In this document: positions 1-64,000 of the stretch, piece after piece
Layout of the letters: each line of letters starts with the position of its first letter
How positions within the stretch are numbered: position 1 is the stretch's first letter
Sequence record: NC_100331.1
Reading direction: 5' to 3' (one strand)
Length of the DNA: 64,000 bases
Origin: Escherichia phage vB_EcoS_HASG4
The notes under the pieces: model-generated
What the model saw: the letters and a program-made list of their open reading frames with translations, nothing else
Databases searched by the model: none
What the model was told of the DNA's origin: nothing
Program-made: the position numbers and the translations under genes

Positions 1-57
1 ATTTTTGCTGCTACGGGTGATTATTCTCGTCTTGAGGGGGTTGGTTATCCTAGCATT

Positions 58-303
58 ATGGGTAATTGGGTGGAAACTAATTTAGATGTTAATCCATATA
101 ATTCTGATTATGAAGATGAAGAAGAGGTACGGAATAACATTGAATTTGTATATAAAAGAATCTTAAGTATCTATGAGTATCAGGGCAGCCCTACTGAGTA
201 TGTGGATATTACTGAAGTAGCTAAGAAGCGCCTTAAATACGTTTATGCCAATTTTTCAAATGAAGACCTGGAAACAGTTGCAGTGGAGTTTAATAATGAC
301 TAA
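58..303 (+). CDS. hypothetical small early protein (81 aa)
   Basis: Intact ORF; stop overlaps the next start in an ATGA-type junction typical of compact phage operons. No recognisable motif. Confidence 0.35.
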   Translation: MGNWVETNLDVNPYNSDYEDEEEVRNNIEFVYKRILSIYEYQGSPTEYVDITEVAKKRLKYVYANFSNEDLETVAVEFNND

Positions 304-502
304 GAATGTGAAACACCTTAAATATCGCTTAATCTATAACGGACGTATGGAAACAGAAGAGCTAGCTCAATTAGCTATTAACTCTAATGAGGTTATGGTG
401 CGTGCGCTAGCAATTGAAAAGTTGCGGGCTTCTTATGAAAGTCGTATTATGGAACTAGAGGAGAAACTTTATGGCATTCTCGAAGCCGATGCTGCCCGAT
501 AA
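296..502 (+). CDS. hypothetical small early protein (about 69 aa)
   Basis: ATG at 296-298 overlaps the upstream stop at 301-303; the track's longer 245 start is probably an over-extension. Confidence 0.3.
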   Translation: MTKNVKHLKYRLIYNGRMETEELAQLAINSNEVMVRALAIEKLRASYESRIMELEEKLYGILEADAAR

Positions 503-692
503 TGGCTTAAATGCTGCACTGGAAAATGCATTGATGCAGCAGTGGGAGGCTGGATATAAGGATGGGGTTGAATCTTGTGCAAAAATAATGGATATTATGG
601 CTAATTCTGTAGTTGGGAAAGCCCATCCAGAAGTATCTGATATACTCCATAACCTTAGTAAAAACTTCAGAGAACAGGTGAAAAATGCGTAG
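471..692 (+). CDS. hypothetical small early protein
   Basis: Intact ORF; start uncertain (alternative ATG at 489). Stop overlaps the SIR2 start. Confidence 0.3.
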   Translation: MAFSKPMLPDNGLNAALENALMQQWEAGYKDGVESCAKIMDIMANSVVGKAHPEVSDILHNLSKNFREQVKNA

Positions 693-1506
693 ATTAATTA
701 TTATTAGCGGTGCAGGTTTGAGTGTTGAAAGTGGTGTACGAGCCTTCCGTACTGATACTGCTAGTGGTAAAGCATTGTGGGATGATTATGACTTAGAAGA
801 GGTATGTAATATTCATGCCTTTCGTGGTAATTTTTATCATAAAACTCATATGTTTTACAACAAGCGTCGTGAAGAGCTAAAAACTGTTGAACCCAATCTT
901 GCACACTTGCGTATTGGTGAATGGTATAAGAAATATCCAGGTCAAGTAGTAAACTTGACTACCAACGTTGATGACCTTATTGAGCGTGCTGGAGTACCAA
1001 AAGAAGACATACTCCATATTCATGGGTACCTGAAAGAAATTATCGTAGAGCACGCATTCGACCAGACACATGATATTATTGATATTGGATATAGTTCTAT
1101 TGACCCCGATGACTTTGACTGGGTTAAACCTAATGTAATTTTCTTTGGGGAACATGCTCCAGCGTACAAAACAATGTATGAGATTTTTGATGGCATTACC
1201 AGTCAAGATATGATCATTGTGGTTGGTTGCTCTAACCAAGTAATTAACTTCTACTGGGAATTATTTCCTGTTCTTAATCTGACTGCTGCAAAACTTATGG
1301 TAGTTAACTACTATGATAGTGCCCTAGCAGCGGAACCAGGCTATCAAGGTATGACTCGTAGTGAGATGTACCAGTTGGAAGAACGTGGGATCCCTTACTG
1401 GAGTAAAGGTGCGGTGGATGCTTTTAGTGACCCGGGTTTTATTGCTCGTGTAGAAGCTCATCTAGAGGGTAGACCTTATATGCCGGGGAAACAAATATGT
1501 CCATAA
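685..1506 (+). CDS. SIR2-family protein (sirtuin-like NAD-binding fold, no zinc-binding CxxC pairs)
   Basis: N-terminal ISGAGLSVESGVRAFR matches the sirtuin GAGISxESGIPxFR motif; TTNVDDL matches TQNIDxLH; HIHG carries the catalytic His; VIFFGE and VVGCS match later sirtuin motifs. No CxxC...CxxC zinc module seen. Confidence 0.7.
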   Translation: MRRLIIISGAGLSVESGVRAFRTDTASGKALWDDYDLEEVCNIHAFRGNFYHKTHMFYNKRREELKTVEPNLAHLRIGEWYKKYPGQVVNLTTNVDDLIERAGVPKEDILHIHGYLKEIIVEHAFDQTHDIIDIGYSSIDPDDFDWVKPNVIFFGEHAPAYKTMYEIFDGITSQDMIIVVGCSNQVINFYWELFPVLNLTAAKLMVVNYYDSALAAEPGYQGMTRSEMYQLEERGIPYWSKGAVDAFSDPGFIARVEAHLEGRPYMPGKQICP

Positions 1507-1679
1507 TTAAATCTGTGTATACACACCCTGATGATATATTTGTATGGGCGGACGGTAGTTGGTGCTATCGCTGTGAGCTGTGGGAAATGGACTATAAATC
1601 CGATGACTATGGTGTCATATATGTTGATACGGTTGAGTATGATACGTTCTTAGAAAGGGACAAAAGTGGAAATAAGTAA
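1497..1679 (+). CDS. hypothetical small protein (60 aa, Cys/Trp-rich)
   Basis: ORF with overlapping start/stop to both neighbours; no motif recognised. Confidence 0.3.
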   Translation: MSIIKSVYTHPDDIFVWADGSWCYRCELWEMDYKSDDYGVIYVDTVEYDTFLERDKSGNK

Positions 1680-2172
1680 TACTCCGATTATTTTTCTAGA
1701 CATTGATGGAGTGCTCAATTCGAGCATCTCCCACCATCATGCACCTGATGATGAAAAGATTTTCTTTGGAAGTGACTGGGTTTTCAAACCGCTTCTCAAG
1801 GCTTTTCAGGACTTTATTCGTCCTTCTCCGATAATGATTGTTGGAGTATCCTCATGGTTCTCTGTCAGGAATGAGGTGGAGAACGTTCACATTATGACCG
1901 GATTAGGTCTTATCGATCGTTTTCTAGGTACAACGGATTTTACGGGGGGTGGATTATCTAGGGGTAATTCTGTTCTTCGTTTCGTTGAAAAGCATAAGCT
2001 CAAACATTGGTGTGTGCTGGATGACGCTGGTGCTATGATGTATCAGTATCCAACAGTTATAGTCAATGGTAGGACTGGGATAAATCTTCAAGATTTAAAA
2101 GCTGTTAGCTATATGCTAGAATTTAGCCCAGATCTTGAAATGTGTAAATCCTTACAACAATTTAAGGTGTAA
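1666..2172 (+). CDS. putative HAD-superfamily hydrolase/phosphatase-like protein
   Basis: N-terminal IIFLDIDGVLN resembles HAD motif I (hhhhDxDGxL); later motifs not clearly identified. Confidence 0.4.
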   Translation: MEISNTPIIFLDIDGVLNSSISHHHAPDDEKIFFGSDWVFKPLLKAFQDFIRPSPIMIVGVSSWFSVRNEVENVHIMTGLGLIDRFLGTTDFTGGGLSRGNSVLRFVEKHKLKHWCVLDDAGAMMYQYPTVIVNGRTGINLQDLKAVSYMLEFSPDLEMCKSLQQFKV

Positions 2173-2174
2173 AT

Positions 2175-2603
2175 ATGTTCAATAATGTATTCTCTAAAGA
2201 AGCTAACCCAATTTTGGTTAACTTTTGGCGTACTCTCCCGGCTAGCCTGTATAATGAGGCTATTAACTCCTTGAAAATATGGTGTGAGAATAACGAAATC
2301 TCCTTTGCTTTTAAAGATGATATTGATGAGGCTCCCTGTATTGGTTTAATTGTTCAGGTAGAGGAGGGTCTTGAAGAAATTGTCGGCTGGAAAGAGTTAG
2401 ATGAAATGGGCTTAGTTTTTGCGTTAAACTATAAGCTGTTTATGCCTGCTAAGCATCGCCTCGTTGTTAACTATAAAACTAGTGAATCTCCTGGTTTTCA
2501 GGTTAATGAACGTTACGGTTGGTCTTACTCACCGGAAGAAGTGAATGAGGGGATTCAGAAACTTCGACGTTTCGGGTATATGATCCCAGGTTTAACTGCT
2601 TAA
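2175..2603 (+). CDS. hypothetical protein, paralog 1 of a tandem pair
   Basis: Shares clear similarity with the next ORF (e.g. CIGLIVQVEEG...ELDEMGLVFALNYKLFMPAKHRL vs CVGVFLSGYA...ELSAMGLIVALNFSLFHPRGLAI). Confidence 0.5.
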   Translation: MFNNVFSKEANPILVNFWRTLPASLYNEAINSLKIWCENNEISFAFKDDIDEAPCIGLIVQVEEGLEEIVGWKELDEMGLVFALNYKLFMPAKHRLVVNYKTSESPGFQVNERYGWSYSPEEVNEGIQKLRRFGYMIPGLTA

Positions 2604-2612
2604 GGAGGCAGA

Positions 2613-3005
2613 ATGGAACAAGTATATTGGCGTCAGATTGACCCTAGTTTGGTGAAACGTGCGGAGAAGCTGCTACAACGTTGGTTGGGGGTAAGACAAG
2701 CCTCCTTCACTTTTCCGGAGCAGCAAATAGACGATCCTTGTGTTGGTGTTTTCCTATCAGGCTACGCTAGGGAATGGGAATTGGATTGGAATGAATTGTC
2801 TGCTATGGGTTTAATTGTTGCACTAAATTTCTCTTTGTTCCATCCCCGTGGTTTGGCCATATGTCGTGTGCCTGATGACGGTTGTTCGCCCCATCTTTTA
2901 CAGATGGAAGATGATATTTGGGAGTACACTCCAGATATTCTCAAAGAAGCTAAAGAACAATTAAATCGTGTTGGAATCTATGTTCTGGGGCTAAATGATG
3001 AATAA
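2613..3005 (+). CDS. hypothetical protein, paralog 2 of a tandem pair
   Basis: See paralog 1; GGAGG-like SD (aaggaggcagaATG) upstream. Confidence 0.5.
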   Translation: MEQVYWRQIDPSLVKRAEKLLQRWLGVRQASFTFPEQQIDDPCVGVFLSGYAREWELDWNELSAMGLIVALNFSLFHPRGLAICRVPDDGCSPHLLQMEDDIWEYTPDILKEAKEQLNRVGIYVLGLNDE

Positions 3006-3192
3006 GGGATTTTGGAAAATAAAAGGTAAAATTTCTAAGTGGAATACTACAGGGAAAATTAGTAAGTCTCTAGAGATAGAGATAGCTAGAATGTTTACTG
3101 ATCCTGATTTTGATATAGGAAAACTAAGTAAAATAGATGCTAAAAAAGTAGATAAGTATATAGAAGAGATTAGAAGTATTTTAAGTGTCTAA
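2995..3192 (+). CDS. hypothetical small lysine-rich protein
   Basis: ORF followed by an intrinsic terminator-like hairpin; internal KISK repeats. Confidence 0.3.
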   Translation: MMNKGFWKIKGKISKWNTTGKISKSLEIEIARMFTDPDFDIGKLSKIDAKKVDKYIEEIRSILSV

Positions 3193-3199
3193 TACACAT

Positions 3200-3226
3200 A
3201 ACCGAGTCATTTTGGCTCGGTTTTAT
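3200..3226 (+). terminator. rho-independent terminator-like hairpin
   Basis: AACCGAG-loop-CTCGGTT followed by TTTT, directly after the stop at 3192. Confidence 0.5.
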
Positions 3227-3264
3227 CCGTACTCAAGACCAATGATAGCATTCTCTTTAAAAAT

Positions 3265-3320
3265 TTACTTGCACGATGCTCAAAATCTTGATATAATAGT
3301 TATATTGAATTGAGAGACAT
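3265..3320 (+). promoter_or_regulatory. strong early promoter (sigma70-type, T5-like family)
   Basis: TTGCAC-N17-TGaTATAAT with TATAAT at 3292-3297, then downstream AATTGAGAG box as at the other family members. Confidence 0.5.
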
Positions 3321-3796
3321 TAGTAAAAATTGATTTTGCTAATTTTTCTTGTTTACAATCCGCGATACGGAACAGTTAGGCTGCCCCATTAAGGGTTGTT
3401 TTAACTGTTACGTGTTAGTTTTTAAACAAATAATTAATAGAATACTTAGCGATCTACACCCCGTAGGAACCCTGGTAAGGCCTCGAAGCAACCTAGTGTG
3501 AGGTGGTTGTGAAGTGAGACGGGAAGAGTGAAAAACTCTGAGAAGTGATGACGTAAGGTATACTGCATCTAGTATGAGCTAGTACATGAAGCATTAGGTG
3601 AGCAAATCTGGCTTAGCGGCCATCCTCAAGGATTTGTGCGGTATAGTGAAGCGGCAGTGTAGCGTGAAAGTGGAAGTTGCCACCCCACTTCAGTATTTGC
3701 AATTAATTTGTTGAGAAATTGACAGTAACAGTTGTTCTATTCTTTCTGAATAGTCCTAAAGAAAACTTATTTCATTTCCAACACAGGAGTATTGTT

Positions 3797-6586
3797 GTGT
3801 TTTCAATCCTACAAGGTCATGCAGGATTTCATCGCGATTTAGCCACAGGCAATTGGCGAGAAGTTAAAGCAGAAGACTATCTTTTTGCTAAAAGATTTTC
3901 CTCAAAGCATCCTGAAGGTAAACCAGCTTCAATGCCCTTCAAGTTTGATGTAATTGACGAAATTGATCCTCAAACCCTAGTAGAAATGCTTCCTCTTATG
4001 AGACGTTTAACGTCTGACCCTCATATCGTTGCGGTACGAGGTCGATGTCTTGCACCTAAAAATAATGTGCGACGTAAGAAGGGCAACTTTAATGTATCTA
4101 ATCCAAGTCATATAATCGCAATGGATGTGGATGGTATTGTAGATACAGGAGGTTGTAACAAGTTTGATCTTGTTGGTATGGCTCGACATATTATTAGGAT
4201 GTTAAATAGTATTAGTGAGGATATGTTTCCTCTTGATGCAGGGTTTATTGCTCATGCATCATCTTCGGCTGGCCTAAAACCAGGTATCCGAATGCACTTA
4301 ATACTAGAATCTAATGTTAAAGTTACACAGGGTCAGATCAAGTTCTTATTTACATCTATCAACGAAAGTAGTAGACAAAAGTATGGCTTTGATATTGCCG
4401 ACTTAGCTTATTACTCCTCCGTACAGCTTCATTACTTTGCAGATCCTTTATTTATTGATGGTATAGTCGATCCGTTTAAAGCGGAGGGTGCTTCACGTCT
4501 GGTATTTGTTAAGGGTTCGAAGGTAAATTTGCCTAATAATCTAGTTGACTATGAAACAACTAGAGGTGAGTTTAAGGAGGAGTTCTATTCTTTACTCGAC
4601 CAAATTAAAGGTAAAAAAGCTGCCTCTGATAAAGTAGAGGAAACTATCAGCGAACTAGAAGAAGCTGAGGATGGAGTGTATCTACGTATTATTCCAAAGC
4701 TATATCACCGAGCGCTAGAGGATGGAGTAGATTTTGGTTGGCTAGAAAAAGAAATCCGCCCAGCTTTATCAGAATATATTGCAACTAAAGATAATAGCCG
4801 TAATATTCAGGATTATTTCAATAACGGACGGAAGCAGGCATTAAAAGCCTTTGTGAATAACTCTAAGCGTGAGATCCCTGAAGTATTAAAAGGTATCCCC
4901 CTTAAAAAGCTAGAAACTAATTCACTAGAGACCGACAACTTCTTGAAATTAAATACTGTACCACCAGAAGGTTATATGACTTTTGTAAAAGCAAGTCTAG
5001 GTACAGGTAAAACTACGGCGGTTGTGCGTTGGTTAGATTCAGGAGTTATTAAGGGTAATTTCTTAGCAATTACCAATACTCGAGCACTGGTATCTTCAAA
5101 TGCTAAGAAATTTAGTGCAGGACAATATGATAAGTCTGTAGATATGCTTAATTTTAAGCGTGGTGCTATTGACCGTATGTCCACAACTATTCACTCTTTG
5201 CATAAGTTCAAGAGTTTTATTGGTCAAATTGATGCAATCTTTATCGATGAATGTGATGCAGTAATGAATGACCTATTATTCGCCCCAGTTGTTAAGCAAC
5301 GTCGTGAGTGTATTCAGGTTCTTCGTGATATTCTTGCAACTGCAAAAATCATTATACTATCAGATGGTGATATTAGTGCTGAAACAATTGAAGCATATGG
5401 TTCTTTAATTGAGTTCGATAAACCAGTAGCATTTTACAATCATCACCGTAAAATGCTGTCAAAAGCTCATGCTTATGAGTTCCCTGATGAGTCCAGTATT
5501 TGGGTTGCACTTCAGACTTCTCTAGAGATGGGTGAGAAATCTATTCTAGTATCTGATTGTGGCCCTGATGAGCTTAATGAGAAGGGTATGGCACTACGTC
5601 GTAATACGGGTGCATTAGTTAAGGAAATCCATTCAAACTCTACCTCAGATGTGGATATTCGACGTATTCTGGATTACACAACTAATGAGTTAATTGATCA
5701 ACAAATTGATTGCTTATTATGTAGTCCATCCGTAACGAGTGGAGTTGACTTCAACTATTTTGATAACGTATTTGTTATTACTAGAACCAGTAATCAAGCG
5801 CCAAACATGCGTTTCCAAGCAATCAGGCGCGACCGTGGTGCTCAGAATATCTATTATTTTATTGATAAATCCACTAGTGGATTCTCCGCAGGTTCTGAAC
5901 AGTATAACATTGATGAGGGTTGGCTGGAGTTAGCACAGCAATTATACGCACGTCGCAGGGAGCTGGAATCTAGGAACTATACTAGTACTTTACGTTATTA
6001 CTTGCTTGATCAGGGTGCAACTATTGATATTTTCAGCGAAAGCTGGGGAACTATTGAAGGTGCTGGTAAAGAGTACACAGAAGAGCGAATTAAAGCTATT
6101 CTACATTCAACTCCGGATTATTGTGCTCCACGTCATGCGGATGCGTATGAAGCTAAGCTACTTCTTGTTCGCTATTATCATCTTGAGTCTATTAAAGATG
6201 TAACAGTTGAGCATGTTGAACAATATATCAAGGATAAACCGAATGATCGAGCAGCATTCTTCCATAAAATGCACGCGATGTTCTGGGAAGATATTAAGAA
6301 GTGTTCAAATGTCACTATCAAACCTTTCATAGAAGCTCTGAAAGGTAAGAAGAAAGATTTCTTCCTTAAAACAGGTCAGAGTGCTAACCCAAAATATGCG
6401 AGAATGTATCTTGGTATGATGGGTATTGGTAAGGATATGAACACTGAAAATATTGTAGACTGGTACAGAACCTATTGTAAAATCGAGTGTATGCCAATTC
6501 CTTATAAGTTCATGACTGACGAGGAAAAACATATGCATGATGAAGCAATGTCAGAGCTAGGTGCTAGAAATGACAGTGAAGAATAA
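3797..6586 (+). CDS. large ATPase, helicase-like (Walker A GTGKTT, Walker B IDECD); possible replication-initiation/origin-binding helicase
   Basis: Long ORF; likely GTG start at 3797 with AGGAG 6 nt upstream (track start 3719 is TTG). Motifs KASLGTGKTTAV and IFIDECDAV; N-terminal region has an IIAMDVDG acidic motif. Confidence 0.6.
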   Translation: MFSILQGHAGFHRDLATGNWREVKAEDYLFAKRFSSKHPEGKPASMPFKFDVIDEIDPQTLVEMLPLMRRLTSDPHIVAVRGRCLAPKNNVRRKKGNFNVSNPSHIIAMDVDGIVDTGGCNKFDLVGMARHIIRMLNSISEDMFPLDAGFIAHASSSAGLKPGIRMHLILESNVKVTQGQIKFLFTSINESSRQKYGFDIADLAYYSSVQLHYFADPLFIDGIVDPFKAEGASRLVFVKGSKVNLPNNLVDYETTRGEFKEEFYSLLDQIKGKKAASDKVEETISELEEAEDGVYLRIIPKLYHRALEDGVDFGWLEKEIRPALSEYIATKDNSRNIQDYFNNGRKQALKAFVNNSKREIPEVLKGIPLKKLETNSLETDNFLKLNTVPPEGYMTFVKASLGTGKTTAVVRWLDSGVIKGNFLAITNTRALVSSNAKKFSAGQYDKSVDMLNFKRGAIDRMSTTIHSLHKFKSFIGQIDAIFIDECDAVMNDLLFAPVVKQRRECIQVLRDILATAKIIILSDGDISAETIEAYGSLIEFDKPVAFYNHHRKMLSKAHAYEFPDESSIWVALQTSLEMGEKSILVSDCGPDELNEKGMALRRNTGALVKEIHSNSTSDVDIRRILDYTTNELIDQQIDCLLCSPSVTSGVDFNYFDNVFVITRTSNQAPNMRFQAIRRDRGAQNIYYFIDKSTSGFSAGSEQYNIDEGWLELAQQLYARRRELESRNYTSTLRYYLLDQGATIDIFSESWGTIEGAGKEYTEERIKAILHSTPDYCAPRHADAYEAKLLLVRYYHLESIKDVTVEHVEQYIKDKPNDRAAFFHKMHAMFWEDIKKCSNVTIKPFIEALKGKKKDFFLKTGQSANPKYARMYLGMMGIGKDMNTENIVDWYRTYCKIECMPIPYKFMTDEEKHMHDEAMSELGARNDSEE

Positions 6587-6803
6587 AAAATGGGAAACAA
6601 GGAAGTTTCCAGTAAAAGAGCGTAAAGTTCCTGTTTATGATACTTCGGAGAAGCTATGTAGGGTGGTACCGCACAGATTAGCTGGCATCCCTAACATATC
6701 CGAATGGTTACTTAAACAACGGAGGACTAGCGTATCCCTTCGCATAGGGTTTGAGTTAGATAAAGTATATGCTGAACTTTCTTCTTTGCTCAAGGAATCG
6801 TAA
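6561..6803 (+). CDS. hypothetical small protein (uncertain)
   Basis: ORF overlapping the end of the large ATPase gene; no motif; could be spurious. Confidence 0.2.
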   Translation: MLEMTVKNKKWETRKFPVKERKVPVYDTSEKLCRVVPHRLAGIPNISEWLLKQRRTSVSLRIGFELDKVYAELSSLLKES

Positions 6804-6804
6804 A

Positions 6805-6865
6805 AATTTATTTGCATAGTTCAAAAAATTTCTGTATAATAGATTCATAAATTTGAGAGAGGAGT
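6805..6865 (+). promoter_or_regulatory. strong early promoter (T5-like family)
   Basis: TTGCAT-N17-TATAAT (6833-6838), TG adjacent, then TTCATAAATTTGAGAGAGGAG leading into the ATG at 6872. Confidence 0.55.
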
Positions 6866-6871
6866 TTAAAT

Positions 6872-7576
6872 ATGGCCGGTTCTCGCAGAAAGAAACATAT
6901 CCATGAAATCCCGGATGAAGTCTTTAAAAAGGTTATAGAGCATCTGGAGAACGGTGGTACCAAGAAAGCAGCTTGTGAAATGATCGGCGTATCATCCAAT
7001 CCGACTATGGAAAGGATGATAGAAGAGTGGCAAGATCGCCAAATTCAAGTTGCCGAGATGAAGAAAAAGAAACGTGGTACACTCATTGAAGGTATTGAGT
7101 TGGCCAACGTTATTGAACAATATCTATCTGGTGATTCTTTTGAAGAGATTGCCGATCGTAATTACCGCTCTGTAGCAATGGTTAAATCTGTTCTGGAACG
7201 CTATGGCGCTCTGCTTCGTTTGAATGATATTGTAGATCCATTGAATCCACCAATTATTCCTGATGATGCTGTAGCAGAAGAATTTGAGGTTGGAGAACTT
7301 GTTTGGGTTCCTGGATACCAGTGTATCGGTGAAATCAAAAAAGCAATGGATAATCCTGTTGGTTGCTATCGTGTATGGCTTCTATCGGAAGGCAAACAAC
7401 AGAACGTTCATTATATGAATTATGAGCTGGCTTCTGTTAAACATCTGGAAAAGTTAGGGGTAGACGTAAAATCTCTGGGGTACAAATGGACTCGGGAAGA
7501 AGTCATTACGTTGATTAACGAAGCTGTTAAGGCTGCCTTGAAACTTGATAAAGAAAAAGGAAAACGCCGTGAGTAA
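6872..7576 (+). CDS. putative DNA-binding protein (HTH-like N-terminus)
   Basis: N-terminal GGTKKAACEMIGVSSNPTMERMIEEW looks like a helix-turn-helix; basic C-terminus. Position is consistent with a T5 D5-type DNA-binding protein (from memory, unverified). Confidence 0.45.
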   Translation: MAGSRRKKHIHEIPDEVFKKVIEHLENGGTKKAACEMIGVSSNPTMERMIEEWQDRQIQVAEMKKKKRGTLIEGIELANVIEQYLSGDSFEEIADRNYRSVAMVKSVLERYGALLRLNDIVDPLNPPIIPDDAVAEEFEVGELVWVPGYQCIGEIKKAMDNPVGCYRVWLLSEGKQQNVHYMNYELASVKHLEKLGVDVKSLGYKWTREEVITLINEAVKAALKLDKEKGKRRE

Positions 7577-7820
7577 GCTAACAGATTTGCTTAAAGATGG
7601 GGAAGTAAAGACTCTGTATCGTAGAAGCTGGGATAATGATAATACTGGCTTAGTATTACTAACTCTAGATGCTGACTCAGATGTAGTTACTCAGCATACC
7701 TGGGTAGCTGGCAATTATCCGTATAGCGAGGTTGTCACATTAACAGTATGCGAAGCTATTGCGGACGATTGGGAGGTTGCCAGCATCGATGATATGCTCG
7801 CTGTTGGCCTGGTGGAGTAA
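7569..7820 (+). CDS. hypothetical protein
   Basis: ORF; plausible GTG start at 7569 with AAGGA 8 nt upstream (track start 7545 is TTG). Confidence 0.3.
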   Translation: MSKLTDLLKDGEVKTLYRRSWDNDNTGLVLLTLDADSDVVTQHTWVAGNYPYSEVVTLTVCEAIADDWEVASIDDMLAVGLVE

Positions 7821-7835
7821 CTGCAGAAAAATTTC

Positions 7836-7895
7836 AGTTGCTTAATCCTACAATTCTTGATATAATATTCTCATAGTTTGAAAGAACTATTCTGT
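7836..7895 (+). promoter_or_regulatory. strong early promoter (T5-like family)
   Basis: TTGCTT-N17-TGaTATAAT (7861-7866), then TTCTCATAGTTTGAAAG. Confidence 0.5.
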
Positions 7896-7923
7896 TTAAT
7901 TCTTAATTAAGGAAATATAAAAT

Positions 7924-8334
7924 ATGACTACTCCAACTCAGTGGACTGATGAACTGTTCGAAAAAATGTCTTCCGAATATGTTGCTCGTATGGAGCAATT
8001 CCCAGAGGATGAACGTCCGGGTGTTAGCATGGAAATTGTTAGCGAAATTGCCCAGGAAAATGGTGTAACTCCGAACGGTTTTCGTATGAAGCTGACTAAA
8101 GCAGGTTTGTATATTAAGAAAGCTGCTGGTTCTACTTCTAAATCTAGCGCATCTACTGGAGAAAAAGCTTCCGGTGGTTCTCGTACCTCCAAAGCTCAAG
8201 CCCATGCCGATCTTCGTTCAGCATTCTCTGATGCTGGCCTAGCACCAGATTTTCTGGATGATGCAATTATCGACAAACTGACCGGTAAAGCGGCTGCTCA
8301 TCTGGCAGAAGCAATCCGAGCTATCACTAAGTAA
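7924..8334 (+). CDS. hypothetical protein with host-optimal codon usage (probably highly expressed)
   Basis: Intact ORF rich in ggt/tct/gct/cgt/ctg codons, unlike the AT-rich neighbours; Ser/Ala-rich linker. Confidence 0.5.
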   Translation: MTTPTQWTDELFEKMSSEYVARMEQFPEDERPGVSMEIVSEIAQENGVTPNGFRMKLTKAGLYIKKAAGSTSKSSASTGEKASGGSRTSKAQAHADLRSAFSDAGLAPDFLDDAIIDKLTGKAAAHLAEAIRAITK

Positions 8335-8370
8335 TTTTTAGATAAATCCACCAACAAAAGGAACACAGTT

Positions 8371-8667
8371 ATGACCAAAGCTGAAATTATCGCACAATGT
8401 GAAAAATTTGGTGAGTTTTATCTTCATTACGAGAAACTTCGTCAGAAAGGAACCACGTACCTCCAGGGTACAATGGAATTTGATCCAGCCCAAGATAAAT
8501 ATCTGGCTGAACGTATTAAACGTGAACGTATTCGTAAAGCGAAAGATGATGAAATCCTTGTCTTCTCTCGTACTAATGATAGCTTCCGTTTTATTCCTGT
8601 CGAGAAGGTCCGTCGTGTGACTAGCCTCCAATCAGAGTTAGATCGTGCTTCTCCAGTAGGCCGATAA
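8371..8667 (+). CDS. hypothetical protein
   Basis: Intact ORF followed by a terminator; basic region RIKRERIRKAKDDE. Confidence 0.45.
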   Translation: MTKAEIIAQCEKFGEFYLHYEKLRQKGTTYLQGTMEFDPAQDKYLAERIKRERIRKAKDDEILVFSRTNDSFRFIPVEKVRRVTSLQSELDRASPVGR

Positions 8668-8677
8668 GAAACCAATT

Positions 8678-8700
8678 AGCCCCTATATGGGGCTTTTTGT
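8678..8700 (+). terminator. rho-independent terminator
   Basis: AGCCCCTATATGGGGCT followed by TTTTT. Confidence 0.6.
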
Positions 8701-8717
8701 GTATTTGGGATATGTAA

Positions 8718-9026
8718 ATGAGCGAACAGGTAAATCAAAACTATGAAGGACACGTTGATGACCAGTCCATCATACTTTGGGAGAAGGAGGGAGAACAAGT
8801 AAGATTAACAGTATCTGAATTTCGTGGGAATCTATACATGGGTATTCGTTACTGGCTTCTTGATATTAATGATGAATGGTTTCCAACGAAATCTGGCTTC
8901 TCTTTTCCTTACACCCTAGAAACAACATCACAGCTTTTCTATGCGTTTACTCAGATTCTTAGCGAATCTGAGGTTTTACATGAAGTACAGAAACGAGCTG
9001 AAGAACTCAAAGCCAAGAATGCCTAG
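8718..9026 (+). CDS. putative PC4/YdbC-like ssDNA-binding protein
   Basis: Pattern RLTVSEFRGNLYMGIRYWLLD...WFPTKSGFSFP resembles the PC4-fold signature; size about 100 aa. Confidence 0.4.
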   Translation: MSEQVNQNYEGHVDDQSIILWEKEGEQVRLTVSEFRGNLYMGIRYWLLDINDEWFPTKSGFSFPYTLETTSQLFYAFTQILSESEVLHEVQKRAEELKAKNA

Positions 9027-9042
9027 TTCTTGGCTTTTTCTT
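9010..9042 (+). terminator. terminator-like hairpin overlapping the stop codon
   Basis: AGCCAAGAA-tgcctag-TTCTTGGCT followed by TTTTTC. Confidence 0.5.
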
Positions 9043-9052
9043 TATAAATGTA

Positions 9053-9110
9053 TTTGCTTTCAACTCAGTTTTGTTATATAATATTTATATAAATTAATGA
9101 GAGGGTTGCA
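9053..9110 (+). promoter_or_regulatory. strong early promoter (T5-like family)
   Basis: TTGCTT-N17-TATAAT (9077-9082), then ATTTATATAAATTAATGAGAGGG. Confidence 0.5.
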
Positions 9111-9112
9111 AA

Positions 9113-9385
9113 GTGAAAAAGATAAATATAAGTACACTTAAACCTTTTCCATATATCGGACAGCCTCTCATACTCATGTGGGAGGAAAAGATTAATGGGG
9201 AAAAGTATACTAAAACTAGAATTGGATATAAACTGATTTCACTTTATTACGAAAAAGAAGTATTAATAGCTGAAATATACTCTCCATTATCGGGCAGGCT
9301 AGTAAAAACTACATATTTGCATCTTTGCAAAAATTATACGTGGCACGGATCTACCAGACAACCCACGTACTATGAGGCAGAATAA
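9113..9385 (+). CDS. hypothetical protein
   Basis: ORF with GTG start right after the promoter/SD; no motif. Confidence 0.3.
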   Translation: MKKINISTLKPFPYIGQPLILMWEEKINGEKYTKTRIGYKLISLYYEKEVLIAEIYSPLSGRLVKTTYLHLCKNYTWHGSTRQPTYYEAE

Positions 9386-10357
9386 ATGACCAATGTAAAA
9401 GAATTTATTAAACGCTGTCAAGAAGCATATTATCAGGGTATGTCTTTAATCTCTGATGAGGAGTATGATTGCCTGGTAAAACGCTTCCCGTTAGAAGAAG
9501 AGATCGGGCCTAAGGGCGATATTCCACATCTGTATCGTATGTATTCTTTACAGAAAGTTTATTATAATCGTGGAGATAAACCCCCATTTAACCCATTAGG
9601 TCAGGTAGAAACTGACAAGTTAGATGGTTGTGCGATTTCTCTATTATATATTAATGGCGAATTTGTTCAAGCACTAACTCGTGGTAATGGTATTCTAGGG
9701 AATGATGTCACAAGCAACGTAAGACTGCTGAATATCCCTAAAAAGATTTCCCAAAAAGTACCAACTCAAATCACTGGTGAAGTTCTAATTACAAAAGAAG
9801 TAGAAAATAAACGTAACTTTGCCTCTGGTGCTATTAACCTCAAAGATAGCGATGATTTCGTACAACGTATCGGGGAAGGCGGTTTAATCTTCGTTGCATA
9901 CGGTATCCAGTGTTCTGCCGAATCTGTAGGTATTACAGAATCGTATTTAAAAGATATGCTTTGGCTAGAGAATGAGAACTTCTTAACAGTTGTTAATGTG
10001 CGTTCCTTCTTTAAATGGATTCCGACTGACGGTAAAGTTGTTCGTATTAATGACAACAACAAATTCTTCCGTGAGGGCTGGACAAATAAATTCCCTCGTG
10101 GAGCATTCGCCATTAAAGAGGATGAAGAAGGCGAAATTACAACTCTTACTAAAGTTGAGTGGCAGGTAGGGGCTTCTGGTAAAGTAACTCCAGTTGGCTA
10201 TTTCGAACCGGTAATTATTGATGATGCTACAATTGTTAAAGCGACTCTTAATAACGTTGATTATATTAACTCTCTCGATCTAGAGATCGGTTGCCAGATT
10301 CGAGTGATTCGTGCTGGTGGTGTAATCCCGTGTATAGTAGAGCGAGTATACGATTAA
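9386..10357 (+). CDS. NAD-dependent DNA ligase, N-terminal (adenylation/OB) subunit
   Basis: ETDKLDGCAIS carries the KxDG adenylation-lysine motif of LigA-type ligases; length fits the nucleotidyltransferase plus OB domains only. Confidence 0.75.
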   Translation: MTNVKEFIKRCQEAYYQGMSLISDEEYDCLVKRFPLEEEIGPKGDIPHLYRMYSLQKVYYNRGDKPPFNPLGQVETDKLDGCAISLLYINGEFVQALTRGNGILGNDVTSNVRLLNIPKKISQKVPTQITGEVLITKEVENKRNFASGAINLKDSDDFVQRIGEGGLIFVAYGIQCSAESVGITESYLKDMLWLENENFLTVVNVRSFFKWIPTDGKVVRINDNNKFFREGWTNKFPRGAFAIKEDEEGEITTLTKVEWQVGASGKVTPVGYFEPVIIDDATIVKATLNNVDYINSLDLEIGCQIRVIRAGGVIPCIVERVYD

Positions 10358-10407
10358 TACATAACCCTTTGCTACCCATCTACCATATCGGAATTATAAA
10401 GTGGTTA

Positions 10408-10436
10408 TTGACATTTTCGCCGCTTAGGTATATACT
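10408..10436 (+). promoter_or_regulatory. consensus sigma70 promoter
   Basis: TTGACA (10408-10413), 17-nt spacer, TATACT (10431-10436). Confidence 0.55.
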
Positions 10437-10500
10437 ATTATCATTCAGTTGAGGGATAGAAAGTTATGGCGAGGGTAAGCAAAGTTAGTTAAAATTGTAG

Positions 10501-10556
10501 TTGCTAAATGCTTAAATACTTGCTATAATATTTATATAAATTGATAAGGAAGAAAT
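10501..10556 (+). promoter_or_regulatory. strong early promoter (T5-like family, extended -10)
   Basis: TTGCTA-N17-TGcTATAAT (10524-10529), then ATTTATATAAATTGATAAGGAAG. Confidence 0.55.
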
Positions 10557-10559
10557 TTG

Positions 10560-11339
10560 ATGAAAATCGAAATTCCAACACAATGTCCCTCTTGTGGTTC
10601 TAAGCTAGATCTTGTCAACGGACAATTATTCTGTCGTAATAAGTCCAACTGTCCAGCGCAATCAAGCAAGTTAATTGAGAACTTCTGTTCAAAAATGAAG
10701 TTAAAGGGCTTTGGCCCAAAAACTATTGAGAAGCTGGAGCTGACGAAGATTTCAGAACTATTTTACCTAACCGAAGAAGATTTGGTTAGAGCCGTGGGTA
10801 GCAAGGTTGCCGCTAAGTTAATTAGCGAATTAAATACTAAAGTTCGCGGAGACATTGACTTTGGTTCAGTTCTCGGTTCTTTAGGAATCCCTCTAATTGG
10901 AGAAGTTGCAGCAAAGAAACTATCCCAAAATTGCACTAGCTTCCATGATGTGAAGGCTGACGGCAAGGCTGGAGAAAATTACAAAGCCTGGCTAAATTCC
11001 CCACAAGGCAAGGATGTTATTGAACTACCGTGGAAATTTTCAACTGGTGTTAAGGGCACTAAAGCTGACGTCATCATTACAGATGAATTAGTTGCCCAGC
11101 CAAATGGAATCGCGGTATGTATTACCGGATCTTTGCAAGATTTTGCAAATCGAACGGATGCAACAAACTATTTAGAAGGTCTAGGATATACGGTTAAGAA
11201 ATCCGTTACCAAAGACGTCAAATACCTAATCTGTGAGGATGAATCGAAGCGTTCTTCCTCATCTTATAAGAAAGCCGAAACGAATGGGATAGAAATCCTG
11301 TCGATTAAAGAACTATTGGAGAAAAATAATAATGTCTAA
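10560..11339 (+). CDS. NAD-dependent DNA ligase, C-terminal subunit (zinc finger, HhH, BRCT-like)
   Basis: CPSCGSKLDLVNGQLFCRNKSNCPAQ is the LigA C4 zinc finger; downstream G-hairpin-G-like segments; ATG at 10560 with AAGGAAG SD. Confidence 0.75.
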   Translation: MKIEIPTQCPSCGSKLDLVNGQLFCRNKSNCPAQSSKLIENFCSKMKLKGFGPKTIEKLELTKISELFYLTEEDLVRAVGSKVAAKLISELNTKVRGDIDFGSVLGSLGIPLIGEVAAKKLSQNCTSFHDVKADGKAGENYKAWLNSPQGKDVIELPWKFSTGVKGTKADVIITDELVAQPNGIAVCITGSLQDFANRTDATNYLEGLGYTVKKSVTKDVKYLICEDESKRSSSSYKKAETNGIEILSIKELLEKNNNV

Positions 11340-12099
11340 ACTGAACTGGAACGTAGAAGGTGTAACCGAGTCTCTGAAAGCAAAAGCCACTGCTCTGGGT
11401 GTTTCTGTAATCTCTCAAGAACAAGTAGCTGCTATCGCTGCTGAACTGGCTGCTGAAACCGGCAAAGATGTTACTGCTCGCTCTGTTGGCTCTAAACTGC
11501 GTAAAGAAGGTTTTGAAGTACAAAAAGCTAACGAAGTACAGAAATCTCCGTGGACTCCTGAGCAGGAAGCTGAACTGGTTGATTTCCTGAATGCTCATGC
11601 TGGTCAGTATACCTATGCTGAAATCGCTGCTGCTGTAGCTGGTGGTCAGTTCGGTGCTAAACAGGTACAGGGTAAGATCCTGAGTCTGGAAATGACCGCT
11701 TCTGTTAAGCCAACCGAAAAAGCTGCTGCTGTTCGTTCCTTCACTCCGGATGAAGAAACTGATTTTGTTAATCAGGTTGTTGCTGGTGCTACTATTGAAG
11801 CTATCGCTGCTCACTTCGGTCGTAATATCAAGCAGATCCGTGGTAAAGCTCTGAGCCTGCTTCGTGAAGGTCGTATCGCTGCTATGCCGGTACAGGAAAC
11901 CTCAAGTGCTAAAACTCGTGAAGATCTGTTAGAAGGTCTGGATCTGGTTAACATGACTGTTGCTGAGATCGCTGAGAAAACTGGTAAATCTGAGCGCGGT
12001 GTTAAATCTATGCTGTCTCGTCGTGGTCTGGTTGCTAAGGACTATGATGGTGCCGCTAAGCGTGCTAAACTGGATGCAAAAGCTGCGGCTGCTGAATAA
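11332..12099 (+). CDS. internally repeated HTH-like protein with host-optimal codon usage
   Basis: Four repeats of an xTxAEIAxxxGxxxxxVxxKxLSxxxxG-type unit; strong bias to ctg/gct/ggt/cgt codons; followed by a terminator. Confidence 0.55.
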   Translation: MSKLNWNVEGVTESLKAKATALGVSVISQEQVAAIAAELAAETGKDVTARSVGSKLRKEGFEVQKANEVQKSPWTPEQEAELVDFLNAHAGQYTYAEIAAAVAGGQFGAKQVQGKILSLEMTASVKPTEKAAAVRSFTPDEETDFVNQVVAGATIEAIAAHFGRNIKQIRGKALSLLREGRIAAMPVQETSSAKTREDLLEGLDLVNMTVAEIAEKTGKSERGVKSMLSRRGLVAKDYDGAAKRAKLDAKAAAAE

Positions 12100-12116
12100 T
12101 CTGGTAAATTAAACCT

Positions 12117-12150
12117 AAGGGGAGGGGGCTATGCTCCTTCCCCTTTTTGC
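12117..12150 (+). terminator. rho-independent terminator-like hairpin
   Basis: AAGGGGAGGGGG-ctatgc-TCCTTCCCCTT followed by TTTTG; overlaps the track's 12131 start, so that start is unlikely. Confidence 0.5.
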
Positions 12151-12181
12151 ATTTAGAAGGCACGAAAGCGTGCAAAGGAGA

Positions 12182-13654
12182 ATGACCTTGTTTAACGTGC
12201 AAGCTGTAGTGTTGAAGATGCTTCTAGCTTCCGAACAGAAGCAAATAGCATTGGAAACATTCTCAAAACTGCATAAAGATCATTTTAATGACGCTTTCTC
12301 CTCAATTTACCAAGCCGTCCAGAATTATTATAAAAAATATAACACAATGCCGTCCATTGACGCACTTATGCTTGAAGCTAATAGGAACGCCCGCCTTTCT
12401 CAAGCTCTAGTCGTCTTAGCTAACACTCAAATTCCAGAAGTGAGCATGGAACAGGCACTTGAAGTCCTAGAGGCCGAATATACACAGGATTTATTCCTGA
12501 AGCTTCTAGAAACAGACGTGCTTCAAGATTTAACAATGCTGGATCAGGGAGAAATTCTCAACCGAGTTGCCTCCCTTCACTTAAAATTAGAAGAGAAAGT
12601 AACGAATACTGGAAAAGTATTCAACGCAGATAACATGCGTATTTTCCAGAGAGAAGAAGATACCAAACTGAATTTAATCGCTCTTGGTATTTGTAATGAG
12701 TTCGACGCTCAAATTGGTTTAGCTCGCACAGAAACGTTACTGCTTGGTGGTTGGCGTGGTACTGGTAAATCCATTATCTGTTCAAACATACAGGTTCAGC
12801 AATATTTGAATGGAGATATTGCTCCATACTTCTCAATTGAGATGAAAGAACATGAAGTATTTAGACGTAATCTAGCCATGTTAGCTGGTGTATCAGCACT
12901 AGCAATGCGTAATAATACTCTAGAAGGTGCAGCTCTGTTGAGATTAGCCAGAACTAGAGCTAGGATGTTTAACGGTGGTGAAGAGCTTTTCGATAACTTT
13001 GTTAAACAGTACACAATGGCTAAGATGAGTGATTTCTACGATATGGAGAGTAAGCTAATAGAGGGATATGAACTACATACTCCTATGATTATCGTTTATG
13101 ACCCTGAACTGTCCATTACAACAGTTGATGTAGAATTAAATAAATTAGTTGCTAGATATGGTGATAAAGTTACAGTAGCTTTACTGGACTATATTAACCA
13201 AACCCGACTTCCAGATTCTAAAACCATTGATATGTATGACTGGAAAGAACAGATGGTTGTTAGCTCGTCTTTCAAATCCATCTGCCAGAAACATAACGTG
13301 GCTGGTGTAGCTCCTTACCAGATCGATCAAGATGGTAGAACACGTATGTCAAAGGGGATTCTTGATTCCGCAGACATGGCTGCTAATCTTAATGCTGCAA
13401 AAGCCGATAATGGTCAAGGTGCTATTATGTTTGACTTCGTTAAGACTCGTTCTTCTGATAGCGTGAAGTTTATGCCTAAGATGAACTGGGAAACCTTGCG
13501 GATGGATAACACTACCAACCTAGCAATGGAAGATATATCTCAAATGGAAGCTGAGTTCGTTATCCCTATTGAGAAGGATAAGCCGGCTCAACCTAAACGT
13601 GCTAAGAAAGACAAAACTGAAAATTCAACAGGTGAACAGGCCAGCGATATATGA
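12182..13654 (+). CDS. DnaB-like replicative DNA helicase
   Basis: Walker A GGWRGTGKS; H2-like motif VALLDYINQ; RecA-like C-terminal domain. Start uncertain (ATG 12182 or 12218). Confidence 0.65.
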   Translation: MTLFNVQAVVLKMLLASEQKQIALETFSKLHKDHFNDAFSSIYQAVQNYYKKYNTMPSIDALMLEANRNARLSQALVVLANTQIPEVSMEQALEVLEAEYTQDLFLKLLETDVLQDLTMLDQGEILNRVASLHLKLEEKVTNTGKVFNADNMRIFQREEDTKLNLIALGICNEFDAQIGLARTETLLLGGWRGTGKSIICSNIQVQQYLNGDIAPYFSIEMKEHEVFRRNLAMLAGVSALAMRNNTLEGAALLRLARTRARMFNGGEELFDNFVKQYTMAKMSDFYDMESKLIEGYELHTPMIIVYDPELSITTVDVELNKLVARYGDKVTVALLDYINQTRLPDSKTIDMYDWKEQMVVSSSFKSICQKHNVAGVAPYQIDQDGRTRMSKGILDSADMAANLNAAKADNGQGAIMFDFVKTRSSDSVKFMPKMNWETLRMDNTTNLAMEDISQMEAEFVIPIEKDKPAQPKRAKKDKTENSTGEQASDI

Positions 13655-14541
13655 GTAGAATAACAGAACTACTTGATCTGAAAGGCATTGAATATAAAGA
13701 CACAGGTGGGGACATCCTCATCTGTTGTCTCAATCCAGATCATGACGATAAACACCCAAGTTTGCGTATTGATCCTGAAACAGGTATTATGCACTGCTTG
13801 AGTTGTGGCTTCGGTAAAGGTATACCGAGCATTTACCATTATTTTAATGAGACTCAGTACAGACAGTCCCCAAGACTATCGCAGGTACGTAAAAAGATTT
13901 CAGAGATTAGGAATGGATCAACGAATCTTGCAATTCCTGAATCTGCTTACCTTTTCGAAGGTGATTTCCGAGGTATAAGTTCTAAGACCTTGAAGAAATA
14001 TTTTGCTTTCCAACACCAAGCAGACTGGGAAGGCAGAATTGTATTCCCAATCACAGATGCTGTTGGACGCAATATCCTATTTTTGGGTCGTTCTATAAAC
14101 AGTTCTGCCCCTCCTAAATACTTAGTAAAACCAAAACAAGTTTCACCACCTATTTTCCCTGTACGATATAATACTCCAGTTCTTATTCTAGTTGAAGGTA
14201 TCTTTGATATGCTGAACCTAGAGGATAATGGTATAGACTATGCTTCTTGCTGCTTTGGTACACATCAGTTCACTTCAGATAACATTGCAGATAAGTTCAG
14301 TCCTTATATTATTGCTGGTGTAAAAGTTGTTGTTATCTTACTAGATAATGATGCTTCTGGTAATAAAGCTGCACAAGCATTGGCTAAGCTAATTCGTACA
14401 AAAACGCGTTTAACACCTGTAGTTGCTAACTTTCTCCTGCCTGAAGGTAAAGATCCAGGTGATTTAAACAAAGATGAAATTGATATGTTAGCAAAACGTA
14501 TTGAAATTTTAGTTGCTGAATCGCTTAAAGATTTGGTATAA
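13651..14541 (+). CDS. DnaG-like DNA primase (zinc ribbon plus Toprim)
   Basis: CCLNPDHDDKHPSLRIDPETGIMHCLSCGFGKG is a CHC2-type zinc motif; ILVEGIFDMLNL and LLDNDASG are Toprim-like. Confidence 0.7.
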   Translation: MSRITELLDLKGIEYKDTGGDILICCLNPDHDDKHPSLRIDPETGIMHCLSCGFGKGIPSIYHYFNETQYRQSPRLSQVRKKISEIRNGSTNLAIPESAYLFEGDFRGISSKTLKKYFAFQHQADWEGRIVFPITDAVGRNILFLGRSINSSAPPKYLVKPKQVSPPIFPVRYNTPVLILVEGIFDMLNLEDNGIDYASCCFGTHQFTSDNIADKFSPYIIAGVKVVVILLDNDASGNKAAQALAKLIRTKTRLTPVVANFLLPEGKDPGDLNKDEIDMLAKRIEILVAESLKDLV

Positions 14542-14560
14542 TATATTGGTAAGTTAGAGA
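14513..14560 (+). promoter_or_regulatory. strong early promoter (extended -10) inside the 3' end of the primase gene
   Basis: TTGCTG-N18-TGgTATAAT (14537-14542), then ATATTGGTAAGTTAGAGAAG; placed to drive the polymerase gene. Confidence 0.5.
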
Positions 14561-14603
14561 AGAAACACTGAAGTTATACTTACTTACCAAGAGGAGATTA
14601 AAT

Positions 14604-17171
14604 TTGAAAATCGCAGTAGTTGATAAAGCTCTAAATAACACTCGTTACGATAAACATTTCCAGCTATACGGCGAGGAAGTTGATGTATTCCATATGTGTA
14701 ACGAGAAGTTATCTGGTCGTTTGCTTAAAAAGCACATTACTATTGGAACACCAGAAAACCCATTTGATCCGAATGATTATGATTTTGTTATACTAGTAGG
14801 TGCTGAACCTTTCCTGTATTTCGCAGGTAAGAAAGGCATTGGTGACTATACTGGTAAACGTGTAGAGTATAATGGATATGCTAACTGGATTGCGAGTATC
14901 AGCCCAGCCCAGCTACACTTTAAGCCTGAAATGAAACCAGTTTTCGATGCAACAGTAGAGAATATCCACGATATTATCAATGGTCGTGAGAAGATTGCAA
15001 AAGCTGGTGATTACCGTCCTATTACTGACCCTGACGAGGCGGAAGAATATATCAAGATGGTGTATAATATGGTTATCGGACCTGTCGCATTCGACTCCGA
15101 AACCTCAGCACTATACTGTCGAGATGGTTATCTGCTTGGTGTTTCTATGTCTCACCAAGAATATCAGGGTGTATATATCGATTCTGATTGTCTCACAGAG
15201 GTTGCAGTATATTATCTCCAGAAAATTCTGGATAGTGAAAATCACATTATTGTTTTTCACAACCTGAAGTTTGATATGCACTTTTATAAGTACCATTTGG
15301 GACTTACCTTTGATAAAGCACATAAAGAACGTAGGCTCCATGATACTATGTTGCAGCATTATGTTCTAGATGAACGTCGTGGTACTCATGGCTTGAAATC
15401 TCTAGCAATGAAGTATACCGATATGGGTGACTATGACTTTGAACTAGATAAGTTCAAGGAGGATTACTGCAAAGCACATAAAATCAAGAAGGAAGATTTC
15501 ACCTATGATTTAATTCCGTTTGATATTATGTGGCCATATGCTGCGAAAGATACAGATGCTACCATACGTTTGCACAACTTCTTTTTACCAAAAATTGAGA
15601 AGAATGAAAAACTTTGTAGTCTGTACTACGATGTTTTGATGCCTGGTTGCGTATTCTTGCAACGTGTTGAGGATCGTGGAGTACCTATTTCTATTGATCG
15701 TTTGAAAGAAGCTCAGTATCAGTTAACTCATAACCTGAATAAAGCCCGTGAGAAACTGTACACTTATCCAGAAGTTAAACAGCTAGAACAAGATCAGAAT
15801 GAAGCATTTAACCCAAACTCTGTTAAGCAACTTCGTGTTCTTCTGTTCGATTATGTTGGTTTGACTCCAACTGGTAAATTAACAGATACTGGTGCAGATT
15901 CTACGGATGCAGAAGCTCTGAATGAACTGGCTACGCAGCATCCAATTGCTAAAACTCTGTTAGAGATTCGTAAGCTGACTAAGCTAATCTCTACTTATGT
16001 TGAGAAGATTCTTCTGAGTATTGATGCGGATGGTTGCATTCGTACTGGTTTCCACGAACACATGACTACTTCTGGTCGTCTAAGTTCTTCTGGTAAACTG
16101 AACCTGCAACAGTTACCTCGTGATGAATCTATTATTAAGGGTTGTGTAGTTGCACCACCTGGATACCGTGTAATCGCATGGGACTTAACAACTGCGGAAG
16201 TTTATTATGCTGCTGTTCTATCTGGTGATAGAAATATGCAACAGGTATTTATCAACATGAGAAATGAACCTGATAAATACCCTGACTTCCACTCTAACAT
16301 CGCACACATGGTATTTAAGCTCCAATGCGAACCTCGTGATGTTAAAAAGTTATTTCCAGCTCTGCGTCAAGCAGCTAAAGCAATCACCTTTGGTATTCTG
16401 TATGGTTCTGGCCCAGCTAAAGTAGCTCATTCTGTTAACGAAGCTCTTCTGGAACAGGCTGCTAAGACAGGCGAACCGTTTGTAGAGTGTACTGTTGCAG
16501 ATGCTAAAGAGTACATTGAAACTTACTTCGGTCAGTTCCCGCAGCTTAAGCGTTGGATTGATAAGTGCCACGATCAGATCAAGAATCATGGATTTATCTA
16601 TAGTCACTTTGGTCGTAAACGTCGTCTGCATAATATCCACTCCGAAGACCGTGGTGTTCAGGGTGAAGAAATCCGTTCTGGATTTAACGCAATCATTCAG
16701 TCTGCTTCTTCTGATAGCCTCCTTTTAGGTGCGGTAGATGCAGATAATGAGATCATTTCTCTTGGCTTAGAACAAGAGATGAAGATTGTTATGCTGGTTC
16801 ATGACTCCGTAGTTGCTATTGTTCGTGAGGATTTGATCGACCAATACAATGAAATCCTGATTCGTAATATTCAGAAAGACCGTGGTATCAGTATTCCTGG
16901 CTGTCCGATTGGTATTGATTCAGATTCTGAAGCTGGAGGTTCTCGTGACTATTCTTGTGGTAAGATGAAGAAACAGCACCCATCAATCGCTTGTATTGAT
17001 GATGATGAATATACTCGTTACGTTAAAGAAATGCTACTTGACGCAGAGTTCGAGTATAAGAAACTAGCTGCAATGGATAAAGAGCATCCAGATCATAGCA
17101 AATACAAGGATGATAAGTTTATTGCTGTATGTAAAGATCTGGATAACGTGAAAAGGATTCTTGGTGCTTAA
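14604..17171 (+). CDS. DNA polymerase, family A, with 3'-5' exonuclease domain
   Basis: Exo motifs FDSETSALY, HNLKFDMHF, YAAKDTDA; polymerase motifs RQAAKAITFGILYGSG and LVHDSVV; TTG start with GAGGAG SD; 855 aa, the size I recall for T5 polymerase. Confidence 0.9.
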   Translation: MKIAVVDKALNNTRYDKHFQLYGEEVDVFHMCNEKLSGRLLKKHITIGTPENPFDPNDYDFVILVGAEPFLYFAGKKGIGDYTGKRVEYNGYANWIASISPAQLHFKPEMKPVFDATVENIHDIINGREKIAKAGDYRPITDPDEAEEYIKMVYNMVIGPVAFDSETSALYCRDGYLLGVSMSHQEYQGVYIDSDCLTEVAVYYLQKILDSENHIIVFHNLKFDMHFYKYHLGLTFDKAHKERRLHDTMLQHYVLDERRGTHGLKSLAMKYTDMGDYDFELDKFKEDYCKAHKIKKEDFTYDLIPFDIMWPYAAKDTDATIRLHNFFLPKIEKNEKLCSLYYDVLMPGCVFLQRVEDRGVPISIDRLKEAQYQLTHNLNKAREKLYTYPEVKQLEQDQNEAFNPNSVKQLRVLLFDYVGLTPTGKLTDTGADSTDAEALNELATQHPIAKTLLEIRKLTKLISTYVEKILLSIDADGCIRTGFHEHMTTSGRLSSSGKLNLQQLPRDESIIKGCVVAPPGYRVIAWDLTTAEVYYAAVLSGDRNMQQVFINMRNEPDKYPDFHSNIAHMVFKLQCEPRDVKKLFPALRQAAKAITFGILYGSGPAKVAHSVNEALLEQAAKTGEPFVECTVADAKEYIETYFGQFPQLKRWIDKCHDQIKNHGFIYSHFGRKRRLHNIHSEDRGVQGEEIRSGFNAIIQSASSDSLLLGAVDADNEIISLGLEQEMKIVMLVHDSVVAIVREDLIDQYNEILIRNIQKDRGISIPGCPIGIDSDSEAGGSRDYSCGKMKKQHPSIACIDDDEYTRYVKEMLLDAEFEYKKLAAMDKEHPDHSKYKDDKFIAVCKDLDNVKRILGA

Positions 17172-17661
17172 TTTCAAATTGCCCGTCTATGCGTTACGGG
17201 CGTTTGTATCAATTGAGCAAGAAGGTGATTATTCCGTAATTACAACAAGATATAATAAATATGTGCTAGATAACAGGAAGTTGCCTGGCACGTTTTCTCA
17301 ACGTAGGCTTATTCTATTTGAGAAACGGAAAGAATTACCATACAAGCTCTATCCTATTAGAGGTAGAATATCAATGTTGTCTCAATTAGTTGGGTCAAAG
17401 CGTAACCAATTTATAGATTCTGATGGAAATCTTATTAATTGGAAGAAAACTACGTTCTATGACGTTGTCACCTCTAAAGTTTTGCATTCAGCTAGAATTT
17501 ATAATGGAAAATACCAATGCTATGTGGCTAAAGTCCCTTATCCATTTGTATTATCCTACGTTCCAGCTTACATAAGCTATATTCTGGTAAATAATAGCCC
17601 TGTTATTTACCAAGTCCATCAAGAGGAGCCTGAAATTCCTAGACTTAGAATAAAATTATGA
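17161..17661 (+). CDS. hypothetical protein (start uncertain)
   Basis: ORF; the N-terminal part overlaps a terminator-like hairpin, so the real start may be an internal ATG (about 17374). Confidence 0.3.
   Translation: MVLNFKLPVYALRAFVSIEQEGDYSVITTRYNKYVLDNRKLPGTFSQRRLILFEKRKELPYKLYPIRGRISMLSQLVGSKRNQFIDSDGNLINWKKTTFYDVVTSKVLHSARIYNGKYQCYVAKVPYPFVLSYVPAYISYILVNNSPVIYQVHQEEPEIPRLRIKL
17181..17207 (+). terminator. terminator-like hairpin just after the polymerase stop
   Basis: GCCCGT-ctatgcgtt-ACGGGC followed by GTTTGT; lies inside the track's 17161 ORF. Confidence 0.4.
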
Positions 17662-19010
17662 AGGTTGTTATATCTAATAAAGCCTATTTCAAGCCCGATG
17701 ATGAACTTTGGGATTATTGTAGTAAGCAAACCACTTATCACATAGAGACAATGACTAGTAAATACCCTATTATGTATAAGAATAGTGGTGTTGTTGCCAA
17801 AGAGATTAAGTGGATTCCTATTACGCGTCTGGACTTACTAGATGCTAAAGGAGTAAAATACGAATTAGTCGATAAACGCACATTAGCACCGGTAGATATA
17901 CCAAAACCGTCGTTTAAACTGCGTAAAGAAGATCAGCTTCCAATATATGAAGAATGCGATGATACCTGCATTATTAATGGTAAGCCTGGATTTGGTAAAA
18001 CTATCCTAGCCCTTGCACTTGCGTATAAATTTGGCCAGAAAACTTTGGTAATCTGTACGAATACATCCATTCGTGAAATGTGGGCGGCAGAAGTTCGTAA
18101 ATGGTTTGGGTTTGAACCGGGCATCATAGGTTCTGGGAAATACAATATTGATCCACCAATTGTAGTTAGTAATATTCAAACAGTGAATAAACATGCGAAT
18201 AATCTTTCTAAAGTATTCGGTACTGTTATAGTTGATGAAGTTCACCATTGTGTGGCTACAACTTTCACTAATTTCCTAGAAATATCCTGTGCTCGCTATA
18301 AAATTGGACTATCTGGTACACTAAAACGAAAAGATGGTTTACAAGTTATGTTCAAAGATTTCTTTGGATATAAGATATTTAGCCCACCGGTTAATAATAC
18401 TGTTGCACCTACAATCCATAGGTACTCCGTGCCTGTTGAGCTATCAGGAAACCAAAACGTACCATGGGCATTACGTGCTAATGATGTGTATAACCATCCT
18501 GAATATCGAGAGACTATTATAAACCTAGCACATTTATATGTGAATATGGGACATAAGGTACTCATTGTAAGTGATAGAACAGAGTTAATCCAAACAGTAC
18601 TAGAAGCACTATCTCAGCGAGAAGTCACAACCTATGAGATTATTGGCGCAACCCCCTTAGATGACCGATTAAAAATTCAGGAAGACATAGCAAAAGGTGG
18701 CCCTTGTGTACTTGCAGCAGCTCAAAGTATCTTCTCTGAAGGTATTTCCCTTAATGAGCTATCTTGTTTAATAATGGGAAGCCTCATTAATAATGAATCT
18801 CTCATTGAACAGCTTGCAGGCCGTGTTCAACGTATTGTCGATGGTAAACTCGACCCTATTGTTGTAGATCTAATTATGAAAGGTGGCACTGGACTAAGAC
18901 AGGCTTCTGGACGTATGGCAGTATATCGTAACAACGGGTGGAAAACTATTACTATGACTCCGGAGAAAGCAGTTCAATTAGCTAAAATTGCATTTGGCAA
19001 CAGCTCATAA
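17658..19010 (+). CDS. SF2 DNA helicase (D10-like)
   Basis: Walker A GKPGFGKT, DEVH box (IVDEVHH), helicase C-terminal domain; 450 aa, the size I recall for T5 D10. Confidence 0.75.
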   Translation: MKVVISNKAYFKPDDELWDYCSKQTTYHIETMTSKYPIMYKNSGVVAKEIKWIPITRLDLLDAKGVKYELVDKRTLAPVDIPKPSFKLRKEDQLPIYEECDDTCIINGKPGFGKTILALALAYKFGQKTLVICTNTSIREMWAAEVRKWFGFEPGIIGSGKYNIDPPIVVSNIQTVNKHANNLSKVFGTVIVDEVHHCVATTFTNFLEISCARYKIGLSGTLKRKDGLQVMFKDFFGYKIFSPPVNNTVAPTIHRYSVPVELSGNQNVPWALRANDVYNHPEYRETIINLAHLYVNMGHKVLIVSDRTELIQTVLEALSQREVTTYEIIGATPLDDRLKIQEDIAKGGPCVLAAAQSIFSEGISLNELSCLIMGSLINNESLIEQLAGRVQRIVDGKLDPIVVDLIMKGGTGLRQASGRMAVYRNNGWKTITMTPEKAVQLAKIAFGNSS

Positions 19011-19050
19011 ATGATGTATAATATATACATAAATTTGAGAGAGAAAGTTT
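19000..19050 (+). promoter_or_regulatory. strong early promoter (T5-like family)
   Basis: TGTATAAT with TATAAT at 19017-19022, then ATATACATAAATTTGAGAGAG. Confidence 0.5.
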
Positions 19051-19093
19051 CGGATTGATAAGAAAGTCCGAAGCAGAAAAATAAAAATTTTAG

Positions 19094-19150
19094 TTGCTAA
19101 ATTCTCTCGAAATCTAGTATAATATATACATAAATTCGAGGAGAAAACAA
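19094..19150 (+). promoter_or_regulatory. strong early promoter (T5-like family)
   Basis: TTGCTA-N18-TATAAT (19118-19123), then ATATACATAAATTCGAGGAG. Confidence 0.5.
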
Positions 19151-19230
19151 AAATTAAATTCTTCGATTATGAAAAGCTATACTTACTAGCTAGAGGAAAT
19201 TCCGACCTAATTATTAAGCTATTCAAAAGA

Positions 19231-19515
19231 ATGCTTACCGAGCCTGATGCTCACCAATTGTTGGTCGGTTCCTCATTCATTTTGAATGAATCAACAATAG
19301 TTGATAATCCAAATAAATTGTCTAATAGACAACTGGCAGAATATCTAGGAATTTTAAGTCTACGAAATTATGCCGAATACAAGTTTACAAACGATCCTAG
19401 TTTGGACATACAATATGTTCCAGTATGGATACCACGTTTAGTAATCGACACTAACCCACTAATCGCAATTAACAAATCGAAATTAATCTTTAAAGAGGAA
19501 ATAAAATATGGCTAA
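19231..19515 (+). CDS. hypothetical protein
   Basis: ORF between promoter and the next gene; no motif. Confidence 0.3.
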   Translation: MLTEPDAHQLLVGSSFILNESTIVDNPNKLSNRQLAEYLGILSLRNYAEYKFTNDPSLDIQYVPVWIPRLVIDTNPLIAINKSKLIFKEEIKYG

Positions 19516-20281
19516 GTCTTGGGGCGAAACTACTGGCGGTTCTAACGATAAAATCGAATTCCTGAAGTTCAACAACGGTATCACTCGTGTTCGTATCGTT
19601 TCTGGTGTTCTTCCACGTTATGTATATTGGCTGACTAATAAAGAGGGTAGCGTAGCTCCTTTCGAATGTCTCCGTTTTAACCGTGACAAAGAGAGCTTTG
19701 TTCGTGGTAAAGCTGATCCGGTTCATGAGATGGGCTTCTTTGAGAAAGAGCTGGATAAAGATGGTAATCGTGTTCCGCTGAAACCGAAGAAAAACTATAT
19801 CGCCTTTGTTATTGACCGTTCTGATAACAAACTGAAAGTAATGGAAGTCAAGGCTACTATTCTGAAAGGCATCCAGTCTATCATGAAGCAGTTGAACCTG
19901 GCAACTCCGTTTGATATTGATATTTCTATCGAGAAAAAAGGTAAAGGTTTCGATACTGAGTATGATGTACAGCAGATTGCTGCTATGCAGTTCCAGATTA
20001 AGCTGCAAGATCCTAACAGTGCGGAATCTAAGCAATATGCTGCGGATGTAGATCTGATCGGTGAAGCTATGTGTGATGAAGATGGCGACATCATTAAGTT
20101 CGAAAAAGTTCCTTCTCTGGAACAAACCTATCCGGTTCCTACCTATGAAGAGCAGAAAGAAGCAATTCTAGCCTTCATGGAAGGTCGTGAGAATAAAGAT
20201 GATGATGCCAAATCTGGTAATAGCAATGCAGGTTCCCAGAAAGGTATTGACTCAGAAGCTGCAAGCGATCTGGACGACTAA
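19508..20281 (+). CDS. abundant early protein with acidic C-terminal tail; possible ssDNA-binding protein
   Basis: Host-optimal codon usage; C-terminus GIDSEAASDLDD is acidic as in SSB tails; followed by a strong terminator. Function is inferred, not shown. Confidence 0.4.
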   Translation: MAKSWGETTGGSNDKIEFLKFNNGITRVRIVSGVLPRYVYWLTNKEGSVAPFECLRFNRDKESFVRGKADPVHEMGFFEKELDKDGNRVPLKPKKNYIAFVIDRSDNKLKVMEVKATILKGIQSIMKQLNLATPFDIDISIEKKGKGFDTEYDVQQIAAMQFQIKLQDPNSAESKQYAADVDLIGEAMCDEDGDIIKFEKVPSLEQTYPVPTYEEQKEAILAFMEGRENKDDDAKSGNSNAGSQKGIDSEAASDLDD

Positions 20282-20287
20282 TAAATA

Positions 20288-20312
20288 GAGGGGCTTCGGC
20301 CCCTTTCTTTTT
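20288..20312 (+). terminator. rho-independent terminator
   Basis: GAGGGGC-ttcg-GCCCCT followed by TTCTTTTT. Confidence 0.65.
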
Positions 20313-20317
20313 AACCA

Positions 20318-21295
20318 ATGAGAATATTATTTAGTGCTGATCATCATATCAAACTAGGACAAGATAAAGTTCCAAAGGAATGGCAGAAGCGTCGTTTCCT
20401 GATGCTAGGAGAACGGTTAAATGATATATTCCATAATCATAACTGTGATCTTCATATTGCTGGTGGTGATATTCTTGATGTTGCCGACCCGTCGTCAGAA
20501 GAAATAGAACTGCTTGAACAGTTCATGTCAAGACTTGACCACCCAGGTAAAATCTTTACTGGAAATCATGAAATGTTAACTAAAACGATTTCATGTCTAT
20601 ATCATTATGCAGGAGTTATTAATAAGGTAACGAGTGGTAAGTGGGAAGTAATTACCAAACCATATCGTTCCCCTGAATTTGATATTGTTCCGTATGATGA
20701 GATCCATAAATCCAAATGGAAACCGTCTGAATCAAAACTATGTTTCACGCATGTTCGTGGTGAAATCCCTCCACATGTAAAACCAGAAATTGATCTAACT
20801 AAGTATAACTGTTATGATACTGTAATTGCTGGCGATTTACATTCTTATACTAATAGCCAGACTATCGGATCTACTAGACTTCTCTACCCAGGGTCTCCAT
20901 TAACTACAACGTTCCATAGAGAACGCACAAAAGGTACAAATGGTTGCTTTATCGTTGATACCGACACATTAAAAGTAGAATGGATTGAACTAGGTGATTT
21001 ACCACAACTGATTCGTAAAACAATCGGAGCCGGTGAAGAGATGGAACCTAGTGATTATGATCGTGTAGTCTATGAAGTTACTGGTGACGTTGTTCAATTA
21101 AAGTCTATCAAAGACTCTGATTTATTAGATAAGAAGATTAACCATCGAGTTACTAAAGACGCTAAGTTAAATCTTGTTGATCTTGATATGTTAGGTGAAC
21201 TTGAACTTTACTTCCGTGAAGTCGAGAAGCTATCTCAAGGCGACATTGATAGAATCTTGGCTAGAGCTGCGAAATATGTCAAAGATTACAATTAA
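20318..21295 (+). CDS. SbcD/Mre11-like metallophosphoesterase nuclease subunit
   Basis: Calcineurin-like motifs DHH (FSADHHI), GD (AGGDILD), GNHE (FTGNHEM), GDLHS. Confidence 0.8.
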   Translation: MRILFSADHHIKLGQDKVPKEWQKRRFLMLGERLNDIFHNHNCDLHIAGGDILDVADPSSEEIELLEQFMSRLDHPGKIFTGNHEMLTKTISCLYHYAGVINKVTSGKWEVITKPYRSPEFDIVPYDEIHKSKWKPSESKLCFTHVRGEIPPHVKPEIDLTKYNCYDTVIAGDLHSYTNSQTIGSTRLLYPGSPLTTTFHRERTKGTNGCFIVDTDTLKVEWIELGDLPQLIRKTIGAGEEMEPSDYDRVVYEVTGDVVQLKSIKDSDLLDKKINHRVTKDAKLNLVDLDMLGELELYFREVEKLSQGDIDRILARAAKYVKDYN

Positions 21296-23114
21296 GACAC
21301 TAAAATTTAGTAACGTTATGTCTTACGGTAAGGACATCGTAATTCATTTCGATAAGAATCCAGTTACTCAACTAATTGGTGGCAATGGGCTAGGGAAATC
21401 CACCATCGCTACTGTTATCGAGGAATTGTTTTATAACAAGAACTCACGTGGTATTAAGAAGGATGCTCTATTCTCTTGGAATGCCCCTAAGAAAGAATAT
21501 GATATGCACGCTTATTTCTCGAAAGATGATGATGAGTATGAGCTGCATAAAGTAGTTAAGTCAACTGCTAAAGTAACGTTGATTAAGAATGGGGAAGATA
21601 TTAGTGGACATACGGCAACCCAAACATACAAGATGATTGAAGAGATTATGGGTGGTGACTTTCAAACATTCACCAAACTGATTTATCAATCAGTGGGTTC
21701 CAACCTAGATTTTCTAAAAGCAACAGATGCAACACGTAAGGCTTTTCTTGTTAATTTGTTCAATCAAGAACAATACAAAGAAATGTCGGAAACTGTTAAG
21801 GCTGACCGTAAAGAAATAGCAAATACCTTAAATAATTTGCAGGGCCAAATGGCTGTAATTACGAAAATTCTTAATGGAAAAAATAATCTAGGAACTTTGC
21901 AGGAACCTGTAGAAATACCGGAGTTTGATGAAGAGCCATTAGCACAAGAACTTACTGAATCGAAAATTAAGGCGGCATTAGCCAAGTCTCAAGAGGCTAA
22001 TATTACTAAGTTGCGTAATTTGGACAAAGCTGTACAAGTTGCCGAACAATCTTTCGAACCTTTCAAAAATTTGCCCGCGCCCACCGACCAAAATGAAGAG
22101 ATCTCAAGTGTTACACGTGACCTAACGATTGTGACCTCACGTGCGAGCGAAGTTAAGAAACGTTATCAGAAGTTCAAGCAAGAGGCTTCAAATACTGAAT
22201 GCCCTACTTGCGGTACTCATCTGGATACAACTGCTGCTCAAAAAGCAATGGATATGGCTAGAATAGAATATGATCCTTTGTTCAAAGAGAAGCAATCTCT
22301 TGAAGCTAAGCTAGAACAGTTGAAGAAAGAACAACTTGAGTACGTTGCGTATACTAGAGCAAAGGATGCTTTGGATAAAGCAGTGGTAGCTAGAGACGAG
22401 TTCAAAAATTCAATGAGTGATGCTTCTTTTGAAGAACTCAATGTGCAAATCCTACAGGTGCAAATCCGACAATTAGAACAGGAAATCGCTGATGGCCGCT
22501 CTAAGGTTGCAATTGCTAAAGAGCATAATGCAAATGTCGAATTAGCCAATGCAAAATATAAAGCGAAACTAGAACAGATTGAGAAAGCTGAGGCAGAAAT
22601 GTCTGAGATTACTTCCAAACTGGATGAGGTATCAGAAGCTGTTGCTGATCTCGATATTCTGATTGCTGCTTTGAAAAATCTGGTGGGATATAAACTAGAG
22701 CATAGTGTGAAAGTATTTGAAGAACTAATTAATAAATACCTTTCTATTATGACTGGTGGTAAATTTGCACTTGGATTTGAACTTGATGAAACAAAATTAC
22801 AAGTAGTAATCTTCAATGATGGAAACCGTACCAGTATGGAGAATTGCTCTACTGGTCAGCAAAGTCGAATCAACTTAGCAACTCTGTTAGCTATTCGAAT
22901 GCTACTAACATCTATTAGTAAAGTTAATATTAATCTTCTATTCCTTGATGAAGTAATTAGCTTTATTGATACAAAAGGACTTGATACTCTAGTTGAATTA
23001 TTAAATGAGGAAGAAAGCCTAAATTCTATCATTGTTTCTCACGGGCATACGCATCCATTAGCCCATAAGATTACTGTTAAAAAAGATGCAGAAGGATTTT
23101 CCTACTTAGAATAA
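21276..23114 (+). CDS. SbcC/Rad50-like ATPase subunit
   Basis: Walker A GGNGLGKST; long coiled coil with a CPTCG zinc hook; D-loop/Walker B LLFLDEVISFID. Start set to the ATG at 21276, overlapping the upstream gene by 20 nt. Confidence 0.8.
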   Translation: MSKITIKTLKFSNVMSYGKDIVIHFDKNPVTQLIGGNGLGKSTIATVIEELFYNKNSRGIKKDALFSWNAPKKEYDMHAYFSKDDDEYELHKVVKSTAKVTLIKNGEDISGHTATQTYKMIEEIMGGDFQTFTKLIYQSVGSNLDFLKATDATRKAFLVNLFNQEQYKEMSETVKADRKEIANTLNNLQGQMAVITKILNGKNNLGTLQEPVEIPEFDEEPLAQELTESKIKAALAKSQEANITKLRNLDKAVQVAEQSFEPFKNLPAPTDQNEEISSVTRDLTIVTSRASEVKKRYQKFKQEASNTECPTCGTHLDTTAAQKAMDMARIEYDPLFKEKQSLEAKLEQLKKEQLEYVAYTRAKDALDKAVVARDEFKNSMSDASFEELNVQILQVQIRQLEQEIADGRSKVAIAKEHNANVELANAKYKAKLEQIEKAEAEMSEITSKLDEVSEAVADLDILIAALKNLVGYKLEHSVKVFEELINKYLSIMTGGKFALGFELDETKLQVVIFNDGNRTSMENCSTGQQSRINLATLLAIRMLLTSISKVNINLLFLDEVISFIDTKGLDTLVELLNEEESLNSIIVSHGHTHPLAHKITVKKDAEGFSYLE

Positions 23115-23117
23115 AAC

Positions 23118-23600
23118 ATGGCTGTAGATAGTAGAGAGAAAGGTAAACGTGGTGAATATCAGGTAAGAGATATTTTACGTGAACGTACGGGTCTTGAGTG
23201 GGAACGTGTTCCTGGTTCTGGTGCTTTTGGCCAGAGCCACGGACTAAAAGGTGACATCTACCTTCCACCACAAAGCGGACACATTAGTAAATACTGCTTC
23301 GAAGTTAAGTGGTATAAAGATGATAATATATCAAGTAATTTATTTAATGTTGGTGAATCCACTCTAGAGAAGTGGTGGCAGCAGTGCTCACGTGAAGGTG
23401 AGCAGATGAACTCCAAACCTGCATTAATATTCAAAAAAGACAGAGGACAGTGGTTAATAGCTTTAGATAGCTCAGACCCGATGGTTGACAACTTAATGAG
23501 TCGTACCCATATGGTGTTAAATAAGAAAGACATGGAAATCGTAATTGGTTTATTTGAGCCGTGGCTACATCATGCATCTGTTGAGGACTTAATTAAATAA
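23118..23600 (+). CDS. putative PD-(D/E)xK nuclease, Holliday-junction-resolvase-like
   Basis: Pattern E...GSG...GDIY...FEVKW is compatible with an Hjc-type PD-(D/E)xK core. Confidence 0.45.
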   Translation: MAVDSREKGKRGEYQVRDILRERTGLEWERVPGSGAFGQSHGLKGDIYLPPQSGHISKYCFEVKWYKDDNISSNLFNVGESTLEKWWQQCSREGEQMNSKPALIFKKDRGQWLIALDSSDPMVDNLMSRTHMVLNKKDMEIVIGLFEPWLHHASVEDLIK

Positions 23601-24475
23601 TGAGTAAATCCTGGGGAAAATTTATTGAAGAAGAGGAAGCTGAAATGGCTTCCCGTCGTAACCTAATGATTGTCGATGGAACTAACTTAGGCTTTCGCTT
23701 CAAGCATAACAATAGTAAAAAACCATTTGCCTCAAGTTATGTTTCCACTATTCAATCTCTTGCAAAATCTTATTCTGCTAGAACTACAATAGTTTTAGGA
23801 GATAAAGGGAAGTCTGCATTCCGCTTAGAGCATTTACCTGAGTATAAGGGTAATCGAGATGAGAAATACTCACAGCGTACGGAAGAGGAGAAAGTGTTAG
23901 ATGAGCAGTTCTTCGAGTATTTGAAAGATGCTTTCGAATTATGTGAAACTACATTCCCAACTTTCACTATTCGTGGGGTAGAAGCAGACGATATGGCAGC
24001 TTATATTGTTAAGCTGATTGGGCATCTATATGATCACGTTTGGCTAATTTCTACCGATGGTGACTGGGATACCTTATTAACTGATAAAGTTTCTCGCTTC
24101 TCTTTTACAACACGTCGTGAATATCATCTTCGTGATATGTACGAGCATCATAATGTTGACGATGTAGAGCAGTTTATCTCTCTGAAAGCGATTATGGGTG
24201 ATTTAGGGGATAATATCCGTGGTGTCGAGGGTATTGGGGCAAAACGCGGGTATAATGTTATTCGTGAATTTGGTAATGTTCTGGATATTATTGATCAGCT
24301 TCCACTGCCTGGAAAACAGAAATATATACAGAATTTAAATGCTTCGGAAGAATTGCTTTATCGAAACCTAATTCTGGTTGATTTACCTACCTACTGTGTG
24401 GATGCTATTGCTGCTGTAGGTCAAGATGTATTAGATAAGTTTACAAAAGATATTTTGGAGATTGCAGAACAATGA
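23600..24475 (+). CDS. D15: 5'-3' exonuclease / flap endonuclease (T5 D15-type)
   Basis: N-terminus MSKSWGKFIEEEE...NLMIVDGTNLGFRFKH and GVEADDMAAY are FEN-family motifs; sequence closely matches what I recall of T5 5'-exonuclease; 291 aa. Confidence 0.9.
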   Translation: MSKSWGKFIEEEEAEMASRRNLMIVDGTNLGFRFKHNNSKKPFASSYVSTIQSLAKSYSARTTIVLGDKGKSAFRLEHLPEYKGNRDEKYSQRTEEEKVLDEQFFEYLKDAFELCETTFPTFTIRGVEADDMAAYIVKLIGHLYDHVWLISTDGDWDTLLTDKVSRFSFTTRREYHLRDMYEHHNVDDVEQFISLKAIMGDLGDNIRGVEGIGAKRGYNVIREFGNVLDIIDQLPLPGKQKYIQNLNASEELLYRNLILVDLPTYCVDAIAAVGQDVLDKFTKDILEIAEQ

Positions 24476-24918
24476 TTAAAATTAAATTAACTCATCCAGA
24501 TTGTATGCCTAAGATTGGTTCCGAAGATGCCGCAGGTATGGATCTACGAGCATTCTTTGGTACTAACCCTGCTGCAGATTTACGTGCTATTGCACCAGGC
24601 AAATCCCTAATGATTGACACCGGTGTCGCGGTAGAAATTCCGCGAGGTTGGTTTGGTTTGGTAGTTCCTCGTAGTTCTTTAGGTAAACGTCATTTGATGA
24701 TTGCAAATACCGCAGGAGTGATCGACTCAGACTATCGTGGTACTATTAAGATGAACCTTTATAACTACGGTTCTGAAATACAAACTCTGGAAAATTTCGA
24801 AAGACTTTGTCAGTTAGTAGTAGTACCGCACTACTCAACACATAATTTTAAAATCGTTGACAAACTAGAGGAGACTATTCGTGGAGAAGGTGGATTTGGA
24901 AGCTCAGGAAGTAAGTAA
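24472..24918 (+). CDS. dut: dUTPase
   Basis: dUTPase motifs AAGMDLRA, VVPRSSLG, GVIDSDYRG, RGEGGFGSSG. Confidence 0.85.
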   Translation: MIKIKLTHPDCMPKIGSEDAAGMDLRAFFGTNPAADLRAIAPGKSLMIDTGVAVEIPRGWFGLVVPRSSLGKRHLMIANTAGVIDSDYRGTIKMNLYNYGSEIQTLENFERLCQLVVVPHYSTHNFKIVDKLEETIRGEGGFGSSGSK

Positions 24919-25144
24919 TTTTGTTGATCCTAATATGGTAGGTATTGATACTAATATGCCAACCTATCAGATTAAAACTACTGAACCAGAAAAGTTTGTG
25001 CTAAGAACAGATAAAGAAGGTAATGTTACTTTCTGGGATCCTGAAGGTTTTGTAGAGCTTTGTACTAATACAGATAATGAGCAGTTAAAATTACTACTAA
25101 CTATTTATAATCTTGGTATTATAGAAGGTTGTAGAAGCGAATAA
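24881..25144 (+). CDS. hypothetical protein (start uncertain)
   Basis: ORF overlapping the dut end; alternative ATG at 24935; followed by the bidirectional terminator. Confidence 0.3.
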   Translation: MEKVDLEAQEVSNFVDPNMVGIDTNMPTYQIKTTEPEKFVLRTDKEGNVTFWDPEGFVELCTNTDNEQLKLLLTIYNLGIIEGCRSE

Positions 25145-25147
25145 TAG

Positions 25148-25188
25148 AAAAACCCCAGTGGATTTTGTCCACTGGGGTTTCTTTTAGC
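25148..25188. terminator. bidirectional rho-independent terminator between convergent early and late genes
   Basis: AACCCCAGTGGA-ttttgt-CCACTGGGGTT flanked by A-run upstream and T-run downstream, so U-tracts follow on both strands. Confidence 0.65.
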
Positions 25189-25190
25189 TA

Positions 25191-28100
25191 TTATCTATTT
25201 GCTAGTAGAGAGTTAACTACTAACGTTAGATCTGCAATTTGCTTTTTAAGATCAGATACTTCTGATTCTAGAGCTGTGATCCTGCTATCAGATTCCTTGC
25301 TTACCTGAACTAGCAACCCTGTAACAGCTCCATAATCTACAGAATAGAAACGCTCTTCACCCATAAGTGGTTCCCCATCTACAGTAGCGCCTGCCAATTC
25401 TGTATATCTAGTGAAGCCACTTATTGCTTCTGGAAGAACTTCCATTACTTCTTGGGCAATCACCCCGGCGTATGGCATATCATCATCCTTAAAATTATAG
25501 GTATATCCGCTAATTTTTCGGATAGATTGGGTTGCGTTTGGTATCTCCTGTATATTTTTCTTTAGATCCCTATCAGAAGTTTGATTAAACGCCCTTGCCT
25601 CAGCATTTCCGTTTATATTGAATACTCTACTTCCGTCAGAGTTTTCTTGAGCATACCATAAATATCCATTGTCAAGCTTACACTCAACAACAGTTGGTCT
25701 TCCGGTAGTGTTACCCCAAAGAAGAATAGATCCATTTCTAGCAGCAGTCATGTTATTCTCATATTTGAATTCACGACCGTTACTTCTTCTAACAGAAACA
25801 CCACTACCATCAACAAATATTCCACCGTTATAGCTGGGTGTTCTTAGTACAATATTATCAGAAACAGTAAAGTATGCTCCGACCATTTCGTTGCTAAGAG
25901 TAACACTCTTAGAAGAATCAGTCTTTCCAAAAAGCCACATTCTAGTATTATTAGCAGTTCTACCTGCTAAATAACCACTTTCAGAAGTATCATTAACACT
26001 AGATTTTAGGGTTAATGCCTCTCCATTTTTATATATAAAAATAGGGACTTTAAAATCAGCATATTGATCTGTAATTATACGATTCCATGCACCTATAGTG
26101 CCAGATTCAATACTTCTCAGATAATATCTATTACCCCTACCGGCTAGTTGAGTAGCATAGTTACCACTAAAACCTATATGTACACCACCAAAAACAACAT
26201 TGTTTTCAGGACTATTAACTTGACCCGCAATACCATAAAACTTATTGACAGTGTTATGTTGTGTATTCCAGTCTACACCAGTAGAAGATAAAATACCAGA
26301 AGGAGCTGAAAAGGTTCCATCCTTATTGAAGTTAAAGAATTTATGACTAGCAGAACTACTCATATCCCTAACAATAATTTGTCCTGCTTCCTCTGTTGCC
26401 CTAAACTCACTTTGTCCTACTATGGCATCGGCACTATTTACCAGTTGAGATGTGTACGTATTTTTTGTTACAGCATCACCTCTAGCAGAAAAACTATTAG
26501 CACCAACAACACTACCATTAAAAGTAAAAGAAGGTGCAGTAGCAGAAAAAGCATCTCCAGTACTAAGGTTATTAGTTAGAGCAAAATTAGGAGATAATCC
26601 AGAACGGAATGGATGATTAGAGTAAAAACCAGAACCACCACCAGTAAAGTTTAGAATATTACTCACATTACCTTCTGCGTTCCCATCACCCGCATCTGTT
26701 ACTCCGAATTTAAATTTAACCCCATTAGTCCCTAATACATAGTCTTCAGTAGGAACATTTATAACAACCTTAGGATCTGTCATAACATGTACAGGGAATG
26801 CTTTGTAGTGTACATAAACTGCTATATGCTGAGCATAGTCTTTATTACTACCTTTTATACATAGAATACCTAATTCTCTAGGATCATAAGCAGTAAATAC
26901 CCCATATGCTATATTAATACTATCACTCCAACCACCACATGTTACATATCCAGAAAAGACATTATTGTTCATTTCATGTGATGCAGATCTACCCGGAGTA
27001 CGCACAGATATAGGTACTGGCAGAACACCATTACCATTAGTACCTCCGGTGTAAAATATAACTGGATAATATTTTCCATCTACAGCACCAGCAGGTGCAT
27101 TGATAGTCTGGTAAGCACCCATAAATCCTGTAGTAGGTATTCCTAGATTTTGTTGAGTTGTGTTAAGATTTCTAACAGCTATAGTATCTGCATTCAGTTC
27201 ATTAGGTACTAATAGTTGACCATTATTCTTAAACTGGAAGGTCTTATACGAGGGGCCAGTATCCTCCCCCATAATCTGTAGAGTTGCAGCCGCAACCCCC
27301 TCAGCAAGTTTCTCTGGGTATAAGCGCATACGTACCCTTTGAGTACCATCTGTAGCTCTTAGATAGCTATTAATAATACCGCCGGCAGCTACAGTACTAT
27401 CACTATATCCAGTTAAAGCCAAACCAGCAAATAAAGGAGCATGTTGAGAACCTAGTTCTATAAGCTGTCTACAATAACTAGGATCGTAGCTATTAAGAAT
27501 AGACCCCCAAGGAGACCACGTTGAAGTACCTGGGTTATAGCTACGTTCATATATTCTATTAGAACTAAAGGTAATGTATATCTGACAACATCCTGGGGTT
27601 CCATTAGCACTATTTTGTAGTACCATTAAGTTTCCAGCTTCTTGAATAGGGTAATTACGGGCTGTAGTTGCATTAGCTGATAGGCTCTGGTAGTAGAAAC
27701 CTGCGTAATCACCATTAAGGTCATTCAAGTTCTGTCCTGTTAAGGTAGAAAATCTACGGTACATTACTTCTAGATTTCTACGCGCATCAGAAGTATTATT
27801 ACCGCCAGTACCACCATGGGATACGTCTAGTGGAATCCACCTTTTTTCTGTGTCACTATATGCTCCCCAAGAATTGTCAGTAAGTCCTAGACGCATAGTC
27901 TTAGAAGCATTGTAAACCCAGGTTTCGCTTCCCCACTGATCTAACCTATCAATCTTCAAGTTTACTTTAGAAGTAGCTACATCTGACAAGCTTATGGCAT
28001 TACCTATAAAATTTCCATTAATCTGAAAGTTTCCATCAATACTTAATCCTGCGTACTTATTAGTATTAGTATCTGATTGTAGGTGTATAGTAACCCATTC

Positions 28101-29267
28101 TTTGTTATCGCCACGTACTTCGGAGTACAACCTGTAGCGTGCCCTCTGTGCACCTGAACTATTGTTTAAATATCCGCTTATAATACCAGAGGCTGCTTGG
28201 GCATTATCGGACACATTTACTAAATTAACATTCGCAAATTGAGGGTTATTGAGCGCTCCTAGACCAATTCTAGTTCTGTATGCATCAGAGGATTCAGGTG
28301 CGTAAAAGGCAGACCATGTAGACCATACAGATTTGGCAGAATCATACCACCTAGAAAAATAGTAGTCTTGTGTATTATATGGTCTATATATTTGGTGACA
28401 ACCATCTACTGTATTAGCAGCATTTTTTATTACCTCCAGTGATCCTGCTGCTCTAACTGGATAACCTTTTTCTGCTGTAGCAAGGGCATTAGCGGACTGA
28501 TAATAAAAACCGGCCTGACCCCCTCTAAGAGTATCTAAATTAGTATCATCTAGGTTTACTCTTGATTGATGGAATACTTCTAGATTAAGGCGAGCGGCAG
28601 ATTTATTAGGTATATCATCTAAATTTTGGGATTTAGAAAGAAAATTACTAGGAGCAACTATATCCGCATATTCCTTAGCCTTTAACTCGCTAGCCTTTGC
28701 ATTGGTCTCAGAAGTTTTAGCTGCTATTTCACCAGCCTTTGCCTTAGTTTCTGAAGTTTTAGCAGCAGATGCAGACGCAGCAGCATTAGTTTCTGAGGTT
28801 TTTGCTGCTGAAGCAGATGCAGCCGCAGCAGCTTTACTACTATTAGCATTAGTCTCAGAAGTTTTAGCAGCTGTCTCACTAGCTTTTGCATTGGTTTCTG
28901 AAGTTTTAGCAGCTGTTTCACTAGCTTTTGCATTGGTTTCTGAAGTTTTTGCAGCTTTAGCACTATTAGCAGAAGCAGTAGCAGAAGAAGCAGACTGAGT
29001 TGCAGATTGCTGGGAAGATGCTGCAGAAATTTCTGCCTCATTCTCAGAATCTTTAGCATTTAGTTCTGATTGCTTTGCATTGATTTCTGATTGTTTAGCT
29101 GCTGCAGCTGATGCTTTAGAGGATTCTATTGCAGTAGTTAGCTCACCAGCAGTGATAGAACTAATAGAATTAGAAAGCACAACTGTATACTTAGGATATT
29201 TACTTGCAGTTATACTATTCTGGTCCATAGTGACCATTTGCTGTAGAATTATTTTAGTTATAGCCAT
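25191..29267 (-). CDS. ltf: L-shaped tail fibre protein (pb1-like) with C-terminal intramolecular chaperone domain
   Basis: 1358 aa; C-terminal SDRDLKKNIQEI...GYTYNFK is the autoproteolytic chaperone signature (S74-like); N-terminal AKTSETNAKASETAAK tandem repeats. Confidence 0.8.
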   Translation of the reverse strand: MAITKIILQQMVTMDQNSITASKYPKYTVVLSNSISSITAGELTTAIESSKASAAAAKQSEINAKQSELNAKDSENEAEISAASSQQSATQSASSATASANSAKAAKTSETNAKASETAAKTSETNAKASETAAKTSETNANSSKAAAAASASAAKTSETNAAASASAAKTSETKAKAGEIAAKTSETNAKASELKAKEYADIVAPSNFLSKSQNLDDIPNKSAARLNLEVFHQSRVNLDDTNLDTLRGGQAGFYYQSANALATAEKGYPVRAAGSLEVIKNAANTVDGCHQIYRPYNTQDYYFSRWYDSAKSVWSTWSAFYAPESSDAYRTRIGLGALNNPQFANVNLVNVSDNAQAASGIISGYLNNSSGAQRARYRLYSEVRGDNKEWVTIHLQSDTNTNKYAGLSIDGNFQINGNFIGNAISLSDVATSKVNLKIDRLDQWGSETWVYNASKTMRLGLTDNSWGAYSDTEKRWIPLDVSHGGTGGNNTSDARRNLEVMYRRFSTLTGQNLNDLNGDYAGFYYQSLSANATTARNYPIQEAGNLMVLQNSANGTPGCCQIYITFSSNRIYERSYNPGTSTWSPWGSILNSYDPSYCRQLIELGSQHAPLFAGLALTGYSDSTVAAGGIINSYLRATDGTQRVRMRLYPEKLAEGVAAATLQIMGEDTGPSYKTFQFKNNGQLLVPNELNADTIAVRNLNTTQQNLGIPTTGFMGAYQTINAPAGAVDGKYYPVIFYTGGTNGNGVLPVPISVRTPGRSASHEMNNNVFSGYVTCGGWSDSINIAYGVFTAYDPRELGILCIKGSNKDYAQHIAVYVHYKAFPVHVMTDPKVVINVPTEDYVLGTNGVKFKFGVTDAGDGNAEGNVSNILNFTGGGSGFYSNHPFRSGLSPNFALTNNLSTGDAFSATAPSFTFNGSVVGANSFSARGDAVTKNTYTSQLVNSADAIVGQSEFRATEEAGQIIVRDMSSSASHKFFNFNKDGTFSAPSGILSSTGVDWNTQHNTVNKFYGIAGQVNSPENNVVFGGVHIGFSGNYATQLAGRGNRYYLRSIESGTIGAWNRIITDQYADFKVPIFIYKNGEALTLKSSVNDTSESGYLAGRTANNTRMWLFGKTDSSKSVTLSNEMVGAYFTVSDNIVLRTPSYNGGIFVDGSGVSVRRSNGREFKYENNMTAARNGSILLWGNTTGRPTVVECKLDNGYLWYAQENSDGSRVFNINGNAEARAFNQTSDRDLKKNIQEIPNATQSIRKISGYTYNFKDDDMPYAGVIAQEVMEVLPEAISGFTRYTELAGATVDGEPLMGEERFYSVDYGAVTGLLVQVSKESDSRITALESEVSDLKKQIADLTLVVNSLLANR

Positions 29268-29689
29268 TATTGAGTTACCCCATCACTAATATAAACTTTG
29301 CCTTCCATAATACGGAAAGAACTAGCAGCACTACCAACAGCTGTTCTAGTAATAATTACATCATAGTATCCAGCCAATCTCTGTCTAGGGTTATATCTAT
29401 CTCTTTCTTTGGATGCTTTGGAAGCAATAGTAGTTACAGCACTAACGGGTAGACTTATAGATGCTACACCTTGCTTCGCATCAACAATAGATGTAGTAAA
29501 AGATGCTAAAGTTTCAGCTCCATCTTCTAAACTACTTTTAATATTTCCTCTAAGAGAGAAGCCAGTAAGATCTACTGGCTTAGATGTAGCAGGATAAACA
29601 CTATCATCTACATCCATAAATTGCATAAGTAAACCATAAGGTACGTTCTCATCTACTACTAAATCAATAACTCTATTTTCTGTACTCAT
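29267..29689 (-). CDS. small tail/collar protein (p132-like by position)
   Basis: 140-aa ORF between the pb4-like and fibre genes; start overlaps the fibre gene's end. Confidence 0.4.
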
Positions 29690-29693
29690 TATT

Positions 29694-31796
29694 TTACCTT
29701 ATATGGATATACCCGTTTTGCAGGTCTATCTTCATTTTGTAAGATCCCTCTGGGTTAGAGGATAGTGCTGCTGCACGATCATATATAATATTTACACCAA
29801 TTTGTGATAAGAAAGCATTGTTAGCAACAATTTTACTAGCAGTTACCGTGCCATTAACTATCATATCCCCATGTAAAACCATTGCAGGGCTAGCCCATGC
29901 TGAACCATTCCACTGCCTAGTAAACGCTGTTCCCGGTGCTCCACTTTTATACTCGGTTAATACATCATATTTAACAGGACCAGTACCAAAGTTAGATGTA
30001 AAAAACGCATTAGCCTGAGAATCATTCCATGCCGTTAAATTAGCAATAGCAAGAGAGTACATTCCAGGACCACGTTGCCCATTATCACCTGGGCGTCCAT
30101 CAGCTCCTGGCCTACCATCTGCTCCGGGTCGTCCATCTACCCCTTCTGTACCACTCCATTGAACTACGTCTGACCAACTAGTTCCAGATACTAATTGATT
30201 AGTAACTGGGTCTAAAGTACCAGTAGAACAATAAATATTCTGAGTATTAGACGTTCTATTCGGTGGAGTCTTTGACCAACCAGAAGGTGGGTATGCAGGA
30301 CTTGTTGGTTTAGCAGGTAATGAAGTACCTAGAGTATAAATAAATACTGTTTGCTTACCTTGTATACCTGTTGCTATATCGATGTCACCGTTAGGTGTAC
30401 CAATTACAACCCCACTAGAGATTCTTAATGTATCACCATCATAACGTATATACTGAGTAGCATTACCAATATCCAGTTTTGGCTTCGCAGTAGCATTATC
30501 CATGCCCATCCAGATACCCGATTTTGTATCACCCCAGGTTTTACCCTGAGTATAGATTGCTGGGTTATCTTGACCGGTTAAATTAGTCATGACAAAGTTA
30601 GCAGCATTAATAGTTTTAGTTATTACACTTCCATCAACGTTAACTATCTTTTTAATAGGGTCGAAAGATATTGGTGCTTTTCCTTCAGCATCTAGAAGAC
30701 CTATATTAATAGCACCGGTGGCGGCATCTATTAGGAAGGTTTGTTTCCAGGTAGATCCATCTTTGACCTTACCCTTAATGTACGCGTAATTTACTTCTAT
30801 ACCAGTTTCATTAACAAAATTATTGTCTAACGGTGTACTCTCATTTAATATAAATGTCTGTACTGCGGAATCAGTAACATCTTGAGCATCTGGTCCCCAG
30901 GCAATAGATGACACTTTAAATTTATGCTCTACTTTCCATGGGAATGATATAATTGTTGCCGATTGGGCAGCCCCCACGTTGATTTTTTGTGCCTTAGTCC
31001 ATCCAGTTCTAGCAAACTCTGCTGAATCTATATAGGATAGAACGAATTCACGAACATTAGCACCTGCACCTCTATTCCAATCCCACTGAACACGAAGATC
31101 ATAGCGTTCTTTACCGTCAGCTATACGTGCTGCTTTGAATTCAATATTAGTAGGTGCGGTAGGAGGAACAAAATTATAGTTAACTTCAAAAACAGTAGGA
31201 TACTCATAGTATCCAGACGAATCAATAGTAACACCGTCTGGTAGGCTTATTTGACCAGAAATTCTTACTTTATAGAACCCGATTGGCACACCACCAAACA
31301 TAATAGTTGGCATCAACGCACCAACATAATATTTAACCCATGGATTATCGGCATTAGAATTATTTTTTAATTCTATAGTACAATAATCAGCTTCTCCTGT
31401 AGTATCTATATAAACTATTGGCGCTCCAACACCTACGTCTACAGGTTCTGATTCACACCTAGCACCTGTAATTCTAGGTGCTGACTTCATTTTAAAAGTT
31501 TGTTTATCAGATAGATTAATACCTATCTGAGCATTAAGCAGTTCAGAGTCTATTATAGAATCATAAAATGCACCCTGAACTTCATAAGTTGTTGTAGGTT
31601 TTAGATTATTAATAGTTACAGAGAAGGTATCAACTCCAGTAAAATCTCTACGAGTAACATTGCTACCTTCTTTAAGCCAAAAAGACCTGCCTATAACGTC
31701 ATAATCAGAGTAGATAGAATGCTGGATATACGCCAACGTATATCCAGTTAAGACGCTATTTAGGACCATTTTAGCTGGTGCATTATTTGAAATCAT
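29694..31796 (-). CDS. tail tip protein (pb4-like) with short collagen-like Gly-X-Y tract
   Basis: 700 aa; [27 protein letters not shown] triplet repeat; position between hub and fibre. Confidence 0.55.
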
Positions 31797-34646
31797 TTAA
31801 ATAGTAGCCCAACCAACAGATTGCTCACCATTTTCCCCCTCTGCTCTAATCCTAAATCGTAGTTTACGATTAATTCCTAAAGCACCGGAGTTTAATAGTG
31901 CAAAATCCGCCTTATTATATGTTAATAGATAGTCATAGGTATAGGCATCCTCTATCCTAATACTACGAAGCATTCTATCCCGAGAATCATGTATTTCTAG
32001 AGTGTAATAGATTTCTGGAATTATTTCTTCCTCAGGTATCTTATCCCAAGCAAGTTTCACATCTGGACCAACAAATTCGGTTACATCTCCAGAAGCTGTA
32101 TTAATTACTCTGAAGTTACTAACTACACTCAAGTTTCTAGCAGAGTTAAGATCCACGGAAAGAGTAACAGGAGAGCTACGTCTACCATTAATATCAACAG
32201 CACGTAGTTCAAAAATAGCTAAACCAGCAGGCTCACCTATAATCTCCTGAATCATCCTTTCATTAGGATTATTCTCTAATTGCTGAATTATATAAGGATC
32301 TACATGACCGGAATGGGCTATAGAATAATACACTACGTTATTAGTAAGACTAGGTAGCCAAGATAGTTCCCCATTTTTACCTATAGCACCTATCATACCA
32401 CCAGGAGTTGGTGTATACTTAAAGTCTCTAGGAGGAAGGACATTATTACTAATATCTGGAATATCATTACCACTGTTATCCACTTGATCAGAGTTGATAA
32501 ATACATCTTCACCATACTCTTGTAGTGTTAAGTTAATCTTACCATCACGAGTATTTTCTACTTCATCTACTAGGAAGAACTTGTCTTTCCACCCATAACG
32601 CTCATAAGTAAAAGCAATCGGATCATTTGGCTCTATACCAACGAACTTATATGGTACTGAGAAACTAAGTGTACGTGAGTATCTAGATTTTTTAAGCTCT
32701 CTATCTGCGTAACTACGAGCAGTGTAGTAGTTAGTAATATTTGCAAAAGATAGCTGAAGTTTTTTATCTAAACCCTTATCCTGTTCTTTAAACTTAGAAT
32801 TGTAGAATGTAATAGAGTTTGTTTTCCAGCTTAGTGCAGGATCTACTAGAGATGCTTGTACTGAGTTAAACTTATTTCTACCAGTAGTATCAGATAAGTC
32901 TAAGTCCCCATAAGTATCTAGAAAACTTATATTCAAAGGAGTTGTAGAGTGCTTCTCTACAGTTATTCTATACTCACCAGATAAGTTATTTATAGCTCCG
33001 CCAAAAGAATCCAGTACTCCTTGAACATTTTTAAATACTGATTCGGAGGTATCTAATATAGTGTTTAACTGAACTACTTGGCGATGTTCAGAAATAGAAT
33101 CACTCCAACCAACATATCTCCAATATGGTTGCCAGCTAACCTGATAAGACTCATCAATTATATCTAGAATTTTTGCTTCTGATATAATCTTTTGTAGTGG
33201 GAACTGATCTAGAGTTATATTAGCTCCATAACGTTCAGAGGTTAGATAGTCCATAAGCTGCCAGATACCGTTAAGGCTAGTTTTATCAGCTTTAACAGAT
33301 CCATCCGAACTATATACTTTGACTTTCTTACCTTGTACTTCAGCACTAATTTCTGGAATTTCAGTTCTATTCTCATTAATAGTAAATCTAACTACAGCGT
33401 AGGCTGTGTCTAAGAGCTTATAACGAGAATCCCAGTATTCTGGTCCATTGCCATTTTGGTTCTGTAAATAGAAACCTTTTCTTTTAGCAATATCCACTAA
33501 TACTTGAGCTGCTGTCTGGTCTGGTTTGCCATGAAAAGTCCATATTCTTATGTCACCATTACCATCATTATACTTATACTCCTGACCATGAACAGAAGGT
33601 TGAGACGTGCTTGTACCAGCAGCTAGTCTATGCATTGTATCACCCACTAGTTTCTTACGACCGAAGCAGGTTCTAGCATTGGAATCTGTTTCATCGAAAC
33701 AGATCATTGGGCTGTCCCCAATATAGAAATCTAGGAATCCGTCAATTTCTCCTTCCGAAAACGCATAGACTACATACACTATATTAGGGTTATTTAGCTC
33801 AGTATCTGCAAAAATAGGGATACCAGGAATTTTCTGAACTCCATATACAACAGGTATAAATTTAGCAGCTAAGTTAAAGTCTAGGTCAACTTCTTTAGTT
33901 ACAGTCTCATAATACTTTTTAAGACTGTAACTTCTTGATAGACCAAAGAGTTTCTTCTTGGACTGAAGTTTATAACGCTCTTCTTTTACTTGATATTTAG
34001 CTAATATAGTGGTACTTTTATTAGAATGAAAGAAGCCATAGTCTTCCTGATATTCAGGACGTTTAGCACCATTAGAAGGCTGTAATTGTCCATTAACAAC
34101 TTCAAGTCCTCGGTGAGAAGCATCATCGGTATAACGACCGTTTACTCTATCAAAGTCATAGAACTGGTTAGAACAGTTCCATGTTATAACAGAAGTTCCT
34201 ATACCAGAAGTACTAACATTATCCTTTATTCCACCTCCAGTAATTTTACCACGAAAGAATAGTAAAGGCCCGTTAGTATCAGGATCTACAGGAAGAATAT
34301 TACCTTCTTCATCAATTATAGCTTGATGTATAGTGATAGTTCTATCTAAGAAAGATACCCCATTTTGAACTAGTTTTAATACTTCATCTTCTGCTGTACC
34401 AGTTATGGTAAAAGATAGGCTACCAATAGATAGTTCACGATTTTGTTTATGAGAGCCGATACTTTTTACTTTACCAGATCTATACAAGATTCCATTATAA
34501 GTAATATCTCTAAAGTAGTCAGTTAAATAAATATAAGTAGCAGCAGAGCCTGATGAACTAGGAAGCTCTAAAGCTATAAGACAAGCTGTTTTTAGCTTGT
34601 CATGAGTATTAAGATATGTTTTAGCACTATCGAGTATCTGCTTCAT
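31797..34646 (-). CDS. baseplate hub protein (pb3-like)
   Basis: 949 aa large tail protein directly downstream of tape measure and distal tail protein; size matches what I recall for T5 pb3. Confidence 0.6.
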   Translation of the reverse strand: MKQILDSAKTYLNTHDKLKTACLIALELPSSSGSAATYIYLTDYFRDITYNGILYRSGKVKSIGSHKQNRELSIGSLSFTITGTAEDEVLKLVQNGVSFLDRTITIHQAIIDEEGNILPVDPDTNGPLLFFRGKITGGGIKDNVSTSGIGTSVITWNCSNQFYDFDRVNGRYTDDASHRGLEVVNGQLQPSNGAKRPEYQEDYGFFHSNKSTTILAKYQVKEERYKLQSKKKLFGLSRSYSLKKYYETVTKEVDLDFNLAAKFIPVVYGVQKIPGIPIFADTELNNPNIVYVVYAFSEGEIDGFLDFYIGDSPMICFDETDSNARTCFGRKKLVGDTMHRLAAGTSTSQPSVHGQEYKYNDGNGDIRIWTFHGKPDQTAAQVLVDIAKRKGFYLQNQNGNGPEYWDSRYKLLDTAYAVVRFTINENRTEIPEISAEVQGKKVKVYSSDGSVKADKTSLNGIWQLMDYLTSERYGANITLDQFPLQKIISEAKILDIIDESYQVSWQPYWRYVGWSDSISEHRQVVQLNTILDTSESVFKNVQGVLDSFGGAINNLSGEYRITVEKHSTTPLNISFLDTYGDLDLSDTTGRNKFNSVQASLVDPALSWKTNSITFYNSKFKEQDKGLDKKLQLSFANITNYYTARSYADRELKKSRYSRTLSFSVPYKFVGIEPNDPIAFTYERYGWKDKFFLVDEVENTRDGKINLTLQEYGEDVFINSDQVDNSGNDIPDISNNVLPPRDFKYTPTPGGMIGAIGKNGELSWLPSLTNNVVYYSIAHSGHVDPYIIQQLENNPNERMIQEIIGEPAGLAIFELRAVDINGRRSSPVTLSVDLNSARNLSVVSNFRVINTASGDVTEFVGPDVKLAWDKIPEEEIIPEIYYTLEIHDSRDRMLRSIRIEDAYTYDYLLTYNKADFALLNSGALGINRKLRFRIRAEGENGEQSVGWATI

Positions 34647-35257
34647 AGACTTTCCCTCAAGGAAAGTGAAATACCAGAGTAAGTACCATTGTTATTTAAT
34701 GTAGAACCAAAAGAATCAGCATTCATTAGCTTAGTTCTAAATAAGATACCATTAAAAACTGGTTTTTCACTACCCGTAGTAGTAATAAATAGGTCAGGAT
34801 ATAAGGATAAGTTCCATACATTTCCTGAGCTAGTAAAATTTGTTATTTTATAGACTTTTGGGTGGTTGGATAATTTAAATAGATCTCCAGCTTTTGGTAG
34901 TCCTGTTAAGGTTCCATTAGTATTTAGTATAATCTGGGAACCTTTCTGTCCGGCTGGTATAGTAACACTTTTAGTATCACCACGTACTCTAAATGCTTCA
35001 TACTGAGGTAGAAGTACTTCTAGATAATCTCCAGTTCTTTTATATTCTAAAATTTTAGAATCTAGGAACGCATATTCATCTGGGAAAAGTTCCGGGTATG
35101 AGATATTAATTCCCCAGTATTGAGCAGATATTTTAACCTCTTTGACTTTACCATTAGGTAATTCATCACGAATCATAGGGTCATTATCTACTACGTTGAC
35201 GCTTTCAAAACCTAACCCTGGGTACTCTGGGTTCGTGTATGGATCTGGTAGTCTCAT
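34643..35257 (-). CDS. distal tail protein (Dit-like)
   Basis: 204 aa ORF immediately downstream of the tape measure gene, the usual Dit position. Confidence 0.5.
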   Translation of the reverse strand: MRLPDPYTNPEYPGLGFESVNVVDNDPMIRDELPNGKVKEVKISAQYWGINISYPELFPDEYAFLDSKILEYKRTGDYLEVLLPQYEAFRVRGDTKSVTIPAGQKGSQIILNTNGTLTGLPKAGDLFKLSNHPKVYKITNFTSSGNVWNLSLYPDLFITTTGSEKPVFNGILFRTKLMNADSFGSTLNNNGTYSGISLSLRESL

Positions 35258-35330
35258 AGTTAATTTCTCCTCTTTAATAACAATATTATAATAGTATTGG
35301 AAAATTTTATCAAGAAATTTTTATTTTTCC

Positions 35331-35351
35331 ATAAAGAAAAGGAGGACATAA
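35331..35351 (-). terminator. hairpin downstream of tape measure gene, part of a conserved hairpin-plus-motif element
   Basis: On the - strand GGAGGACT-ttat-GTCCTCC followed by TTTTCTTTATGGAAAAATAAAAAT. Confidence 0.45.
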
Positions 35352-35366
35352 AGTCCTCCTCCAATA

Positions 35367-38300
35367 TTACATATTACCAAGAGATTTAAGGGTGGATCCA
35401 TTCTCATTAAGAGCCAGTTCCACGGCATCTCTTAAAGCAGTGCTGTTATTCGATGCAAAATCTCTAAAGCTAGCAGCATCCATTGTGCTAATATTCAGAA
35501 TGATTGGTCTTCCAGAGGTAGTCTTTGATCCATCGGAAAGCTGATCATTAGGTGTAGCTTTCATAGGAACCATGGGAGTAATTACCTCGGTACCGTGCTC
35601 ACCCATTTGATAGCTTACTCCAGGGTACATCATACCGCCTTCCGCACGTGGAACAAAGGAGTTAGCATTACCGATACCTTTATCACCACGTAGGTAGGAT
35701 AATTCTCCTGAGCTAGCCTGCATAGATACATCAACGTTCTTCTGTCGTTCACCTAGAGTTAAATACTGAGTAGTATCTGCTCCAGAGTCAGCGATAGAAG
35801 ACATACCAGATGCAGAAGATGCCTGAGCAAGAGCTAGTGCACCTGCCAAACCTGCCGCCACCATTAGAGGAATAGAGAACGGATATGGTACAGCTGTTGC
35901 TGCTTGCATTACTGCTACTGCTGTCTGAATGATAATCTGTTTCTTAGCTGCATCCTGTTGAATTTTAAGCTTTTCAGCTTCTAATTTCTTCAGTTTAGCT
36001 TTAGATGCCTCAGATTTACCATCACGCTTCTGTTCTGCGGCAATAGCCTGATCAATTGCACTAACCTGCTGACTAGTACTATATTGAATCATAGAAGCCA
36101 CAGTTTGCATACCAGAAGCAATCATAGACGTAGTATCTAAAGATCCCTGAGAGAATTGAATCATAGAGTTGGTTAAATTACCCATACTCTGAGCCACAGC
36201 GGTTGCTTCAGAATTTAATTCAGACAGCTTAGAGATTGCCTGATCATAAGAAGCCATTCTATTTTGCATATCAGCAAAATCTTTATCTTCTCCAGATAAC
36301 CCCGTTGTAGGAGTGTACACAGCACCCACAGAGGATCCTACCTGTTGTTGCATTTGAGCATTACGTTGCGCTGTTAAAGCAGACATTTGAGCCCTTGTCT
36401 TAGCTATTTCAGCATTCCAGCGCATCTGCTCATTAGCATTACCTTTAGTAAGTTCCTTCATCTGAGTATAAAAATCTAGCTGCATTTCCATTTTCTGCAT
36501 TTCCCCAGCCAGAGGGAACATGGAAGTTAGTGTATTTTCAAAGGCTTCTTGCCTTTTGCGGGTCATTTCAGCTTGCTGATCTTGGCGGAATTTCCAGATT
36601 TCACGCTCTATCTGTGCTTGAGCACGCCTAGATTGTTCAGCCTCTTTTTGTTTATCAGCTTGTTTTGTATACCATTCGTACTTCTCTTTTTCAATGGTCA
36701 ATTCAAGATTTAACTGTGCTAGACGATACTGAGTATCTGTCATAGTACGGTTATTTAAGAGAGCTATCTCACGATCTACACCAAGAATTTTATCTGTGTA
36801 ATCCTTGACCTTCTTCTGAGCTTCCATACCCTGATTGGTAAGTTTAAGTTTCTCCAGCTGAATTTTTTCAATTTCTTTCTCAACAGCTTTATTTCCCTGG
36901 TTTGTTTGAAGAACGCGGCGTAAAGCAGTTTCTTGCTCTTCTAACTGTTGCAACTCTAAACGTCTACCAGCTTCCTGAGCTTTTTCCTTATCCTTAGTTT
37001 GATTATACACATCAGCTATTTTCTGTTGAACTGCTAACTGATTTTTAGTTTCATTACCCGTTAGTTTAACGTACTCGGATAAGGCTTGGGAAGCAGTTTT
37101 CATCTCAGATAAGGTGTTAAACCCTAAGTTGAGACTTTTAACATACTCATCCGCACTCTTACCAGTTCCTGCGGAGAGAGATTCTACATTTCTAATTACC
37201 TCTTCAAAAGTTGCACTAGTTTTAGCAGCGGTATCTGTACTACTAGCTATATTTTGAAAGTCATTAGCTAAGTCACTAGCAGTTTTCTTAGTCTGATTAT
37301 ATGCTTTTTGTTGTTCAGTTAGTCCTTTTAATACAGTAGAGTTAAAATCGTATACAGCATCAGGATCAGTAGTATCTCTCTGTAGATTAATCTGTTTCTG
37401 AAACTCTGGATTAGCCTTTGCAGCAGCAGCCCCAGCAGCTTGATACGCTGATTTCCAAGCATTGAGGTTCTCTGTAGAATCCTCTACTTCCTTACCGAGT
37501 CTAGTTACTTGTAGACCCATAGCTGCGGTTTCTTCTACAAACTTTTTATTAGCTTCGGAAGCACCCGCGGCTGCAAGACCAACAGGAATACCTTCACCAA
37601 CTTGACGTATAGCTAGTTTTGTATAGAAATCTGCTTGTTCCATTCGTTTATCGAACTCAGATTTTAGCTTATTACGCTTATCAAGAGATTCCTTATACAT
37701 ATCTAGAGCTTTATTATAGCCTTCTTCAGAAGCAGCTAAACTTAAAGCAACAGCACCAACGTTGGTAGGGTCTATTTGTCTATTAGTTTTTTCTTGAGCC
37801 CTAGCTGCCTCAGCAGATATAGAAGCCTGAGATGTATAAAATACTGTGTTGATAGCATCAATTACTGGCCCTAAATACTTAGCAGCAGCTTGTTGTATTT
37901 TTCTTAGTGCAGCATCTGCATTAGCAGCAAATTGCTCCCATGGAGTTGCACGTAGTACTTCATCTAGGTATCCAAACCGTTTAGTAGATTCAGCAATTAC
38001 CGCATTAGCATATGCTTGTTGTTTCTGGAAAGTGGTAAGGCTATTAATATTATATGTTATACCTGTGTTTGCAGCATTTAACTGTTTAACGTAATCAGCA
38101 TAAGCATCGTTAAGACGAATAGTAACACCAAGTTCATCCAGAAGTTCGATTTCTTGTTTAGATACACCCTTAATTACACGGTTAAGTGCATCAGTCATAT
38201 CAACTCCAAGAACAGCAGCAGCACGACGAGCTACTAAACCAAATTTATTGAGTTGTTCGGCATCAAATCCATAAGCGGACGCTGAGGATGCTTGCCTCAT

Positions 38301-39050
38301 AGCTTCTTCAAAAGAGATTGCATAGCCAGCTGCCTCTTGCAGTGATCTAGCAAGGGACTGAACAGGAGTACCTGTCTGAGTACCTACTATAACACCAAAT
38401 TTTTCTAGACGATTTAGCTGGTCACCTAGTTTAAGTTGTTCGAATGCAGATTGCAAAACGAAGATGTTGGAAGCAAGAGCTGCATACATAATAGGTAAAC
38501 TACCACCTATCTTAGCCATTGCTGCAAAATCACGAGTTGCACCGCGTGCTGAACCAGAAGTATTACCAATAGCTCTAGAGGCTCTACCAGCGGCACCAGC
38601 AGTATCATTAAAACCTCTAGCTGTACCGCCTAAAACTCTATTGGTATCATACAATCTATCTTGAACTTTTTCTGTTGCAGCTGCAACATCATTACCCATT
38701 GCTTTAACAGATCTAGAAACTCCGTCGAATCCAATCTCTAGTTTATCTGTTACTTCAATAAGTTGGATAGCCAGGTAATCTAGCTTATCACCAATACCAT
38801 CAATGGATTTAGTGATACCAGCCATACCCCTACTAGCTTGCATTTTAGTAAGACTTTTCGCTGCCCTATCCGCTGCCCTCTCAATGGAGTAAAGGGTTTT
38901 GGGCATTTTACCTAACTGCTCATTTGTCAGTTCGGAAGCAGCAGCAGCGTTTTCTAACGCATCAGATACGTTTTCAATAGACTTTGCAGTACGAGTTGCC
39001 CCCTTCTGTTTAACGTCTATTAATAATTCTCGTATTAGCTTATCAGTCAT
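35367..39050 (-). CDS. tail tape measure protein
   Basis: 1227 aa, extensively coiled-coil with Gly/Ala-rich hydrophobic segment, C-terminal region after tail tube and chaperone genes. Confidence 0.8.
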   Translation of the reverse strand: MTDKLIRELLIDVKQKGATRTAKSIENVSDALENAAAASELTNEQLGKMPKTLYSIERAADRAAKSLTKMQASRGMAGITKSIDGIGDKLDYLAIQLIEVTDKLEIGFDGVSRSVKAMGNDVAAATEKVQDRLYDTNRVLGGTARGFNDTAGAAGRASRAIGNTSGSARGATRDFAAMAKIGGSLPIMYAALASNIFVLQSAFEQLKLGDQLNRLEKFGVIVGTQTGTPVQSLARSLQEAAGYAISFEEAMRQASSASAYGFDAEQLNKFGLVARRAAAVLGVDMTDALNRVIKGVSKQEIELLDELGVTIRLNDAYADYVKQLNAANTGITYNINSLTTFQKQQAYANAVIAESTKRFGYLDEVLRATPWEQFAANADAALRKIQQAAAKYLGPVIDAINTVFYTSQASISAEAARAQEKTNRQIDPTNVGAVALSLAASEEGYNKALDMYKESLDKRNKLKSEFDKRMEQADFYTKLAIRQVGEGIPVGLAAAGASEANKKFVEETAAMGLQVTRLGKEVEDSTENLNAWKSAYQAAGAAAAKANPEFQKQINLQRDTTDPDAVYDFNSTVLKGLTEQQKAYNQTKKTASDLANDFQNIASSTDTAAKTSATFEEVIRNVESLSAGTGKSADEYVKSLNLGFNTLSEMKTASQALSEYVKLTGNETKNQLAVQQKIADVYNQTKDKEKAQEAGRRLELQQLEEQETALRRVLQTNQGNKAVEKEIEKIQLEKLKLTNQGMEAQKKVKDYTDKILGVDREIALLNNRTMTDTQYRLAQLNLELTIEKEKYEWYTKQADKQKEAEQSRRAQAQIEREIWKFRQDQQAEMTRKRQEAFENTLTSMFPLAGEMQKMEMQLDFYTQMKELTKGNANEQMRWNAEIAKTRAQMSALTAQRNAQMQQQVGSSVGAVYTPTTGLSGEDKDFADMQNRMASYDQAISKLSELNSEATAVAQSMGNLTNSMIQFSQGSLDTTSMIASGMQTVASMIQYSTSQQVSAIDQAIAAEQKRDGKSEASKAKLKKLEAEKLKIQQDAAKKQIIIQTAVAVMQAATAVPYPFSIPLMVAAGLAGALALAQASSASGMSSIADSGADTTQYLTLGERQKNVDVSMQASSGELSYLRGDKGIGNANSFVPRAEGGMMYPGVSYQMGEHGTEVITPMVPMKATPNDQLSDGSKTTSGRPIILNISTMDAASFRDFASNNSTALRDAVELALNENGSTLKSLGNM

Positions 39051-39072
39051 GTTTTATTTTCCCAATAAAAAA

Positions 39073-39097
39073 GGCTCTGGGCAAATCACCCAGAGCC
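39073..39097 (-). terminator. hairpin immediately upstream of the tape measure start, part of a conserved element
   Basis: On the - strand GGCTCTGGG-tgatttg-CCCAGAGCC followed by TTTTTTATTGGGAAAATAAAAC then ATG. Confidence 0.45.
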
Positions 39098-39132
39098 AAG
39101 CCTCATCGTGGAACGCCCATTGGAGGAAACTT

Positions 39133-39501
39133 TTATCGTGCACGAGATTTAGCATGTGGCTTAACGTTAGGAATCCTTCCGTTTTGCGGCTTATGCTTCT
39201 CAGCACGTTTACGTGCAGCATCTACAGCTTTAGCATCAAATATATTGATGATGTGTAGAACAAATTCTTTTTCTATAGGATCAGTAATCCCATAAATATC
39301 AAATAAAACACCTAGAGCTGCTTTATCTTTACCTATAAAGATAGGAAAGTCACCAGGTATGAAACAGTCAATTAGACTATTATAAATATTCATACTAATA
39401 GCTACAATAGGTGGAAAATCTTCAAGTTCAACAGGCATAGCCTTAGGATCAGGTTCTATACCCATTGATTCACAAAGTATTAAATATTGTTGTTTAGTCA
39501 T
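39133..39501 (-). CDS. putative tail assembly chaperone (second of two)
   Basis: Small acidic ORF between tail tube-side genes and tape measure, the usual chaperone position. Confidence 0.35.
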   Translation of the reverse strand: MTKQQYLILCESMGIEPDPKAMPVELEDFPPIVAISMNIYNSLIDCFIPGDFPIFIGKDKAALGVLFDIYGITDPIEKEFVLHIINIFDAKAVDAARKRAEKHKPQNGRIPNVKPHAKSRAR

Positions 39502-39562
39502 TTTAGATGCTGAGCTTTTAATACACTTATCTGCAAAATCAGCAACAGCATCTAGTAATTCT

Positions 39563-39967
39563 TTACGCTTTTGAGCTACGAAAAGTGTCTAAATGGAACA
39601 CTGTCTGGTTGATCCAAGAATCAAACGCAGCAGAGTTCTGCATAAGCATTACAGCATTATCACGACTAAATGGAACTTCAGTAGCAGGATCAGCATCCGT
39701 CTCAATCAGCATGAGTTTTTCAACGTCACCCACAGTCAAACCAGTCCAACCTTTAATAGCAGCATCAACAAATGCTTCAATGAACTTATCATCATCCTGT
39801 ACCTGAATCAAAGTACCATTAACCCACTCATCACGCTTAGCAGAAGTGATAACTCGTTTAGAAGTAGCACGAGACATATAATTAAGCTCTAGCTTAAAGT
39901 TAGGCATACCTGGGTATGAAAGGGTAACAGTGCGAGTTTCTAGGGTAATATCTTTTAAGTTAATCAT
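39563..39967 (-). CDS. putative tail assembly chaperone (first of two)
   Basis: Small ORF upstream of tape measure; position-based call. Confidence 0.35.
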   Translation of the reverse strand: MINLKDITLETRTVTLSYPGMPNFKLELNYMSRATSKRVITSAKRDEWVNGTLIQVQDDDKFIEAFVDAAIKGWTGLTVGDVEKLMLIETDADPATEVPFSRDNAVMLMQNSAAFDSWINQTVFHLDTFRSSKA

Positions 39968-40860
39968 TATTTTCTTTCTCCAAAGAAGTTTATTTCTACA
40001 GGATCTGAATCAGCAGTAGGTATTACATCATACTCTACCTGATACAAATCTGAGAAGTTTAGGCGTTTTGAAATACGTGCTAAAGGGAATGTTATAGAAA
40101 CATATTTATTTTTAATAATTAGGGGAGTTCTTGTTTCAGGGTCTAGATTCAAGAACTTATCTCCTACCAATCTCTTAACGTAATAGAAAGCTAGCGTTGC
40201 TGAAGCATTCATCTCATTGACATAAGCCCGTTTATTAGTATAAACTTTATTTATATCAAATATACTTCTATCTTCTCTCCAAGAACATTGTTGCTGGAAG
40301 GACATAGATGCTGAGACTAATGCAGGCAATGGTGCGCTATTAGTATACACAGCTGGAGGACTATATGGTAGTACCTCACCTTGTGTAATCGTATATCCAT
40401 CACGGAAAGTAGATACCTCAGAGAATTTTCCAGACTCAATACCAACATTTAGGATCGGTATACTCTTATCTAGAGAAAAATCAACTGTTGATACATAACA
40501 GTTTTCGAAATAAATACAGCTATTATGATTAATAATATACATATTGAACATAATAGGTTCAATATTGGGAGTATTTCTTGGCAAAAATAAAGAATTTCCC
40601 TCACGCGTGAATCCCATCCAATCAAAGAAGTTAGATTCAATAAGCGTAGTACTGAAATTTATTGCCAATGAAATAGATGAAGGATCTTGAGCATTAATAA
40701 TAGAGTCTGCATAGTTGGTACGATTATGAATAGTACGTCTAAGAGTTTTAAACTCTTGAAAAGACGTACTAGCATCATAGTTAGAGAGGGCATCGAAATG
40801 ATACCCTCTACCATCATACTCAACAACTATTTTAGACTCTCGCATGAGAGAATAAAACAT
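39967..40860 (-). CDS. tail protein (possibly p140-like)
   Basis: 297-aa ORF between tail tube and chaperone genes; no motif. Confidence 0.4.
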   Translation of the reverse strand: MFYSLMRESKIVVEYDGRGYHFDALSNYDASTSFQEFKTLRRTIHNRTNYADSIINAQDPSSISLAINFSTTLIESNFFDWMGFTREGNSLFLPRNTPNIEPIMFNMYIINHNSCIYFENCYVSTVDFSLDKSIPILNVGIESGKFSEVSTFRDGYTITQGEVLPYSPPAVYTNSAPLPALVSASMSFQQQCSWREDRSIFDINKVYTNKRAYVNEMNASATLAFYYVKRLVGDKFLNLDPETRTPLIIKNKYVSITFPLARISKRLNFSDLYQVEYDVIPTADSDPVEINFFGERK

Positions 40861-40864
40861 TTAA

Positions 40865-42259
40865 TTAACCACCTGCTGTTACAGTAATCTGTTTAGTGCC
40901 TTTAACTCCAGAACCATCTTTAGCAGTAGCTTCTACGGTTACTACACCAGTTTTACTAGCATCCGCTGTTAACAGTCCTGTTGCATTGATAGTAGCTGCA
41001 TCACCGGCAGTGATAGCCCAAGTAACTTCCTTATTCTTTGCAGAAGAAGGAGTAACTTCAACACTCATTTGAAGAGTAGCCGAATTGTTTACTGTAGTAG
41101 CATCACCAGCAGATTTAACAGTAATTGCGGTTACAGCATCAATAGCACCATTACCATTAACAATCAAGTTATTAATAGTTGTTTTGGTGTATTTACTAGA
41201 GAAGCCTAAGTAACCCTCATCACCAGCATCCAGCTCTGATGGAATAGCCTTAAACTCTACTGAAGTACCAAGTACATCATCAGTCTCAATCGTAGGAATA
41301 TTAACGTGTGCCTGTTTAGCTACCAGAATAGCTGCAGGACGTTCTTCATCATATTCACCACCAAGTACTAGAGCGATTTCGAAGCGGTTAACTACTTTCA
41401 GAGTTTTGACAAGATCTTTATACAGTTCCATAGAACCAAGAGATTTATCATTCAGATAAGCAGTCAATGAACCAGTTAATTCAAAAGCACCAGTAAAGGA
41501 ACCGATCGGAATATTAACACGTGACATTACATTAGGTGTTAGATAAGTAATGTTGTTATTAATAGTAAAAGTACCACCAGTAATAGGTATATCATAAGAT
41601 TTATTGGTATCCATGTCCTTGATCTTCAAGATCGTTAGTTTGTTCTTAATATAAGAACCCTGGATAGTCATATAAGTTTCATCATCAATACCTATTTCAT
41701 CTGGGTCAAATGGTTGCTCATCCAGTGGGATTAGCTGATTACCATTACCAGACCAAGTTACACGGCCAATATCTTCAATATCAACGTTAACTTCTGCCTG
41801 ATTAATCTGACAGGAATCGATATAACTCCATGCTTTATCAGTCAGAATATAAATATGTAGCATTGCCAACTCGTGATAAGAGTTATCTTTGAAGTTAACC
41901 ATGAAGTTAGCTTCGTTATTGTGTGCCCCTGTATCACCTTCTAGGTTAAGAGCTTTACCGCTAGAAAGTGCATGCCATAACATATAGTCAGGAACAATTT
42001 GTTTGCTAGTAGTTTTATCCTTGTATGGCAGGATATAAGTAGAAAAACTCCACTCAGCCGCATTCAAGGAATCGTTAAAACGTTTAGAACCACGAGTAGG
42101 ACGCGGACCAGCTTCGTTAACAGTAATATCTGTTGAGTTACTGTCCTGACCCCAAGAAATATCATCCTGAACTAGAATCTCTTGCGTGTTGGTCTTATTG
42201 TGACCAGTCTTAACCGTAGACACGAAGATTCGAGTATTACGTAATAGTTGTAAAGACAT
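40865..42259 (-). CDS. major tail tube protein (pb6-like) with C-terminal Ig-like domain
   Basis: 464 aa; C-terminal ITVKSAGDATTVNNSATLQMSVEVTP...VTVEATAKDGSGVKGTKQITV resembles a bacterial Ig-like (BIG2-type) domain; AGGAG SD. Confidence 0.7.
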   Translation of the reverse strand: MSLQLLRNTRIFVSTVKTGHNKTNTQEILVQDDISWGQDSNSTDITVNEAGPRPTRGSKRFNDSLNAAEWSFSTYILPYKDKTTSKQIVPDYMLWHALSSGKALNLEGDTGAHNNEANFMVNFKDNSYHELAMLHIYILTDKAWSYIDSCQINQAEVNVDIEDIGRVTWSGNGNQLIPLDEQPFDPDEIGIDDETYMTIQGSYIKNKLTILKIKDMDTNKSYDIPITGGTFTINNNITYLTPNVMSRVNIPIGSFTGAFELTGSLTAYLNDKSLGSMELYKDLVKTLKVVNRFEIALVLGGEYDEERPAAILVAKQAHVNIPTIETDDVLGTSVEFKAIPSELDAGDEGYLGFSSKYTKTTINNLIVNGNGAIDAVTAITVKSAGDATTVNNSATLQMSVEVTPSSAKNKEVTWAITAGDAATINATGLLTADASKTGVVTVEATAKDGSGVKGTKQITVTAGG

Positions 42260-42285
42260 TTAATTATTTTCTCCTAATCTGTAAC

Positions 42286-42771
42286 TTATCTGCGAAGTGA
42301 CCTACGTGGAGGCTGATACCTCACTGTTACATTTATTTCTGCTAAACCATATGGGGCCAGTAGACCCTCATCTGTACTAACTGATGTAATGATCATATCA
42401 GTTGCCTCACATGGGAAGGTCGATCCATTAGGTTTACTAACAGTATATTCTAAATTTCCACCTGTGTCAATAACGGTTTTTATATCCGCTACGAGTTTTT
42501 CAAGTTGCTCTTGAATGTCTGTTTTCTCTTTATCGTACACCAGGATTGGAAGTTCTAAAAACATCCACTGTTGGCCTGAAGGAAGATACTGCCCAGTTTC
42601 AGTTCCGATATGAACTGCTACATAAGGAAACTCTCGTATTTCCTCAAATTTATAAGTTTGACGAGAAACGTTTCCATATAAGTTATTAAAATATTCGTCA
42701 GGTTGAGAACCATCCATTTGTTTAGAGATTCGGTCAACCATAGCTTGTGCAATACTTGTTCTATGGTCCAT
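42286..42771 (-). CDS. tail terminator-like protein
   Basis: 161-aa ORF directly upstream of the tail tube gene. Confidence 0.45.
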   Translation of the reverse strand: MDHRTSIAQAMVDRISKQMDGSQPDEYFNNLYGNVSRQTYKFEEIREFPYVAVHIGTETGQYLPSGQQWMFLELPILVYDKEKTDIQEQLEKLVADIKTVIDTGGNLEYTVSKPNGSTFPCEATDMIITSVSTDEGLLAPYGLAEINVTVRYQPPRRSLRR

Positions 42772-42774
42772 TTA

Positions 42775-43542
42775 CTAGGTTCCTTGATTAACCTTAATTT
42801 TATATCTGGAGTGAATTAGGTCTCTTGCAGCTTTTGCTATAGCCTCACCAATAAGTTTTTGTGGGTTTCTAGCGCCAGGATACGGTCGTAGGGATAATCT
42901 TCTATATGTAGATACTGCTGGGTTGAATACAGAATATGGACGAGTCATATAATTATATGTTACGTTTAATTCAGGAGAGCCTTTACTGGTTTCAGAATCA
43001 CGAAGCATAACATCTTTAATTTTTAAAGAGTTTGCAAAGCGACCAGTTCTAAACTTTAATGGTGCTCCAGCTTTTTTCATATCCTTTATTAAGTATTCTT
43101 TAGCAACTATCTCTAGTATAATCTTCATATTGCTGTTAGACACGAAACGTCCGGAAGCACCTGTTACTGCACCAGAATATCCATCTTCAACATCACTAGG
43201 ATCACCAAAGTTTACCTGCACTCTACCAGTAGAACGTTTTTTACCTACTGAGGATTTTTTACCAGCGGTTGCTTGTATTAGATTCTCCAGAGCACCTAAA
43301 TCTCCAGAAAGATCTAAACTAGAGGATACAGCTTTTAGTATAGAAGCTGTTCTAATGTTAAGGAGATCTTGTGATACCGGTTTTGAAAACTTAAAAGATA
43401 CTTGAGCAACAGTACCATCTCTGGTAGGGTCTTTTAACCCTGTTTCAACAGAGTATACAACAGTATTCTTATTATTTTCAGATCGGCTTGCAGTATCTAG
43501 CTGCTCTTTAATAATTTGTCTAGCTAGATCAGAAAGAGACAT
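42775..43542 (-). CDS. hypothetical head/tail joining protein
   Basis: 255-aa ORF in the connector region between head and tail genes. Confidence 0.35.
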   Translation of the reverse strand: MSLSDLARQIIKEQLDTASRSENNKNTVVYSVETGLKDPTRDGTVAQVSFKFSKPVSQDLLNIRTASILKAVSSSLDLSGDLGALENLIQATAGKKSSVGKKRSTGRVQVNFGDPSDVEDGYSGAVTGASGRFVSNSNMKIILEIVAKEYLIKDMKKAGAPLKFRTGRFANSLKIKDVMLRDSETSKGSPELNVTYNYMTRPYSVFNPAVSTYRRLSLRPYPGARNPQKLIGEAIAKAARDLIHSRYKIKVNQGT

Positions 43543-44054
43543 TATACTCTCCTATATACTTCAATAATAGTACGAATATGCTCTGGAATACCAGATTTAG
43601 TGTTATTGAAGGTTACTGTTTCACCACCAATTGTTTTAGCTTGGCGATAATCTTGTTTGTGCCAATGATCTACTAGCATACATGCTGCAAGTTTGAGATC
43701 TTCAGGAATTGGGTTAAATCCACCTTGTGTGTACTCTACATCCATATAACCTTCTGGAGGACTAAATTTAAGAAGTATAACCCCATCAGAATACAACTTA
43801 TACTGTTCGGGATCTATCTCCTTATCATTAATAGTCATTTTGGTTACTGAAGTAGCTGAGGGAGAACTTAAAAAGTATTTTTTTCGAGTAGGTTTTGTAT
43901 TGATTAACTGGTCTACCGCATCAGCATCATCCATACCTAAAAGGCTAGTAATCAGCGCATTGGCAGCAGTAATCATCATCTCTACTCCAGATTCTAGTTC
44001 AGGTCGTTTTAACCCGCCGTATAATCTATAGTCTTCAGCTGTGATTATTTGCAT
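43542..44054 (-). CDS. head completion/connector protein (putative)
   Basis: 170-aa ORF immediately downstream of the major capsid gene; start preceded by the conserved hairpin-plus-motif element. Confidence 0.4.
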   Translation of the reverse strand: MQIITAEDYRLYGGLKRPELESGVEMMITAANALITSLLGMDDADAVDQLINTKPTRKKYFLSSPSATSVTKMTINDKEIDPEQYKLYSDGVILLKFSPPEGYMDVEYTQGGFNPIPEDLKLAACMLVDHWHKQDYRQAKTIGGETVTFNNTKSGIPEHIRTIIEVYRRV

Positions 44055-44073
44055 TTATTTTTCCCAATAAAAA

Positions 44074-44093
44074 AGGAGAGCCGAAGCTCTCCT
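44074..44093 (-). terminator. rho-independent terminator after the major capsid gene, part of a conserved element
   Basis: On the - strand AGGAGAGC-ttcg-GCTCTCCT followed by TTTTTTATTGGGAAAAATAAATG. Confidence 0.55.
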
Positions 44094-44113
44094 TATCGGC
44101 TGAAAAGCCTGTA

Positions 44114-45490
44114 TTAAGCGGTAGCGTAAGCACCGGATACAACACCATTACTAAAGTAACGTTGCAGGTTAACACGCTGAGTAACGTAATACGCATCACG
44201 CTGTTTACCAGCTTGGCGCTCACGTTCAACAGTGACAGCGCGCTGACGTGGCATTACGAAGTTATCTTTATAAACGATAACTGCGAACTCTTTCTCAGCC
44301 GCTTTAGCTGGGAAGTACTCAGAAACTACAACCGGCAGACCATAAATACGACCAACCTGACCTTGCAGTTTAACAGCATCGTTACCAACCTGTGCAACAT
44401 CCTGCCATTCTTCATCTTCCAGAAGGTCATAGTAAGCATCCATAGATACAATCAGTACCAGTTTGCTCAGTTTCAGACCATGACGACCCAGTTTACGACG
44501 CAGTTTAGAGATAGTTTTAGCAGTTACTAGAACAGAACCATCAGCTTTAGCTTCGGTAGTAACTTTAGCACCATCATCTTCAGCCAGTTTCAACAGACCT
44601 TTCGGCTTACCAGTACCATCACCAGTCATGAAAGCTTCTTCGATAGAAACAGCGTGTGCTTCGATCAGACGCTTACGTAGCAGTGGCAGCAGGGAGAAGA
44701 TTGCATCTTCTTCAGTTTCATCAGTAATGAAGGACTTAGCAGCCAGTTTGTAGGTTTTAAAACTAATTTCAGTTAATGTACCTTTAACTTCGTTACCAAC
44801 AGTAGCATCAGTACCGTAGGAACCAGCATCTACCCAAGTAGCTTTTCCAGCTTCAGGTTCAACCAGCATAGTAAGAATTTTGCTGGACATTGGCAGTTCA
44901 TCGAACAGTGCACCAACTACTAACTCTTTCTGCAGGTCACGAAGGATACGGGTAGAGAAAATAGTTTCGTAGTTTTCACTGGAAACCTGTACAGAGGAAG
45001 AAGTATTAACAGCTTTAACGTGGGCCTTACCATGTTCAGTTTCAAATACGTCCTTCTCCATCATATAAGACAAGAGAACTAGTTTTTCAACTTCATCTTC
45101 AAAAGCTTCCTGAGTACCATATAGTGCTTTAGCTACGCTATCACCGACGAATGAGCGGCCTTCACGAGCTGCTAGCAGAGATTTAATTTCATCCTGAAGA
45201 CCAACAATAGTTTCCTGCTGCTTTTCTACAGTCTGTGCAAACAGTTCTGCGCTCTTTTTAGATTTTTCATCCAGGGACTTAACCAGTTCCAGAGCTTGTT
45301 CCAGTTTCTGACGATCTTCGCCAACTGCTTTAGAAACCAAGTCATTCATACGAGCCAGTTCTTTTTCTTCCTGCTCTTTACGCATACGTTCAGCTTCCTG
45401 AGCTTTCTGAGCAGCGGTCAGACCTTCCAGAGATTTAGCCAGATCACCCAGACCAAGTTCTTCTTTCAGCTTATTAATATCAATAGTCAT
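44114..45490 (-). CDS. major capsid protein precursor (HK97-fold)
   Basis: 458 aa; N-terminal coiled-coil scaffold-like delta domain (MTIDINKLKEELG...ELARMND) followed by a capsid core; GGAG SD; adjacent to protease. Confidence 0.8.
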   Translation of the reverse strand: MTIDINKLKEELGLGDLAKSLEGLTAAQKAQEAERMRKEQEEKELARMNDLVSKAVGEDRQKLEQALELVKSLDEKSKKSAELFAQTVEKQQETIVGLQDEIKSLLAAREGRSFVGDSVAKALYGTQEAFEDEVEKLVLLSYMMEKDVFETEHGKAHVKAVNTSSSVQVSSENYETIFSTRILRDLQKELVVGALFDELPMSSKILTMLVEPEAGKATWVDAGSYGTDATVGNEVKGTLTEISFKTYKLAAKSFITDETEEDAIFSLLPLLRKRLIEAHAVSIEEAFMTGDGTGKPKGLLKLAEDDGAKVTTEAKADGSVLVTAKTISKLRRKLGRHGLKLSKLVLIVSMDAYYDLLEDEEWQDVAQVGNDAVKLQGQVGRIYGLPVVVSEYFPAKAAEKEFAVIVYKDNFVMPRQRAVTVERERQAGKQRDAYYVTQRVNLQRYFSNGVVSGAYATA

Positions 45491-45507
45491 TTTTAAATAA
45501 TTCTCCG

Positions 45508-46140
45508 TTATTCTTTAACGTAGCCTAAAGCTATCGCAAGTTTTTCTAGTTCAGAAAGATTACGTTCTTGAGCTGGGACAGCTTTAGAACTTATTGCAGT
45601 AAAAGATTTACGCCATTCAGTATAATCATGACCATTCATGCTCTTAGCGAGATTGAATGTTGAGTCCTGATTACAAGGTACAGAAACTACCGAGACTTCG
45701 TATAGTTCTAAATCTTTAATAATAAATATATCAGTAGCTTCATCCCACTCTGCATCTAGGCAGCGGAATCCGATACTAAAAGTTTTCAGTACACCGTTTT
45801 TAATTAGCGAAAAGATAGCCGGATCAGAACTTTCATAGATCTCGCATTCTATTTCGAGACCCATTTCAGTAGGGTTAAGATCAATACACTTACCGATTGG
45901 ACGACGATGATCGTGTCCGAAAAGAATAATCGGGTTTTTCATGTAGTTAGTAAGTGCATTAGACGTTTTCCACGCAGAAGCAGGAATTACATCACCAGCG
46001 CGATCTTTACTAATTGTATTAGCGAATCCACGGATTTTTACAACACCTTCTTTGGATTCGCTATCAATAGATTTAATATAAGCATCTAAATGAACGGGTG
46101 CTGATTTTAACTTGTTATAGTCAATAGCAGCTTGTGTCAT
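45508..46140 (-). CDS. prohead protease (HK97-type)
   Basis: 210 aa; ILFGHDHRRPIGK resembles the S78 protease core; located between decoration and capsid genes. Confidence 0.6.
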   Translation of the reverse strand: MTQAAIDYNKLKSAPVHLDAYIKSIDSESKEGVVKIRGFANTISKDRAGDVIPASAWKTSNALTNYMKNPIILFGHDHRRPIGKCIDLNPTEMGLEIECEIYESSDPAIFSLIKNGVLKTFSIGFRCLDAEWDEATDIFIIKDLELYEVSVVSVPCNQDSTFNLAKSMNGHDYTEWRKSFTAISSKAVPAQERNLSELEKLAIALGYVKE

Positions 46141-46143
46141 TTA

Positions 46144-46638
46144 TTAGCCTCCAGGAACAGTAGGATTAACTGTCACAGCACATGTAGTAGAGTCCTTGCT
46201 TACTTGCTTACTATCTGTTACAGTTACTTTATAGGCTCCAGAGTCCCCCGTAGCTGCTGCAGGCTTAGTATATGTAGCTCCTGATGCTTCCGGAATAGGG
46301 GAACCATCTTTAGTCCATGCATAAGTATATGGACCAGTACCACCAGTTGCAGTAACAGAGAGTGTTAATGCTGCTCCCTCTTCAACTGACATGCTAGTAG
46401 TTAAATCTTTAGAAAGAGTTAACGGTGGAGCCGGTGGAGCCGGAGGAACTGCTTTACCATAAGCCTCTACAAATTTCTTCCATACTTTACGGTTAGTATG
46501 CGCAGATGAAAGTCCTAGTTCTCTACGCAGAAAAGCATAGCTAGGAACATATTTATGCGCAGCAACCGTAGCAAAGAAGATATGAGATTCTGGCAGTTTT
46601 TCACCAAAAATGGTCTTTAGACCACTATAATCAATCAT
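46144..46638 (-). CDS. capsid decoration protein with C-terminal Ig-like domain
   Basis: 164 aa; LTLSVTATGGTGPYTYAWTKDGSPI...YKVTVTDSKQVSKDSTTCAVTV is an Ig-like fold signature. Confidence 0.55.
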   Translation of the reverse strand: MIDYSGLKTIFGEKLPESHIFFATVAAHKYVPSYAFLRRELGLSSAHTNRKVWKKFVEAYGKAVPPAPPAPPLTLSKDLTTSMSVEEGAALTLSVTATGGTGPYTYAWTKDGSPIPEASGATYTKPAAATGDSGAYKVTVTDSKQVSKDSTTCAVTVNPTVPGG

Positions 46639-46640
46639 TC

Positions 46641-47387
46641 TTAATCTCCCTCGGTGGAACCTTTAGGTCTACCACCTTCTTGACCAGATACACCTGTTGC
46701 AGAACCAGCGACGTTAGCAGGAATACGGATCTTATTCATCTGCTCATCATCTAAAGGCTCAAGGTTCAGCTCTGAACGAGCTTCGTTACCGGTTATAATA
46801 CCATTATTAACCAATGAGGTTAAATGTTTAGCCTCTGCTTCTTTATCTGGTGTTAATGCTGCGACTTCCTTAGTATTAGGAGTGATCTTATAACCAAAAA
46901 AGAAAGTAAGAGAACTAGTCAGTTTGTTCAGCATAGGAATGATGGTCATATAATAGAACAATTCGATGTTTGGTCGAATATTCGCATTATTACCACCATC
47001 AAGCAGTACTTGCGGAACTCCAAAGGCTAGACAAATAGATTTATTAAATCCTTCGATGTCTTCCTTAAAGTCTAGATCTTTAAAAGAGGATATTTGGGAG
47101 TACGGTTTAGCTTTCATACCACCATCTAGAATCAGGACAGAAGACTGACCCGTACTAGGATTATAATCGAGTTGTAATTCTTCTTGTTTACGCTCACGCA
47201 ATTTCTTGTTCAGGATTTCATCCGTTTCAAGAATAAGACCAATCACGGTTCCGTTATCGAGGAATTTCTCTTTAAAGTTAAGCATCTTAGAACGCTTCTC
47301 AAGAGAATCAATAACAGTAGCAACACGAGATTGTCCAGAAATTTGAGAATTTGTGCCACACACGATGTGCTTATATCCATGAATGGA
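46641..47387 (-). CDS. portal protein, C-terminal in-frame portion; 5' part lies in two other frames up to 47658
   Basis: Portal-like C-terminus (...NGIITGNEARSELNLEPL...) in one frame from 47387; plausible coding continues upstream in a second frame (47602-47372) and a third (ATG 47658 to stop 47584). Confidence 0.55.
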   Translation of the reverse strand, partial: SIHGYKHIVCGTNSQISGQSRVATVIDSLEKRSKMLNFKEKFLDNGTVIGLILETDEILNKKLRERKQEELQLDYNPSTGQSSVLILDGGMKAKPYSQISSFKDLDFKEDIEGFNKSICLAFGVPQVLLDGGNNANIRPNIELFYYMTIIPMLNKLTSSLTFFFGYKITPNTKEVAALTPDKEAEAKHLTSLVNNGIITGNEARSELNLEPLDDEQMNKIRIPANVAGSATGVSGQEGGRPKGSTEGD

Positions 47388-47657
47388 TTAGGTCGTACAT
47401 TTAAGAGAGTGTCTAGAGTCTTTGTCTTGATGCCATTGGCATACGTGACAATATTATATTTATCTCCGACAGTATAAGAACACTCCGCCGCACTATCTAT
47501 AACCATATTAGCAGTTCTATTGAGAATCTCAATCTTGCTATAGGCTTGTCCAGTGGTAAAAAGGCTTACGGTTAGTGCGATGACTAACTGGTTCCATGTC
47601 TCTTATAATACGTTGACCCGGATTTAAACTTTTCAGTAATCCAGCTTTTTAAACCCA

Positions 47658-48110
47658 TTATAAGAACCTTGCGAATCCTGATTTTATTTCAGTCTTGACT
47701 TGTGTCTTTTCTTGAGGATTCTGTAATTTGTCTTTCTGCTTTTGAACCCACGCTTTTTGCTTATTAGCAGAAAATAATGGAGGTTCTTTCGTGTAAACCT
47801 TATGTAATAGTTGGTGATGGTGCTGGCACAATGTTACCACGTCCCTAACTAACTCATGCTCATATTTCTTGTAGAATGCTTCCCTATTTGAAAGGACGAT
47901 ATTCTCATCAGTGAAATCCAGCTGGAGTTCTTTAGCAAATTTTTTTATTAGCTGAGATATAGTATGATAATGGTGAAGTTCTAGGTCTTCACTACTACCA
48001 CATATAGCACAGCAACCATCCTTACTATACCTAGATTTTATACCATCCCTCATTATGGAAATGGCATCACGTTTGTACTTAGTATTAGTGGCCATAATCC
48101 TCCAATCCAA
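47658..48110 (-). CDS. HNH endonuclease
   Basis: CCAICG...LELHHYH...N...LCQHHHQLLH is an HNH motif; stop overlaps the portal ATG in a TAATG junction. Confidence 0.7.
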   Translation of the reverse strand: MDWRIMATNTKYKRDAISIMRDGIKSRYSKDGCCAICGSSEDLELHHYHTISQLIKKFAKELQLDFTDENIVLSNREAFYKKYEHELVRDVVTLCQHHHQLLHKVYTKEPPLFSANKQKAWVQKQKDKLQNPQEKTQVKTEIKSGFARFL

Positions 48111-48759
48111 AGCTACTTAGAAAGATTACTATATCCTCAGGAGCAACATTAAAAAATTCCGTGCTTCCTGTAAAATTAGAAAACCCACAGTTTTTATTAT
48201 AATATTCTCTGTGAACTTCCTTTTCTAAATCTAAAGCAGTCTCTCTATCTGGCAGATGATACATGGTGAACAAGTGTAGGTCAGAAAATCCAGATTCTCT
48301 TTTAACTTCATTCAGCCGTTTCTCAGGGTATAAGCTTATGCCTACTTTAGTACCACTAGAGGAGGACATGATATAGAGGAATCCGCCATTCTCCCACTTA
48401 AGAGAACAATAAGGACATCTCTTACCTTGAGTCAATCCATCTAAGGTAATGAAACAGTCATGCCCATTATTGCAGCGTAGATGTAGTTTTGTTTTAGCAT
48501 TAGTATAGCTGCTTAACAGAGTATACCCTATATTAGATATTCTGTTACTAACTTCATCTAACGATATTGTATTATTGGAGCAGTGTGGACAACCTCTCCT
48601 CATATGGAGTATAGAATGTGGTGTTGCTTCCCAAACGTGTGCTCTCTGGCATTTAAATACTGTTTTTGTACGTTGGTTTACATATTCACCGACAATTTGG
48701 ATTCCACGATCAGCTAATCTAATATTTATATCTTTTATTGTTAGCTTTTGTCGACCCAT
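48085..48759 (-). CDS. T5orf172-domain (GIY-YIG-like) protein with N-terminal zinc-finger-like region
   Basis: GGFLYIMSSSSGTKVGISLYPEKRL...GSTEFF matches the T5orf172 pattern; N-terminal CPHCS; AGGAG SD. Confidence 0.6.
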   Translation of the reverse strand: MGRQKLTIKDINIRLADRGIQIVGEYVNQRTKTVFKCQRAHVWEATPHSILHMRRGCPHCSNNTISLDEVSNRISNIGYTLLSSYTNAKTKLHLRCNNGHDCFITLDGLTQGKRCPYCSLKWENGGFLYIMSSSSGTKVGISLYPEKRLNEVKRESGFSDLHLFTMYHLPDRETALDLEKEVHREYYNKNCGFSNFTGSTEFFNVAPEDIVIFLSSFGLEDYGH

Positions 48760-48930
48760 AGAATCTCCTACACCTCATGTAGAGCATTAATTTTTCTTGT
48801 TTACGTTCTATTATGGGAGAAGTTCTCCCGATCAATGAATATAGTATACATAATCGTATCGAATTTGTAAAGGGGATTTTAAAATGCAGGAATGGGATAC
48901 CAACTGAGTAGTATCCCATCCTATACTTAT

Positions 48931-50247
48931 TTATTTACCACGGGAAATAGAGTAAATTCCATAGCGCAGCGCATCACAAAGGTGAGAGTTAGCATCATGA
49001 CGTGGTTTTTCACGCGATAATTTCTCTTCACCTTCTTGGAAGTCCCACTTATAGTTCTGCAATGCATGAATTAAGGAGGAACATGAGGCATCCACAATAA
49101 TCTTACCCTGCTGGAATAACGCTTGCAAGCATGCTAGACCATCTAGGACAGATTTTTTAGCTGGAGCCGATGCAATTTCATGCTCATAAGCTAAGTCCTG
49201 GCGGAACTGAGCTGCTGCAGAGTCAACAAAAATACGATCAACTTTATAACGATCTATACAATGCTGAATATAAGCAGCATGCTGAGCTGTAGTTTTCTCC
49301 GCCTGCTGGTATTCTTCTAATACATAGTAAGTATCCGTATCGTAATGATATTTAATAGTAAGAACTGCTGTAGGGTCACGATAACCAACGTCAATACCAA
49401 GCAACGTTTCGAATGCTTCATCATCTTTAAAGAAGTGACGCATACCTTTGAGGTCTTTAACATGATCGATAGCATTAAAGGTATCAAAGATCTGGCCTTC
49501 GAATACAGAGAAGTCAGCCTCGTATTCCTGGCGGAAGTAGTTTTTACTAACTGTACGACGTGCTTCCTCAATGTCATTCAGATCAGCACGAGGATTATCA
49601 CGGTATGTACCATGAATAGACACCCAGTTAGGCAACGTATCATCAAATCCGTAGGCGTAAAACTCTTTAAACCAGTTACCTCCACGAGGTGTGGAAATAA
49701 ATAGAGCTTTAGAATTAGGTTTATCTAGAGTAGGACGCAGCTGAACCCTAAAAGCATCACCACCCACATCGGAAATTGCCGCCTCGTCAAAGATGATAAA
49801 ATCATACGAACGTCCAACTGCGGAGTCAGCCTGAGCCGCGGAAGCTAGTTTAAATAGAGAACCATTAGCTAACTCAATCTCTTTATCTTTAGCGTTTTCA
49901 CGTTCGGTTTGTAGACCATACTTCTTAATAAGACCACGAATCTGAGACCATCCGATATTGGCCAGTGAGTAGTTAGGGGCAACTACTAGTACCTTCACAT
50001 TAGGTTCCAGCAATTTTAGGAACCCAAGTGTATACGCTATAAAAGATTTACCTACACGACGTGATACACACGCCGTTACAAAACGATGTCTAGGGTCTTC
50101 TAGGGCATTGATAATTGCTATTTGAGGGCCGTTAGGTGTAATACCCTCTTGTGCTAATATTCCAGAAACAGGTAGACGGAAGAAACGTTTGTCTATTCCG
50201 AAATCAATAACATCTACTGTATTAACATAGGGTCTTGATACTTCCAT
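48931..50247 (-). CDS. terminase large subunit
   Basis: Walker A VSRRVGKS, Walker B DFIIFDEAA, C-terminal RNaseH-like nuclease region; 438 aa. Confidence 0.85.
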   Translation of the reverse strand: MEVSRPYVNTVDVIDFGIDKRFFRLPVSGILAQEGITPNGPQIAIINALEDPRHRFVTACVSRRVGKSFIAYTLGFLKLLEPNVKVLVVAPNYSLANIGWSQIRGLIKKYGLQTERENAKDKEIELANGSLFKLASAAQADSAVGRSYDFIIFDEAAISDVGGDAFRVQLRPTLDKPNSKALFISTPRGGNWFKEFYAYGFDDTLPNWVSIHGTYRDNPRADLNDIEEARRTVSKNYFRQEYEADFSVFEGQIFDTFNAIDHVKDLKGMRHFFKDDEAFETLLGIDVGYRDPTAVLTIKYHYDTDTYYVLEEYQQAEKTTAQHAAYIQHCIDRYKVDRIFVDSAAAQFRQDLAYEHEIASAPAKKSVLDGLACLQALFQQGKIIVDASCSSLIHALQNYKWDFQEGEEKLSREKPRHDANSHLCDALRYGIYSISRGK

Positions 50248-50729
50248 TACTTTTTACCTCCAGTAGCTAGGGAAGTAATTAAGTCCATGTAGTTTTGGTC
50301 CCCAGCTCCAGCAATAATGTTATTCTGGATATTGGTCTGATTAGCAGGAGCACGGACAGCAGCTTTAGCTTTTTCTAACTCCACCATCATCTTCATCTCT
50401 TCCATCTTCATCTTGTGTGCTTTCCAGAGAATATCCATAATATCCTGGTCAGAACCCATGCCAGTTTCTTCTAGCTCCTCTAGTTTACGTTTAATAACTT
50501 CATCTAGAACACCGAACAAACGATCTCTGTTACGGAATCCACTCTCCATAAAAATATCATTTAAGTAGTTCTTAACTTCACTACGATTCATAATATCTCG
50601 GAAAGCAATTTCGGACATTCCAAGACTACGTGCGGCAGAAGGCACATCACTGCCACACTGTAAATAAGCTTCAATCACATCCATCCCTTCAGGGGACATA
50701 AGATCTGGTACTAAAACATCATTTGCCAT
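50247..50729 (-). CDS. putative terminase small subunit / DNA-binding protein
   Basis: 160-aa ORF immediately upstream of and overlapping the large terminase start; HTH-like [20 protein letters not shown]. Confidence 0.4.
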
Positions 50730-50739
50730 ATTTCCTCCT

Positions 50740-52500
50740 TTAGGTAAGGCGTTGAACTGTTACTCGTAGTCTCGGTAAGAAAACTGCTGAACCTAAACTA
50801 ACGTGTAGTATAACACCTAATTCTGCATTACCATTACCAAGATTTTTTATTGTATATATAAAACTGTTTCTACTAAAAGCTCCGCTATCTGGGGTATATT
50901 TATAAGCAGAGGTAGTATGGAAAGGTACTAACTTTCCGGGAGGAAGAACTAAAATTTGATGAAATATAGCATCTCCTCCTGTATAACTTTGTGATTTTCT
51001 TCCTTGCACCTGAAAAACACTACCATTCCACGTATTTACTGGTAACCCAGCAACATTAAGGTTACCCGATAATATTTCACTAGTTAATATAACAGTAGAG
51101 TTATTATTTGGCAGACCTAATCCAACTGTTGCTAGGGGTTTATAAACATTACCCGTGCCTGGGTATGTCGGAGTAATATCGTTACCAATATAGGCGCTAG
51201 CCACATTACCAGATAATAGGCGTAAAGGTACTGATGAAGGTCCCCAGACAACACCATTCTCATTACCAATAGTATTATTATTAGAGTTTACATACCAAGT
51301 TTTACTAGCAGAGAACTTATAAATACTAAGTTGTGCTCTTGTACCACTATAGTTGACGGGTGCCCAGATAGATCCTTTATTGGAACATACAAATTCACAT
51401 CTTCCAGTAGTATCCCCAAACACCCCACCATGAGCAGCGTTTACTCCAATATACTCCATATCAGCACGAGAAGTTAGATTTCCTAAAGCATTCTGGTTAA
51501 TAAACTTCCAACCAGTAGTAGATAACTTAACCCCCTTAATAGTAAAGTTGGACGGAGAAATTATTATATCAGAACCCGTGAAAGGGTTACTAGAAACAGA
51601 CATACCACCGTTAGAATACCTTAGGTTCAGTACATACCATATAACTTTTGTAGGTGTTACTCCGTAGCCATCTTGAACTATTTTTGTATTAGCTGATTGA
51701 CTTACTAACTTAGTAGTAGAGCCTCTACAAACATATCTATACCCCCCATCACTAAAGTGCTGTACTATATTGCTAGGAATTGTTTGTTTGTATCCAGCAT
51801 ATCCCCTAATGTTAGAATTACATACATAAAACCAGTTATGGCCACGTTTACCAGCCCCCATTGGAGCCATCCAGTTAGGATCCCAATAGTACGTATCACC
51901 TGAAGATATAGGAACAGAAGTACTTCCTATAGGATACCCTAGTTGTTTGAAGGTTTCAGCTACAGTAGCACCTACAGGTGCACCACCCCCTGGTCTTACA
52001 ACACCATGGTAAGTACTATGTAGTACAGTACCACCTGTACCACTCCTAGCTATAGATTCTTCATGCCCTAGGGAACTATTATAGGAATAAGTACCTGAAG
52101 CTAGACTATTACCAAAAGCAAATCCAGCAGTTTGACTTAAACTAGCAAATGATCTAAAAGGGTCGGCCTGGGTGGAGGAAAGAAATTGCCCAACTTGAGA
52201 TTGAGTACCATTCAAAAAACCACGATGAGTACCATTAACTTCTATAGCTGTTAGTATAACCCTACCAGGATCATTGCTCTTTAGGTTAGCTATTACAGAA
52301 GGCATTTGGCATACAAAGAACCCATTACCCGCATTACTTAATGCACTCTCATAAGTGCTTTCTACTAATACGAAGGGCATATCAGAATGAAAAATAGTAT
52401 TAGTACTAGGGTTTTTATGAGCATTAATATCTCCACCACTAGCAGTATTTAGTGATAATACAGTTTTACCATCACTATATTTTCCAGCGAAAAAACCCAT
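50740..52500 (-). CDS. receptor-binding tail protein (pb5-like)
   Basis: 586-aa ORF divergent from the llp-like lipoprotein gene, the T5-type RBP/Llp arrangement as I recall it. Confidence 0.5.
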
Positions 52501-52525
52501 ATAATCTCCTATTATAAAAATGTAT

Positions 52526-52585
52526 TTGCTTTTATCTCTCTATTTTGCTATAATAGACTCATAAATTAGAAATGGAGAGATAAAT
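52526..52585 (+). promoter_or_regulatory. strong promoter for the lipoprotein gene (T5-like family)
   Basis: TTGCTT-N17-TGcTATAAT (52549-52554), then AGACTCATAAATTAGAAATGGAGAG. Confidence 0.5.
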
Positions 52586-52852
52586 ATGAAAAAGTTTGTG
52601 ATTGCACTAGTTGCCGCAGTTATGTTATCTGGTTGTGCACCAGCCCCCAAACCATTTTGTACGGGGTTTGTAAAATCTTTTGGTGGTGCGGGAGAGGAAC
52701 ATTACGGCCTCAAGGTTCAAAAAGTTCGTATTAAGGGAGATCGCTTTCCAGTAGTACAGCTCCGTACTAAATTTGGGTGGTGGGATCTCAGTCAGTTTGA
52801 TCTTAAATATGGTGATTGTAAATTTAAACTAGAGCAATCTAATTACCTGTAA
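52586..52852 (+). CDS. llp: lipoprotein, Llp-like (receptor-blocking superinfection exclusion)
   Basis: Signal peptide plus lipobox MKKFVIALVAAVMLSGC; small size; adjacent and divergent to the RBP gene. Confidence 0.6.
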   Translation: MKKFVIALVAAVMLSGCAPAPKPFCTGFVKSFGGAGEEHYGLKVQKVRIKGDRFPVVQLRTKFGWWDLSQFDLKYGDCKFKLEQSNYL

Positions 52853-53028
52853 TTAGTATAAAGCAAAAAGACATCCAAGTAAACTAAATTTTTTATTTCT
52901 TGGATGGTGTACTGGCAGAAACCACTATATGAGAAAAGTTGAAGTCCTTCTAGGAGTTCACAGGCACGGTTGGTTGTGCACAAATTACAGAATATTTCAA
53001 ATACCACATTTATAGGAGCATGAAAGAT

Positions 53029-53157
53029 ATGTCAAACAAAAGAAAGAGCAGACGTGGAGAAGTGTATGAGAGTTGGATAAATAGTTTTGGGTTCGGAACT
53101 ATCCTATTCTTTATTTTCGTAGGCTTTTGGTTAGCAGCTATGGCGGGGTGGATTTAA
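53029..53157 (+). CDS. small membrane protein 1 (42 aa)
   Basis: TAGGAG SD 10 nt upstream; basic N-terminus then one hydrophobic helix; stop overlaps next start (TAATG). Confidence 0.35.
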   Translation: MSNKRKSRRGEVYESWINSFGFGTILFFIFVGFWLAAMAGWI

Positions 53158-53264
53158 TGGAATGGGTAATTATTGCACTACTAGGGATTGTGATTATTGG
53201 GCAATGTATTTTAGATAATCACTTAGCTAGAATTGAGACCTTATTATTGGAGAAACGTAAATGA
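53157..53264 (+). CDS. small membrane protein 2 (35 aa)
   Basis: One hydrophobic helix (MEWVIIALLGIVIIG); overlapping stop/start with both neighbours. Confidence 0.3.
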   Translation: MEWVIIALLGIVIIGQCILDNHLARIETLLLEKRK

Positions 53265-53455
53265 TGGAAGTGGCAGCTACACTAATAGTAATACTAGTCT
53301 GGGCAATTTTCATTGTTTCTTATACCGCGTATGTTCGCCTAAAAACTCTAGAGGCCCAGGTAAAGCAGCAACAATTTGCTATAGAAAAATTAGTAGAACT
53401 GCAACGTTGTGATAGTACCCGTATTCTGCAAATTGAGAGGGAATTAGATGTTTAG
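53261..53455 (+). CDS. small membrane protein 3 (64 aa)
   Basis: N-terminal TM helix then coiled-coil-like tail; overlaps neighbours. Confidence 0.35.
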   Translation: MMEVAATLIVILVWAIFIVSYTAYVRLKTLEAQVKQQQFAIEKLVELQRCDSTRILQIERELDV

Positions 53456-53693
53456 TATTATAATTGCTTTTATTATCGGGATACTCGCGGGAGTTTTCGG
53501 AATGACTGCGGCAATCAATAAGCATCGTAAATATATTGCGGAAGTATCGCGGGAGATTGCGGAAAGGGAGCGGAAGTTTGACGAGAAACGTGCGGAGTTT
53601 GAGCGGGAGTGGTCGGATGGTTCTCGGGCGTCGCGGAAGAGGTTTCGTGAGTTCAGACCAGAACACAGGTTTGATGACCCTTCTATGCGCTAA
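53448..53693 (+). CDS. small membrane protein 4 (81 aa)
   Basis: N-terminal TM helix then highly charged Arg/Glu-rich tail (REIAERERKFDEKRAEFEREW). Confidence 0.35.
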   Translation: MFSIIIAFIIGILAGVFGMTAAINKHRKYIAEVSREIAERERKFDEKRAEFEREWSDGSRASRKRFREFRPEHRFDDPSMR

Positions 53694-53858
53694 TTGGGAA
53701 ATCTCGAAATTTCATAAGATTACACATGGAGGTGTGCTCACTGCCTCCGGCGGAAATACTTAGTCTGCTAACCGCCACCCTCCGTTACTATTACCATGCT
53801 AACTGTTTCACCCTGCAACCATTTTAATTGCAAGGTGAAACAATTTCAACTTTAATTG

Positions 53859-54593
53859 TTAGGCAACTTTTAATTTCTCAATATATTGTTGCGGGCTGCA
53901 ACTATATTCTGCGCGTTCTTCCTCGGTCATACTTTCCCAACATAATTGCAGGCGGTCGGCTAGAAATTGATAATCATTATCATCCTCAAGAGATTCATCA
54001 ATAAAGGTTTCACCTATCAATGTAACCCCAATCGATAGAATATCGTTAATAGCTTGCGCGTCCAGCGTTTTAAATCCGTATGATGCCGCCGCTGATAGTA
54101 CGCCTTTATGATCATCAATCATCGTAAAATCAGCGTTAGGATATAACTGTTTAAATAGCTCAAAATAATGGCTTTTATAAATAGCGTCTTTACTGTGGTA
54201 TATTTCGCTAACTTTATCAGCTTCAAAATATTTGTGTAGTGTATCGCGGGAAAACACGCGGATATTGCTTTTATCACGACCGCGCAAGCCTTGTTTGCGC
54301 AAGAAATAATAATCCGACTTGCTCATCAATCGAGCGGTGCAAATAATGTTTAACGTGTTAACGTCATTCATGCACTGGCGCATATATGTAACAAGCGGCA
54401 ATAGTGTATCTTGCATTATTAAATCATGTTTGCAGGCTTCATTTTTATACTTATTTAAATCTAAATTGCCCTCACTATCAAAGCAAGGCGCTACACGATG
54501 GAAAGAGTTAATGATAGTGCCATCCAGATCCCAAATCATGACGCGGGAAATATGTGGGAAGCTGCGGGAAATATTCATAATAGCTTTATTCAT
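53859..54593 (-). CDS. dmp: HAD-family 5'-deoxyribonucleotidase (dmp-like)
   Basis: N-terminal MIWDLDGTIINS carries HAD motif I DxDGT; 244 aa, the size I recall for T5 Dmp. Confidence 0.6.
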   Translation of the reverse strand: MNKAIMNISRSFPHISRVMIWDLDGTIINSFHRVAPCFDSEGNLDLNKYKNEACKHDLIMQDTLLPLVTYMRQCMNDVNTLNIICTARLMSKSDYYFLRKQGLRGRDKSNIRVFSRDTLHKYFEADKVSEIYHSKDAIYKSHYFELFKQLYPNADFTMIDDHKGVLSAAASYGFKTLDAQAINDILSIGVTLIGETFIDESLEDDNDYQFLADRLQLCWESMTEEERAEYSCSPQQYIEKLKVA

Positions 54594-54672
54594 TTGTTAC
54601 GTTCTCCATTAAAGGGATTAGATTAATTCAGCATTACCCGCTATTTATAAGCGGGTAATAATAAATTAACTA

Positions 54673-55068
54673 TTAAAGACCATAAGCCAACGCATCAGCG
54701 ATAAAACTAACATCCTCACCGGATACGCTGGAACGAATCCCGGCACAAGTATATACCTTTGCGCTGATCAATTGATCATCGAGGCAAGCGGGGCAAGGCG
54801 CAACCACTGCGAAAGCTAAACCGGATTTTACCGCGTCAATAATAATTGTTTCCTGCTTCATCGTGTCAACATAAACACCTTTTGCTTTAATATGGCTGGT
54901 TAGTTTACCTTGCATATATGCAAACGTTGTAACTTGCATTGCATCATTGAAATCTAACAATTCATCAATAACGTGCCCCGCCTCGACGTGGTAACGTTCA
55001 CCATTAGAATAAACCAGAACAATGGAAGACTGAGCGCGGTCAAATGGAATGCGATTAGATTTAGCCAT
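54673..55068 (-). CDS. hypothetical protein
   Basis: Intact ORF with the conserved leader upstream; contains HVE and PCPAC but with non-canonical spacing. Confidence 0.4.
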   Translation of the reverse strand: MAKSNRIPFDRAQSSIVLVYSNGERYHVEAGHVIDELLDFNDAMQVTTFAYMQGKLTSHIKAKGVYVDTMKQETIIIDAVKSGLAFAVVAPCPACLDDQLISAKVYTCAGIRSSVSGEDVSFIADALAYGL

Positions 55069-55105
55069 GTTTATAACTCCAGTTAGTTTAATAAGGGGGT
55101 TTAAT

Positions 55106-55363
55106 TTACTTGATAATAATCTGCATTTGATATGGCGTTAATTCACCATTTACGGGTAAATTATTATCACTCAACCACTCATAAAAAGCGTCATCATCGT
55201 CAAAGGGAACAATATCATTATCACGATAATCGACCGTAATAATCCCATCTGTATTAGTTTTGGCGGCTAGGATAGGTCCGAAGCTGTAAACTTTATCGGA
55301 TTCCATTTCATCCGGTGAAATAAATGCTTTTTCGTCCAGCGTTTTGGGTAATGTAACTTTCAT
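55106..55363 (-). CDS. hypothetical acidic protein
   Basis: 85-aa ORF, Asp-rich. Confidence 0.35.
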   Translation of the reverse strand: MKVTLPKTLDEKAFISPDEMESDKVYSFGPILAAKTNTDGIITVDYRDNDIVPFDDDDAFYEWLSDNNLPVNGELTPYQMQIIIK

Positions 55364-55420
55364 TCTAATTTAGCTCCTGTAATAGCGGCTATATTTCAAG
55401 CCGCTAGGGGAATAATTTAA

Positions 55421-57085
55421 TTACGCGAAAAATTTACCATTCTTAAAGTCAATCAAGGTGCGCTGACCGTTTGCATAGGTAATAACATGCGTTTGTGTCC
55501 AGCTTGACGCGCCAACGTTATAACCCATGTCCAGACTACCAGACACGCCAGCGGTGTATACGCCGCCGTAAATACTGGCGGTATGAGTGTGCCCCGTGTT
55601 TAATTTGCCCAATTTCTTAAACTGTTTCGGATTGCCACGGCTGCCGTTTATGCCGTTGTGACCGTGTACGCCGCATTCAATGCCTGCAATCTTGAAAGAT
55701 TGATCAGTGGTCAGAAAAATAGCGTTAAACTCACAACCTGCAACCTTACGCAGCGCATAATCTAGCACGTTGAAAGTATCGTCTTTTTCTGCAATAGCTC
55801 CATAAATCGCAGCATTAAGGCGGTGATATAGTTCCGCGTTTGCTGGGTCGTCTTTAATGTTAGCATTACGATCATCCAGCCAACGGGATAGCGCCAAATC
55901 GTGGTTTGATTCAACAATGATCGTTTGAGCAAAATCGCGCTCCATCGATTCCAGCACGCGCCCGGTATCGATAAGATCATCCAGAACTTTATCACGTCCG
56001 GCGGCGTATTGTTTCGCTAGGAATACACCGGAGGCACGATTATGATGATTGCGTGATGTAAAATCATGCACGTCATGGACGAATTGATATTTTGGCTTGA
56101 GAATATCAAGCAAGCTATTTTCCCCAGCCCATGATGCAACGGCGCAAGCGTCATCCAATTTTTCGGCGTGGACGTCGCCATATTGTAAACCTAAAACGTG
56201 CCCCGATGTTTCATAGCATCCGGCGGGAGTAGCGCAAACATTCAGATCATAAAATACGCCGCTTTCATCCATCGTTTCAAGCTGGCGAACAAAAAATTCT
56301 CCGTCTTCGTCGAACTCGACAATAAGCGCACCGAAGTTATGCAGCGCCTCGGCCTTTTGTCCTGCTTTCTGCTGGATGTAGTTTTTTAACGTTGCCGTTC
56401 CGGTTGAATACATACGGCGCACAATTTCACCTTTTAAAGCTGGCACGCTTTCAGCGGTAATTTTAGCCGCTCCGATTGCCAGACCTTCGAGATTAAGCGC
56501 GGTTGCAGTTTCAGCGAATCCAGAAAGCGGATAATCTGCGGTGGGCAAAACATTAATTTCAGCCATGAAAGCAAAACGGCGATTGTTTAAAAATACGTTT
56601 TTGCTGCAAATATATTTATCAAACGCAGAATCATATTTGATTCCGTCTGCCCCTTCCCCATTTTGAAAACCGTTTTTATTATAAATATACTTAGAAACAA
56701 GCAAATCAGCGCCAATAAATTGGGCATATTGTTCAAGCGAGGCTAAAAAGTTTTTATGCGGGAAAGTATTATTCTGAATCGATGTAATAATAAAGCGTTT
56801 GCCTTGTTTTACTTCCCATTGCTCCACCGTGCTAGAAATAACTCCAGCGGCTTCAGGGCGGTCATCGTTTTTTATGGCTTTTGCTGTTTTTGCCGCTTTT
56901 GGTTTCGCTGGTTTATTTGCTTCCAACCAGTCGCAGATAGCGGTCGAGTGTTTTGTAGTATCGTATACCGCTTTTGATATATCGTCGCAGACTTCCAGTT
57001 TAGTAGCGCGCAGACGTTTACCATAGAAATTAAAGTCAGCGGCAAGGTTGAGAATCTGGGCTTGTTTTTCTGCGGAAATAATCAT
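55421..57085 (-). CDS. A1: A1-like pre-early protein, calcineurin-like metallophosphoesterase
   Basis: Phosphoesterase-type motifs GDVH, SNHD, GHTHT; 554 aa, close to what I recall for T5 A1; conserved leader upstream. Confidence 0.6.
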   Translation of the reverse strand: MIISAEKQAQILNLAADFNFYGKRLRATKLEVCDDISKAVYDTTKHSTAICDWLEANKPAKPKAAKTAKAIKNDDRPEAAGVISSTVEQWEVKQGKRFIITSIQNNTFPHKNFLASLEQYAQFIGADLLVSKYIYNKNGFQNGEGADGIKYDSAFDKYICSKNVFLNNRRFAFMAEINVLPTADYPLSGFAETATALNLEGLAIGAAKITAESVPALKGEIVRRMYSTGTATLKNYIQQKAGQKAEALHNFGALIVEFDEDGEFFVRQLETMDESGVFYDLNVCATPAGCYETSGHVLGLQYGDVHAEKLDDACAVASWAGENSLLDILKPKYQFVHDVHDFTSRNHHNRASGVFLAKQYAAGRDKVLDDLIDTGRVLESMERDFAQTIIVESNHDLALSRWLDDRNANIKDDPANAELYHRLNAAIYGAIAEKDDTFNVLDYALRKVAGCEFNAIFLTTDQSFKIAGIECGVHGHNGINGSRGNPKQFKKLGKLNTGHTHTASIYGGVYTAGVSGSLDMGYNVGASSWTQTHVITYANGQRTLIDFKNGKFFA

Positions 57086-57183
57086 GGTAATAAAACTCCA
57101 TTAAAGGGATTAAAAAACGTTTGTTATTGGCAAATATTGCCAAATATAACGCCTATTATTTGAGGCGTTATAATTTGCAATAT

Positions 57184-57399
57184 TTAACTAATCGGCATCA
57201 GGCTAGAACTAACACCACAAGCAACGGCGGCAATAAAACAAATAAGACCTAAACGCTTTGCTAACTTAGATTTACGTTTAAAATAATATGAATCCAGATC
57301 ATTTTGGAAATAAGCAAACAATAACGAGGCCGCTACAATAAATAATCCTAGAATGAGGGATTCAGTAGGGTAAAAGATCATTTTAATAACTCCAGTCAA
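57184..57399 (-). CDS. small membrane protein (two hydrophobic segments)
   Basis: 71-aa ORF between the A2-like and A1-like genes. Confidence 0.35.
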   Translation of the reverse strand: MTGVIKMIFYPTESLILGLFIVAASLLFAYFQNDLDSYYFKRKSKLAKRLGLICFIAAVACGVSSSLMPIS

Positions 57400-57437
57400 A
57401 GGAAATTATAGTGGGGAGTATTCCCCACTAATTAAAT

Positions 57438-57845
57438 TTATTCACCTGCGGCCTGTTTTACTTCATCGGCAACGCCCAATAGTTGCGCCACGGCGTCCAA
57501 CGTTTCTAATTTTGCGCTTTCCAGTGATGCCAGATCGTCAACGTCTTTGATAATACCGGAATCGATGGCATGTTTTGCAATAACGCGCACATAATGCGCT
57601 TTGCGGATAGAACTGCCGCCGCCAACCTTGCGAGGTTTATCGCTTTTCTGATACGCTTTCGCGCTGGTCAATTTTGAGCGAACGGACACGGGAGAAGCCG
57701 CACCTACTGCTTTCGCGATCTCTTTCAAGCCGTCGCTATTTGCGAAATCTAAACCGTTTTCATTGATTAGCTGCTGATACATGGTAACAGCCTGCTGGGT
57801 GTTTTCTTCATTCCAAGAAAATTTTACGGTTTTAACGTTAGTCAT
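57438..57845 (-). CDS. A2: A2-like pre-early protein
   Basis: 135-aa ORF immediately upstream of the A1-like gene; size and position match T5 A2 as I recall it. Confidence 0.45.
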   Translation of the reverse strand: MTNVKTVKFSWNEENTQQAVTMYQQLINENGLDFANSDGLKEIAKAVGAASPVSVRSKLTSAKAYQKSDKPRKVGGGSSIRKAHYVRVIAKHAIDSGIIKDVDDLASLESAKLETLDAVAQLLGVADEVKQAAGE

Positions 57846-57943
57846 GGTAAAAACTCCTATTAGTTTAATTTAAGGGATAAGATTAACATAATGTTAATCG
57901 TTATATACCCCGAACTACTGGGGTATATAAAGTTAACACTAAA

Positions 57944-58195
57944 TTACAAAACAGCTTCCCATTTTTCGTTGCGTTGAACAACCTTTACAACATCGCCGGA
58001 TTTAACGCGAACGCTAAAAACGGTTTTGCCGTTGTTACTGCGTTCCGTTTCAGCGTATACCGCGTCGATTGTATCGAACGGCATAAGCGCCGCACCTTTA
58101 ATGCGTTCGGCCTTTCCGGTTAACTCATCCGTTTTAGTAACGAAAGGAATAAAAACGGATTGACCAATTTTTGGCGCGGTAATAACGTTTTGCAT
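57944..58195 (-). CDS. hypothetical protein
   Basis: 83-aa ORF with the conserved leader and AGGAG SD. Confidence 0.4.
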   Translation of the reverse strand: MQNVITAPKIGQSVFIPFVTKTDELTGKAERIKGAALMPFDTIDAVYAETERSNNGKTVFSVRVKSGDVVKVVQRNEKWEAVL

Positions 58196-58422
58196 AGTAT
58201 AAACTCCTAGTTATTTGGGGATTATTCCGCATTACCTGCTAGAAGGTAGCAGGTAATAAGTAACAATCCGCTCGCCAGTTTAACCAATTTAAAGAACTCC
58301 ACGTAGGCCGCTATATCCCAGTTAGGGGGCGGGATGCATTATGGTAAGCACCGACCGTCAAATTTTATCAAGTTATCGCTCTTATCGAACTGAGTACATC
58401 TTAAAACCTATCGGCTAGGTTG

Positions 58423-58626
58423 TCAAACGGTTTTTTGCAATTTTTTATGATTTTCTTTCAAGTCAATCATAATATTTCGCCAGATCATTTCTAGACCTTG
58501 CTGGCGACCTCTCTTGTACTGCGTGAATCGGTATTTTACCGATCTTTGCGCTACTGTCAACAAATTTTTTGTTTTGCTATCTAGTGCCTTAATAGGCTTG
58601 CCAGTGATCAATAAAGTTTGTTTCAT
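58423..58626 (-). CDS. hypothetical small basic protein (uncertain)
   Basis: 67-aa ORF inside the large intergenic region; weak SD. Confidence 0.2.
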   Translation of the reverse strand: MKQTLLITGKPIKALDSKTKNLLTVAQRSVKYRFTQYKRGRQQGLEMIWRNIMIDLKENHKKLQKTV

Positions 58627-59256
58627 ATCGTCGATTCCTTATAATAGATAAGTTTACCGCCGATAGGCTTTAAGATGTACCCAATTTTTAAAGAGCGTGG
58701 CGGTAAACTTCCCGCCGTGTAGTTCGTCATTGCCGCCCTACGTGATAAATAATAGGGGATTCCCGAAAATGGCGCAACCTTATTTTTGTAAAGAAACGTA
58801 AAGACAAAATTCACCGGACGGCGTGCGGTGACGGCCTAAAATTAAAAGAAACGGGCGCGCGAATACCACAAAACAAAGCAAATAGGCAAGTAATTTTTTC
58901 ATTTATATTTGCTTTCCCCTACTTGACAAAATCTAAAAAGCTCGTGGTAGCGATAAACGGCTTATCCCCTTATGATGGGATGGCTAAAAACTTTATTGCG
59001 TTCTAGGGCGTTTTAGGCGGCTCATTTTCGATTTAACAAATATCTAACAAAAGCAAAATTGAAAAATAGTTGAAAAAGGTCTTGACTTTTAAAAATCAAG
59101 GGGCATTGCATTAATTTATAAAATAAATTAATTGACTTTTATTTGTTGTTGTGTATTAGAAAGATAGCAAACTAATAATTACTAGAATGATAATCATGCT
59201 GGTGGATTGTAACGGCTTAAATTATTAGCAGACTACTAATCCCGGAAAATCTCATT

Positions 59257-59310
59257 AGCCAACTAACTGTTTCATAAGTTATAATATACATATAAATTAA
59301 TGAGAAATAA
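59257..59310 (+). promoter_or_regulatory. promoter-like element of the T5 family (weak -35)
   Basis: GTTATAAT with TATAAT at 59280-59285, then ATACATATAAATTAATGAGAAA. Confidence 0.35.
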
Positions 59311-59419
59311 TAATTATAAGAAAACGTAACCGATAGGAATAATAACTATAAAAATAATCACTACTATAATAATAACTATAAGAAACTATCGGCCTAAGTG
59401 AGAACCACTATCATTTAAG

Positions 59420-59440
59420 TTATCCACAAAGTTATCCACA
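59420..59440 (+). promoter_or_regulatory. two perfect DnaA boxes (TTATCCACA) in direct repeat
   Basis: TTATCCACA at 59420-59428 and 59432-59440, just downstream of an AT-rich repeat tract. Confidence 0.6.
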
Positions 59441-59794
59441 GCACTTTTTGACTTGACACGATATGCGGCGATACAAGGACTTTTGCTCAGACTTACCCAC
59501 AGGTTATCCTACTGTATAAATATACAAGGTAAAAAGATAGTGTTAACAACTGCAATCAATTTTAAGCGGCCTAAATCGCTTTCTAACGAGCAAAACGCTG
59601 TAGGGTAATATTAAAGTAAAGCCTCAACGTGTCGGCCTGGTGGCTTCGCCGTGTTTTGCTCTTTACTATACCGCTGCGCGGTTAGCATAAAAATAAGCGT
59701 TAGGCAAGGAAAATAAAAAGGTAAAATAATATTTGCCCCTAGAAAGAAAATACCTTTATCATTCACTCACCGATTAACGAGGGAGGCCGAACAA

Positions 59795-60787
59795 ATGAGG
59801 CTTTATAAACCAGATAACGCAACCGTCTTAAAAGGTGCATTGCGCAACCTGCTGGATGGTAGCAGAACAACCAGCATTAAACATTTTGTTTTCAATATTG
59901 AAACACTTCATCGTAATTTTCTTGATGATTACGATGCTTATAATATGAATAGTTTTCTACCGTTATATAATCAAGGGGCAACGCTTGTTTTATATAATCA
60001 GGAATCTCACTTGCTTACTAGTCGAGGGCCAGATACTGATTTTATTATAGTGAAAGGCAGTACAGTAAAAGCCTATGATGCGGGGGCGGGCTTAGAAGTT
60101 TTCACGATAGAAAATTATGAGCCTTATGATAAGGATCTTTATGACGTAGAAAATTTTCTCGATTCATTTTGGCGTTATTTATCAATTGGGTGGAATCGGT
60201 CGGATTATGACGGGTATCGTTTTGCGGCTGTAATGGCTTTTGATGATAACGGTAATTTTTTGTTACCGTCGGAATTATACCCGTATGTATATAATGATTT
60301 AATAGAGGAGGCTGGTTTTACTTTCTGGAAAGATGAAGATCAGCCTATTGACAATATAGAAAACCATGCTGTAAATTCTAACACTCAAAGCGTTAACACT
60401 CAAACTACTGAAAACAAAGGAAAAAATACCATGACCAAGATCGCTAATATCGTTGCCGCTAATAAATCCGCTGTTGTAAATGCTGCAAAACTGGAAGCGG
60501 GTAAAATTGCACTGACTCAAATCACGAAAGTAGCGGCTAAAAAAGCGCCGTTTATGATTAAAGGTTATATTGATACGCCGATTGGTCGTGTAGTGATCGC
60601 TAACCTATTGAGTGTAGCGGTTGACCAGTACGCCCCAACTAACCAAAAGGCAAAAGCGGTAGCAGGCGCGGCTATGGAAGCGGCAATGCTGGAAATGGTG
60701 CAAAGTTTTAACATCGCTGAAATGATTGATGAAATGGTAAAAGGTATCGATATTTCTACTTTTACCACTAACACCGAAAGCGAGTAA
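59795..60787 (+). CDS. hypothetical protein
   Basis: 330-aa ORF with GAGG SD; first gene of a rightward cluster. Confidence 0.45.
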   Translation: MRLYKPDNATVLKGALRNLLDGSRTTSIKHFVFNIETLHRNFLDDYDAYNMNSFLPLYNQGATLVLYNQESHLLTSRGPDTDFIIVKGSTVKAYDAGAGLEVFTIENYEPYDKDLYDVENFLDSFWRYLSIGWNRSDYDGYRFAAVMAFDDNGNFLLPSELYPYVYNDLIEEAGFTFWKDEDQPIDNIENHAVNSNTQSVNTQTTENKGKNTMTKIANIVAANKSAVVNAAKLEAGKIALTQITKVAAKKAPFMIKGYIDTPIGRVVIANLLSVAVDQYAPTNQKAKAVAGAAMEAAMLEMVQSFNIAEMIDEMVKGIDISTFTTNTESE

Positions 60788-60852
60788 TAATATTTAGCGG
60801 GGATTATTTCCCCGCTTTACTATTCCCTTGTTAACTAATAGGAGGCTAACTA

Positions 60853-61347
60853 ATGGCTGAGGAAAAATACGGCTTCTCGCTAGGGGAAGTGAGCACGGCT
60901 AAACACGATATGATCATTTTAGTTGATTGTCATACTGGCTATTGCGGGGAAGGGAACACCGAAGAATATTTTGTTCCTGCTGGTACGGATCTGGACGCTT
61001 TAGCTCACGAAATGGCTATGGATAATGCTTCTCGTTTTGGCAGCGATGGCTATGAAGACGAGGATACTGGCGAATGGTATGAAAATGAAAACGTATACGC
61101 AAGTCTTTATCATTATCAGTTAAGTAAATCCGGCACATATGTAAATGGCGGCGATCCTATTAATTCCGTTGTGAAATTAATTATTAAATATGGTGGCGTC
61201 GAGATAATTGATAACAAAGCGGTAATATATGCAAACCGATTAAAACAGCTTGTTTATATTCCTGATAATACCCGATGGGAGGAATACGCTGTTTTGCATG
61301 ACGAATTGAAACGATGTTTCAATATTGAAGCCCTACAAGTAGTCTAA
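60853..61347 (+). CDS. hypothetical acidic protein
   Basis: 164-aa ORF with AGGAGG SD; Asp/Glu-rich. Confidence 0.45.
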   Translation: MAEEKYGFSLGEVSTAKHDMIILVDCHTGYCGEGNTEEYFVPAGTDLDALAHEMAMDNASRFGSDGYEDEDTGEWYENENVYASLYHYQLSKSGTYVNGGDPINSVVKLIIKYGGVEIIDNKAVIYANRLKQLVYIPDNTRWEEYAVLHDELKRCFNIEALQVV

Positions 61348-61452
61348 TGTAAAGTTTTGTAAAGGTCGCCTTTTATGGTGGCCTTTTTTGTTATAATGCC
61401 TTTACACCAAAACGGTGGATTGAAAATTTTCCCAAAAATTTGGAGGCTTAAA

Positions 61453-61683
61453 ATGGTTGCATACTCTTCTGCTAGTCATCTGTTTACCGCGCAAGGCTGG
61501 GTATCTAATCGCGTCATTATTCATGAAATGGTGCAGGAGTTCGGCATTGCTAAAACGTATAATACCATTCAGGAACTATATAACGCCGATAAAATCGATC
61601 AGCAAACGGCTGGCTTTTTGCTGGATACCCTGAAAGCTGAACATTGCACTAAAAAGCAAGCTGCAAAAATTGTCTTAATGTAA
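61453..61683 (+). CDS. hypothetical protein
   Basis: Internal ATG at 61453 with GGAGG SD; the track's 61375 start lacks an SD. Confidence 0.4.
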   Translation: MVAYSSASHLFTAQGWVSNRVIIHEMVQEFGIAKTYNTIQELYNADKIDQQTAGFLLDTLKAEHCTKKQAAKIVLM

Positions 61684-61736
61684 TTAATAACGGGGGGGGG
61701 GTATTATATCCCCCGATAACTAGGAGGCTATCACAA

Positions 61737-61886
61737 ATGGTTATTTTTCGAGCTATTTTAGCGGGTATCTTGGGCGCTATTTTATCGTTATTTGCAATAG
61801 CTTTCGGTGTTCACGCCGTTATTATCGGCGCGGGTATCGCCGCATTTTCTTATCTGCTGGGCTGCATGACTAGTAAAGGAGAATAA
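61737..61886 (+). CDS. small membrane protein (49 aa)
   Basis: TAGGAGG SD 9 nt upstream; two hydrophobic segments; preceded by a G10 tract. Confidence 0.4.
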   Translation: MVIFRAILAGILGAILSLFAIAFGVHAVIIGAGIAAFSYLLGCMTSKGE

Positions 61887-61888
61887 AA

Positions 61889-62101
61889 ATGATTCGTAAC
61901 GTTTCCCTTGCACGTTCGAAAGGCTTTAGGCTGGTGGACGTTAACACGTTCGAGCGTGAAGATTGTAAAATCGAATATGTAGCACGTAACAAAAATGCCT
62001 TTCGTGTTACTGAGAAAAAATTCGACAAGCGCGGCAACGTGATCGCTGAAACAGTTAAACATTTTGCCACCTTTTATGCTGCGTTTCGTGGGGTATTATA
62101 A
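61889..62101 (+). CDS. hypothetical protein
   Basis: 70-aa ORF with GGAG SD, immediately after the previous stop. Confidence 0.4.
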   Translation: MIRNVSLARSKGFRLVDVNTFEREDCKIEYVARNKNAFRVTEKKFDKRGNVIAETVKHFATFYAAFRGVL

Positions 62102-62102
62102 A

Positions 62103-62447
62103 ATGGTTATTTATGAAGGCAACCGCTTTGTTACTAATTGCCGTCCGGCATTACTAGCAAACTACTTAAATCAGCTTTCCCCAGCTTATAAGGGCGTTAT
62201 TAATATTTATGAGGGCAAGGCGCATTATAAAATCAATGCGGTCGTTGCCCGTGAACTAGCGTTTCAATTTTTGACCTTTGCATCTTGTGACGTTCAGGTC
62301 ATGGGTGAGGCATTAATTGCAGAAAATGAAGATGATTTTATTAATATTTTCCGCAAGATATGCACCGAGCGCCTGATCATGAAAGGCGCTTATATTCAAT
62401 CCACTGCGGATAGTATTGAAACAGCGTTTCGAAAGGTGGCACAATGA
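62103..62447 (+). CDS. hypothetical protein
   Basis: ATG at 62103 directly after the upstream stop; 114 aa. Confidence 0.4.
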   Translation: MVIYEGNRFVTNCRPALLANYLNQLSPAYKGVINIYEGKAHYKINAVVARELAFQFLTFASCDVQVMGEALIAENEDDFINIFRKICTERLIMKGAYIQSTADSIETAFRKVAQ

Positions 62448-62602
62448 AAAAGTTTTTAATAGCTGGTATGTTTCCTTTGTTGCCTTATGTAATTTGCTGG
62501 GCTTTATATGCTCATGGTGCTAGTGTTCCCGGTGTGGCTTCATTTGGTGTATCGGCTGGTTTTCTAACCGGACTATTGGCAAGCGTATATTTACGCAAAT
62601 AA
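62444..62602 (+). CDS. small membrane protein (52 aa)
   Basis: ATG overlapping the upstream stop; two hydrophobic segments. Confidence 0.35.
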   Translation: MKKFLIAGMFPLLPYVICWALYAHGASVPGVASFGVSAGFLTGLLASVYLRK

Positions 62603-62620
62603 TTAATAACGGGAGTTATT

Positions 62621-62824
62621 ATGAGCAATAAAATTATTGTAACCAAAATCAGTACAATGGTTGATGTTTTTTACGTGCCCGATACGCCGGAGAATCGGCA
62701 AGCGGTTGAGCGTGGCGAGTATGATAAAGTGATTTATGATCACGATGGTTATTATCAGCATTTGGCGGATTCCTACGGGGAGGAGGAAAAAATCACGCAT
62801 CGACTACCGGAGGAGGATTTATGA
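62621..62824 (+). CDS. hypothetical protein
   Basis: 67-aa ORF with GGGAG SD. Confidence 0.4.
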   Translation: MSNKIIVTKISTMVDVFYVPDTPENRQAVERGEYDKVIYDHDGYYQHLADSYGEEEKITHRLPEEDL

Positions 62825-62925
62825 AACGATGGTTTAATCACTGGTATAAACGGTTTTTAGTACGCCGTCGCAAGTCTAGGCATCAAGATGAGTGGAGGGA
62901 GTGGGCAAAGCGTAACGGTTGCCCA
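62821..62925 (+). CDS. hypothetical small basic protein (uncertain)
   Basis: 34-aa Arg/Trp-rich ORF overlapping the previous stop. Confidence 0.2.
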
Positions 62926-62975
62926 CTACTATAATAATCACGGGGCGCAACTAGTAAGAAGTGCCCCCAATTCTC

Positions 62976-62996
62976 AAATGAGAATCATTCTCATTT
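62976..62996. repeat. perfect 21-bp palindrome AAATGAGAATCATTCTCATTT
   Basis: Read directly; the two 10-bp arms are exact reverse complements around a central C. Confidence 0.8.
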
Positions 62997-63190
62997 GACC
63001 GCGCCCGCGATGATTAGCCTGCTAATGGTTAGGGTGTTACGTGTCGCCTTGTGTGATCGTTAGCGTGCTAACTAATTTTCAAGCCTCCTCCAATTTTCCC
63101 CTTGTTTTAGTATCCCCGCCAAAATTAAACGCGTTAGAATGCGATTCAGGACGTTTTAAGCCTATATTAGAATTATTCACTGCATAGGAA

Positions 63191-63210
63191 TACTGTATAT
63201 TTATACAGTA
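63191..63210. promoter_or_regulatory. LexA-box-like palindrome TACTGTATATTTATACAGTA
   Basis: Fits CTGT-N8-ACAG with an all-AT spacer; one mismatch to TACTGTATATATATACAGTA. Confidence 0.5.
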
Positions 63211-63222
63211 GAATAACCTGGG

Positions 63223-63301
63223 GATAAGTCTGTGGATAACGCTTCAAAATGGCTAGGGTTCTGTCAAGTCAAATCGTGCTGTTGATAAGTCTGTGGATAA
63301 C
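63223..63301. repeat. exact 18-bp direct repeat GATAAGTCTGTGGATAAC x2, each with a DnaA box (TGTGGATAA)
   Basis: Copies at 63223-63240 and 63284-63301. Confidence 0.75.
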
Positions 63302-63332
63302 TTAAATAACAGTGTTTCTCACTTCCGTTTTT

Positions 63333-63500
63333 AAATGCGAATCATTATCATTCGCATTTCACTAGCTAACCGATAATCACTCCACTTTTTAAATGAGAAT
63401 CATTTCACTTCTTGAATAGTTCTCATTCCCTTTCTTAAATGCAAATCATTATCATTCGCATTTCACTTTTTAAATGAGATTGATTCTCATTATCATTCGC
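63333..63500. repeat. cluster of palindromes built from AAATG(C/A)GAAT half-sites
   Basis: AAATGCGAATCATTATCATTCGCATTT (63333-63359), AAATGAGAA...TTCTCATT (63391-63427), AAATGCAAATCATTATCATTCGCATTT (63437-63463), AAATGAGATTGATTCTCATT (63472-63491). Confidence 0.75.
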
Positions 63501-63533
63501 ATTCAGGCGAGCAAGGCAATTGCCCTGCGCTTT

Positions 63534-63757
63534 TGTGCAAATCCGACATTTGCCCCCATGGATTACGCGTGGGCATGTATGTGCGAATCCGACAATTTTT
63601 GGTAGTGTGCAAATCCGACCCGAAAAATTTTTATAGTGTGCGAATCCGACAATGAATTTTCCTAAAAACTCCAGCAATCACGAACTGCGTTCGAATCCTG
63701 TGGAATTAGCTAGAGTATGTGCAAATCCGACATGTGTTGAGCTGTGCGAATCCGACA
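63534..63757. repeat. six direct 15-bp iterons TGTGC(G/A)AATCCGAC(A/C)
   Basis: Copies start at 63534, 63580, 63606, 63637, 63718, 63743; spacings 46, 26, 31, 81, 25 bp; a degenerate copy (CGTTCGAATCC) near 63690. Confidence 0.8.
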
Positions 63758-64000
63758 AGATTTTTGTGACTTCGATTGGAGGGTGTGTGATTGTATAGGT
63801 TTGAGGAGAAGATGAGAGAGCGAGAGAAATTTTGGGACTAGAAGGATGTGGGCGCAAGATTGGTGCGGAGCACCTGATTTGCGGGGATTTTGGGGGAGAG
63901 TTGAGATAATTTGGGAAGATTTGAGATAGGTGCAGAAAAAGTAAAATTTTATTAGCTAAATGGAGCAAAATAGCTTGACAAGTGAAAATTCTTGTGGCTC

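Follow-up and report, generated by a model that had tools for sequence, protein, structure and literature searches.

Stem-loops situated between the cistrons of an mRNA shield the upstream cistron from 3'-exonucleases and set the stability of individual mRNA segments, as exemplified by the malE-malF REP hairpins and the hairpins of the puf operon. Rho-independent terminators likewise place a GC-rich stem-loop at the end of a gene and follow it with a U-tract. In T4-type phages, PeSL (promoter-stem-loop) cassettes flank mobile small genes, and lambdoid phages have "boundary sequences". Long homopolymers, finally, are known from contingency loci: Campylobacter phages of the Fletchervirus group carry poly-G tracts of 7–11 nt in receptor-binding genes, and in T2 and T4 homopolymer repeats of at least 6 nt, not restricted to one base, are hypermutable (10.1101/2025.10.21.683753).

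The site described here, a run of ten G residues (G10) between two small genes of a T5-like phage, has features in common with each of these systems. It is a strain-specific homopolymer expansion within a conserved, previously unannotated intercistronic hairpin that is otherwise ordinary, so that the feature is real but ordinary as well. We favour a reading, to which we assign a probability of about 0.6, where G10 is the 5' arm of the conserved hairpin, the length of the tract is neutral, and the hairpin is the functional unit, with a role that we infer to lie at the RNA level. The long homopolymer is explicable by its structural context, and the current understanding of T5 biology is unchanged by these findings.

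Genome setting of the G tract

The record closest to the window (the whole stretch of DNA that was analysed, 64 kb in length) is that of Escherichia phage vB_EcoS_EASG3 (MK373799, Tequintavirus), which is 99.9% identical to positions 60800-63000 over 2.2 kb; about 430 further T5-like phages match the same interval at 80–95%. The last 24 kb of EASG3 align to window positions 40000-64000, and the EASG3 record ends where the window ends, which makes the window the right-hand end of a linear genome of the T5 type. Judged by alignment, it is the right 64 kb of a Tequintavirus genome, with the right terminal repeat included. In the annotation of phage T5, the homologous genes T5.011 to T5.017 are found within the left terminal repeat, among the pre-early genes that it carries and with the "injection stop signal" region immediately to their right. 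By homology, the G tract is thus placed in the terminal repeat with the pre-early genes, between the T5.012 and T5.013 homologs. The pre-early genes of this repeat are expressed from the first DNA entering the cell.

Differences between the window and EASG3 (311 aligned positions over 16.6 kb, substitutions and gap columns taken together) occur in patches. They are concentrated at window positions 55500-58000 (about 210 of the 311) and 59000-59400 (93 of the 311), while the remainder of the terminal repeat is nearly identical. The two patches suggest a recombinational replacement of blocks, involving genes on the A1/A2 side and repeat regions 1 and 2. At the other end of the cluster, window positions 62970-63800 form a dense repeat region with the palindromes AAATGAGAATCATTCTCATTT and AAATGCGAATCATTATCATTCGCATTT, two copies of GATAAGTCTGTGGATAAC (a DnaA-box-like motif) and six repeats of the form TGTGC[A/G]AATCCGAC; this region matches the annotated "injection stop signal" and repeat region 3 of T5 and is therefore already known.

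The features of the cluster that are needed here are as follows.

61361-61386, plus strand: terminator-like hairpin with a T-run (-15.3 kcal/mol, z -3.65); a terminator is annotated here in EASG3
61389-61397, plus strand: extended -10 element TGTTATAAT of a putative promoter, directly 3' of the preceding terminator
61453-61683, plus strand: T5.012 homolog, 76 aa, with the stop codon TAA at 61681-61683 (phrog_5145, 5e-50)
61681-61694, plus strand: first copy of the box TAATTAATAACGGG, consisting of the stop codon, an 8-nt AT-rich spacer and the first three Gs of the tract
61692-61701, plus strand: G10 tract, which is the hairpin's 5' arm in expanded form
61696-61714, plus strand: stem-loop with the lowest-energy register GGGGGGUA/UUA/UAUCCCCC, eight pairs including one G·U (predicted -13.1 kcal/mol)
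61722-61886, plus strand: ribosome-binding site (RBS) AGGAGG (61722-61727) and T5.013 homolog with its ATG at 61737 (phrog_5607)
62444-62602, plus strand: 52-aa hydrophobic ORF with the stop codon TAA at 62600-62602 (phrog_35622, 9e-39), a CDS in EASG3
62600-62613, plus strand: second copy of the box TAATTAATAACGGG, consisting of the stop codon, a spacer and the start of the RBS GGGAG
62604-62621, plus strand: weak hairpin UAAUAAC-GGGA-GUUAUUA (-4.7 kcal/mol, z -1.6, not significant), found in some relatives only

Just upstream of T5.012 there are thus a classical terminator and, directly 3' of it, an extended -10 element, so that T5.012 and the later genes probably form one transcription unit. 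Consistent with this, the BF23 record carries a predicted pre-early promoter at the place equivalent to 61361-61397, and this terminator/promoter pair is probably the start of a T5.012-T5.017 transcription unit. The T5.013 homolog is a 49-aa hydrophobic protein annotated as having "two transmembrane domains", and the first of the two boxes does precede the RBS and ATG of a small membrane protein gene, as the initial annotation had stated. Read 5' to 3', this first junction has the order ATG TAA TTAATAAC GGGGGGGGGG TATTATAT CCCCC GATAACT AGGAGG CTATCACAA ATG.

The labels of two neighbouring genes deserve a comment. The 70-aa T5.014 homolog (61889-62101) carries the RefSeq and PHROG label "endonuclease nicking abasic sites generated by Ung", while Pfam PF26847 (Phage_T5_AP_Endonuclease) matches the 114-aa T5.015 homolog (62103-62447). 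The published nickase is T5.015 (PMC8201957), and the label on T5.014 has probably slipped by one gene.

A conserved hairpin and its expanded arm

The sequence at 61681-61701 is indeed TAATTAATAAC followed by exactly ten Gs (61692-61701). This is the sole run of at least eight G or C in the 64 kb, and a run as long was obtained in 2 of 100 shuffles. The tract pairs with CCCCC at 61710-61714, leaving G61692-61695 unpaired. We gathered the corresponding junction from 98 T5-like loci (IMG/VR, metagenomes, Logan/ENA assemblies and GenBank), representing 35 distinct variants of 44 nt, and a GC-rich hairpin is present at the same spot in all 35, beginning 7–8 nt 3' of the T5.012 stop codon. The stop codon TAA and the adjacent TTAATAAC are kept in nearly all Tequintavirus relatives. 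Hairpins occur as three types, namely GGGGCG-7nt-CGCCCC (in T5 itself), GGGGGATA-3nt-TATCCCCC, and (A)GGGGATA-3nt-TATCCCC(T) (in Epseptimavirus), which pass between lineages by recombination. Predicted energies range from -11.4 to -15.6 kcal/mol across all types and natural variants. It is the local hairpin alone that stands out, as the whole 86-nt region folds no better than its shuffles (z -0.21).

The pairing itself is conserved. In an alignment of 19 distinct sequences, standard pairs occupy 91.4% of the cells, and this value falls to 49–65% when the partner columns are slid. Both sides change in 4 of the 8 pairs (GC/AU, GC/CG, AU/GC/GU and UA/AU), and the observed covariation score was reached by none of 500 shuffles, the covariation coming from about three sequence types and so from few independent events. 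Pair 21-29 is G·U in place of A-U in the window and in EASG3, and a G·U is also seen in two Epseptimavirus sequences. As G·U exists only on the sense strand and would be C·A on the other, the fold has most likely been selected in sense-strand RNA, and the comparison makes it most likely that the element is an RNA hairpin acting in the sense strand. A terminator for the minus strand was considered and rejected, as there are no converging minus-strand genes and the G·U pairs would turn into C·A there.

A long G run is confined to a single lineage. Among the 35 distinct variants the first G run has 4 nt in 23 and 5 nt in 10, and only EASG3 (9 nt) and the window (10 nt) exceed this; a metagenome scan with the conserved flank retrieved eight contigs of the T5 type, in each of which the run is G4 or G5. 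Other lineages with the same hairpin show run-length differences of ±1–2 nt. One variant, found at three loci, has flanks identical to those of the window and reads GGGGG-A-TATTATAT-CCCCC. Its A after GGGGG implies that the window lineage has swapped this A for four or five Gs, the hairpin arm having presumably changed from GGGGGA to G9 or G10. A likely path would be an A-to-G substitution, with the pair kept as G·U, and slippage thereafter.

Between 59368 and 64000, a substitution at 60887 and a one-G indel at the tract are all that separates the window from EASG3: the window has G10, and the EASG3 record reads G9 in each of the two terminal-repeat copies. The tract had been described as prone to slipped-strand changes. 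What stands of this description is that its length differs between near-identical genomes, and the one-base difference fits slippage; G9 versus G10 as such may be a homopolymer sequencing error. According to this explanation, which we consider rather unlikely, the long tract does exist, and one of the two genomes gives it a wrong length through a homopolymer error in sequencing or assembly. Indels of one base in homopolymers, here of 9–10 nt, are the classic error class. In addition, finished T5-like records often write one consensus twice as both terminal-repeat copies, so that the two G9 copies of EASG3 may not be independent. Against it, the long tract is present in two isolates which differ at the 311 positions described above, so at least a G9 must be genuine.

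The role of the hairpin

The hairpin is retained in three loci where T5.013 is missing, and is absent from Gostya9 and one further locus where T5.012 is missing. By this distribution, the hairpin is a 3' element of the T5.012 gene. It sits between the T5.012 stop codon and the T5.013 RBS, which starts 7 nt 3' of the stem, and the two co-oriented cistrons would belong to a single transcription unit. The element would act in the sense-strand polycistronic pre-early mRNA, after the first cistron of the transcription unit, where it may be a barrier to 3'-to-5' decay that shields the T5.012 segment. It may also be a weak pause site or attenuator in front of the gene for the small membrane protein. 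In either case it would fix how much T5.012 is expressed relative to the small membrane protein and the host-takeover genes downstream, and it could help to explain the expression balance in a largely uncharacterised pre-early host-takeover cluster. Neither transcript or 3'-end data nor reports of a hairpin at this T5 site were found in the literature searched, so that the RNA-level role is one that we infer.

These properties are reminiscent of the malE-malF REP and puf hairpins. As in those systems, a stable GC-rich hairpin without a U-tail is located right after a stop codon in a same-strand cluster, and, as in intercistronic stem-loops generally, the structure is kept through compensatory changes, with G·U tolerated on the sense strand. 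Both the position between cistrons and the strand-specific conservation of structure (in about three independent types) are therefore found here. Unlike REP elements, the T5.012 hairpin is far smaller, is present as a single copy, has one arm inflated by a homopolymer in this phage, and is known here from its sequence. An Rfam scan of 59000-64000 (E<=1) gave a sub-threshold DapZ match elsewhere and none at the hairpin site.

A hairpin that directly follows a stop codon and has a GC-rich stem of -11 to -16 kcal/mol might also be a true intrinsic terminator of the T5.012 transcript, with T5.013 and the later genes expressed by read-through only. It shares the GC-rich stem-loop at a gene end with Rho-independent terminators, the Epseptimavirus versions are followed by UAAUUUCU, with 5 U in 8, and at other places in T5 and EASG3 the annotated terminators include similar hairpins with poor tails. 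We nevertheless regard this as improbable. The GC-rich 8-bp stem is followed not by a 3' U-rich tract but by GATAACTA (2 T in 8); the RNA tail is GAUAACUA here and ACUAACUA in T5, with 2 U in 8. Tequintavirus forms thus differ from Rho-independent terminators in having no U-tract and in being followed at once by the next gene on the same strand, whose RBS is reached within 7 nt and for which no new promoter was found. The terminator scan did not call the hairpin, and it is unannotated in all five records inspected for terminators (including T5, BF23, EASG3 and Lindwurm); indeed, it is unmarked in all T5-like records whose annotation was inspected.

Two other GC-rich hairpins with a poor U-tail were noted in the same cluster. 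One (60796-60816, GCGGGGA...TCCCCGC, -21 kcal/mol in context) follows the T5.011 homolog and is an annotated terminator in EASG3. The other (62942-62967, GGGGCGC...GTGCCCC, -19 kcal/mol in context) follows the last small ORF, and its equivalent appears to be the terminator annotated in T5 after T5.017. It seems that several genes in this phage group end in a U-poor hairpin.

The repeated box and the effect of tract length

A second box had been reported before the next gene, and the 14-mer TAATTAATAACGGG does recur at 62600-62613, ahead of the ATG of the T5.017 homolog at 62621. It occurs exactly twice in the 64 kb (61681-61694 and 62600-62613) and is the longest exact direct repeat of the 3.6-kb cluster, a length of 14 nt being reached by 5.7% of 300 dinucleotide shuffles. 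The corresponding junctions of phage T5 have a 16-mer in common, TAATAACGGGGCGTTA (1.3% of shuffles). A repeat at the same two junctions in both the window and T5 means that the pairing of these sites is probably not due to chance. The G tract and the repeated box are both real and mildly non-random.

The suggestion that the shared box is a common signal for the downstream genes did not hold. The first three letters of each copy are the stop codon of the gene before it, and the ATG of the gene after it is 42 nt away in one case and 7 nt in the other; the relation of the box is therefore constant upstream but not downstream. The GGG of the first copy opens the hairpin stem, and that of the second copy opens the RBS GGGAG. 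On this comparison, the TAATTAATAAC box is a stop codon plus an AT-rich spacer, found at two gene ends of a mosaic cluster. At the second box, the loop of the weak hairpin at 62604-62621 is the GGGA of the RBS GGGAG, and the last base of its 3' arm is the A of the AUG of the T5.017 homolog. A hairpin presenting this RBS in its loop was rejected as a candidate, as the fold is weak and its 5' arm is missing or mismatched, without compensation, in several relatives.

The box, the hairpin and the ribosome-site flank could, at the DNA level, provide a short "boundary" homology for the exchange of gene cassettes. The two hairpin types A and B do not track the similarity of their flanks, which differ from the window by 4 + 4 nt in a type A locus (L182) and by 42 + 69 nt in a type B locus (L022). 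Moreover, gene content upstream of T5.017 switches right at the box and RBS. Given these discordant types and the change of gene content at the box, short junction homologies may take part in cassette exchange, and the 14–16 nt common to the two junctions in both the window phage and T5 would suit such a process. We still consider a boundary role quite improbable: only two copies exist in 64 kb, fine mosaicism is general in the pre-early region, and the compensatory changes and the sense-strand G·U point to selection of an RNA fold, which a recombination site does not need.

As an observation in its own right, the hairpin alleles GGGGCG/CGCCCC and GGGGGATA/TATCCCCC (61696-61714; compared in L182, L174 and L022) assort independently of the similarity of the flanking genes, and the type B locus that is 42 + 69 nt away carries the ancestral form of the window's junction. 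As far as these sequences go, the independent assortment indicates mosaic exchange on a very fine scale.

An extended version of the exchange hypothesis would treat the box, hairpin and ribosome-site flank as an exchangeable "junction cassette" with discrete alleles that are swapped independently of the flanking genes. The box would then be the micro-homology by which pre-early host-takeover genes are shuffled, and the expansion of the G run a by-product of this turnover. We regard this as distinctly doubtful. Short conserved sequences with a hairpin at gene junctions, hyperplastic small early genes and mosaic exchange are shared with PeSL cassettes and boundary sequences. In contrast to these, no promoter-like match is found here, and the motif, rather than recurring with a promoter at many gene boundaries, has two copies in 64 kb.

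We return to the preferred reading, in which tract length is neutral. No ORF of at least 30 aa crosses the G tract on either strand, and the promoter scan gave no promoter-like site across it. The tract lies 20 nt upstream of the RBS, outside the interval between RBS and ATG. For G8, G9, G10, G11 and G12 alike, the hairpin has a predicted energy of -13.1 kcal/mol, since any additional G is predicted to remain without a partner at the 5' side. Accessibility, calculated as the mean unpaired probability in a 200-nt context for the tracts G5A and G5 to G12, was predicted to be 0.58–0.64 for the RBS and 0.20–0.24 for the AUG over all tracts, with the RBS value flat from G7 to G12. By these predictions, the length of the G tract is most likely neutral, without an effect of its own. 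The claim in the initial annotation that variation of the tract could alter expression is accordingly not supported, as no ORF, promoter or RBS-ATG spacing is touched and the predicted energy and accessibility are flat.

Extra Gs do shift the lowest-energy register of the stem 4–5 nt away from the stop codon, which could matter if the terminating ribosome contacts the stem. Two further candidates were rejected. The TATTAT after the G run has no acceptable -35 at 16–18 nt when inspected manually, was not found by the promoter scan, and is missing altogether in T5-type relatives. An intramolecular G-quadruplex of two tetrads with 1-nt loops needs 11 nt, more than the ten Gs available, and there are no other G runs nearby.

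Contingency loci such as those of Fletchervirus and of T2/T4 resemble the present site in having a long run (of G in this case) with a one-base difference between nearest relatives, and the length of G10 is indeed in the slip-prone range (6–7 nt or more). They differ in that their tracts frameshift an ORF, while G10 is non-coding, outside promoter-like sites, not at a spacing-critical location, and predicted to be insensitive to length. It is thus very unlikely that slippage of the G tract constitutes a phase-variable switch for the downstream membrane-protein gene: the G10/G9 difference between genomes otherwise one base apart in 4.6 kb would fit such a switch, as would the hypermutability of homopolymers of at least 6 nt in other phages, a few of them intergenic (10.1101/2025.10.21.683753), but the tract is outside any ORF, promoter-like site or RBS-ATG spacing, the predicted hairpin energy and accessibility are independent of its length, and relatives function with G4 or G5 and show run-length differences elsewhere without a pattern. 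The G9/G10 site is a likely hotspot of error or heteroplasmy in the EASG3 lineage and should not be over-read as a regulatory switch.

A scan of IMG/VR for TAATAAC followed by at least seven Gs gave 66 matches, all in unrelated contigs and none of them T5-like. Several of these environmental viral contigs have the sequence TTTTAATAACGGGGGGG-CATCAC-(G)CCCCCC-ACTG in common, a poly-G/poly-C hairpin after a conserved GTAGGTTAGGGTAGTTAC motif that was caught by chance with this pattern.

Follow-up and report, generated by a model that had tools for sequence, protein, structure and literature searches.

The window analyzed here is the whole 64,000-nt stretch of DNA from Escherichia phage vB_EcoS_HASG4 (NC_100331.1). 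Its sequence matches that of Escherichia phage vB_EcoS_EASG3 (Tequintavirus) at 100% identity and corresponds to the right end of that T5-like genome. The region of the palindromes described below is present twice in the EASG3 record, which places it within direct terminal repeats. Specifically, it occupies the inner (right) end of the long direct terminal repeat, which is untranslated, and the EASG3 annotation holds no CDS between record positions 9161 and 10898, i.e., from the last pre-early ORF to the first early gene. The annotated end of the long terminal repeat of phage MM-1 coincides exactly with the end of the window, and that of T5 maps to window position 64000. Coordinates of the relevant features are compiled in Table 1.

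Table 1. Window coordinates of the palindromes, their neighboring elements, and the A1 and A2 genes
Feature	Position	Strand	Description or source
A1	55421-57085	minus	in terminal repeat
A2	57438-57845	minus	in terminal repeat
Isolated perfect 21-bp dyad	62976-62996	.	AAATGAGAAT-C-ATTCTCATTT; ~150 bp past last pre-early ORF
Palindrome D (palD)	63191-63210	.	TACTGTATATTTATACAGTA, CTGT-N8-ACAG; T5 annotation transfer
IRD'-spacer-IRC'	63218-63301	.	two pairs of DnaA-box-like motifs
Palindrome E/DRC copy 1	63333-63359 (T5 palE transferred: 63334-63358)	.	two dyads, centers 63343 and 63349
DRC copy 2	63391-63428	.	left half-site AAATGAGAAT, inverted partner GTTCTCATTC; spacer 18, imperfect
Palindrome G/DRC copy 3 (left part of palindrome H)	63437-63463	.	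two dyads, 6-bp offset
palG/palH	63437-63492		T5 coordinate transfer
Palindrome I/DRC copy 4 with extra hexamers	63472-63504	.	T5 annotation transfer and sequence
palI	63473-63492		T5 coordinate transfer
Palindrome J (palJ)	63511-63528	.	GGCAATTGCC core; AY587007.1 transfer
Major 7.9% single-strand nick	63523-63530		GCGC site; AY587007.1 transfer
DRD iterons, DRD1-6	63534-63757	+	six copies of TGTGCRAATCCGAC(A); separate repeat family downstream of array

The perfect 21-bp palindrome reported in a preliminary description of this DNA was recovered both in the sequence and by a repeat search, in which it was extendable to 25 bp (62974-62998, arms of 12 nt). All the related inverted repeats mentioned there were found as well, but the spacers, given as 7 to 20 bp, are actually 1, 7, 18, 7, and 1 bp. 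Palindrome E reads AAATGCGAAT-CATTATC-ATTCGCATTT, with perfect arms (10/10) around a spacer of 7 bp, and its two dyads overlap at a 6-bp offset. Palindrome G, AAATGCAAAT-CATTATC-ATTCGCATTT, has the same spacer and a single arm mismatch. Within the unit at palindrome I, positions 63472 to 63492 read AAATGAGATT-G-ATTCTCATTA (spacer 1) and are followed by two further right-hand ATTNNC hexamers in register, up to 63504 (TTCTCA TTATCA TTCGCA). The six exact copies of the half-site AAATGMGAAT in the 64-kb window all fall within 62976-63463. When one mismatch is allowed, the pooled count (24 versus 15.8 expected) is unremarkable on its own, and it is the clustering that is remarkable.

Searches for other kinds of signals gave little. 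No intrinsic terminator, as a GC-rich stem followed by a T run, occurs within 62970-63510, and the sole Rfam match (63098-63210, E = 0.64, far under the gathering score) lies upstream of the array. A promoter consensus scan inside the array returned one weak match only (9/12, plus strand, 63469-63496). The array, in an untranslated part of this virulent phage genome, overlaps no recognizable promoter.

Correspondence with the T5 injection stop signal

[quoted passage not shown] A second T5 record, AY587007.1, annotates palindromes C to J, direct repeats B, C, and D, inverted repeats C' and D', and the "7.9% nick"; this annotation was transferred to the window via alignment. The alignment is collinear from ~63100 on (~93% identity over 725 nt aligned), and all the named T5 elements follow in order, namely palD, IRD'/IRC' with the DnaA boxes, DRC/DRE with palindromes E to I, palJ, the nick, and DRD. 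The palindromes are, with near certainty, the DRC/DRE and palindrome E to I part of a T5-type iss, i.e., "Repeat Region 3". Hence, both the feature and its T5 interpretation are already known and annotated in T5.

Within the half-site family, palindrome D has no place; it is a neighbor of the array that was conserved in every T5-like array read and that we take to be a LexA (SOS) box-like site from the textbook consensus. In the adjacent inverted repeats, TGTGGATAA occurs at 63231-63239 and 63292-63300, with the variants GGGGATAA and TTGATAA 3 bp upstream; these motifs have been described for T5 and 25 relatives (Davison, bioRxiv preprint 10.1101/866236). The DRD iterons persist even in T5-like phages of Vibrio and Erwinia. 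DnaA boxes next to iterons are also a combination found in plasmid-type replication origins, a possibility that was dropped upon the match to Tequintavirus, the lack of any match in the plasmid collection, and the location of the T5 origins elsewhere.

The estimated shear point of first-step transfer, T5 position 9618 (Davison, bioRxiv preprint 10.1101/866236), maps to about position 63479 of the window, within the array at palindrome I/DRC copy 4. The suspicion that the region corresponds to the T5 first-step-transfer stop is thus supported by collinearity with the annotated iss and by a shear point inside the array. Comparison with the injection stop regions of T5-like phages likewise revealed counterparts in T5 and in the enterobacterial T5-like phages, in keeping with the description of Repeat Region 3 in 25 T5-like phages (Davison, bioRxiv preprint 10.1101/866236).

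Phased dyads and their likeness to Fur operators

We compared the homologous core across 23 distinct T5-like phages (Tequintavirus, Epseptimavirus, and Sugarlandvirus), Pectobacterium phage DU_PP_V, and Erwinia phage KEY. The order of elements was constant: a LexA-like box; a DnaA-box pair, a 52-bp spacer, and a second pair; the AAATGMGAAT units, in variable number; GGCAATTGCC...GCGC; and the iterons. From the phage arrays alone, 104 distinct 21-mers were used to build a matrix iteratively. Its consensus is AAATGAGAATCATTCTCATTT, the most informative positions being AAT/ATT triplets that recur every 6 bp, with three variable positions between them. Inverted half-site pairs in the phage arrays have spacers of 1, 7, 13, and 19 bp only, plus a few at 18 and 24 bp. 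Rather than independent hairpins, the palindromes are 21-bp dyads (consensus AAATGAGAAT-C-ATTCTCATTT) arrayed in a strict 6-bp register, overlapping or one after another. Operator arrays that bind a dimeric repressor are built in this way.

The Fur box is GATAATGATAATCATTATC, or TGATAATnATTATCA in its 7-1-7 form; it has also been modeled as hexamers. The array pattern and units such as TGAGAAT-C-ATTCTCA are Fur-box-like. This likeness was checked with matrices in both directions. When 5,426 E. coli genomes were searched by BLAST with the array, no match was returned, the motif being too short for this method, and regions of K-12 were therefore scanned with matrices instead.

The phage matrix was run on four stretches of the E. 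coli K-12 chromosome, the 47-kb ent region (603-650 kb) and three further regions of 49 kb. In the ent region, its top four and six of its top seven matches fell in the Fur-controlled bidirectional promoter regions of fepB/entC, fepD/entS, and fepA/fes, which cover 726 bp, or 1.5% of the 47 kb. The best match in the fhuA region was the fhuA promoter, and the first and third matches in the cirA region were at the cirA promoter; the tonB site ranked only eighth in its region. For the reverse scan, a palindromic 19-mer model was derived de novo, with no phage input, from six Fur-regulated promoters of E. coli (fepA/fes, fepD/entS, fepB/entC, fhuA, cirA, and tonB). Its consensus is AATGATAATAATTATCATT, and it marked the same positions as the phage matrix in all six promoters.

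Applied to the 64-kb window, the E. coli Fur model placed its top three matches at 63438, 63334, and 62977, and 8 of the top 11 lay within 62977-63500. The best palindromes reached 21 to 23 bits, the training sites 15 to 23 bits. By unit, the scores were 23.2 bits for 63437-63463 (the best in the window), 22.0 and 14.6 bits for 63333-63359, 21.5 bits for 62976-62996 (the third best), and 18.7 and 17.8 bits for 63472-63504. Five matches of at least 17 bits occur in the region, a number reached by none of 1,000 dinucleotide shuffles (mean, 0.004), whereas the 53.8 kb outside the terminal repeat contain no match of at least 17 bits, with a maximum of 14.7 bits. Likewise, none of 1,000 symmetry-preserving column permutations of the matrix put 6 of its top 10 matches in the region. 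Across relatives, each of the enterobacterial T5-like arrays (24/24) carries two to seven Fur-model sites of at least 14 bits, and the array of Erwinia phage KEY accounts for all 11 matches that reach 13 bits in 10 kb.

The phage units thus resemble Fur operators in matrix score, in the recovery of known Fur-regulated promoters, and in their overlapping sites in 6-bp register. By these scores, the palindromes are statistically indistinguishable from E. coli Fur operators, and the host ferric uptake regulator Fur is probably the protein that binds them. We found no paper linking Fur to T5 in the searchable literature and, as far as that literature shows, the reading of the region as an operator array with Fur boxes is new.

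Other binders, DNA structure, and other functions

A2 is a DNA-binding dimer that is required for second-step transfer; no Pfam domain was found in it. The palindromes might be binding or cleavage sites of this phage-encoded dimer or of an A1/A2 complex, which we regard as unlikely. A dimeric binder would suit the dyad symmetry, both genes lie in the same terminal repeat as the palindromes, and both proteins are conserved in all T5-like phages (tblastn; Davison, bioRxiv preprint 10.1101/866236). In Davison's model, the A1/A2 complex cuts at a palindrome and thereby releases the stalled DNA; palindromes D to J are explicitly proposed as the candidates, and apart from such possible cleavage sites the function of the palindromes is held to be beyond guessing (preprint 10.1101/866236). 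The phylogenetic distribution of the dyads does not support A2 as their common binder. BLAST with the array matched non-coding DNA of unrelated myoviruses of the Stephanstirmvirinae (phAPEC8-like REC, muut, and FBKp34). These loci hold three to five dyads of the same family, which are the sole Fur-model matches there and some of which are textbook Fur units (TGATAAT-C-ATTCTCA). However, tblastn listed A2 homologs only in Demerecviridae-sized genomes and none among Stephanstirmvirinae. Conversely, the Vibrio T5-like phage River4 has A1, A2, iterons, and DnaA boxes but lacks the array. Dyads in Stephanstirmvirinae without A2 and A2 in the array-less River4 fit a host factor of Enterobacterales better than A2, and the fact that the motif is statistically indistinguishable from E. 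coli Fur operators also counts against a phage-encoded binder. Given the absence of the array from River4 and the mere one or two sites in a Proteus T5-like phage, two-step transfer does not universally require it.

The preliminary description had left open whether the repeats form cruciforms or bind a dimeric protein. That cruciforms, or hairpins near the nicked strand, jam the tail or envelope channel appears very unlikely to us, even though secondary structure is named among the options in PMC13250531. Two units are perfect inverted repeats and, as single strands, fold better than shuffled sequences (-8.9 and -8.5 kcal/mol; z = -4.5 and -7.8). Over all units, folding energies ranged from -3 to -8.9 kcal/mol (z = -2.8 to -7.8), and the stems are short (7 to 11 bp), AT-rich, and weak, with one unit at -3 kcal/mol only. 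Furthermore, the entering linear DNA would presumably lack the superhelical tension for extrusion. The arms did not vary in the compensatory manner indicative of a cruciform or hairpin. Among the 25 arrays, they matched at the three variable positions no better than randomly re-paired arms, both at spacer 1 (1.62/3 observed versus 1.78) and at spacer 7 (1.51/3 versus 1.53). Against this family-wide result, the one symmetric double change between T5 and this phage (G>A/C>T in palindrome E) is anecdotal as covariation. Nine relatives retain the dyad at 62976, at a distance of exactly -215 nt to palD, as asymmetric variants; these orthologs are altered on one arm only (GAGAAT to GATAAT) or at the center (C to G). 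Conservation concerns the identity of the bases at fixed positions, and the motif is retained in subfamilies whose flanking DNA no longer aligns. Conservation of phased base identity, and not of base pairing, points to a protein-binding array rather than a cruciform. Hence, of the two initial options, the fixed triplets and the 6-bp register favor the dimeric protein, and the lack of covariation between arms speaks against the cruciform; as far as sequence comparison can tell, the palindromes are very probably protein sites rather than structures. Any candidate binder, even if Fur fails to bind, must explain the recognition pattern AAT-nnn-AAT-n-ATT-nnn-ATT and its 6-bp register.

A role of the array in replication or packaging, as a terminase or end-recognition region together with the DRD iterons, would fit its presence at both genome ends, the location of the identical right-repeat copy, 0.5 to 1 kb inside the physical right end, where packaging is expected to start, and the iterons flanking the repeat boundary in T5. 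The Stephanstirmvirinae dyads, too, adjoin iteron-like repeats in a non-coding stretch. However, the element conserved across the family, including the Vibrio phages, is the iterons and not the dyads, and a candidate terminase role leaves the likeness to Fur operators unexplained, which makes this function highly improbable. Finally, the variable number of units among close relatives, as slippage or duplication predicts, and the AT richness of the region could suggest that the Fur-box likeness is a by-product of AT-rich repeats expanded by unit duplication, without sequence-specific function, but this is barely credible in view of a clustering reproduced by 0/1,000 dinucleotide shuffles and 0/1,000 symmetric column permutations, of a motif kept where flanking DNA no longer aligns, and of its occurrence in an unrelated phage subfamily.

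The array at the injection stop

How the entry of T5 DNA stops after 8% of the genome and then restarts is a question dating from the 1960s. Its mechanism is still called unresolved in papers of 2023 to 2026 (including PMC13250531), those of 2026 listing just "repeats, palindromes and DnaA boxes" for the stop. The T5 stop does not need phage protein synthesis and is absent with FhuA proteoliposomes, and membrane-bound DnaA has been proposed as the stop factor (Davison, bioRxiv preprint 10.1101/866236). The absence of the stop in proteoliposomes implies a host component; Fur is already in the cell at DNA entry, so that its action would not require phage protein synthesis. The reading that we prefer, as the more plausible account of these motifs, is that a dimeric protein, most likely host Fur, uses the palindromes as operator-like sites, which lie beside a LexA-like box and DnaA boxes.

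The array lies where the DNA that is already in the cell during the pause is estimated to end. A possible course of events is that, while the first 8% of the genome is entering, Fe-Fur dimers would coat ~170 bp (63333-63504) as well as the isolated operator at 62976, with LexA on palD and DnaA on its boxes just upstream of the array. Fur, LexA, and DnaA would then form a nucleoprotein complex at the pause point, just before the 7.9% nick and the DRD iterons. This complex might contribute to the pause, or it might keep transcription or translocation, by RNA polymerase or other translocases, from passing the boundary until A1/A2 act. A role of the putative Fur binding in the injection stop is nevertheless a tentative proposal that we hold to be doubtful. 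A cytoplasmic protein on DNA that has already entered would not obviously halt the DNA behind it. Moreover, E. coli fur mutants are not known as T5 resistant, which makes it unlikely that Fur is essential. Similarly speculative is the motif-based view of the iss as a landing pad for three pre-existing host proteins, repressors or initiators, with Fur on the array, LexA on palD, and DnaA on its boxes.

If these ideas were true, Fur would supply some of the host contribution to two-step transfer that has long been sought, and the pause or its release would be tied to the iron status of the cell. In addition, recruiting or titrating Fur would be a more general strategy, shared by unrelated large virulent phages of Enterobacteria through arrays of the Fur type. 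The added value of this analysis is that palindromes of unguessed function are now the subject of an operator-array/Fur hypothesis that is concrete and cheaply testable, and the Fur-like pattern offers a testable clue to the old injection stop problem.

The region can be compared with three known systems. Like DnaA-box arrays of the oriC type, on which Davison's DnaA model of the T5 stop builds, it has dense sites for pre-existing host DNA-binding proteins, putatively, in non-coding DNA, and its DnaA boxes directly adjoin the array. However, the array motif itself is not a DnaA box, nothing here indicates replication initiation, and the T5 origins lie near the genome center (Davison, bioRxiv preprint 10.1101/866236). 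With the T5 iss (Heusterspreute et al. 1987; Wang et al. 2005, AY587007.1; Davison, bioRxiv preprint 10.1101/866236), the region shares the position in the terminal repeat and the order of the elements. T5 has no counterpart of the dyad at 62976-62996, carrying instead a GC-rich terminator hairpin (palindrome C), and the T5 unit AAATGAGAATCATT is CTAACCGATAATCACT in this phage; the remaining differences are ordinary strain-level ones. As for Fur operator arrays (Fur binding site clusters; Chen et al. 2007, PMC2189734), the phage array prefers the inner hexamers GAGAAT or GCGAAT to the GATAAT of the Fur consensus. This difference, at a mirrored position of the commonest phage hexamers, would be compatible with another protein of related specificity. 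In common with the Fur arrays it has the AAT/ATT triplets, the 6-bp register, and the 6-bp overlaps between dyads, and its matrix scores equal those of genuine Fur operators.

Fur-type sites across the terminal repeat

The long direct terminal repeat (window 53774-64000) makes up 16% of the window and holds 14 of the 15 19-mers that lie within five mismatches of the Fur consensus. Ten of the 11 matches scoring at least 14 bits in the window with a matrix learned from six Fur-regulated promoters of E. coli K-12 (the E. coli model) likewise fall inside it. Several of these sites are located in a divergent promoter region at about 59180-59400; Fur might control pre-early transcription. Strong matches to the same model outside the training promoters were recorded in K-12 as candidates (see the table).

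One terminal-repeat site, GAAATTGATAATCATTATC, lies within the 3′ part of dmp. It shares 17 of 19 bases with the textbook Fur 19-mer, and its score of 20.9 bits with the E. coli-derived model ranks fourth in the window. T5 keeps this box (position 231, 18.0 bits), and Vibrio phage River4 carries a double Fur-type box immediately 3′ of its dmp gene (L042 8034-8060). The box is dispensable, because T5 is viable with a dmp deletion that spares only the last ten codons (PMC8108384).

Coordinates of the features in the window, related phage loci and E. coli K-12
Feature	Location	Context	Sequence
Fur-type box	window 53963-53987	within 3′ part of dmp	GAAATTGATAATCATTATC
dmp	window 53859-54593	minus strand	
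T5 palindrome D, LexA/SOS box-like	window 63191-63210		TACTGTATATTTATACAGTA
DRD iteron	window 63534-63757; L042 1-450; L044 2910-3490		TGTGCRAATCCGAC
Conserved non-coding module, Stephanstirmvirinae	L033 1270-1830; L036 960-1590; L037 880-1550		
Near-consensus promoter	L033, about 1795-1823	opposite strand	TTGACA-17-TATACT
Candidate Fur-model match	E. coli K-12 189581 (L039 44582)	map/rpsB intergenic region	
Candidate Fur-model match	E. coli K-12 1300940 (L041 12941)	upstream of oppA	
Candidate Fur-model match	E. coli K-12 1335451 (L041 47452)	ymiA-yciX, upstream of acnA	

Palindrome D and variation within Repeat Region 3

A single base separates palindrome D (TACTGTATATTTATACAGTA) from the textbook LexA/SOS box, TACTGTATATATATACAGTA, on which its reading as LexA-like depends. 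The box is conserved among all T5-like arrays read, including those of Sugarland, Erwinia phage KEY and DU_PP_V, the last with two copies. Davison's preprint on Repeat Region 3 (10.1101/866236) does not mention LexA or SOS.

The deepest conservation in the region belongs to the DRD iteron, found in T5-like phages of Vibrio, Erwinia, Pectobacterium and Klebsiella. In T5, these iterons run on beyond the terminal-repeat end; end recognition, packaging and stop are candidate roles. At the place of the enterobacterial Fur-type array, River4 (L042 480-760) carries other short repeats, CCGTATAAAAT and CACTACATTAG, located between its iterons and its DnaA boxes; a different host factor may bind these repeats. 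In Salmonella phage Shivani (L026 1060-1599), Repeat Region 3 is interrupted by an HNH homing endonuclease gene, which separates the array from the iterons downstream of it, so that an insertion of 0.5 kb is evidently tolerated at this point. The phage MM-1 record (L002 2940-4441) annotates a dozen ORFs of 30 to 50 codons each over the injection-stop region, probably over-calls, since T5 curators treat this region as untranslated.

A non-coding module in Stephanstirmvirinae

The conserved Stephanstirmvirinae module comprises, in order, iteron-like AAAGTTT-type repeats, Fur-type dyads and a conserved GC-rich stretch (GACGCGCAGG...CTCGCG...CCCCTCGCCAT), with a near-consensus promoter on the opposite strand directed toward the dyads. 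The module may represent a small RNA that annotation has missed, or else a region of the origin or packaging type.

Follow-up and report, generated by a model that had tools for sequence, protein, structure and literature searches.

A LexA-type box beside DnaA boxes in the injection-stop region of T5-like phages

The terminal repeat at the right end of the genome of Escherichia phage vB_EcoS_HASG4 (NC_100331.1) contains, at positions 63191-63210 of the 64,000-nucleotide stretch analysed here (hereafter the window), the palindrome TACTGTATATTTATACAGTA. It has a CTGT-N8-ACAG core with a spacer made up entirely of A/T, and matches the LexA consensus TACTGTATATATATACAGTA at 19 of 20 positions. An earlier note on this DNA had described it as a near-consensus LexA (SOS) box, and its exact coordinates, its core, its all-A/T spacer and its single mismatch were all confirmed. 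As a sequence observation, the box is real and far beyond chance, and its identification as a LexA box appears strongly supported by its score, its conservation across the phage family and its pattern of natural variation. We consider it probable, from comparisons of sequence, that the box is a selected, high-affinity site for the LexA protein of the host, which would form, with the adjoining DnaA boxes, a LexA/DnaA module bordering the injection-stop region; we infer LexA, rather than another protein, to be its ligand. The element itself was already known as palindrome D (palD) of the T5 injection stop signal (iss), and what appears to be new is the recognition of it as a LexA box and of its conservation in those members of the family that were examined.

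Sequence and score of the box

Within three mismatches of the LexA consensus, TACTGTATATTTATACAGTA was the only match on either strand of the 64-kb window, and none of 100 dinucleotide shuffles of the window gave any such site. The bare CTGT-N8-ACAG pattern was found three times in the window, as compared with 0.64 occurrences expected. The other two copies (12776-12795 and 13107-13126, with cores from 12778 and 13109) are 330 bp apart inside a 507-aa ORF (12131-13654), contain G/C in their spacers and score 12-13 bits, and are probably chance matches.

Scores were obtained with a LexA position weight matrix (PWM) built from 25 E. coli operators, five of which, those of lexA (two boxes), recA, umuDC and sulA, were confirmed base for base at the expected MG1655 promoters. 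The box at 63191 scored 25.4-25.7 bits, as compared with 12.6-23.4 bits for all 25 operators in the matrix, and the next-best unrelated site in the window reached 14.9 bits. For sites of 19 bits or more, the expectation is 0.02 per window, and the scan found no site above 15 bits outside the terminal repeats in the whole genome of phage vB_EcoS_EASG3 (see below).

Like the SOS operators of E. coli (recA, umuDC, sulA, dinD and lexA), the phage box is a 20-bp palindrome of the form TACTGT-(AT)4-ACAGTA, with a score equal to or higher than that of the strongest chromosomal ones, and the degenerate positions that vary are shared between both groups. It shares with Gammaproteobacterial LexA operators the match to core and consensus, a score in the operator range, and conservation with variation at degenerate positions. 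Unlike the chromosomal operators, however, it overlaps no recognisable promoter and has no gene to repress, and it lies in the non-coding terminal-repeat DNA of a virulent phage, always paired with DnaA boxes.

Genome setting and neighbouring elements

Escherichia phage vB_EcoS_EASG3 (MK373799.1; Demerecviridae, Tequintavirus) shares 100% identity with the window over the final 1.1 kb, a segment matched by 443 records of the phage collection. The final base of the window is also the final base of MK373799.1, so that the window represents the right 64 kb of the genome, with the right copy of a terminal repeat of around 10.2 kb occupying positions ~53774-64000. The left copy of this repeat is identical, with the LexA-type box at record position 9418; being inside the terminal repeat, the box is thus present in two copies per genome. 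The poly-G tract at 61685-61697 (around 61692) differs by one base in length between the window and the right-repeat copy of MK373799.1, and the two sequences are identical throughout to the right of it.

Genes and repeats in the terminal repeat of the window are laid out as in T5. Positions 53859-58814 contain a leftward pre-early operon with dmp, A1, A2 and other genes; next come a divergent control region rich in repeats (~59250-59790) and a rightward, second pre-early operon (59795-62934), to the right of which stretches a long region of non-coding repeats. The phage, a Tequintavirus, is virulent and T5-like. The earlier remark that no obvious gene lies downstream of the box was borne out, because the last plus-strand ORF ends at 62934 and nothing is annotated from there to the end of the genome; in the left-repeat copy, a further 1.46 kb is likewise free of annotation.

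The region around the box is homologous to T5 9140-10149, annotated as 'iss', and to the T5 elements palD, IRD', DRB and IRC', which places it in the T5 injection-stop-signal region, or Repeat Region 3. The T5 homologue of the box, TACTGTATAAATATACAGTA, is annotated as 'palindrome D' (9330-9349 of AY587007.1, the Hangzhou T5 record) and overlaps the start of 'inverted repeat D'' (9332-9372), inside the injection stop signal of NC_005859. The order of elements is the same in the T5 iss and in the window: palD, IRD', DRB, IRC', DRC, nick and DRD. Repeat Region 3 of T5 has been described as an IRD'-spacer-IRC' unit with paired DnaA boxes, followed by DRC/palE-J, the 7.9% nick and DRD, and Repeat Region 2 as containing the inverted partner, IRC-spacer-IRD; LexA and SOS are absent from that description (Davison 2020, bioRxiv 10.1101/866236). 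In this literature palD stands as an unexplained palindrome, or at most as a candidate cleavage site for A1, and only the DnaA boxes have been interpreted. Papers of 2023 and 2026 present the T5 region as repeats plus DnaA boxes with a poorly understood mechanism. No link between LexA and T5-like phages was found in the accessible literature, a scope that leaves out Heusterspreute 1987, Wang 2005 and Davison 2015.

The box does stand next to DnaA-box repeats, as the earlier note had also claimed, with DnaA boxes at 63219-63227, 63231-63239, 63280-63288 and 63292-63300. The first pair (63219-63239, minus strand), TGGGGATAA gtc TGTGGATAA, is the reverse complement of the TTATCCACA type; a gap of 8 bp separates the LexA-type box from its first 9-mer, and a weak GGATAA unit overlaps the right arm of the box. 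Around 50 bp beyond it, the second pair (63280-63300, minus strand), TGTTGATAA gtc TGTGGATAA, forms a direct repeat in IRC'. The IRD'-spacer-IRC' inverted-repeat unit of Repeat Region 3, delimited by an inverted-repeat search and the T5 annotation, spans positions 63193-63323 (T5 9332-9462) and starts exactly at the CTGT of the LexA-type box, the box being the left edge of IRD'.

A partner LexA-type box is located 3.7 kb upstream, at 59509-59528, at the end of IRD in Repeat Region 2. In this phage the partner, TACTGTATAAATATACAAGG, is degenerate, with one arm changed from CAG to CAA and a score of 16.7 bits. Its T5 counterpart is an intact CTGT-N8-ACAG site, CACTGTATAAATATACAGGG, of 21.0 bits, so that T5 contains two boxes per repeat, of 25.7 and 21.0 bits, and nearly all relatives also have the partner intact, as CCCTGTATATTTATACAGTA. 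The inverted unit IRC-spacer-IRD (59396-59508) lies between the divergent pre-early operons, and the DnaA boxes of this inverted partner are perfect at 59420-59428 and 59432-59440 and have one mismatch at 59493-59501. The two LexA-type boxes face each other across the rightward pre-early operon.

The homologue of the T5 major nick site, CCCTGCGC, maps to 63523-63530 by its identity to T5 9661-9668, annotated as 'major single-stranded nick 1, 7.9%'. It lies 313 bp to the right of the box, which places the box and the DnaA boxes some 310 bp inside the first-step DNA; the nick homologue marks the border between first-step and second-step DNA only approximately. Also inside the first-step DNA are the Fur-box-like palindromes or DRC repeats, such as AAATGCGAATCATTATCATTCGCATTT (63333-63503). 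A repeat search and the T5 annotation located six DRD repeats, TGTGCRAATCCGACA (63534-63761, plus strand), just to the right of the nick homologue, on the DNA that is left outside during the pause.

Conservation and natural variation

We scanned IMG/VR with a pattern consisting of the two DnaA units alone. In this DnaA-anchored census, each of the 55 distinct T5-like modules had (C/T)TG-N10-CAG at an identical offset, and none of 26 clusters of DnaA boxes from unrelated phages had it. DnaA-box arrays are widespread in phages, and their fusion to a LexA box is specific to the T5 family. Many of the unrelated IMG/VR contigs (loci L042-L117) had GGATAACCTGTGGATAAGTCTG-type DnaA arrays with T5-like spacing and without a LexA box. 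A separate pattern scan of IMG/VR for the box plus GATAA gave mostly chance matches in coding sequence, and added only the second boxes of My1 and of a Klebsiella phage.

In Klebsiella phages FZ41 (Sugarlandvirus) and K7, Enterobacter phage KKP_3711, Pectobacterium phage My1 and phage Eos, the box and the DnaA pair persist next to a diverged left flank. BLAST homology in these phages begins at or near the box, which reads TACTGTATATTTATCCAGTA, TACTGTATAAATAACCAGTA or TACTGTATAAACATACAGTA, and the spacing from box to DnaA pair shows no indels across Markadamsvirinae, Sugarlandvirus and Myunavirus. Weighted column entropy was 0.31 for the box, 0.35 for the DnaA units and 1.05 for both flanks, in an alignment anchored on CTG/CAG, which fixes those columns and makes the comparison partly circular, the spacer and the outer columns being free.

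More distant Demerecviridae were reached through homology to the A1 protein (31-41% identical), and comprised Proteus phage 1, Vibrio phages D332, JSF12 and Cody, and Aeromonas phage AhSzw-1, whose DNA cannot be aligned. Each of these five loci contained one to three sites of 19-24 bits, as compared with 0.00-0.01 expected per locus from permutations, although this evidence for conservation is partly circular because the sites were found with the PWM itself. The sites are in the pre-early region, either in non-coding DNA or under tiny 'hypothetical' ORFs, and most of them are 7-20 bp from a DnaA box; in the distant loci with two boxes, these bracket the second pre-early operon.

Boxes paired in this way are inverted to each other, lie 1.5-3.8 kb apart and usually have DnaA boxes each, and the second pre-early operon that they bracket is variable. 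They are found at 59509-59528 and 63191-63210 in the window, at 6373 and 9911 in locus L225, at 3393 and 4923 in L228, and at 7165, 10262 and 10939 in L226. Such bracketing pairs could indicate an insulated or looped domain.

The differences among 24 natural variants of the box were concentrated at the two outer positions and in the spacer at the centre, which are the low-information positions of the E. coli operators, and variability was negatively correlated with LexA information content (Spearman -0.66, p = 0.0015). CTG/CAG was lost only once among them. Variants with four or five differences hold 19-22 bits, as compared with an average of 8-11 bits for random variants with an equal number of changes, and two of the arm variants, ATCCAG and AACCAG, are frequently seen in genuine operators, e.g. 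those of uvrB, ruvAB and dinI. The changes are asymmetric and uncompensated, and disrupt the palindrome, favouring half-site recognition by a dimeric protein over a hairpin. Additionally, the A/T spacer flips its orientation between close relatives (ATATTTAT vs ATAAATAT), which argues against a strand-specific -10 element.

Candidate ligands and roles

The earlier note had left two options for the box, a host-factor site beside the DnaA boxes or control of a small transcript, of which the former is favoured by the sequence comparisons and the latter was not supported. In its most general form, the second option makes the box a classical SOS operator of an unannotated promoter, whose product, either a small RNA or read-through RNA crossing the DnaA boxes and iss, would appear only after cleavage of LexA. 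Such an operator would agree with the -10-like hexamers TATATT and TATAAA inside the box, with the minus-strand TTAACA-16-TATATT of the upstream partner (10/12, with the -10 inside the box) and with the TTGACA, TTGGCA or TTAACA found in several distant phages 5-20 nt after the promoter-region box. However, the best and only promoter-like match in a sigma-70 scan around 63191 was 9/12, which is at chance level; the candidate -35 elements near the box are not conserved among relatives, T5 and Epseptimavirus being different, and nor is the -35 of the 10/12 match at the partner. The flipping of the spacer among close relatives also stands against it, as does the fact that the annotated pre-early promoters of T5 (5847-5936 and 6331-6420) overlap neither box. 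An Rfam search at the 63191 box gave no meaningful family match, and neither a terminator nor an ORF was found downstream.

Known LexA operators overlap a promoter or neighbour an SOS-inducible gene, and no gene was found downstream of 63191 on either strand. With no conserved promoter and no target gene, the canonical function of LexA is absent, and the 63191 box is not the classical SOS operator of a gene; an operator of an unannotated promoter seems to us quite unlikely. Neither did we find a switch between lysis and lysogeny or for a toxin, the phage being a virulent Tequintavirus and the box having no gene under its control. The partner copy belongs to the divergent pre-early promoter region, the annotated promoters being about 200 bp away, whereas the iss copy has no conserved promoter. 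A classical operator role is thus unsupported for the iss copy, and possible for the partner copy, with its 10/12 minus-strand promoter match in this phage.

Alternatively, the palindrome could be the target of a pre-early protein of the phage, namely A2 or, following the restriction-like model of Davison, A1 as a site-specific nuclease. In that case, it would resemble a LexA box through mimicry or as a relic of its ancestry. PalD is indeed among the candidate cleavage palindromes, although only one of several (Davison 2020, bioRxiv 10.1101/866236). Both A1 and A2 are required for second-step transfer, A2 binds DNA according to its annotation, and its helical N-terminal domain could, in the predicted structure, be a helix-turn-helix. 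Moreover, the hosts are all Gammaproteobacteria with one LexA motif, so comparative genomics can neither separate host LexA from a phage protein nor show that the box tracks the LexA specificity of the host. The A1-like genes of Rhizobium phages, considered for such tracking, belong to replication modules of unrelated phages without a pre-early terminal repeat, making the comparison inapplicable.

Still, for an unrelated protein we would expect neither a 19/20 match to the LexA consensus nor variation at the positions that LexA tolerates. Pfam scans of the 18 pre-early ORFs detected no LexA DNA-binding domain and no DNA-binding family. The sequence of A2 (57438-57845, minus strand), whose precomputed family is PF26822, had no match in the PDB, and its AlphaFold model (pLDDT 84.5) consists entirely of helices, in two domains joined by a conserved basic linker (KPRKVGGG), and lacks a beta-wing; a fold search of this model against the PDB gave no significant match, LexA appearing at rank 36 with E = 4. 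The domain searches and, as far as a predicted structure allows, the fold search make a phage ligand less likely. There are about a thousand copies of LexA per cell, and host LexA would occupy such a site anyway. We therefore regard a phage protein as an unlikely explanation of the palindrome.

Two further readings dispense with a sequence-specific protein. A cruciform or hairpin that stalls DNA transfer by its structure would fit a perfect palindrome with 8-bp arms, situated among many palindromes proposed to form secondary structures, and the fold of the single-stranded DNA has a z-score of -2.6. However, this fold is weak (-4.9 kcal/mol), with an A/T-rich stem of 8 bp, natural variants (ATCCAG, AACCAG, GTATTT) unpair the arms without compensation, and conservation tracks the information content of LexA operators rather than the symmetry of a stem. 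We rejected the hairpin on account of its weak fold and its uncompensated variants, and give it very little credence. It is scarcely credible that the box owes its presence to chance, or that it was kept only as a part of the IRD/IRD' repeat homogenised by recombination. The core does lie inside the inverted repeat unit, but shuffles yield no such site, the box persists where the flanks of the repeat, or even all alignable DNA, have diverged, and boxes recur in distant loci where 0.00-0.01 are expected.

If the box is indeed a site for host LexA, a LexA dimer would bind to it as the first-step DNA enters the cytoplasm, with DnaA on the adjoining paired boxes, and together they would build a complex of host proteins around 310 bp inside the 7.9% nick. 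A second module would be established in the divergent promoter region, 3.7 kb upstream, with the second pre-early operon between the two. The action of the bound complex is speculative: most likely it would be a boundary or roadblock, or else an architectural element, with an occupancy depending on the state of the host chromosome. T5 destroys the host chromosome within minutes. Activation of RecA would lead to the loss of LexA, and the destruction of chromosomal boxes would free DnaA, so that the module could couple the destruction of host DNA to pre-early shut-off or to second-step transfer. We propose only tentatively, and with more doubt than confidence, that the site has a role in delimiting or timing events on the first-step DNA.

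A stronger proposal, which we consider a long shot, is that LexA and DnaA are part of the pause-and-restart switch of T5 injection, the phage using these two reporters of chromosome status to time the moment when 'host DNA is gone'. On the iss DNA that has just entered, the LexA/DnaA complex would help to hold the first-step pause, or insulate it from transcription; the chromosome destruction triggered by A1 would then activate RecA, causing self-cleavage of LexA and the release of DnaA from chromosomal boxes; and the remodelled complex would license second-step transfer or pre-early shut-off. RecA-dependent cleavage of LexA cannot be essential for infection, given that laboratory recA1 strains support the growth of T5. 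Likewise, the degenerate partner box of this phage indicates that at least that copy is dispensable.

The nearest chromosomal analogue of the module is the E. coli uvrB promoter/DARS1, whose LexA boxes are contiguous with DnaA boxes or overlap them, and whose two proteins either compete or bind independently of each other (PMC6015884). As there, a LexA box stands beside DnaA boxes in the phage, with a gap of 8 bp and a GGATAA overlapping the right arm. At uvrB/DARS1, however, both proteins repress defined promoters of a repair gene, whereas no promoter is evident here, and the phage module is duplicated as an inverted repeat around an operon; the likeness is one of arrangement.

Several mobile elements make use of LexA sites, including CTXphi, GIL01, coliphage 186 (tum), colicin operons and integron integrases. 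What they would have in common with the phage module is the borrowing of the SOS repressor of the host as a sensor of DNA damage. These elements are, however, temperate phages or plasmids, whose lytic, toxin or integrase genes have the box at their promoter, whereas the box described here has no promoter and belongs to an obligately lytic phage, in DNA implicated in genome delivery.

The stop of T5 after injection of 8% of its DNA, and its restart, have reportedly been a standing question since Lanni's 1968 model. The cis-acting stop signal of T5 has never been dissected genetically, and only the DnaA boxes have so far been proposed there as sites for host factors. A consensus-grade LexA box beside the DnaA boxes, in every member of the Demerecviridae examined, would bring in a second well-characterised host protein and offers a testable lead on two-step injection. 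Mutant hosts (lexA(Def) sulA, lexA3(Ind-) and recA), purified protein and ChIP reagents exist for LexA and editing of the T5 genome is now available, making the hypothesis directly testable. To our knowledge, no family of strictly virulent phages has been reported earlier to conserve a LexA site; if confirmed, this would be the first such case, and an example of LexA acting outside the repression of promoters.

Other repeated motifs of the terminal repeat

A motif of the type CGCTTAGAAYGC ... CTAGAGCGTTTTAGG, an imperfect repeat at 63125-63165 of the window, recurs 25-70 nt from LexA-type boxes, including those of distant Demerecviridae (L029, L032 and L225-L229), and may be a further protein site of the same module.

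Palindromes resembling Fur boxes, with the 7-1-7 consensus TGATAATNATTATCA, occur at 53968-53982, 62979-62993, 63336-63350, 63440-63454 and 63481-63495. A perfect match is located inside the 3' end of dmp and is also present in T5 (NC_005859, position 233), and the iss repeats (palC/DRC/palE-I) contain four matches with two mismatches each. Five of the six sites in the window with up to two mismatches lie inside the 10-kb terminal repeat. When up to three mismatches were allowed, the window contained 21 sites, as compared with 9.4 expected, and none of 100 shuffles reached 21. The T5 receptor, FhuA, is regulated by Fur. Beyond Tequintavirus, the distribution of these sites is patchy, being absent in the Vibrio phages and present in Klebsiella phage K7 and Aeromonas phage AhSzw-1.

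Follow-up and report, generated by a model that had tools for sequence, protein, structure and literature searches.

The 18-bp DnaA-box repeat near the right end of the Escherichia phage vB_EcoS_HASG4 genome as a counterpart of direct repeat B in the T5 injection-stop region

Close to the end of a 64,000-nucleotide stretch of DNA from Escherichia phage vB_EcoS_HASG4 (NC_100331.1; the whole of this stretch is referred to here as the window), a short sequence that resembles a binding site for the host protein DnaA is written twice in close succession. The locus raises the questions of whether this repetition exceeds what chance would produce, whether it belongs to a feature that is already known from other phages, and which protein, if any, would bind to it.

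The sequence GATAAGTCTGTGGATAAC occurs exactly twice on the + strand, at 63223-63240 and 63284-63301, with a start-to-start spacing of 61 bp and an intervening gap of 43 bp. When up to three mismatches to GATAAGTCTGTGGATAAC were allowed, the window contained four matches against an expectation of 0.09, and none of 100 shuffled sequences reached four; one of these matches, at 59419-59436, lies on the opposite strand. A 3-mismatch match at 5129-5146 is not accompanied by a box pair and probably arose by chance. The repeat can be extended to 23 nt at 91% identity (63218-63240 versus 63279-63301). The DnaA-box consensus of Schaper and Messer is TT(A/T)TNCACA, and within each 18-mer the string TGTGGATAA is the box TTATCCACA read on the − strand (63231-63239 and 63292-63300), which satisfies this consensus perfectly. 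Exactly four perfect TTATCCACA boxes are present in the 64-kb window, where 0.64 would be expected and where none of 100 shuffles reached four, and all of them fall within 59420-59440 and 63231-63300. The repeat is therefore real and statistically robust, far beyond chance. The earlier note on this DNA had described an exact 18-bp direct repeat 61 bp apart with a DnaA box in reverse orientation in each copy; both copies were located, no shuffle matched their count, and the box in each is a perfect one.

Each repeat holds more than the single box that had been noticed. A second box with one mismatch is situated 3 bp upstream of the perfect one in both copies, so that in each repeat two DnaA-type 9-mers follow one another head to tail across a 3-bp spacer. 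Direct repeat B copy 1, as we call it after its T5 counterpart (63218-63240, + strand), carries box pair 1 on the − strand, with TTATCCCCA at 63219-63227 (one mismatch) followed after 3 bp by the perfect TTATCCACA at 63231-63239, and direct repeat B copy 2 (63279-63301, + strand) carries box pair 2, likewise on the − strand, with TTATCAACA at 63280-63288 (one mismatch) followed after 3 bp by the perfect TTATCCACA at 63292-63300. Both copies are enclosed in a 131-nt element at 63194-63324 (+ strand), the right arm IRD'-spacer-IRC' of an inverted repeat, and the 59.4-kb site of the earlier note proved to be the partner of this element. The partner, IRC-spacer-IRD (59396-59526, + strand), lies between the divergent pre-early operons and is 87% complementary to 63194-63324. 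Its first pair consists of two perfect TTATCCACA boxes on the + strand (59420-59428 and 59432-59440), and its second of TTACCCACA at 59493-59501 and a degenerate box, TTTTGCTCA, at 59481-59489. Altogether there are eight box positions in four pairs, distributed over two inverted elements about 3.7 kb apart that bracket the rightward pre-early cassette. The four TTATCCACA boxes satisfy the 9-mer consensus, and the other four positions deviate from it by one to three bases. The claim that the region has at least four strong DnaA sites thus stands as to four perfect, clustered and over-represented boxes, of which those at 59.4 kb form part, with the adjustments that the layout is one of eight positions in four 3-bp-spaced pairs rather than of four isolated sites and that “strong” is read from the sequence.

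Further features adjoin the right-hand element. Palindrome D (TACTGTATATTTATACAGTA, 63191-63210) lies 8 bp to the left of box pair 1, and a 25-nt block, CTTAAATAACAGTGTTTCTCACTTC (63301-63325, + strand), follows directly after box pair 2 and is the most conserved block of the element. To its right, AT-rich palindromes and direct repeats such as AAATGCGAATCATTATCATTCGCATTT occupy 63319-63503 and are equivalent to DRC/DRE and palE-palI of T5, and six copies of TGTGC(A/G)AATCCGAC (63534-63756, + strand) are equivalent to T5 direct repeat D. These six copies sit at the boundary between first-step and second-step transfer, near the position of the T5 7.9% nick.

The genomic setting identifies the phage group to which this arrangement belongs. 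The 1.1 kb around the repeat is 100% identical to Escherichia phage vB_EcoS_EASG3 (Tequintavirus, Demerecviridae) and has matches in 443 phage records, nearly all from T5-like Salmonella and Escherichia phages. Positions 50000-64000 of the window align at 97.8% with the last 14 kb of the 120,715-bp linear EASG3 record, and since this alignment reaches the final base of that record, the window represents the right end of a T5-like genome, with the repeat in the right terminal repeat. The repeat region has two matching places in the EASG3 record; the copy in the window exists because the terminal repeat is duplicated, and the left terminal repeat of HASG4 should contain an identical copy. The element lies about 700 bp from the end of the window, which is the genome end, and its T5 counterpart occupies 9332-9462 of a 10139-bp repeat. 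The element is non-coding and follows the rightward pre-early operon, and its terminal repeat also contains the pre-early genes A1 (55421-57085, − strand, 554 aa) and A2 (57438-57845, − strand, 135 aa), both of which are needed for second-step transfer. The A1 reading frame matches the chee24 “putative A1 protein” in size and position, and the EASG3 alignment covers the “A1 DNA transfer protein”; the A2 reading frame is 96% identical to the A2 protein on a 121,750-nt contig (L022/L025). Between the two elements, the rightward pre-early gene cassette (59795-62934, + strand) is highly variable in size and content among relatives, and its first gene belongs to DUF7566. When the pre-early proteins were searched against Pfam, neither A1 nor A2 gave a match, to DNA-binding domains or otherwise, and their neighbours matched DUF families alone. 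The description of the surroundings as pre-early-like was borne out, as A1 and A2 adjoin and the region is that of first-step transfer.

Other functions considered for the locus were set aside. Rfam gave no match at E <= 0.1 in 58500-64000, and a structured RNA is unsupported there. A promoter or terminator role was rejected, since 19 promoter-like sites are no enrichment over the 16.3 expected and no such site recurs at a corresponding place in both elements; an origin of the sequence in the host was rejected too, with no match in 5,426 complete E. coli genomes.

Direct repeat B is annotated in the T5 GenBank record AY587007 (Wang et al. 2005), and Davison is said to have reported the same T5 feature in 2015. 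In that record, direct repeat B has copy 1 at 9357-9379 and copy 2 at 9418-9440, each 23 nt long and 61 bp apart, and is accompanied by inverted repeats D' (9332-9372) and C' (9424-9462), palindrome D (9330-9349), the partner inverted repeats C (6022-6060) and D (6112-6152), the copies of direct repeat D, and a “major single-stranded nick 1, 7.9%”. Shifted by +53861, the T5 features, among them copies 1 and 2 of the repeat, inverted repeats D' and C' and palindrome D, fall one-to-one on features of the window. A blastn alignment of 63150-63340 with T5 9289-9479 gave 93.7% identity over 191 nt, and both elements of the window, IRC-spacer-IRD included, align with those of T5 with zero gaps over 145 columns. 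The feature is almost certainly the DRB/iss element of T5, with which it has in common the position in the terminal repeat, the 23-nt repeat, the 61-bp spacing, the box pairs separated by 3 bp, palindrome D, the upstream inverted partner and the downstream DRC/DRD repeats, and the entire structure, beyond what had been noticed before, corresponds to the annotated injection-stop region of T5. There are also differences: both DRB copies carry a perfect TTATCCACA in HASG4, whereas T5 has TTATCAACA in copy 1, and it is the presence of the perfect box in both copies that renders the 18-mer exact here. The degenerate eighth box likewise differs, being TTTTGCTCA (L1b, in the IRD arm) in HASG4 and TTATACATT (L2a, in IRC) in T5, where it stems from a 2-bp deletion.

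The repeat and its reading as a DnaA-box feature are already known, and both are ordinary for T5-like phages. DnaA boxes in IRD'-spacer-IRC' were already noted in 1987 by Heusterspreute et al. (Gene 52:155; see 10.1101/866236), and Davison (10.1101/866236) described eight boxes in pairs 3 bp apart with a constant 52-bp spacer, compared the boxes across T5-like phages in 2020, and distinguished Types 2-4 of these phages, which are without the left-hand element or some of its boxes. Papers of 2023 and 2026 repeat this description (PMC10644984; PMC13250531). The interest of the locus lies in the fact that T5 stopping its injection at 8% and then restarting it is a 60-year-old problem, and that the one molecular model now available for the 8% pause is built around the boxes. 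To this the present reanalysis adds quantitative support for a DnaA-box-like evolution of the boxes, along with the finding that the 61-bp register is invariant.

To follow the elements among relatives, 40 related loci were gathered by way of the A2 protein, at 64-99% identity; these are phylogenetically related sequences, and the events that enter the counts below are not independent. Both elements are present in all 40 loci, and the pair-to-pair distance is 61 bp in all of the approximately 30 distinct right elements and the 29-30 distinct left ones. In these relatives the two elements lie about 1.5 to 3.9 kb apart. Conservation of both copies, which the earlier note had named as a check on its reading, was found for the elements and for the 61-bp register, which all relatives keep, but not for the perfect box of the first copy: R1b is perfect in just 7 of 30 distinct relatives, most of which carry TTATTAACA or TTATCAACA in its place, while R2b, the box of the second copy, is perfect in 24 of 30. 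The exact 18-bp identity is thus specific to HASG4 and its close relatives. R2a is a consensus box in none of the 30 distinct relatives, and since R2b is mostly perfect, the right-hand pairs can be regarded as a strong box beside a weak one.

Substitutions within the boxes are unevenly distributed. In a set of 236 boxes, position 5 (the N of TTWTNCACA) carries the least information, only A or T is found at position 3, and positions 1, 2, 4, 8 and 9 hardly vary. Position 6, which the consensus specifies, has a C-to-A change in 26% of these boxes from related sequences, mostly in R1b and R2a. Position 6 excepted, the pattern of substitution seems largely to track the degeneracy of the DnaA-box consensus.

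The comparison of left and right copies is also informative. Within one genome they are 74-82% identical, whereas right copies from different genomes are mostly 86.6-97% identical, falling to 75-77% for the three most distant loci (L040-L042); left and right copies are therefore maintained separately. The left and right consensus sequences nevertheless have in common palindrome D, the linker, the two box pairs, part of the spacer (TGTCAA..TCA and GTGCTG) and the 25-nt post-box block, and these shared positions form a pattern as expected of protein-binding cores. In the post-box block (63301-63325), mean column conservation is 0.98 in right and 0.91 in left elements, 21 of the 25 positions are common to both, and the block is invariant even in the most distant relatives. 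The motif itself remains TTATCCACA where A2 identity has fallen to 64%, and this constancy despite the divergence of A2 speaks for an unchanging host factor rather than for a phage protein that co-evolves.

The arrangement of the boxes is found well beyond T5-like phages. The perfect tandem TTATCCACA-N3-TTATCCACA occurs in more than 120 unrelated IMG/VR contigs; none of the first 80 tandem loci listed resembles the T5 region, and these 80 have at least three boxes within 300 bp in 45 cases and at least five in 15. The spacer GAC, which T5-like phages use, is among the three commonest in the tandem contigs examined. The presence of the tandem in unrelated viral contigs indicates a generic DnaA-box architecture that is not specific to T5, which supports the DnaA reading.

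In the model proposed by Davison (10.1101/866236), DnaA bound to the membrane would attach to the boxes and hold first-step transfer at iss until A1 and A2 bring about release. Applied to HASG4, the iss element would serve as a binding module for host proteins, in which, from what is established for DnaA, the perfect TTATCCACA boxes would bind host DnaA with high affinity and the flanking one-mismatch boxes would fill cooperatively. The copy in the left terminal repeat would enter the cell first, and in the hypothesis of Davison (2020) its boxes would be captured by membrane-associated DnaA; a nucleoprotein complex would then assemble on the captured element and its partner, holding transfer at about 8% of the genome until A1 and A2, both pre-early proteins, release it. 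A conserved iss element that acts as a module for host proteins, along the lines of this arrest hypothesis, is in our estimation the best explanation overall, with about an even chance of being right. Its parts differ in strength. Binding of DnaA to the perfect boxes in vitro is very probable, the case that such binding matters to the phage is evenly balanced, and a role specifically as the injection stop is possible but doubtful. Counting for DnaA are the four perfect boxes, all inside the two elements, together with their enrichment, their conservation and the generic tandem; counting against it are R2a, which is never a consensus box, and the C-to-A change at position 6 in 26% of boxes, deviations that would leave half of the right-hand element with weak binding at most.

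As to the stop itself, its position in T5 has been mapped only approximately, by shear, with the end of the first-step-transfer DNA at about 9618, that is 150-290 bp to the right of the element (10.1101/866236). A shear point to the right of the element means that DRC, DRE and DRD could provide the true stop signal, and these repeats are equally conserved candidates for it. It is also not obvious that a protein bound to DNA that has already entered would stop further entry. The absence of part or all of the left-hand element from some T5-like phages (Types 2-4) is a further point against the hypothesis.

The host proteins involved might not be limited to DnaA. The operator consensus of LexA, the SOS repressor, is TACTG(TA)5CAGTA, and palindrome D (TACTGTATATTTATACAGTA; T5 9330-9349) agrees with it, in the form TACTGTATATATATACAGTA, at 19 of 20 positions, while none of 100 shuffles gave a match within three mismatches. 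Among distinct copies from relatives, the most distant included, 28 of 30 on the right and 23 of 29 on the left keep the core CTGT-N8-ACAG unchanged. In HASG4 itself the left copy of the palindrome, TACTGTATAAATATACAAGG (59510-59529), agrees with the LexA consensus at 16 of 20 positions, one arm having changed from ACAG to ACAA. The resemblance to LexA operators thus extends to the near-complete match, the intact core and its conservation in relatives; unlike LexA operators, palindrome D overlaps no recognisable promoter, being covered only by weak, non-enriched promoter-like matches, and it sits on a virulent phage. Palindrome D would probably bind LexA. T5 triggers the SOS state of its host through A1-dependent degradation of host DNA, and if LexA were to bind here, that state might be linked with the way transfer pauses and restarts or with pre-early expression. 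LexA and SOS are unmentioned in the Davison preprint (10.1101/866236), and the accessible T5 literature, which does not extend to the full papers of 1987, 2005 and 2015, has nothing that links LexA or Fur to T5 first-step transfer; the resemblance is possibly a new observation.

Palindromes that resemble Fur boxes (GATAATGATAATCATTATC, at least 14 of 19 positions) number 15 in the window, against 5.0 expected and a maximum of nine in 20 shuffles, and eight of the 15 lie in the two non-coding repeat blocks, the best at 63476-63494 with 16 of 19 positions. The AT-rich palindromes of 63319-63503 agree with the Fur consensus at 14-16 of 19 positions. Taken with palindrome D, this suggests that the iss region may collect sites for several host DNA-binding proteins. 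That the iss element is a composite landing pad for several abundant host proteins, made up of a near-perfect LexA operator and DnaA boxes, duplicated in the inverted partner and followed downstream by Fur-like palindromes, is an unlikely extension of the DnaA hypothesis, which we put forward tentatively.

An improbable alternative to a host factor is that the repeats are sites for a phage protein, most likely the DNA-binding pre-early protein A2 or A1 and A2 together, which would restart transfer or cut and process the terminal repeat, the likeness to DnaA boxes being due to coincidence or mimicry. In its favour, the genes for A1 and A2 lie in the terminal repeat that also carries the boxes, and genetics shows second-step transfer to depend on both; R2a and most R1b boxes are off the DnaA consensus yet conserved as TTAT(C/T)AACA, which could be the preference of another protein. 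The exact universal DnaA consensus is, however, the commonest variant at six of the eight box positions, the variation at positions 3 and 5 fits the degeneracy of DnaA boxes, and the motif shows no drift down to 64% A2 identity. A phage-specific protein is also at odds with the occurrence of the same tandem in many unrelated viral contigs without similarity to the region and, as weak evidence, with the lack of a DNA-binding domain in A1 and A2 according to Pfam.

The 131-bp elements could instead mark recombination boundaries at which the hypervariable cassette is swapped between co-infecting T5-like phages, with the boxes being incidental. A cassette that varies between about 1.5 and 3.9 kb in length while its flanking elements are conserved would fit such exchange, as would the near absence of conservation that Davison observed in the 3-kb coding region (10.1101/866236). 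We consider this explanation quite improbable, as conservation is uneven and peaks at palindrome D, at the box pairs and in the post-box block, the 61-bp register never varies, the left and right copies within a genome have not been homogenised (74-82% identity), and linkers for recombination need neither an inverted orientation nor consensus sites for host factors.

Similarly poor are the prospects of the classical view of iss as secondary structure, in which DNA structure alone would block passage or mark the pause, be it through intrinsic bending, through a cruciform formed by palindrome D or through pairing between the element and its distant inverted copy. The region is dense in palindromes and inverted repeats, and secondary structure is still listed among the candidate mechanisms (PMC13250531). 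The direct repeats are nevertheless not self-complementary, and their inverted partner lies 3.7 kb away, a distance that is not constant among relatives, and is unable to pair with them while the DNA is double-stranded. A structural explanation also leaves unaccounted for the exact matches to the DnaA and LexA consensus sequences and the base-specific conservation, in which changes are tolerated at the degenerate positions of the consensus alone.

For a binding module that would recruit DnaA, precedents outside the phage are of interest. In E. coli, datA and DARS are DnaA-binding loci that are not origins, and the HASG4 element resembles them as a non-origin cluster of boxes that would act by way of DnaA binding and not initiation; unlike them, it has no IHF consensus site and no homology to E. 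coli, and it resides on a virulent phage. A function as a DnaA-dependent replication origin or as a datA-like titration locus, which eight clustered DnaA-type boxes with oriC-like pairing might bring to mind, is extremely unlikely, and both were rejected: no DnaA-trio runs lie beside the right-hand pairs and no match to the 13-mer of a DUE was found in the region, GATC is depleted (0-1.15 per kb versus 3.06 per kb window-wide), T5 origins are near mid-genome and the replication genes are absent from the cell during first-step transfer (10.1101/866236), and the IHF consensus WATCAANNNNTTR is missing from both 59100-59800 and 62930-63800. Unlike oriC arrays and BUS (PMC8287927), the element is also without DnaA-trios, an AT-rich unwinding element, a GATC cluster and adjacent replication genes, and it is present as an inverted duplicate around a gene cassette. 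What it has in common with them is the close spacing of boxes in the same orientation and the placement of a strong box beside a weak one, an arrangement that serves the cooperative filling of boxes by DnaA (PMC8287927).

Within the right-hand injection-stop element, conservation peaks in the block CTTAAATAACAGTGTTTCTCACTTC (63301-63325), which directly follows the second pair of DnaA-type boxes (63280-63288 and 63292-63300) and has a mean column conservation of 0.98. This block is shared with the left-hand copy of the element (59396-59420) and is unchanged in the most distant relatives; none of the host-factor consensus sequences that were tried against it matched.

At the opposite edge of the element, 8 bp from the first box pair (63219-63227 and 63231-63239), lies the sequence TACTGTATATTTATACAGTA (63191-63210), known in T5 as palindrome D; 19 of its 20 positions agree with the consensus for a LexA/SOS box. 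Agreement is 16 of 20 in its left-hand copy (59510-59529), and among the relatives 28 of 30 copies on the right and 23 of 29 on the left keep the CTGT-N8-ACAG arrangement. No mention of LexA was found in the accessible T5 literature. The central dinucleotide of the palindrome (63200-63201) is TT in 16 and AA in nine of the distinct right-hand copies from relatives, a switch that amounts to turning the palindrome around. Either gene conversion between the left element and its inverted right-hand counterpart or free variation at a centre under no constraint could account for it.

Between the two inverted elements lies a gene cassette (59795-62934 in the window) that ranges in size from ~1.5 to 3.9 kb when compared with the related loci fetched via the A2 protein (L003-L042), and the 131-nt elements flanking it remain conserved despite this variation. 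Its first gene encodes a 330-aa DUF7566 protein, and two leftward genes, at 57944-58195 and 58423-58626, carry DUF7177 and DUF7416, respectively.

Fur-box-like palindromes, which match GATAATGATAATCATTATC at 14-16 of 19 positions (62974-62996, 63331-63359, 63435-63463, 63476-63500, and 59183-59201), are enriched in the window, with 15 present vs. 5.0 in shuffled sequence, and eight of the 15 fall in two non-coding repeat blocks whose T5 counterparts are palC, palE-palI, and the DRC elements. Farther right, six copies of TGTGC(A/G)AATCCGAC (63534-63756), corresponding to the T5 direct repeat D and irregularly spaced by 25-81 bp, sit at the boundary between first-step and second-step transfer; in T5, the 7.9% single-strand nick lies close to the matching place.

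Among the matches listed, clusters of 8-11 DnaA boxes that include the perfect 3-bp-spaced tandem were also observed in unrelated uncultivated viral contigs (L059, ~3860; L096, ~6104; L104, ~1886; L120, ~7964). Next to each cluster is a conserved protein of 128 aa whose N-terminus resembles an AT-hook (KRGRGRPKK...AAIINEYKARMLASPKS), and these contigs appear to represent a further phage lineage with a DnaA-box cluster.
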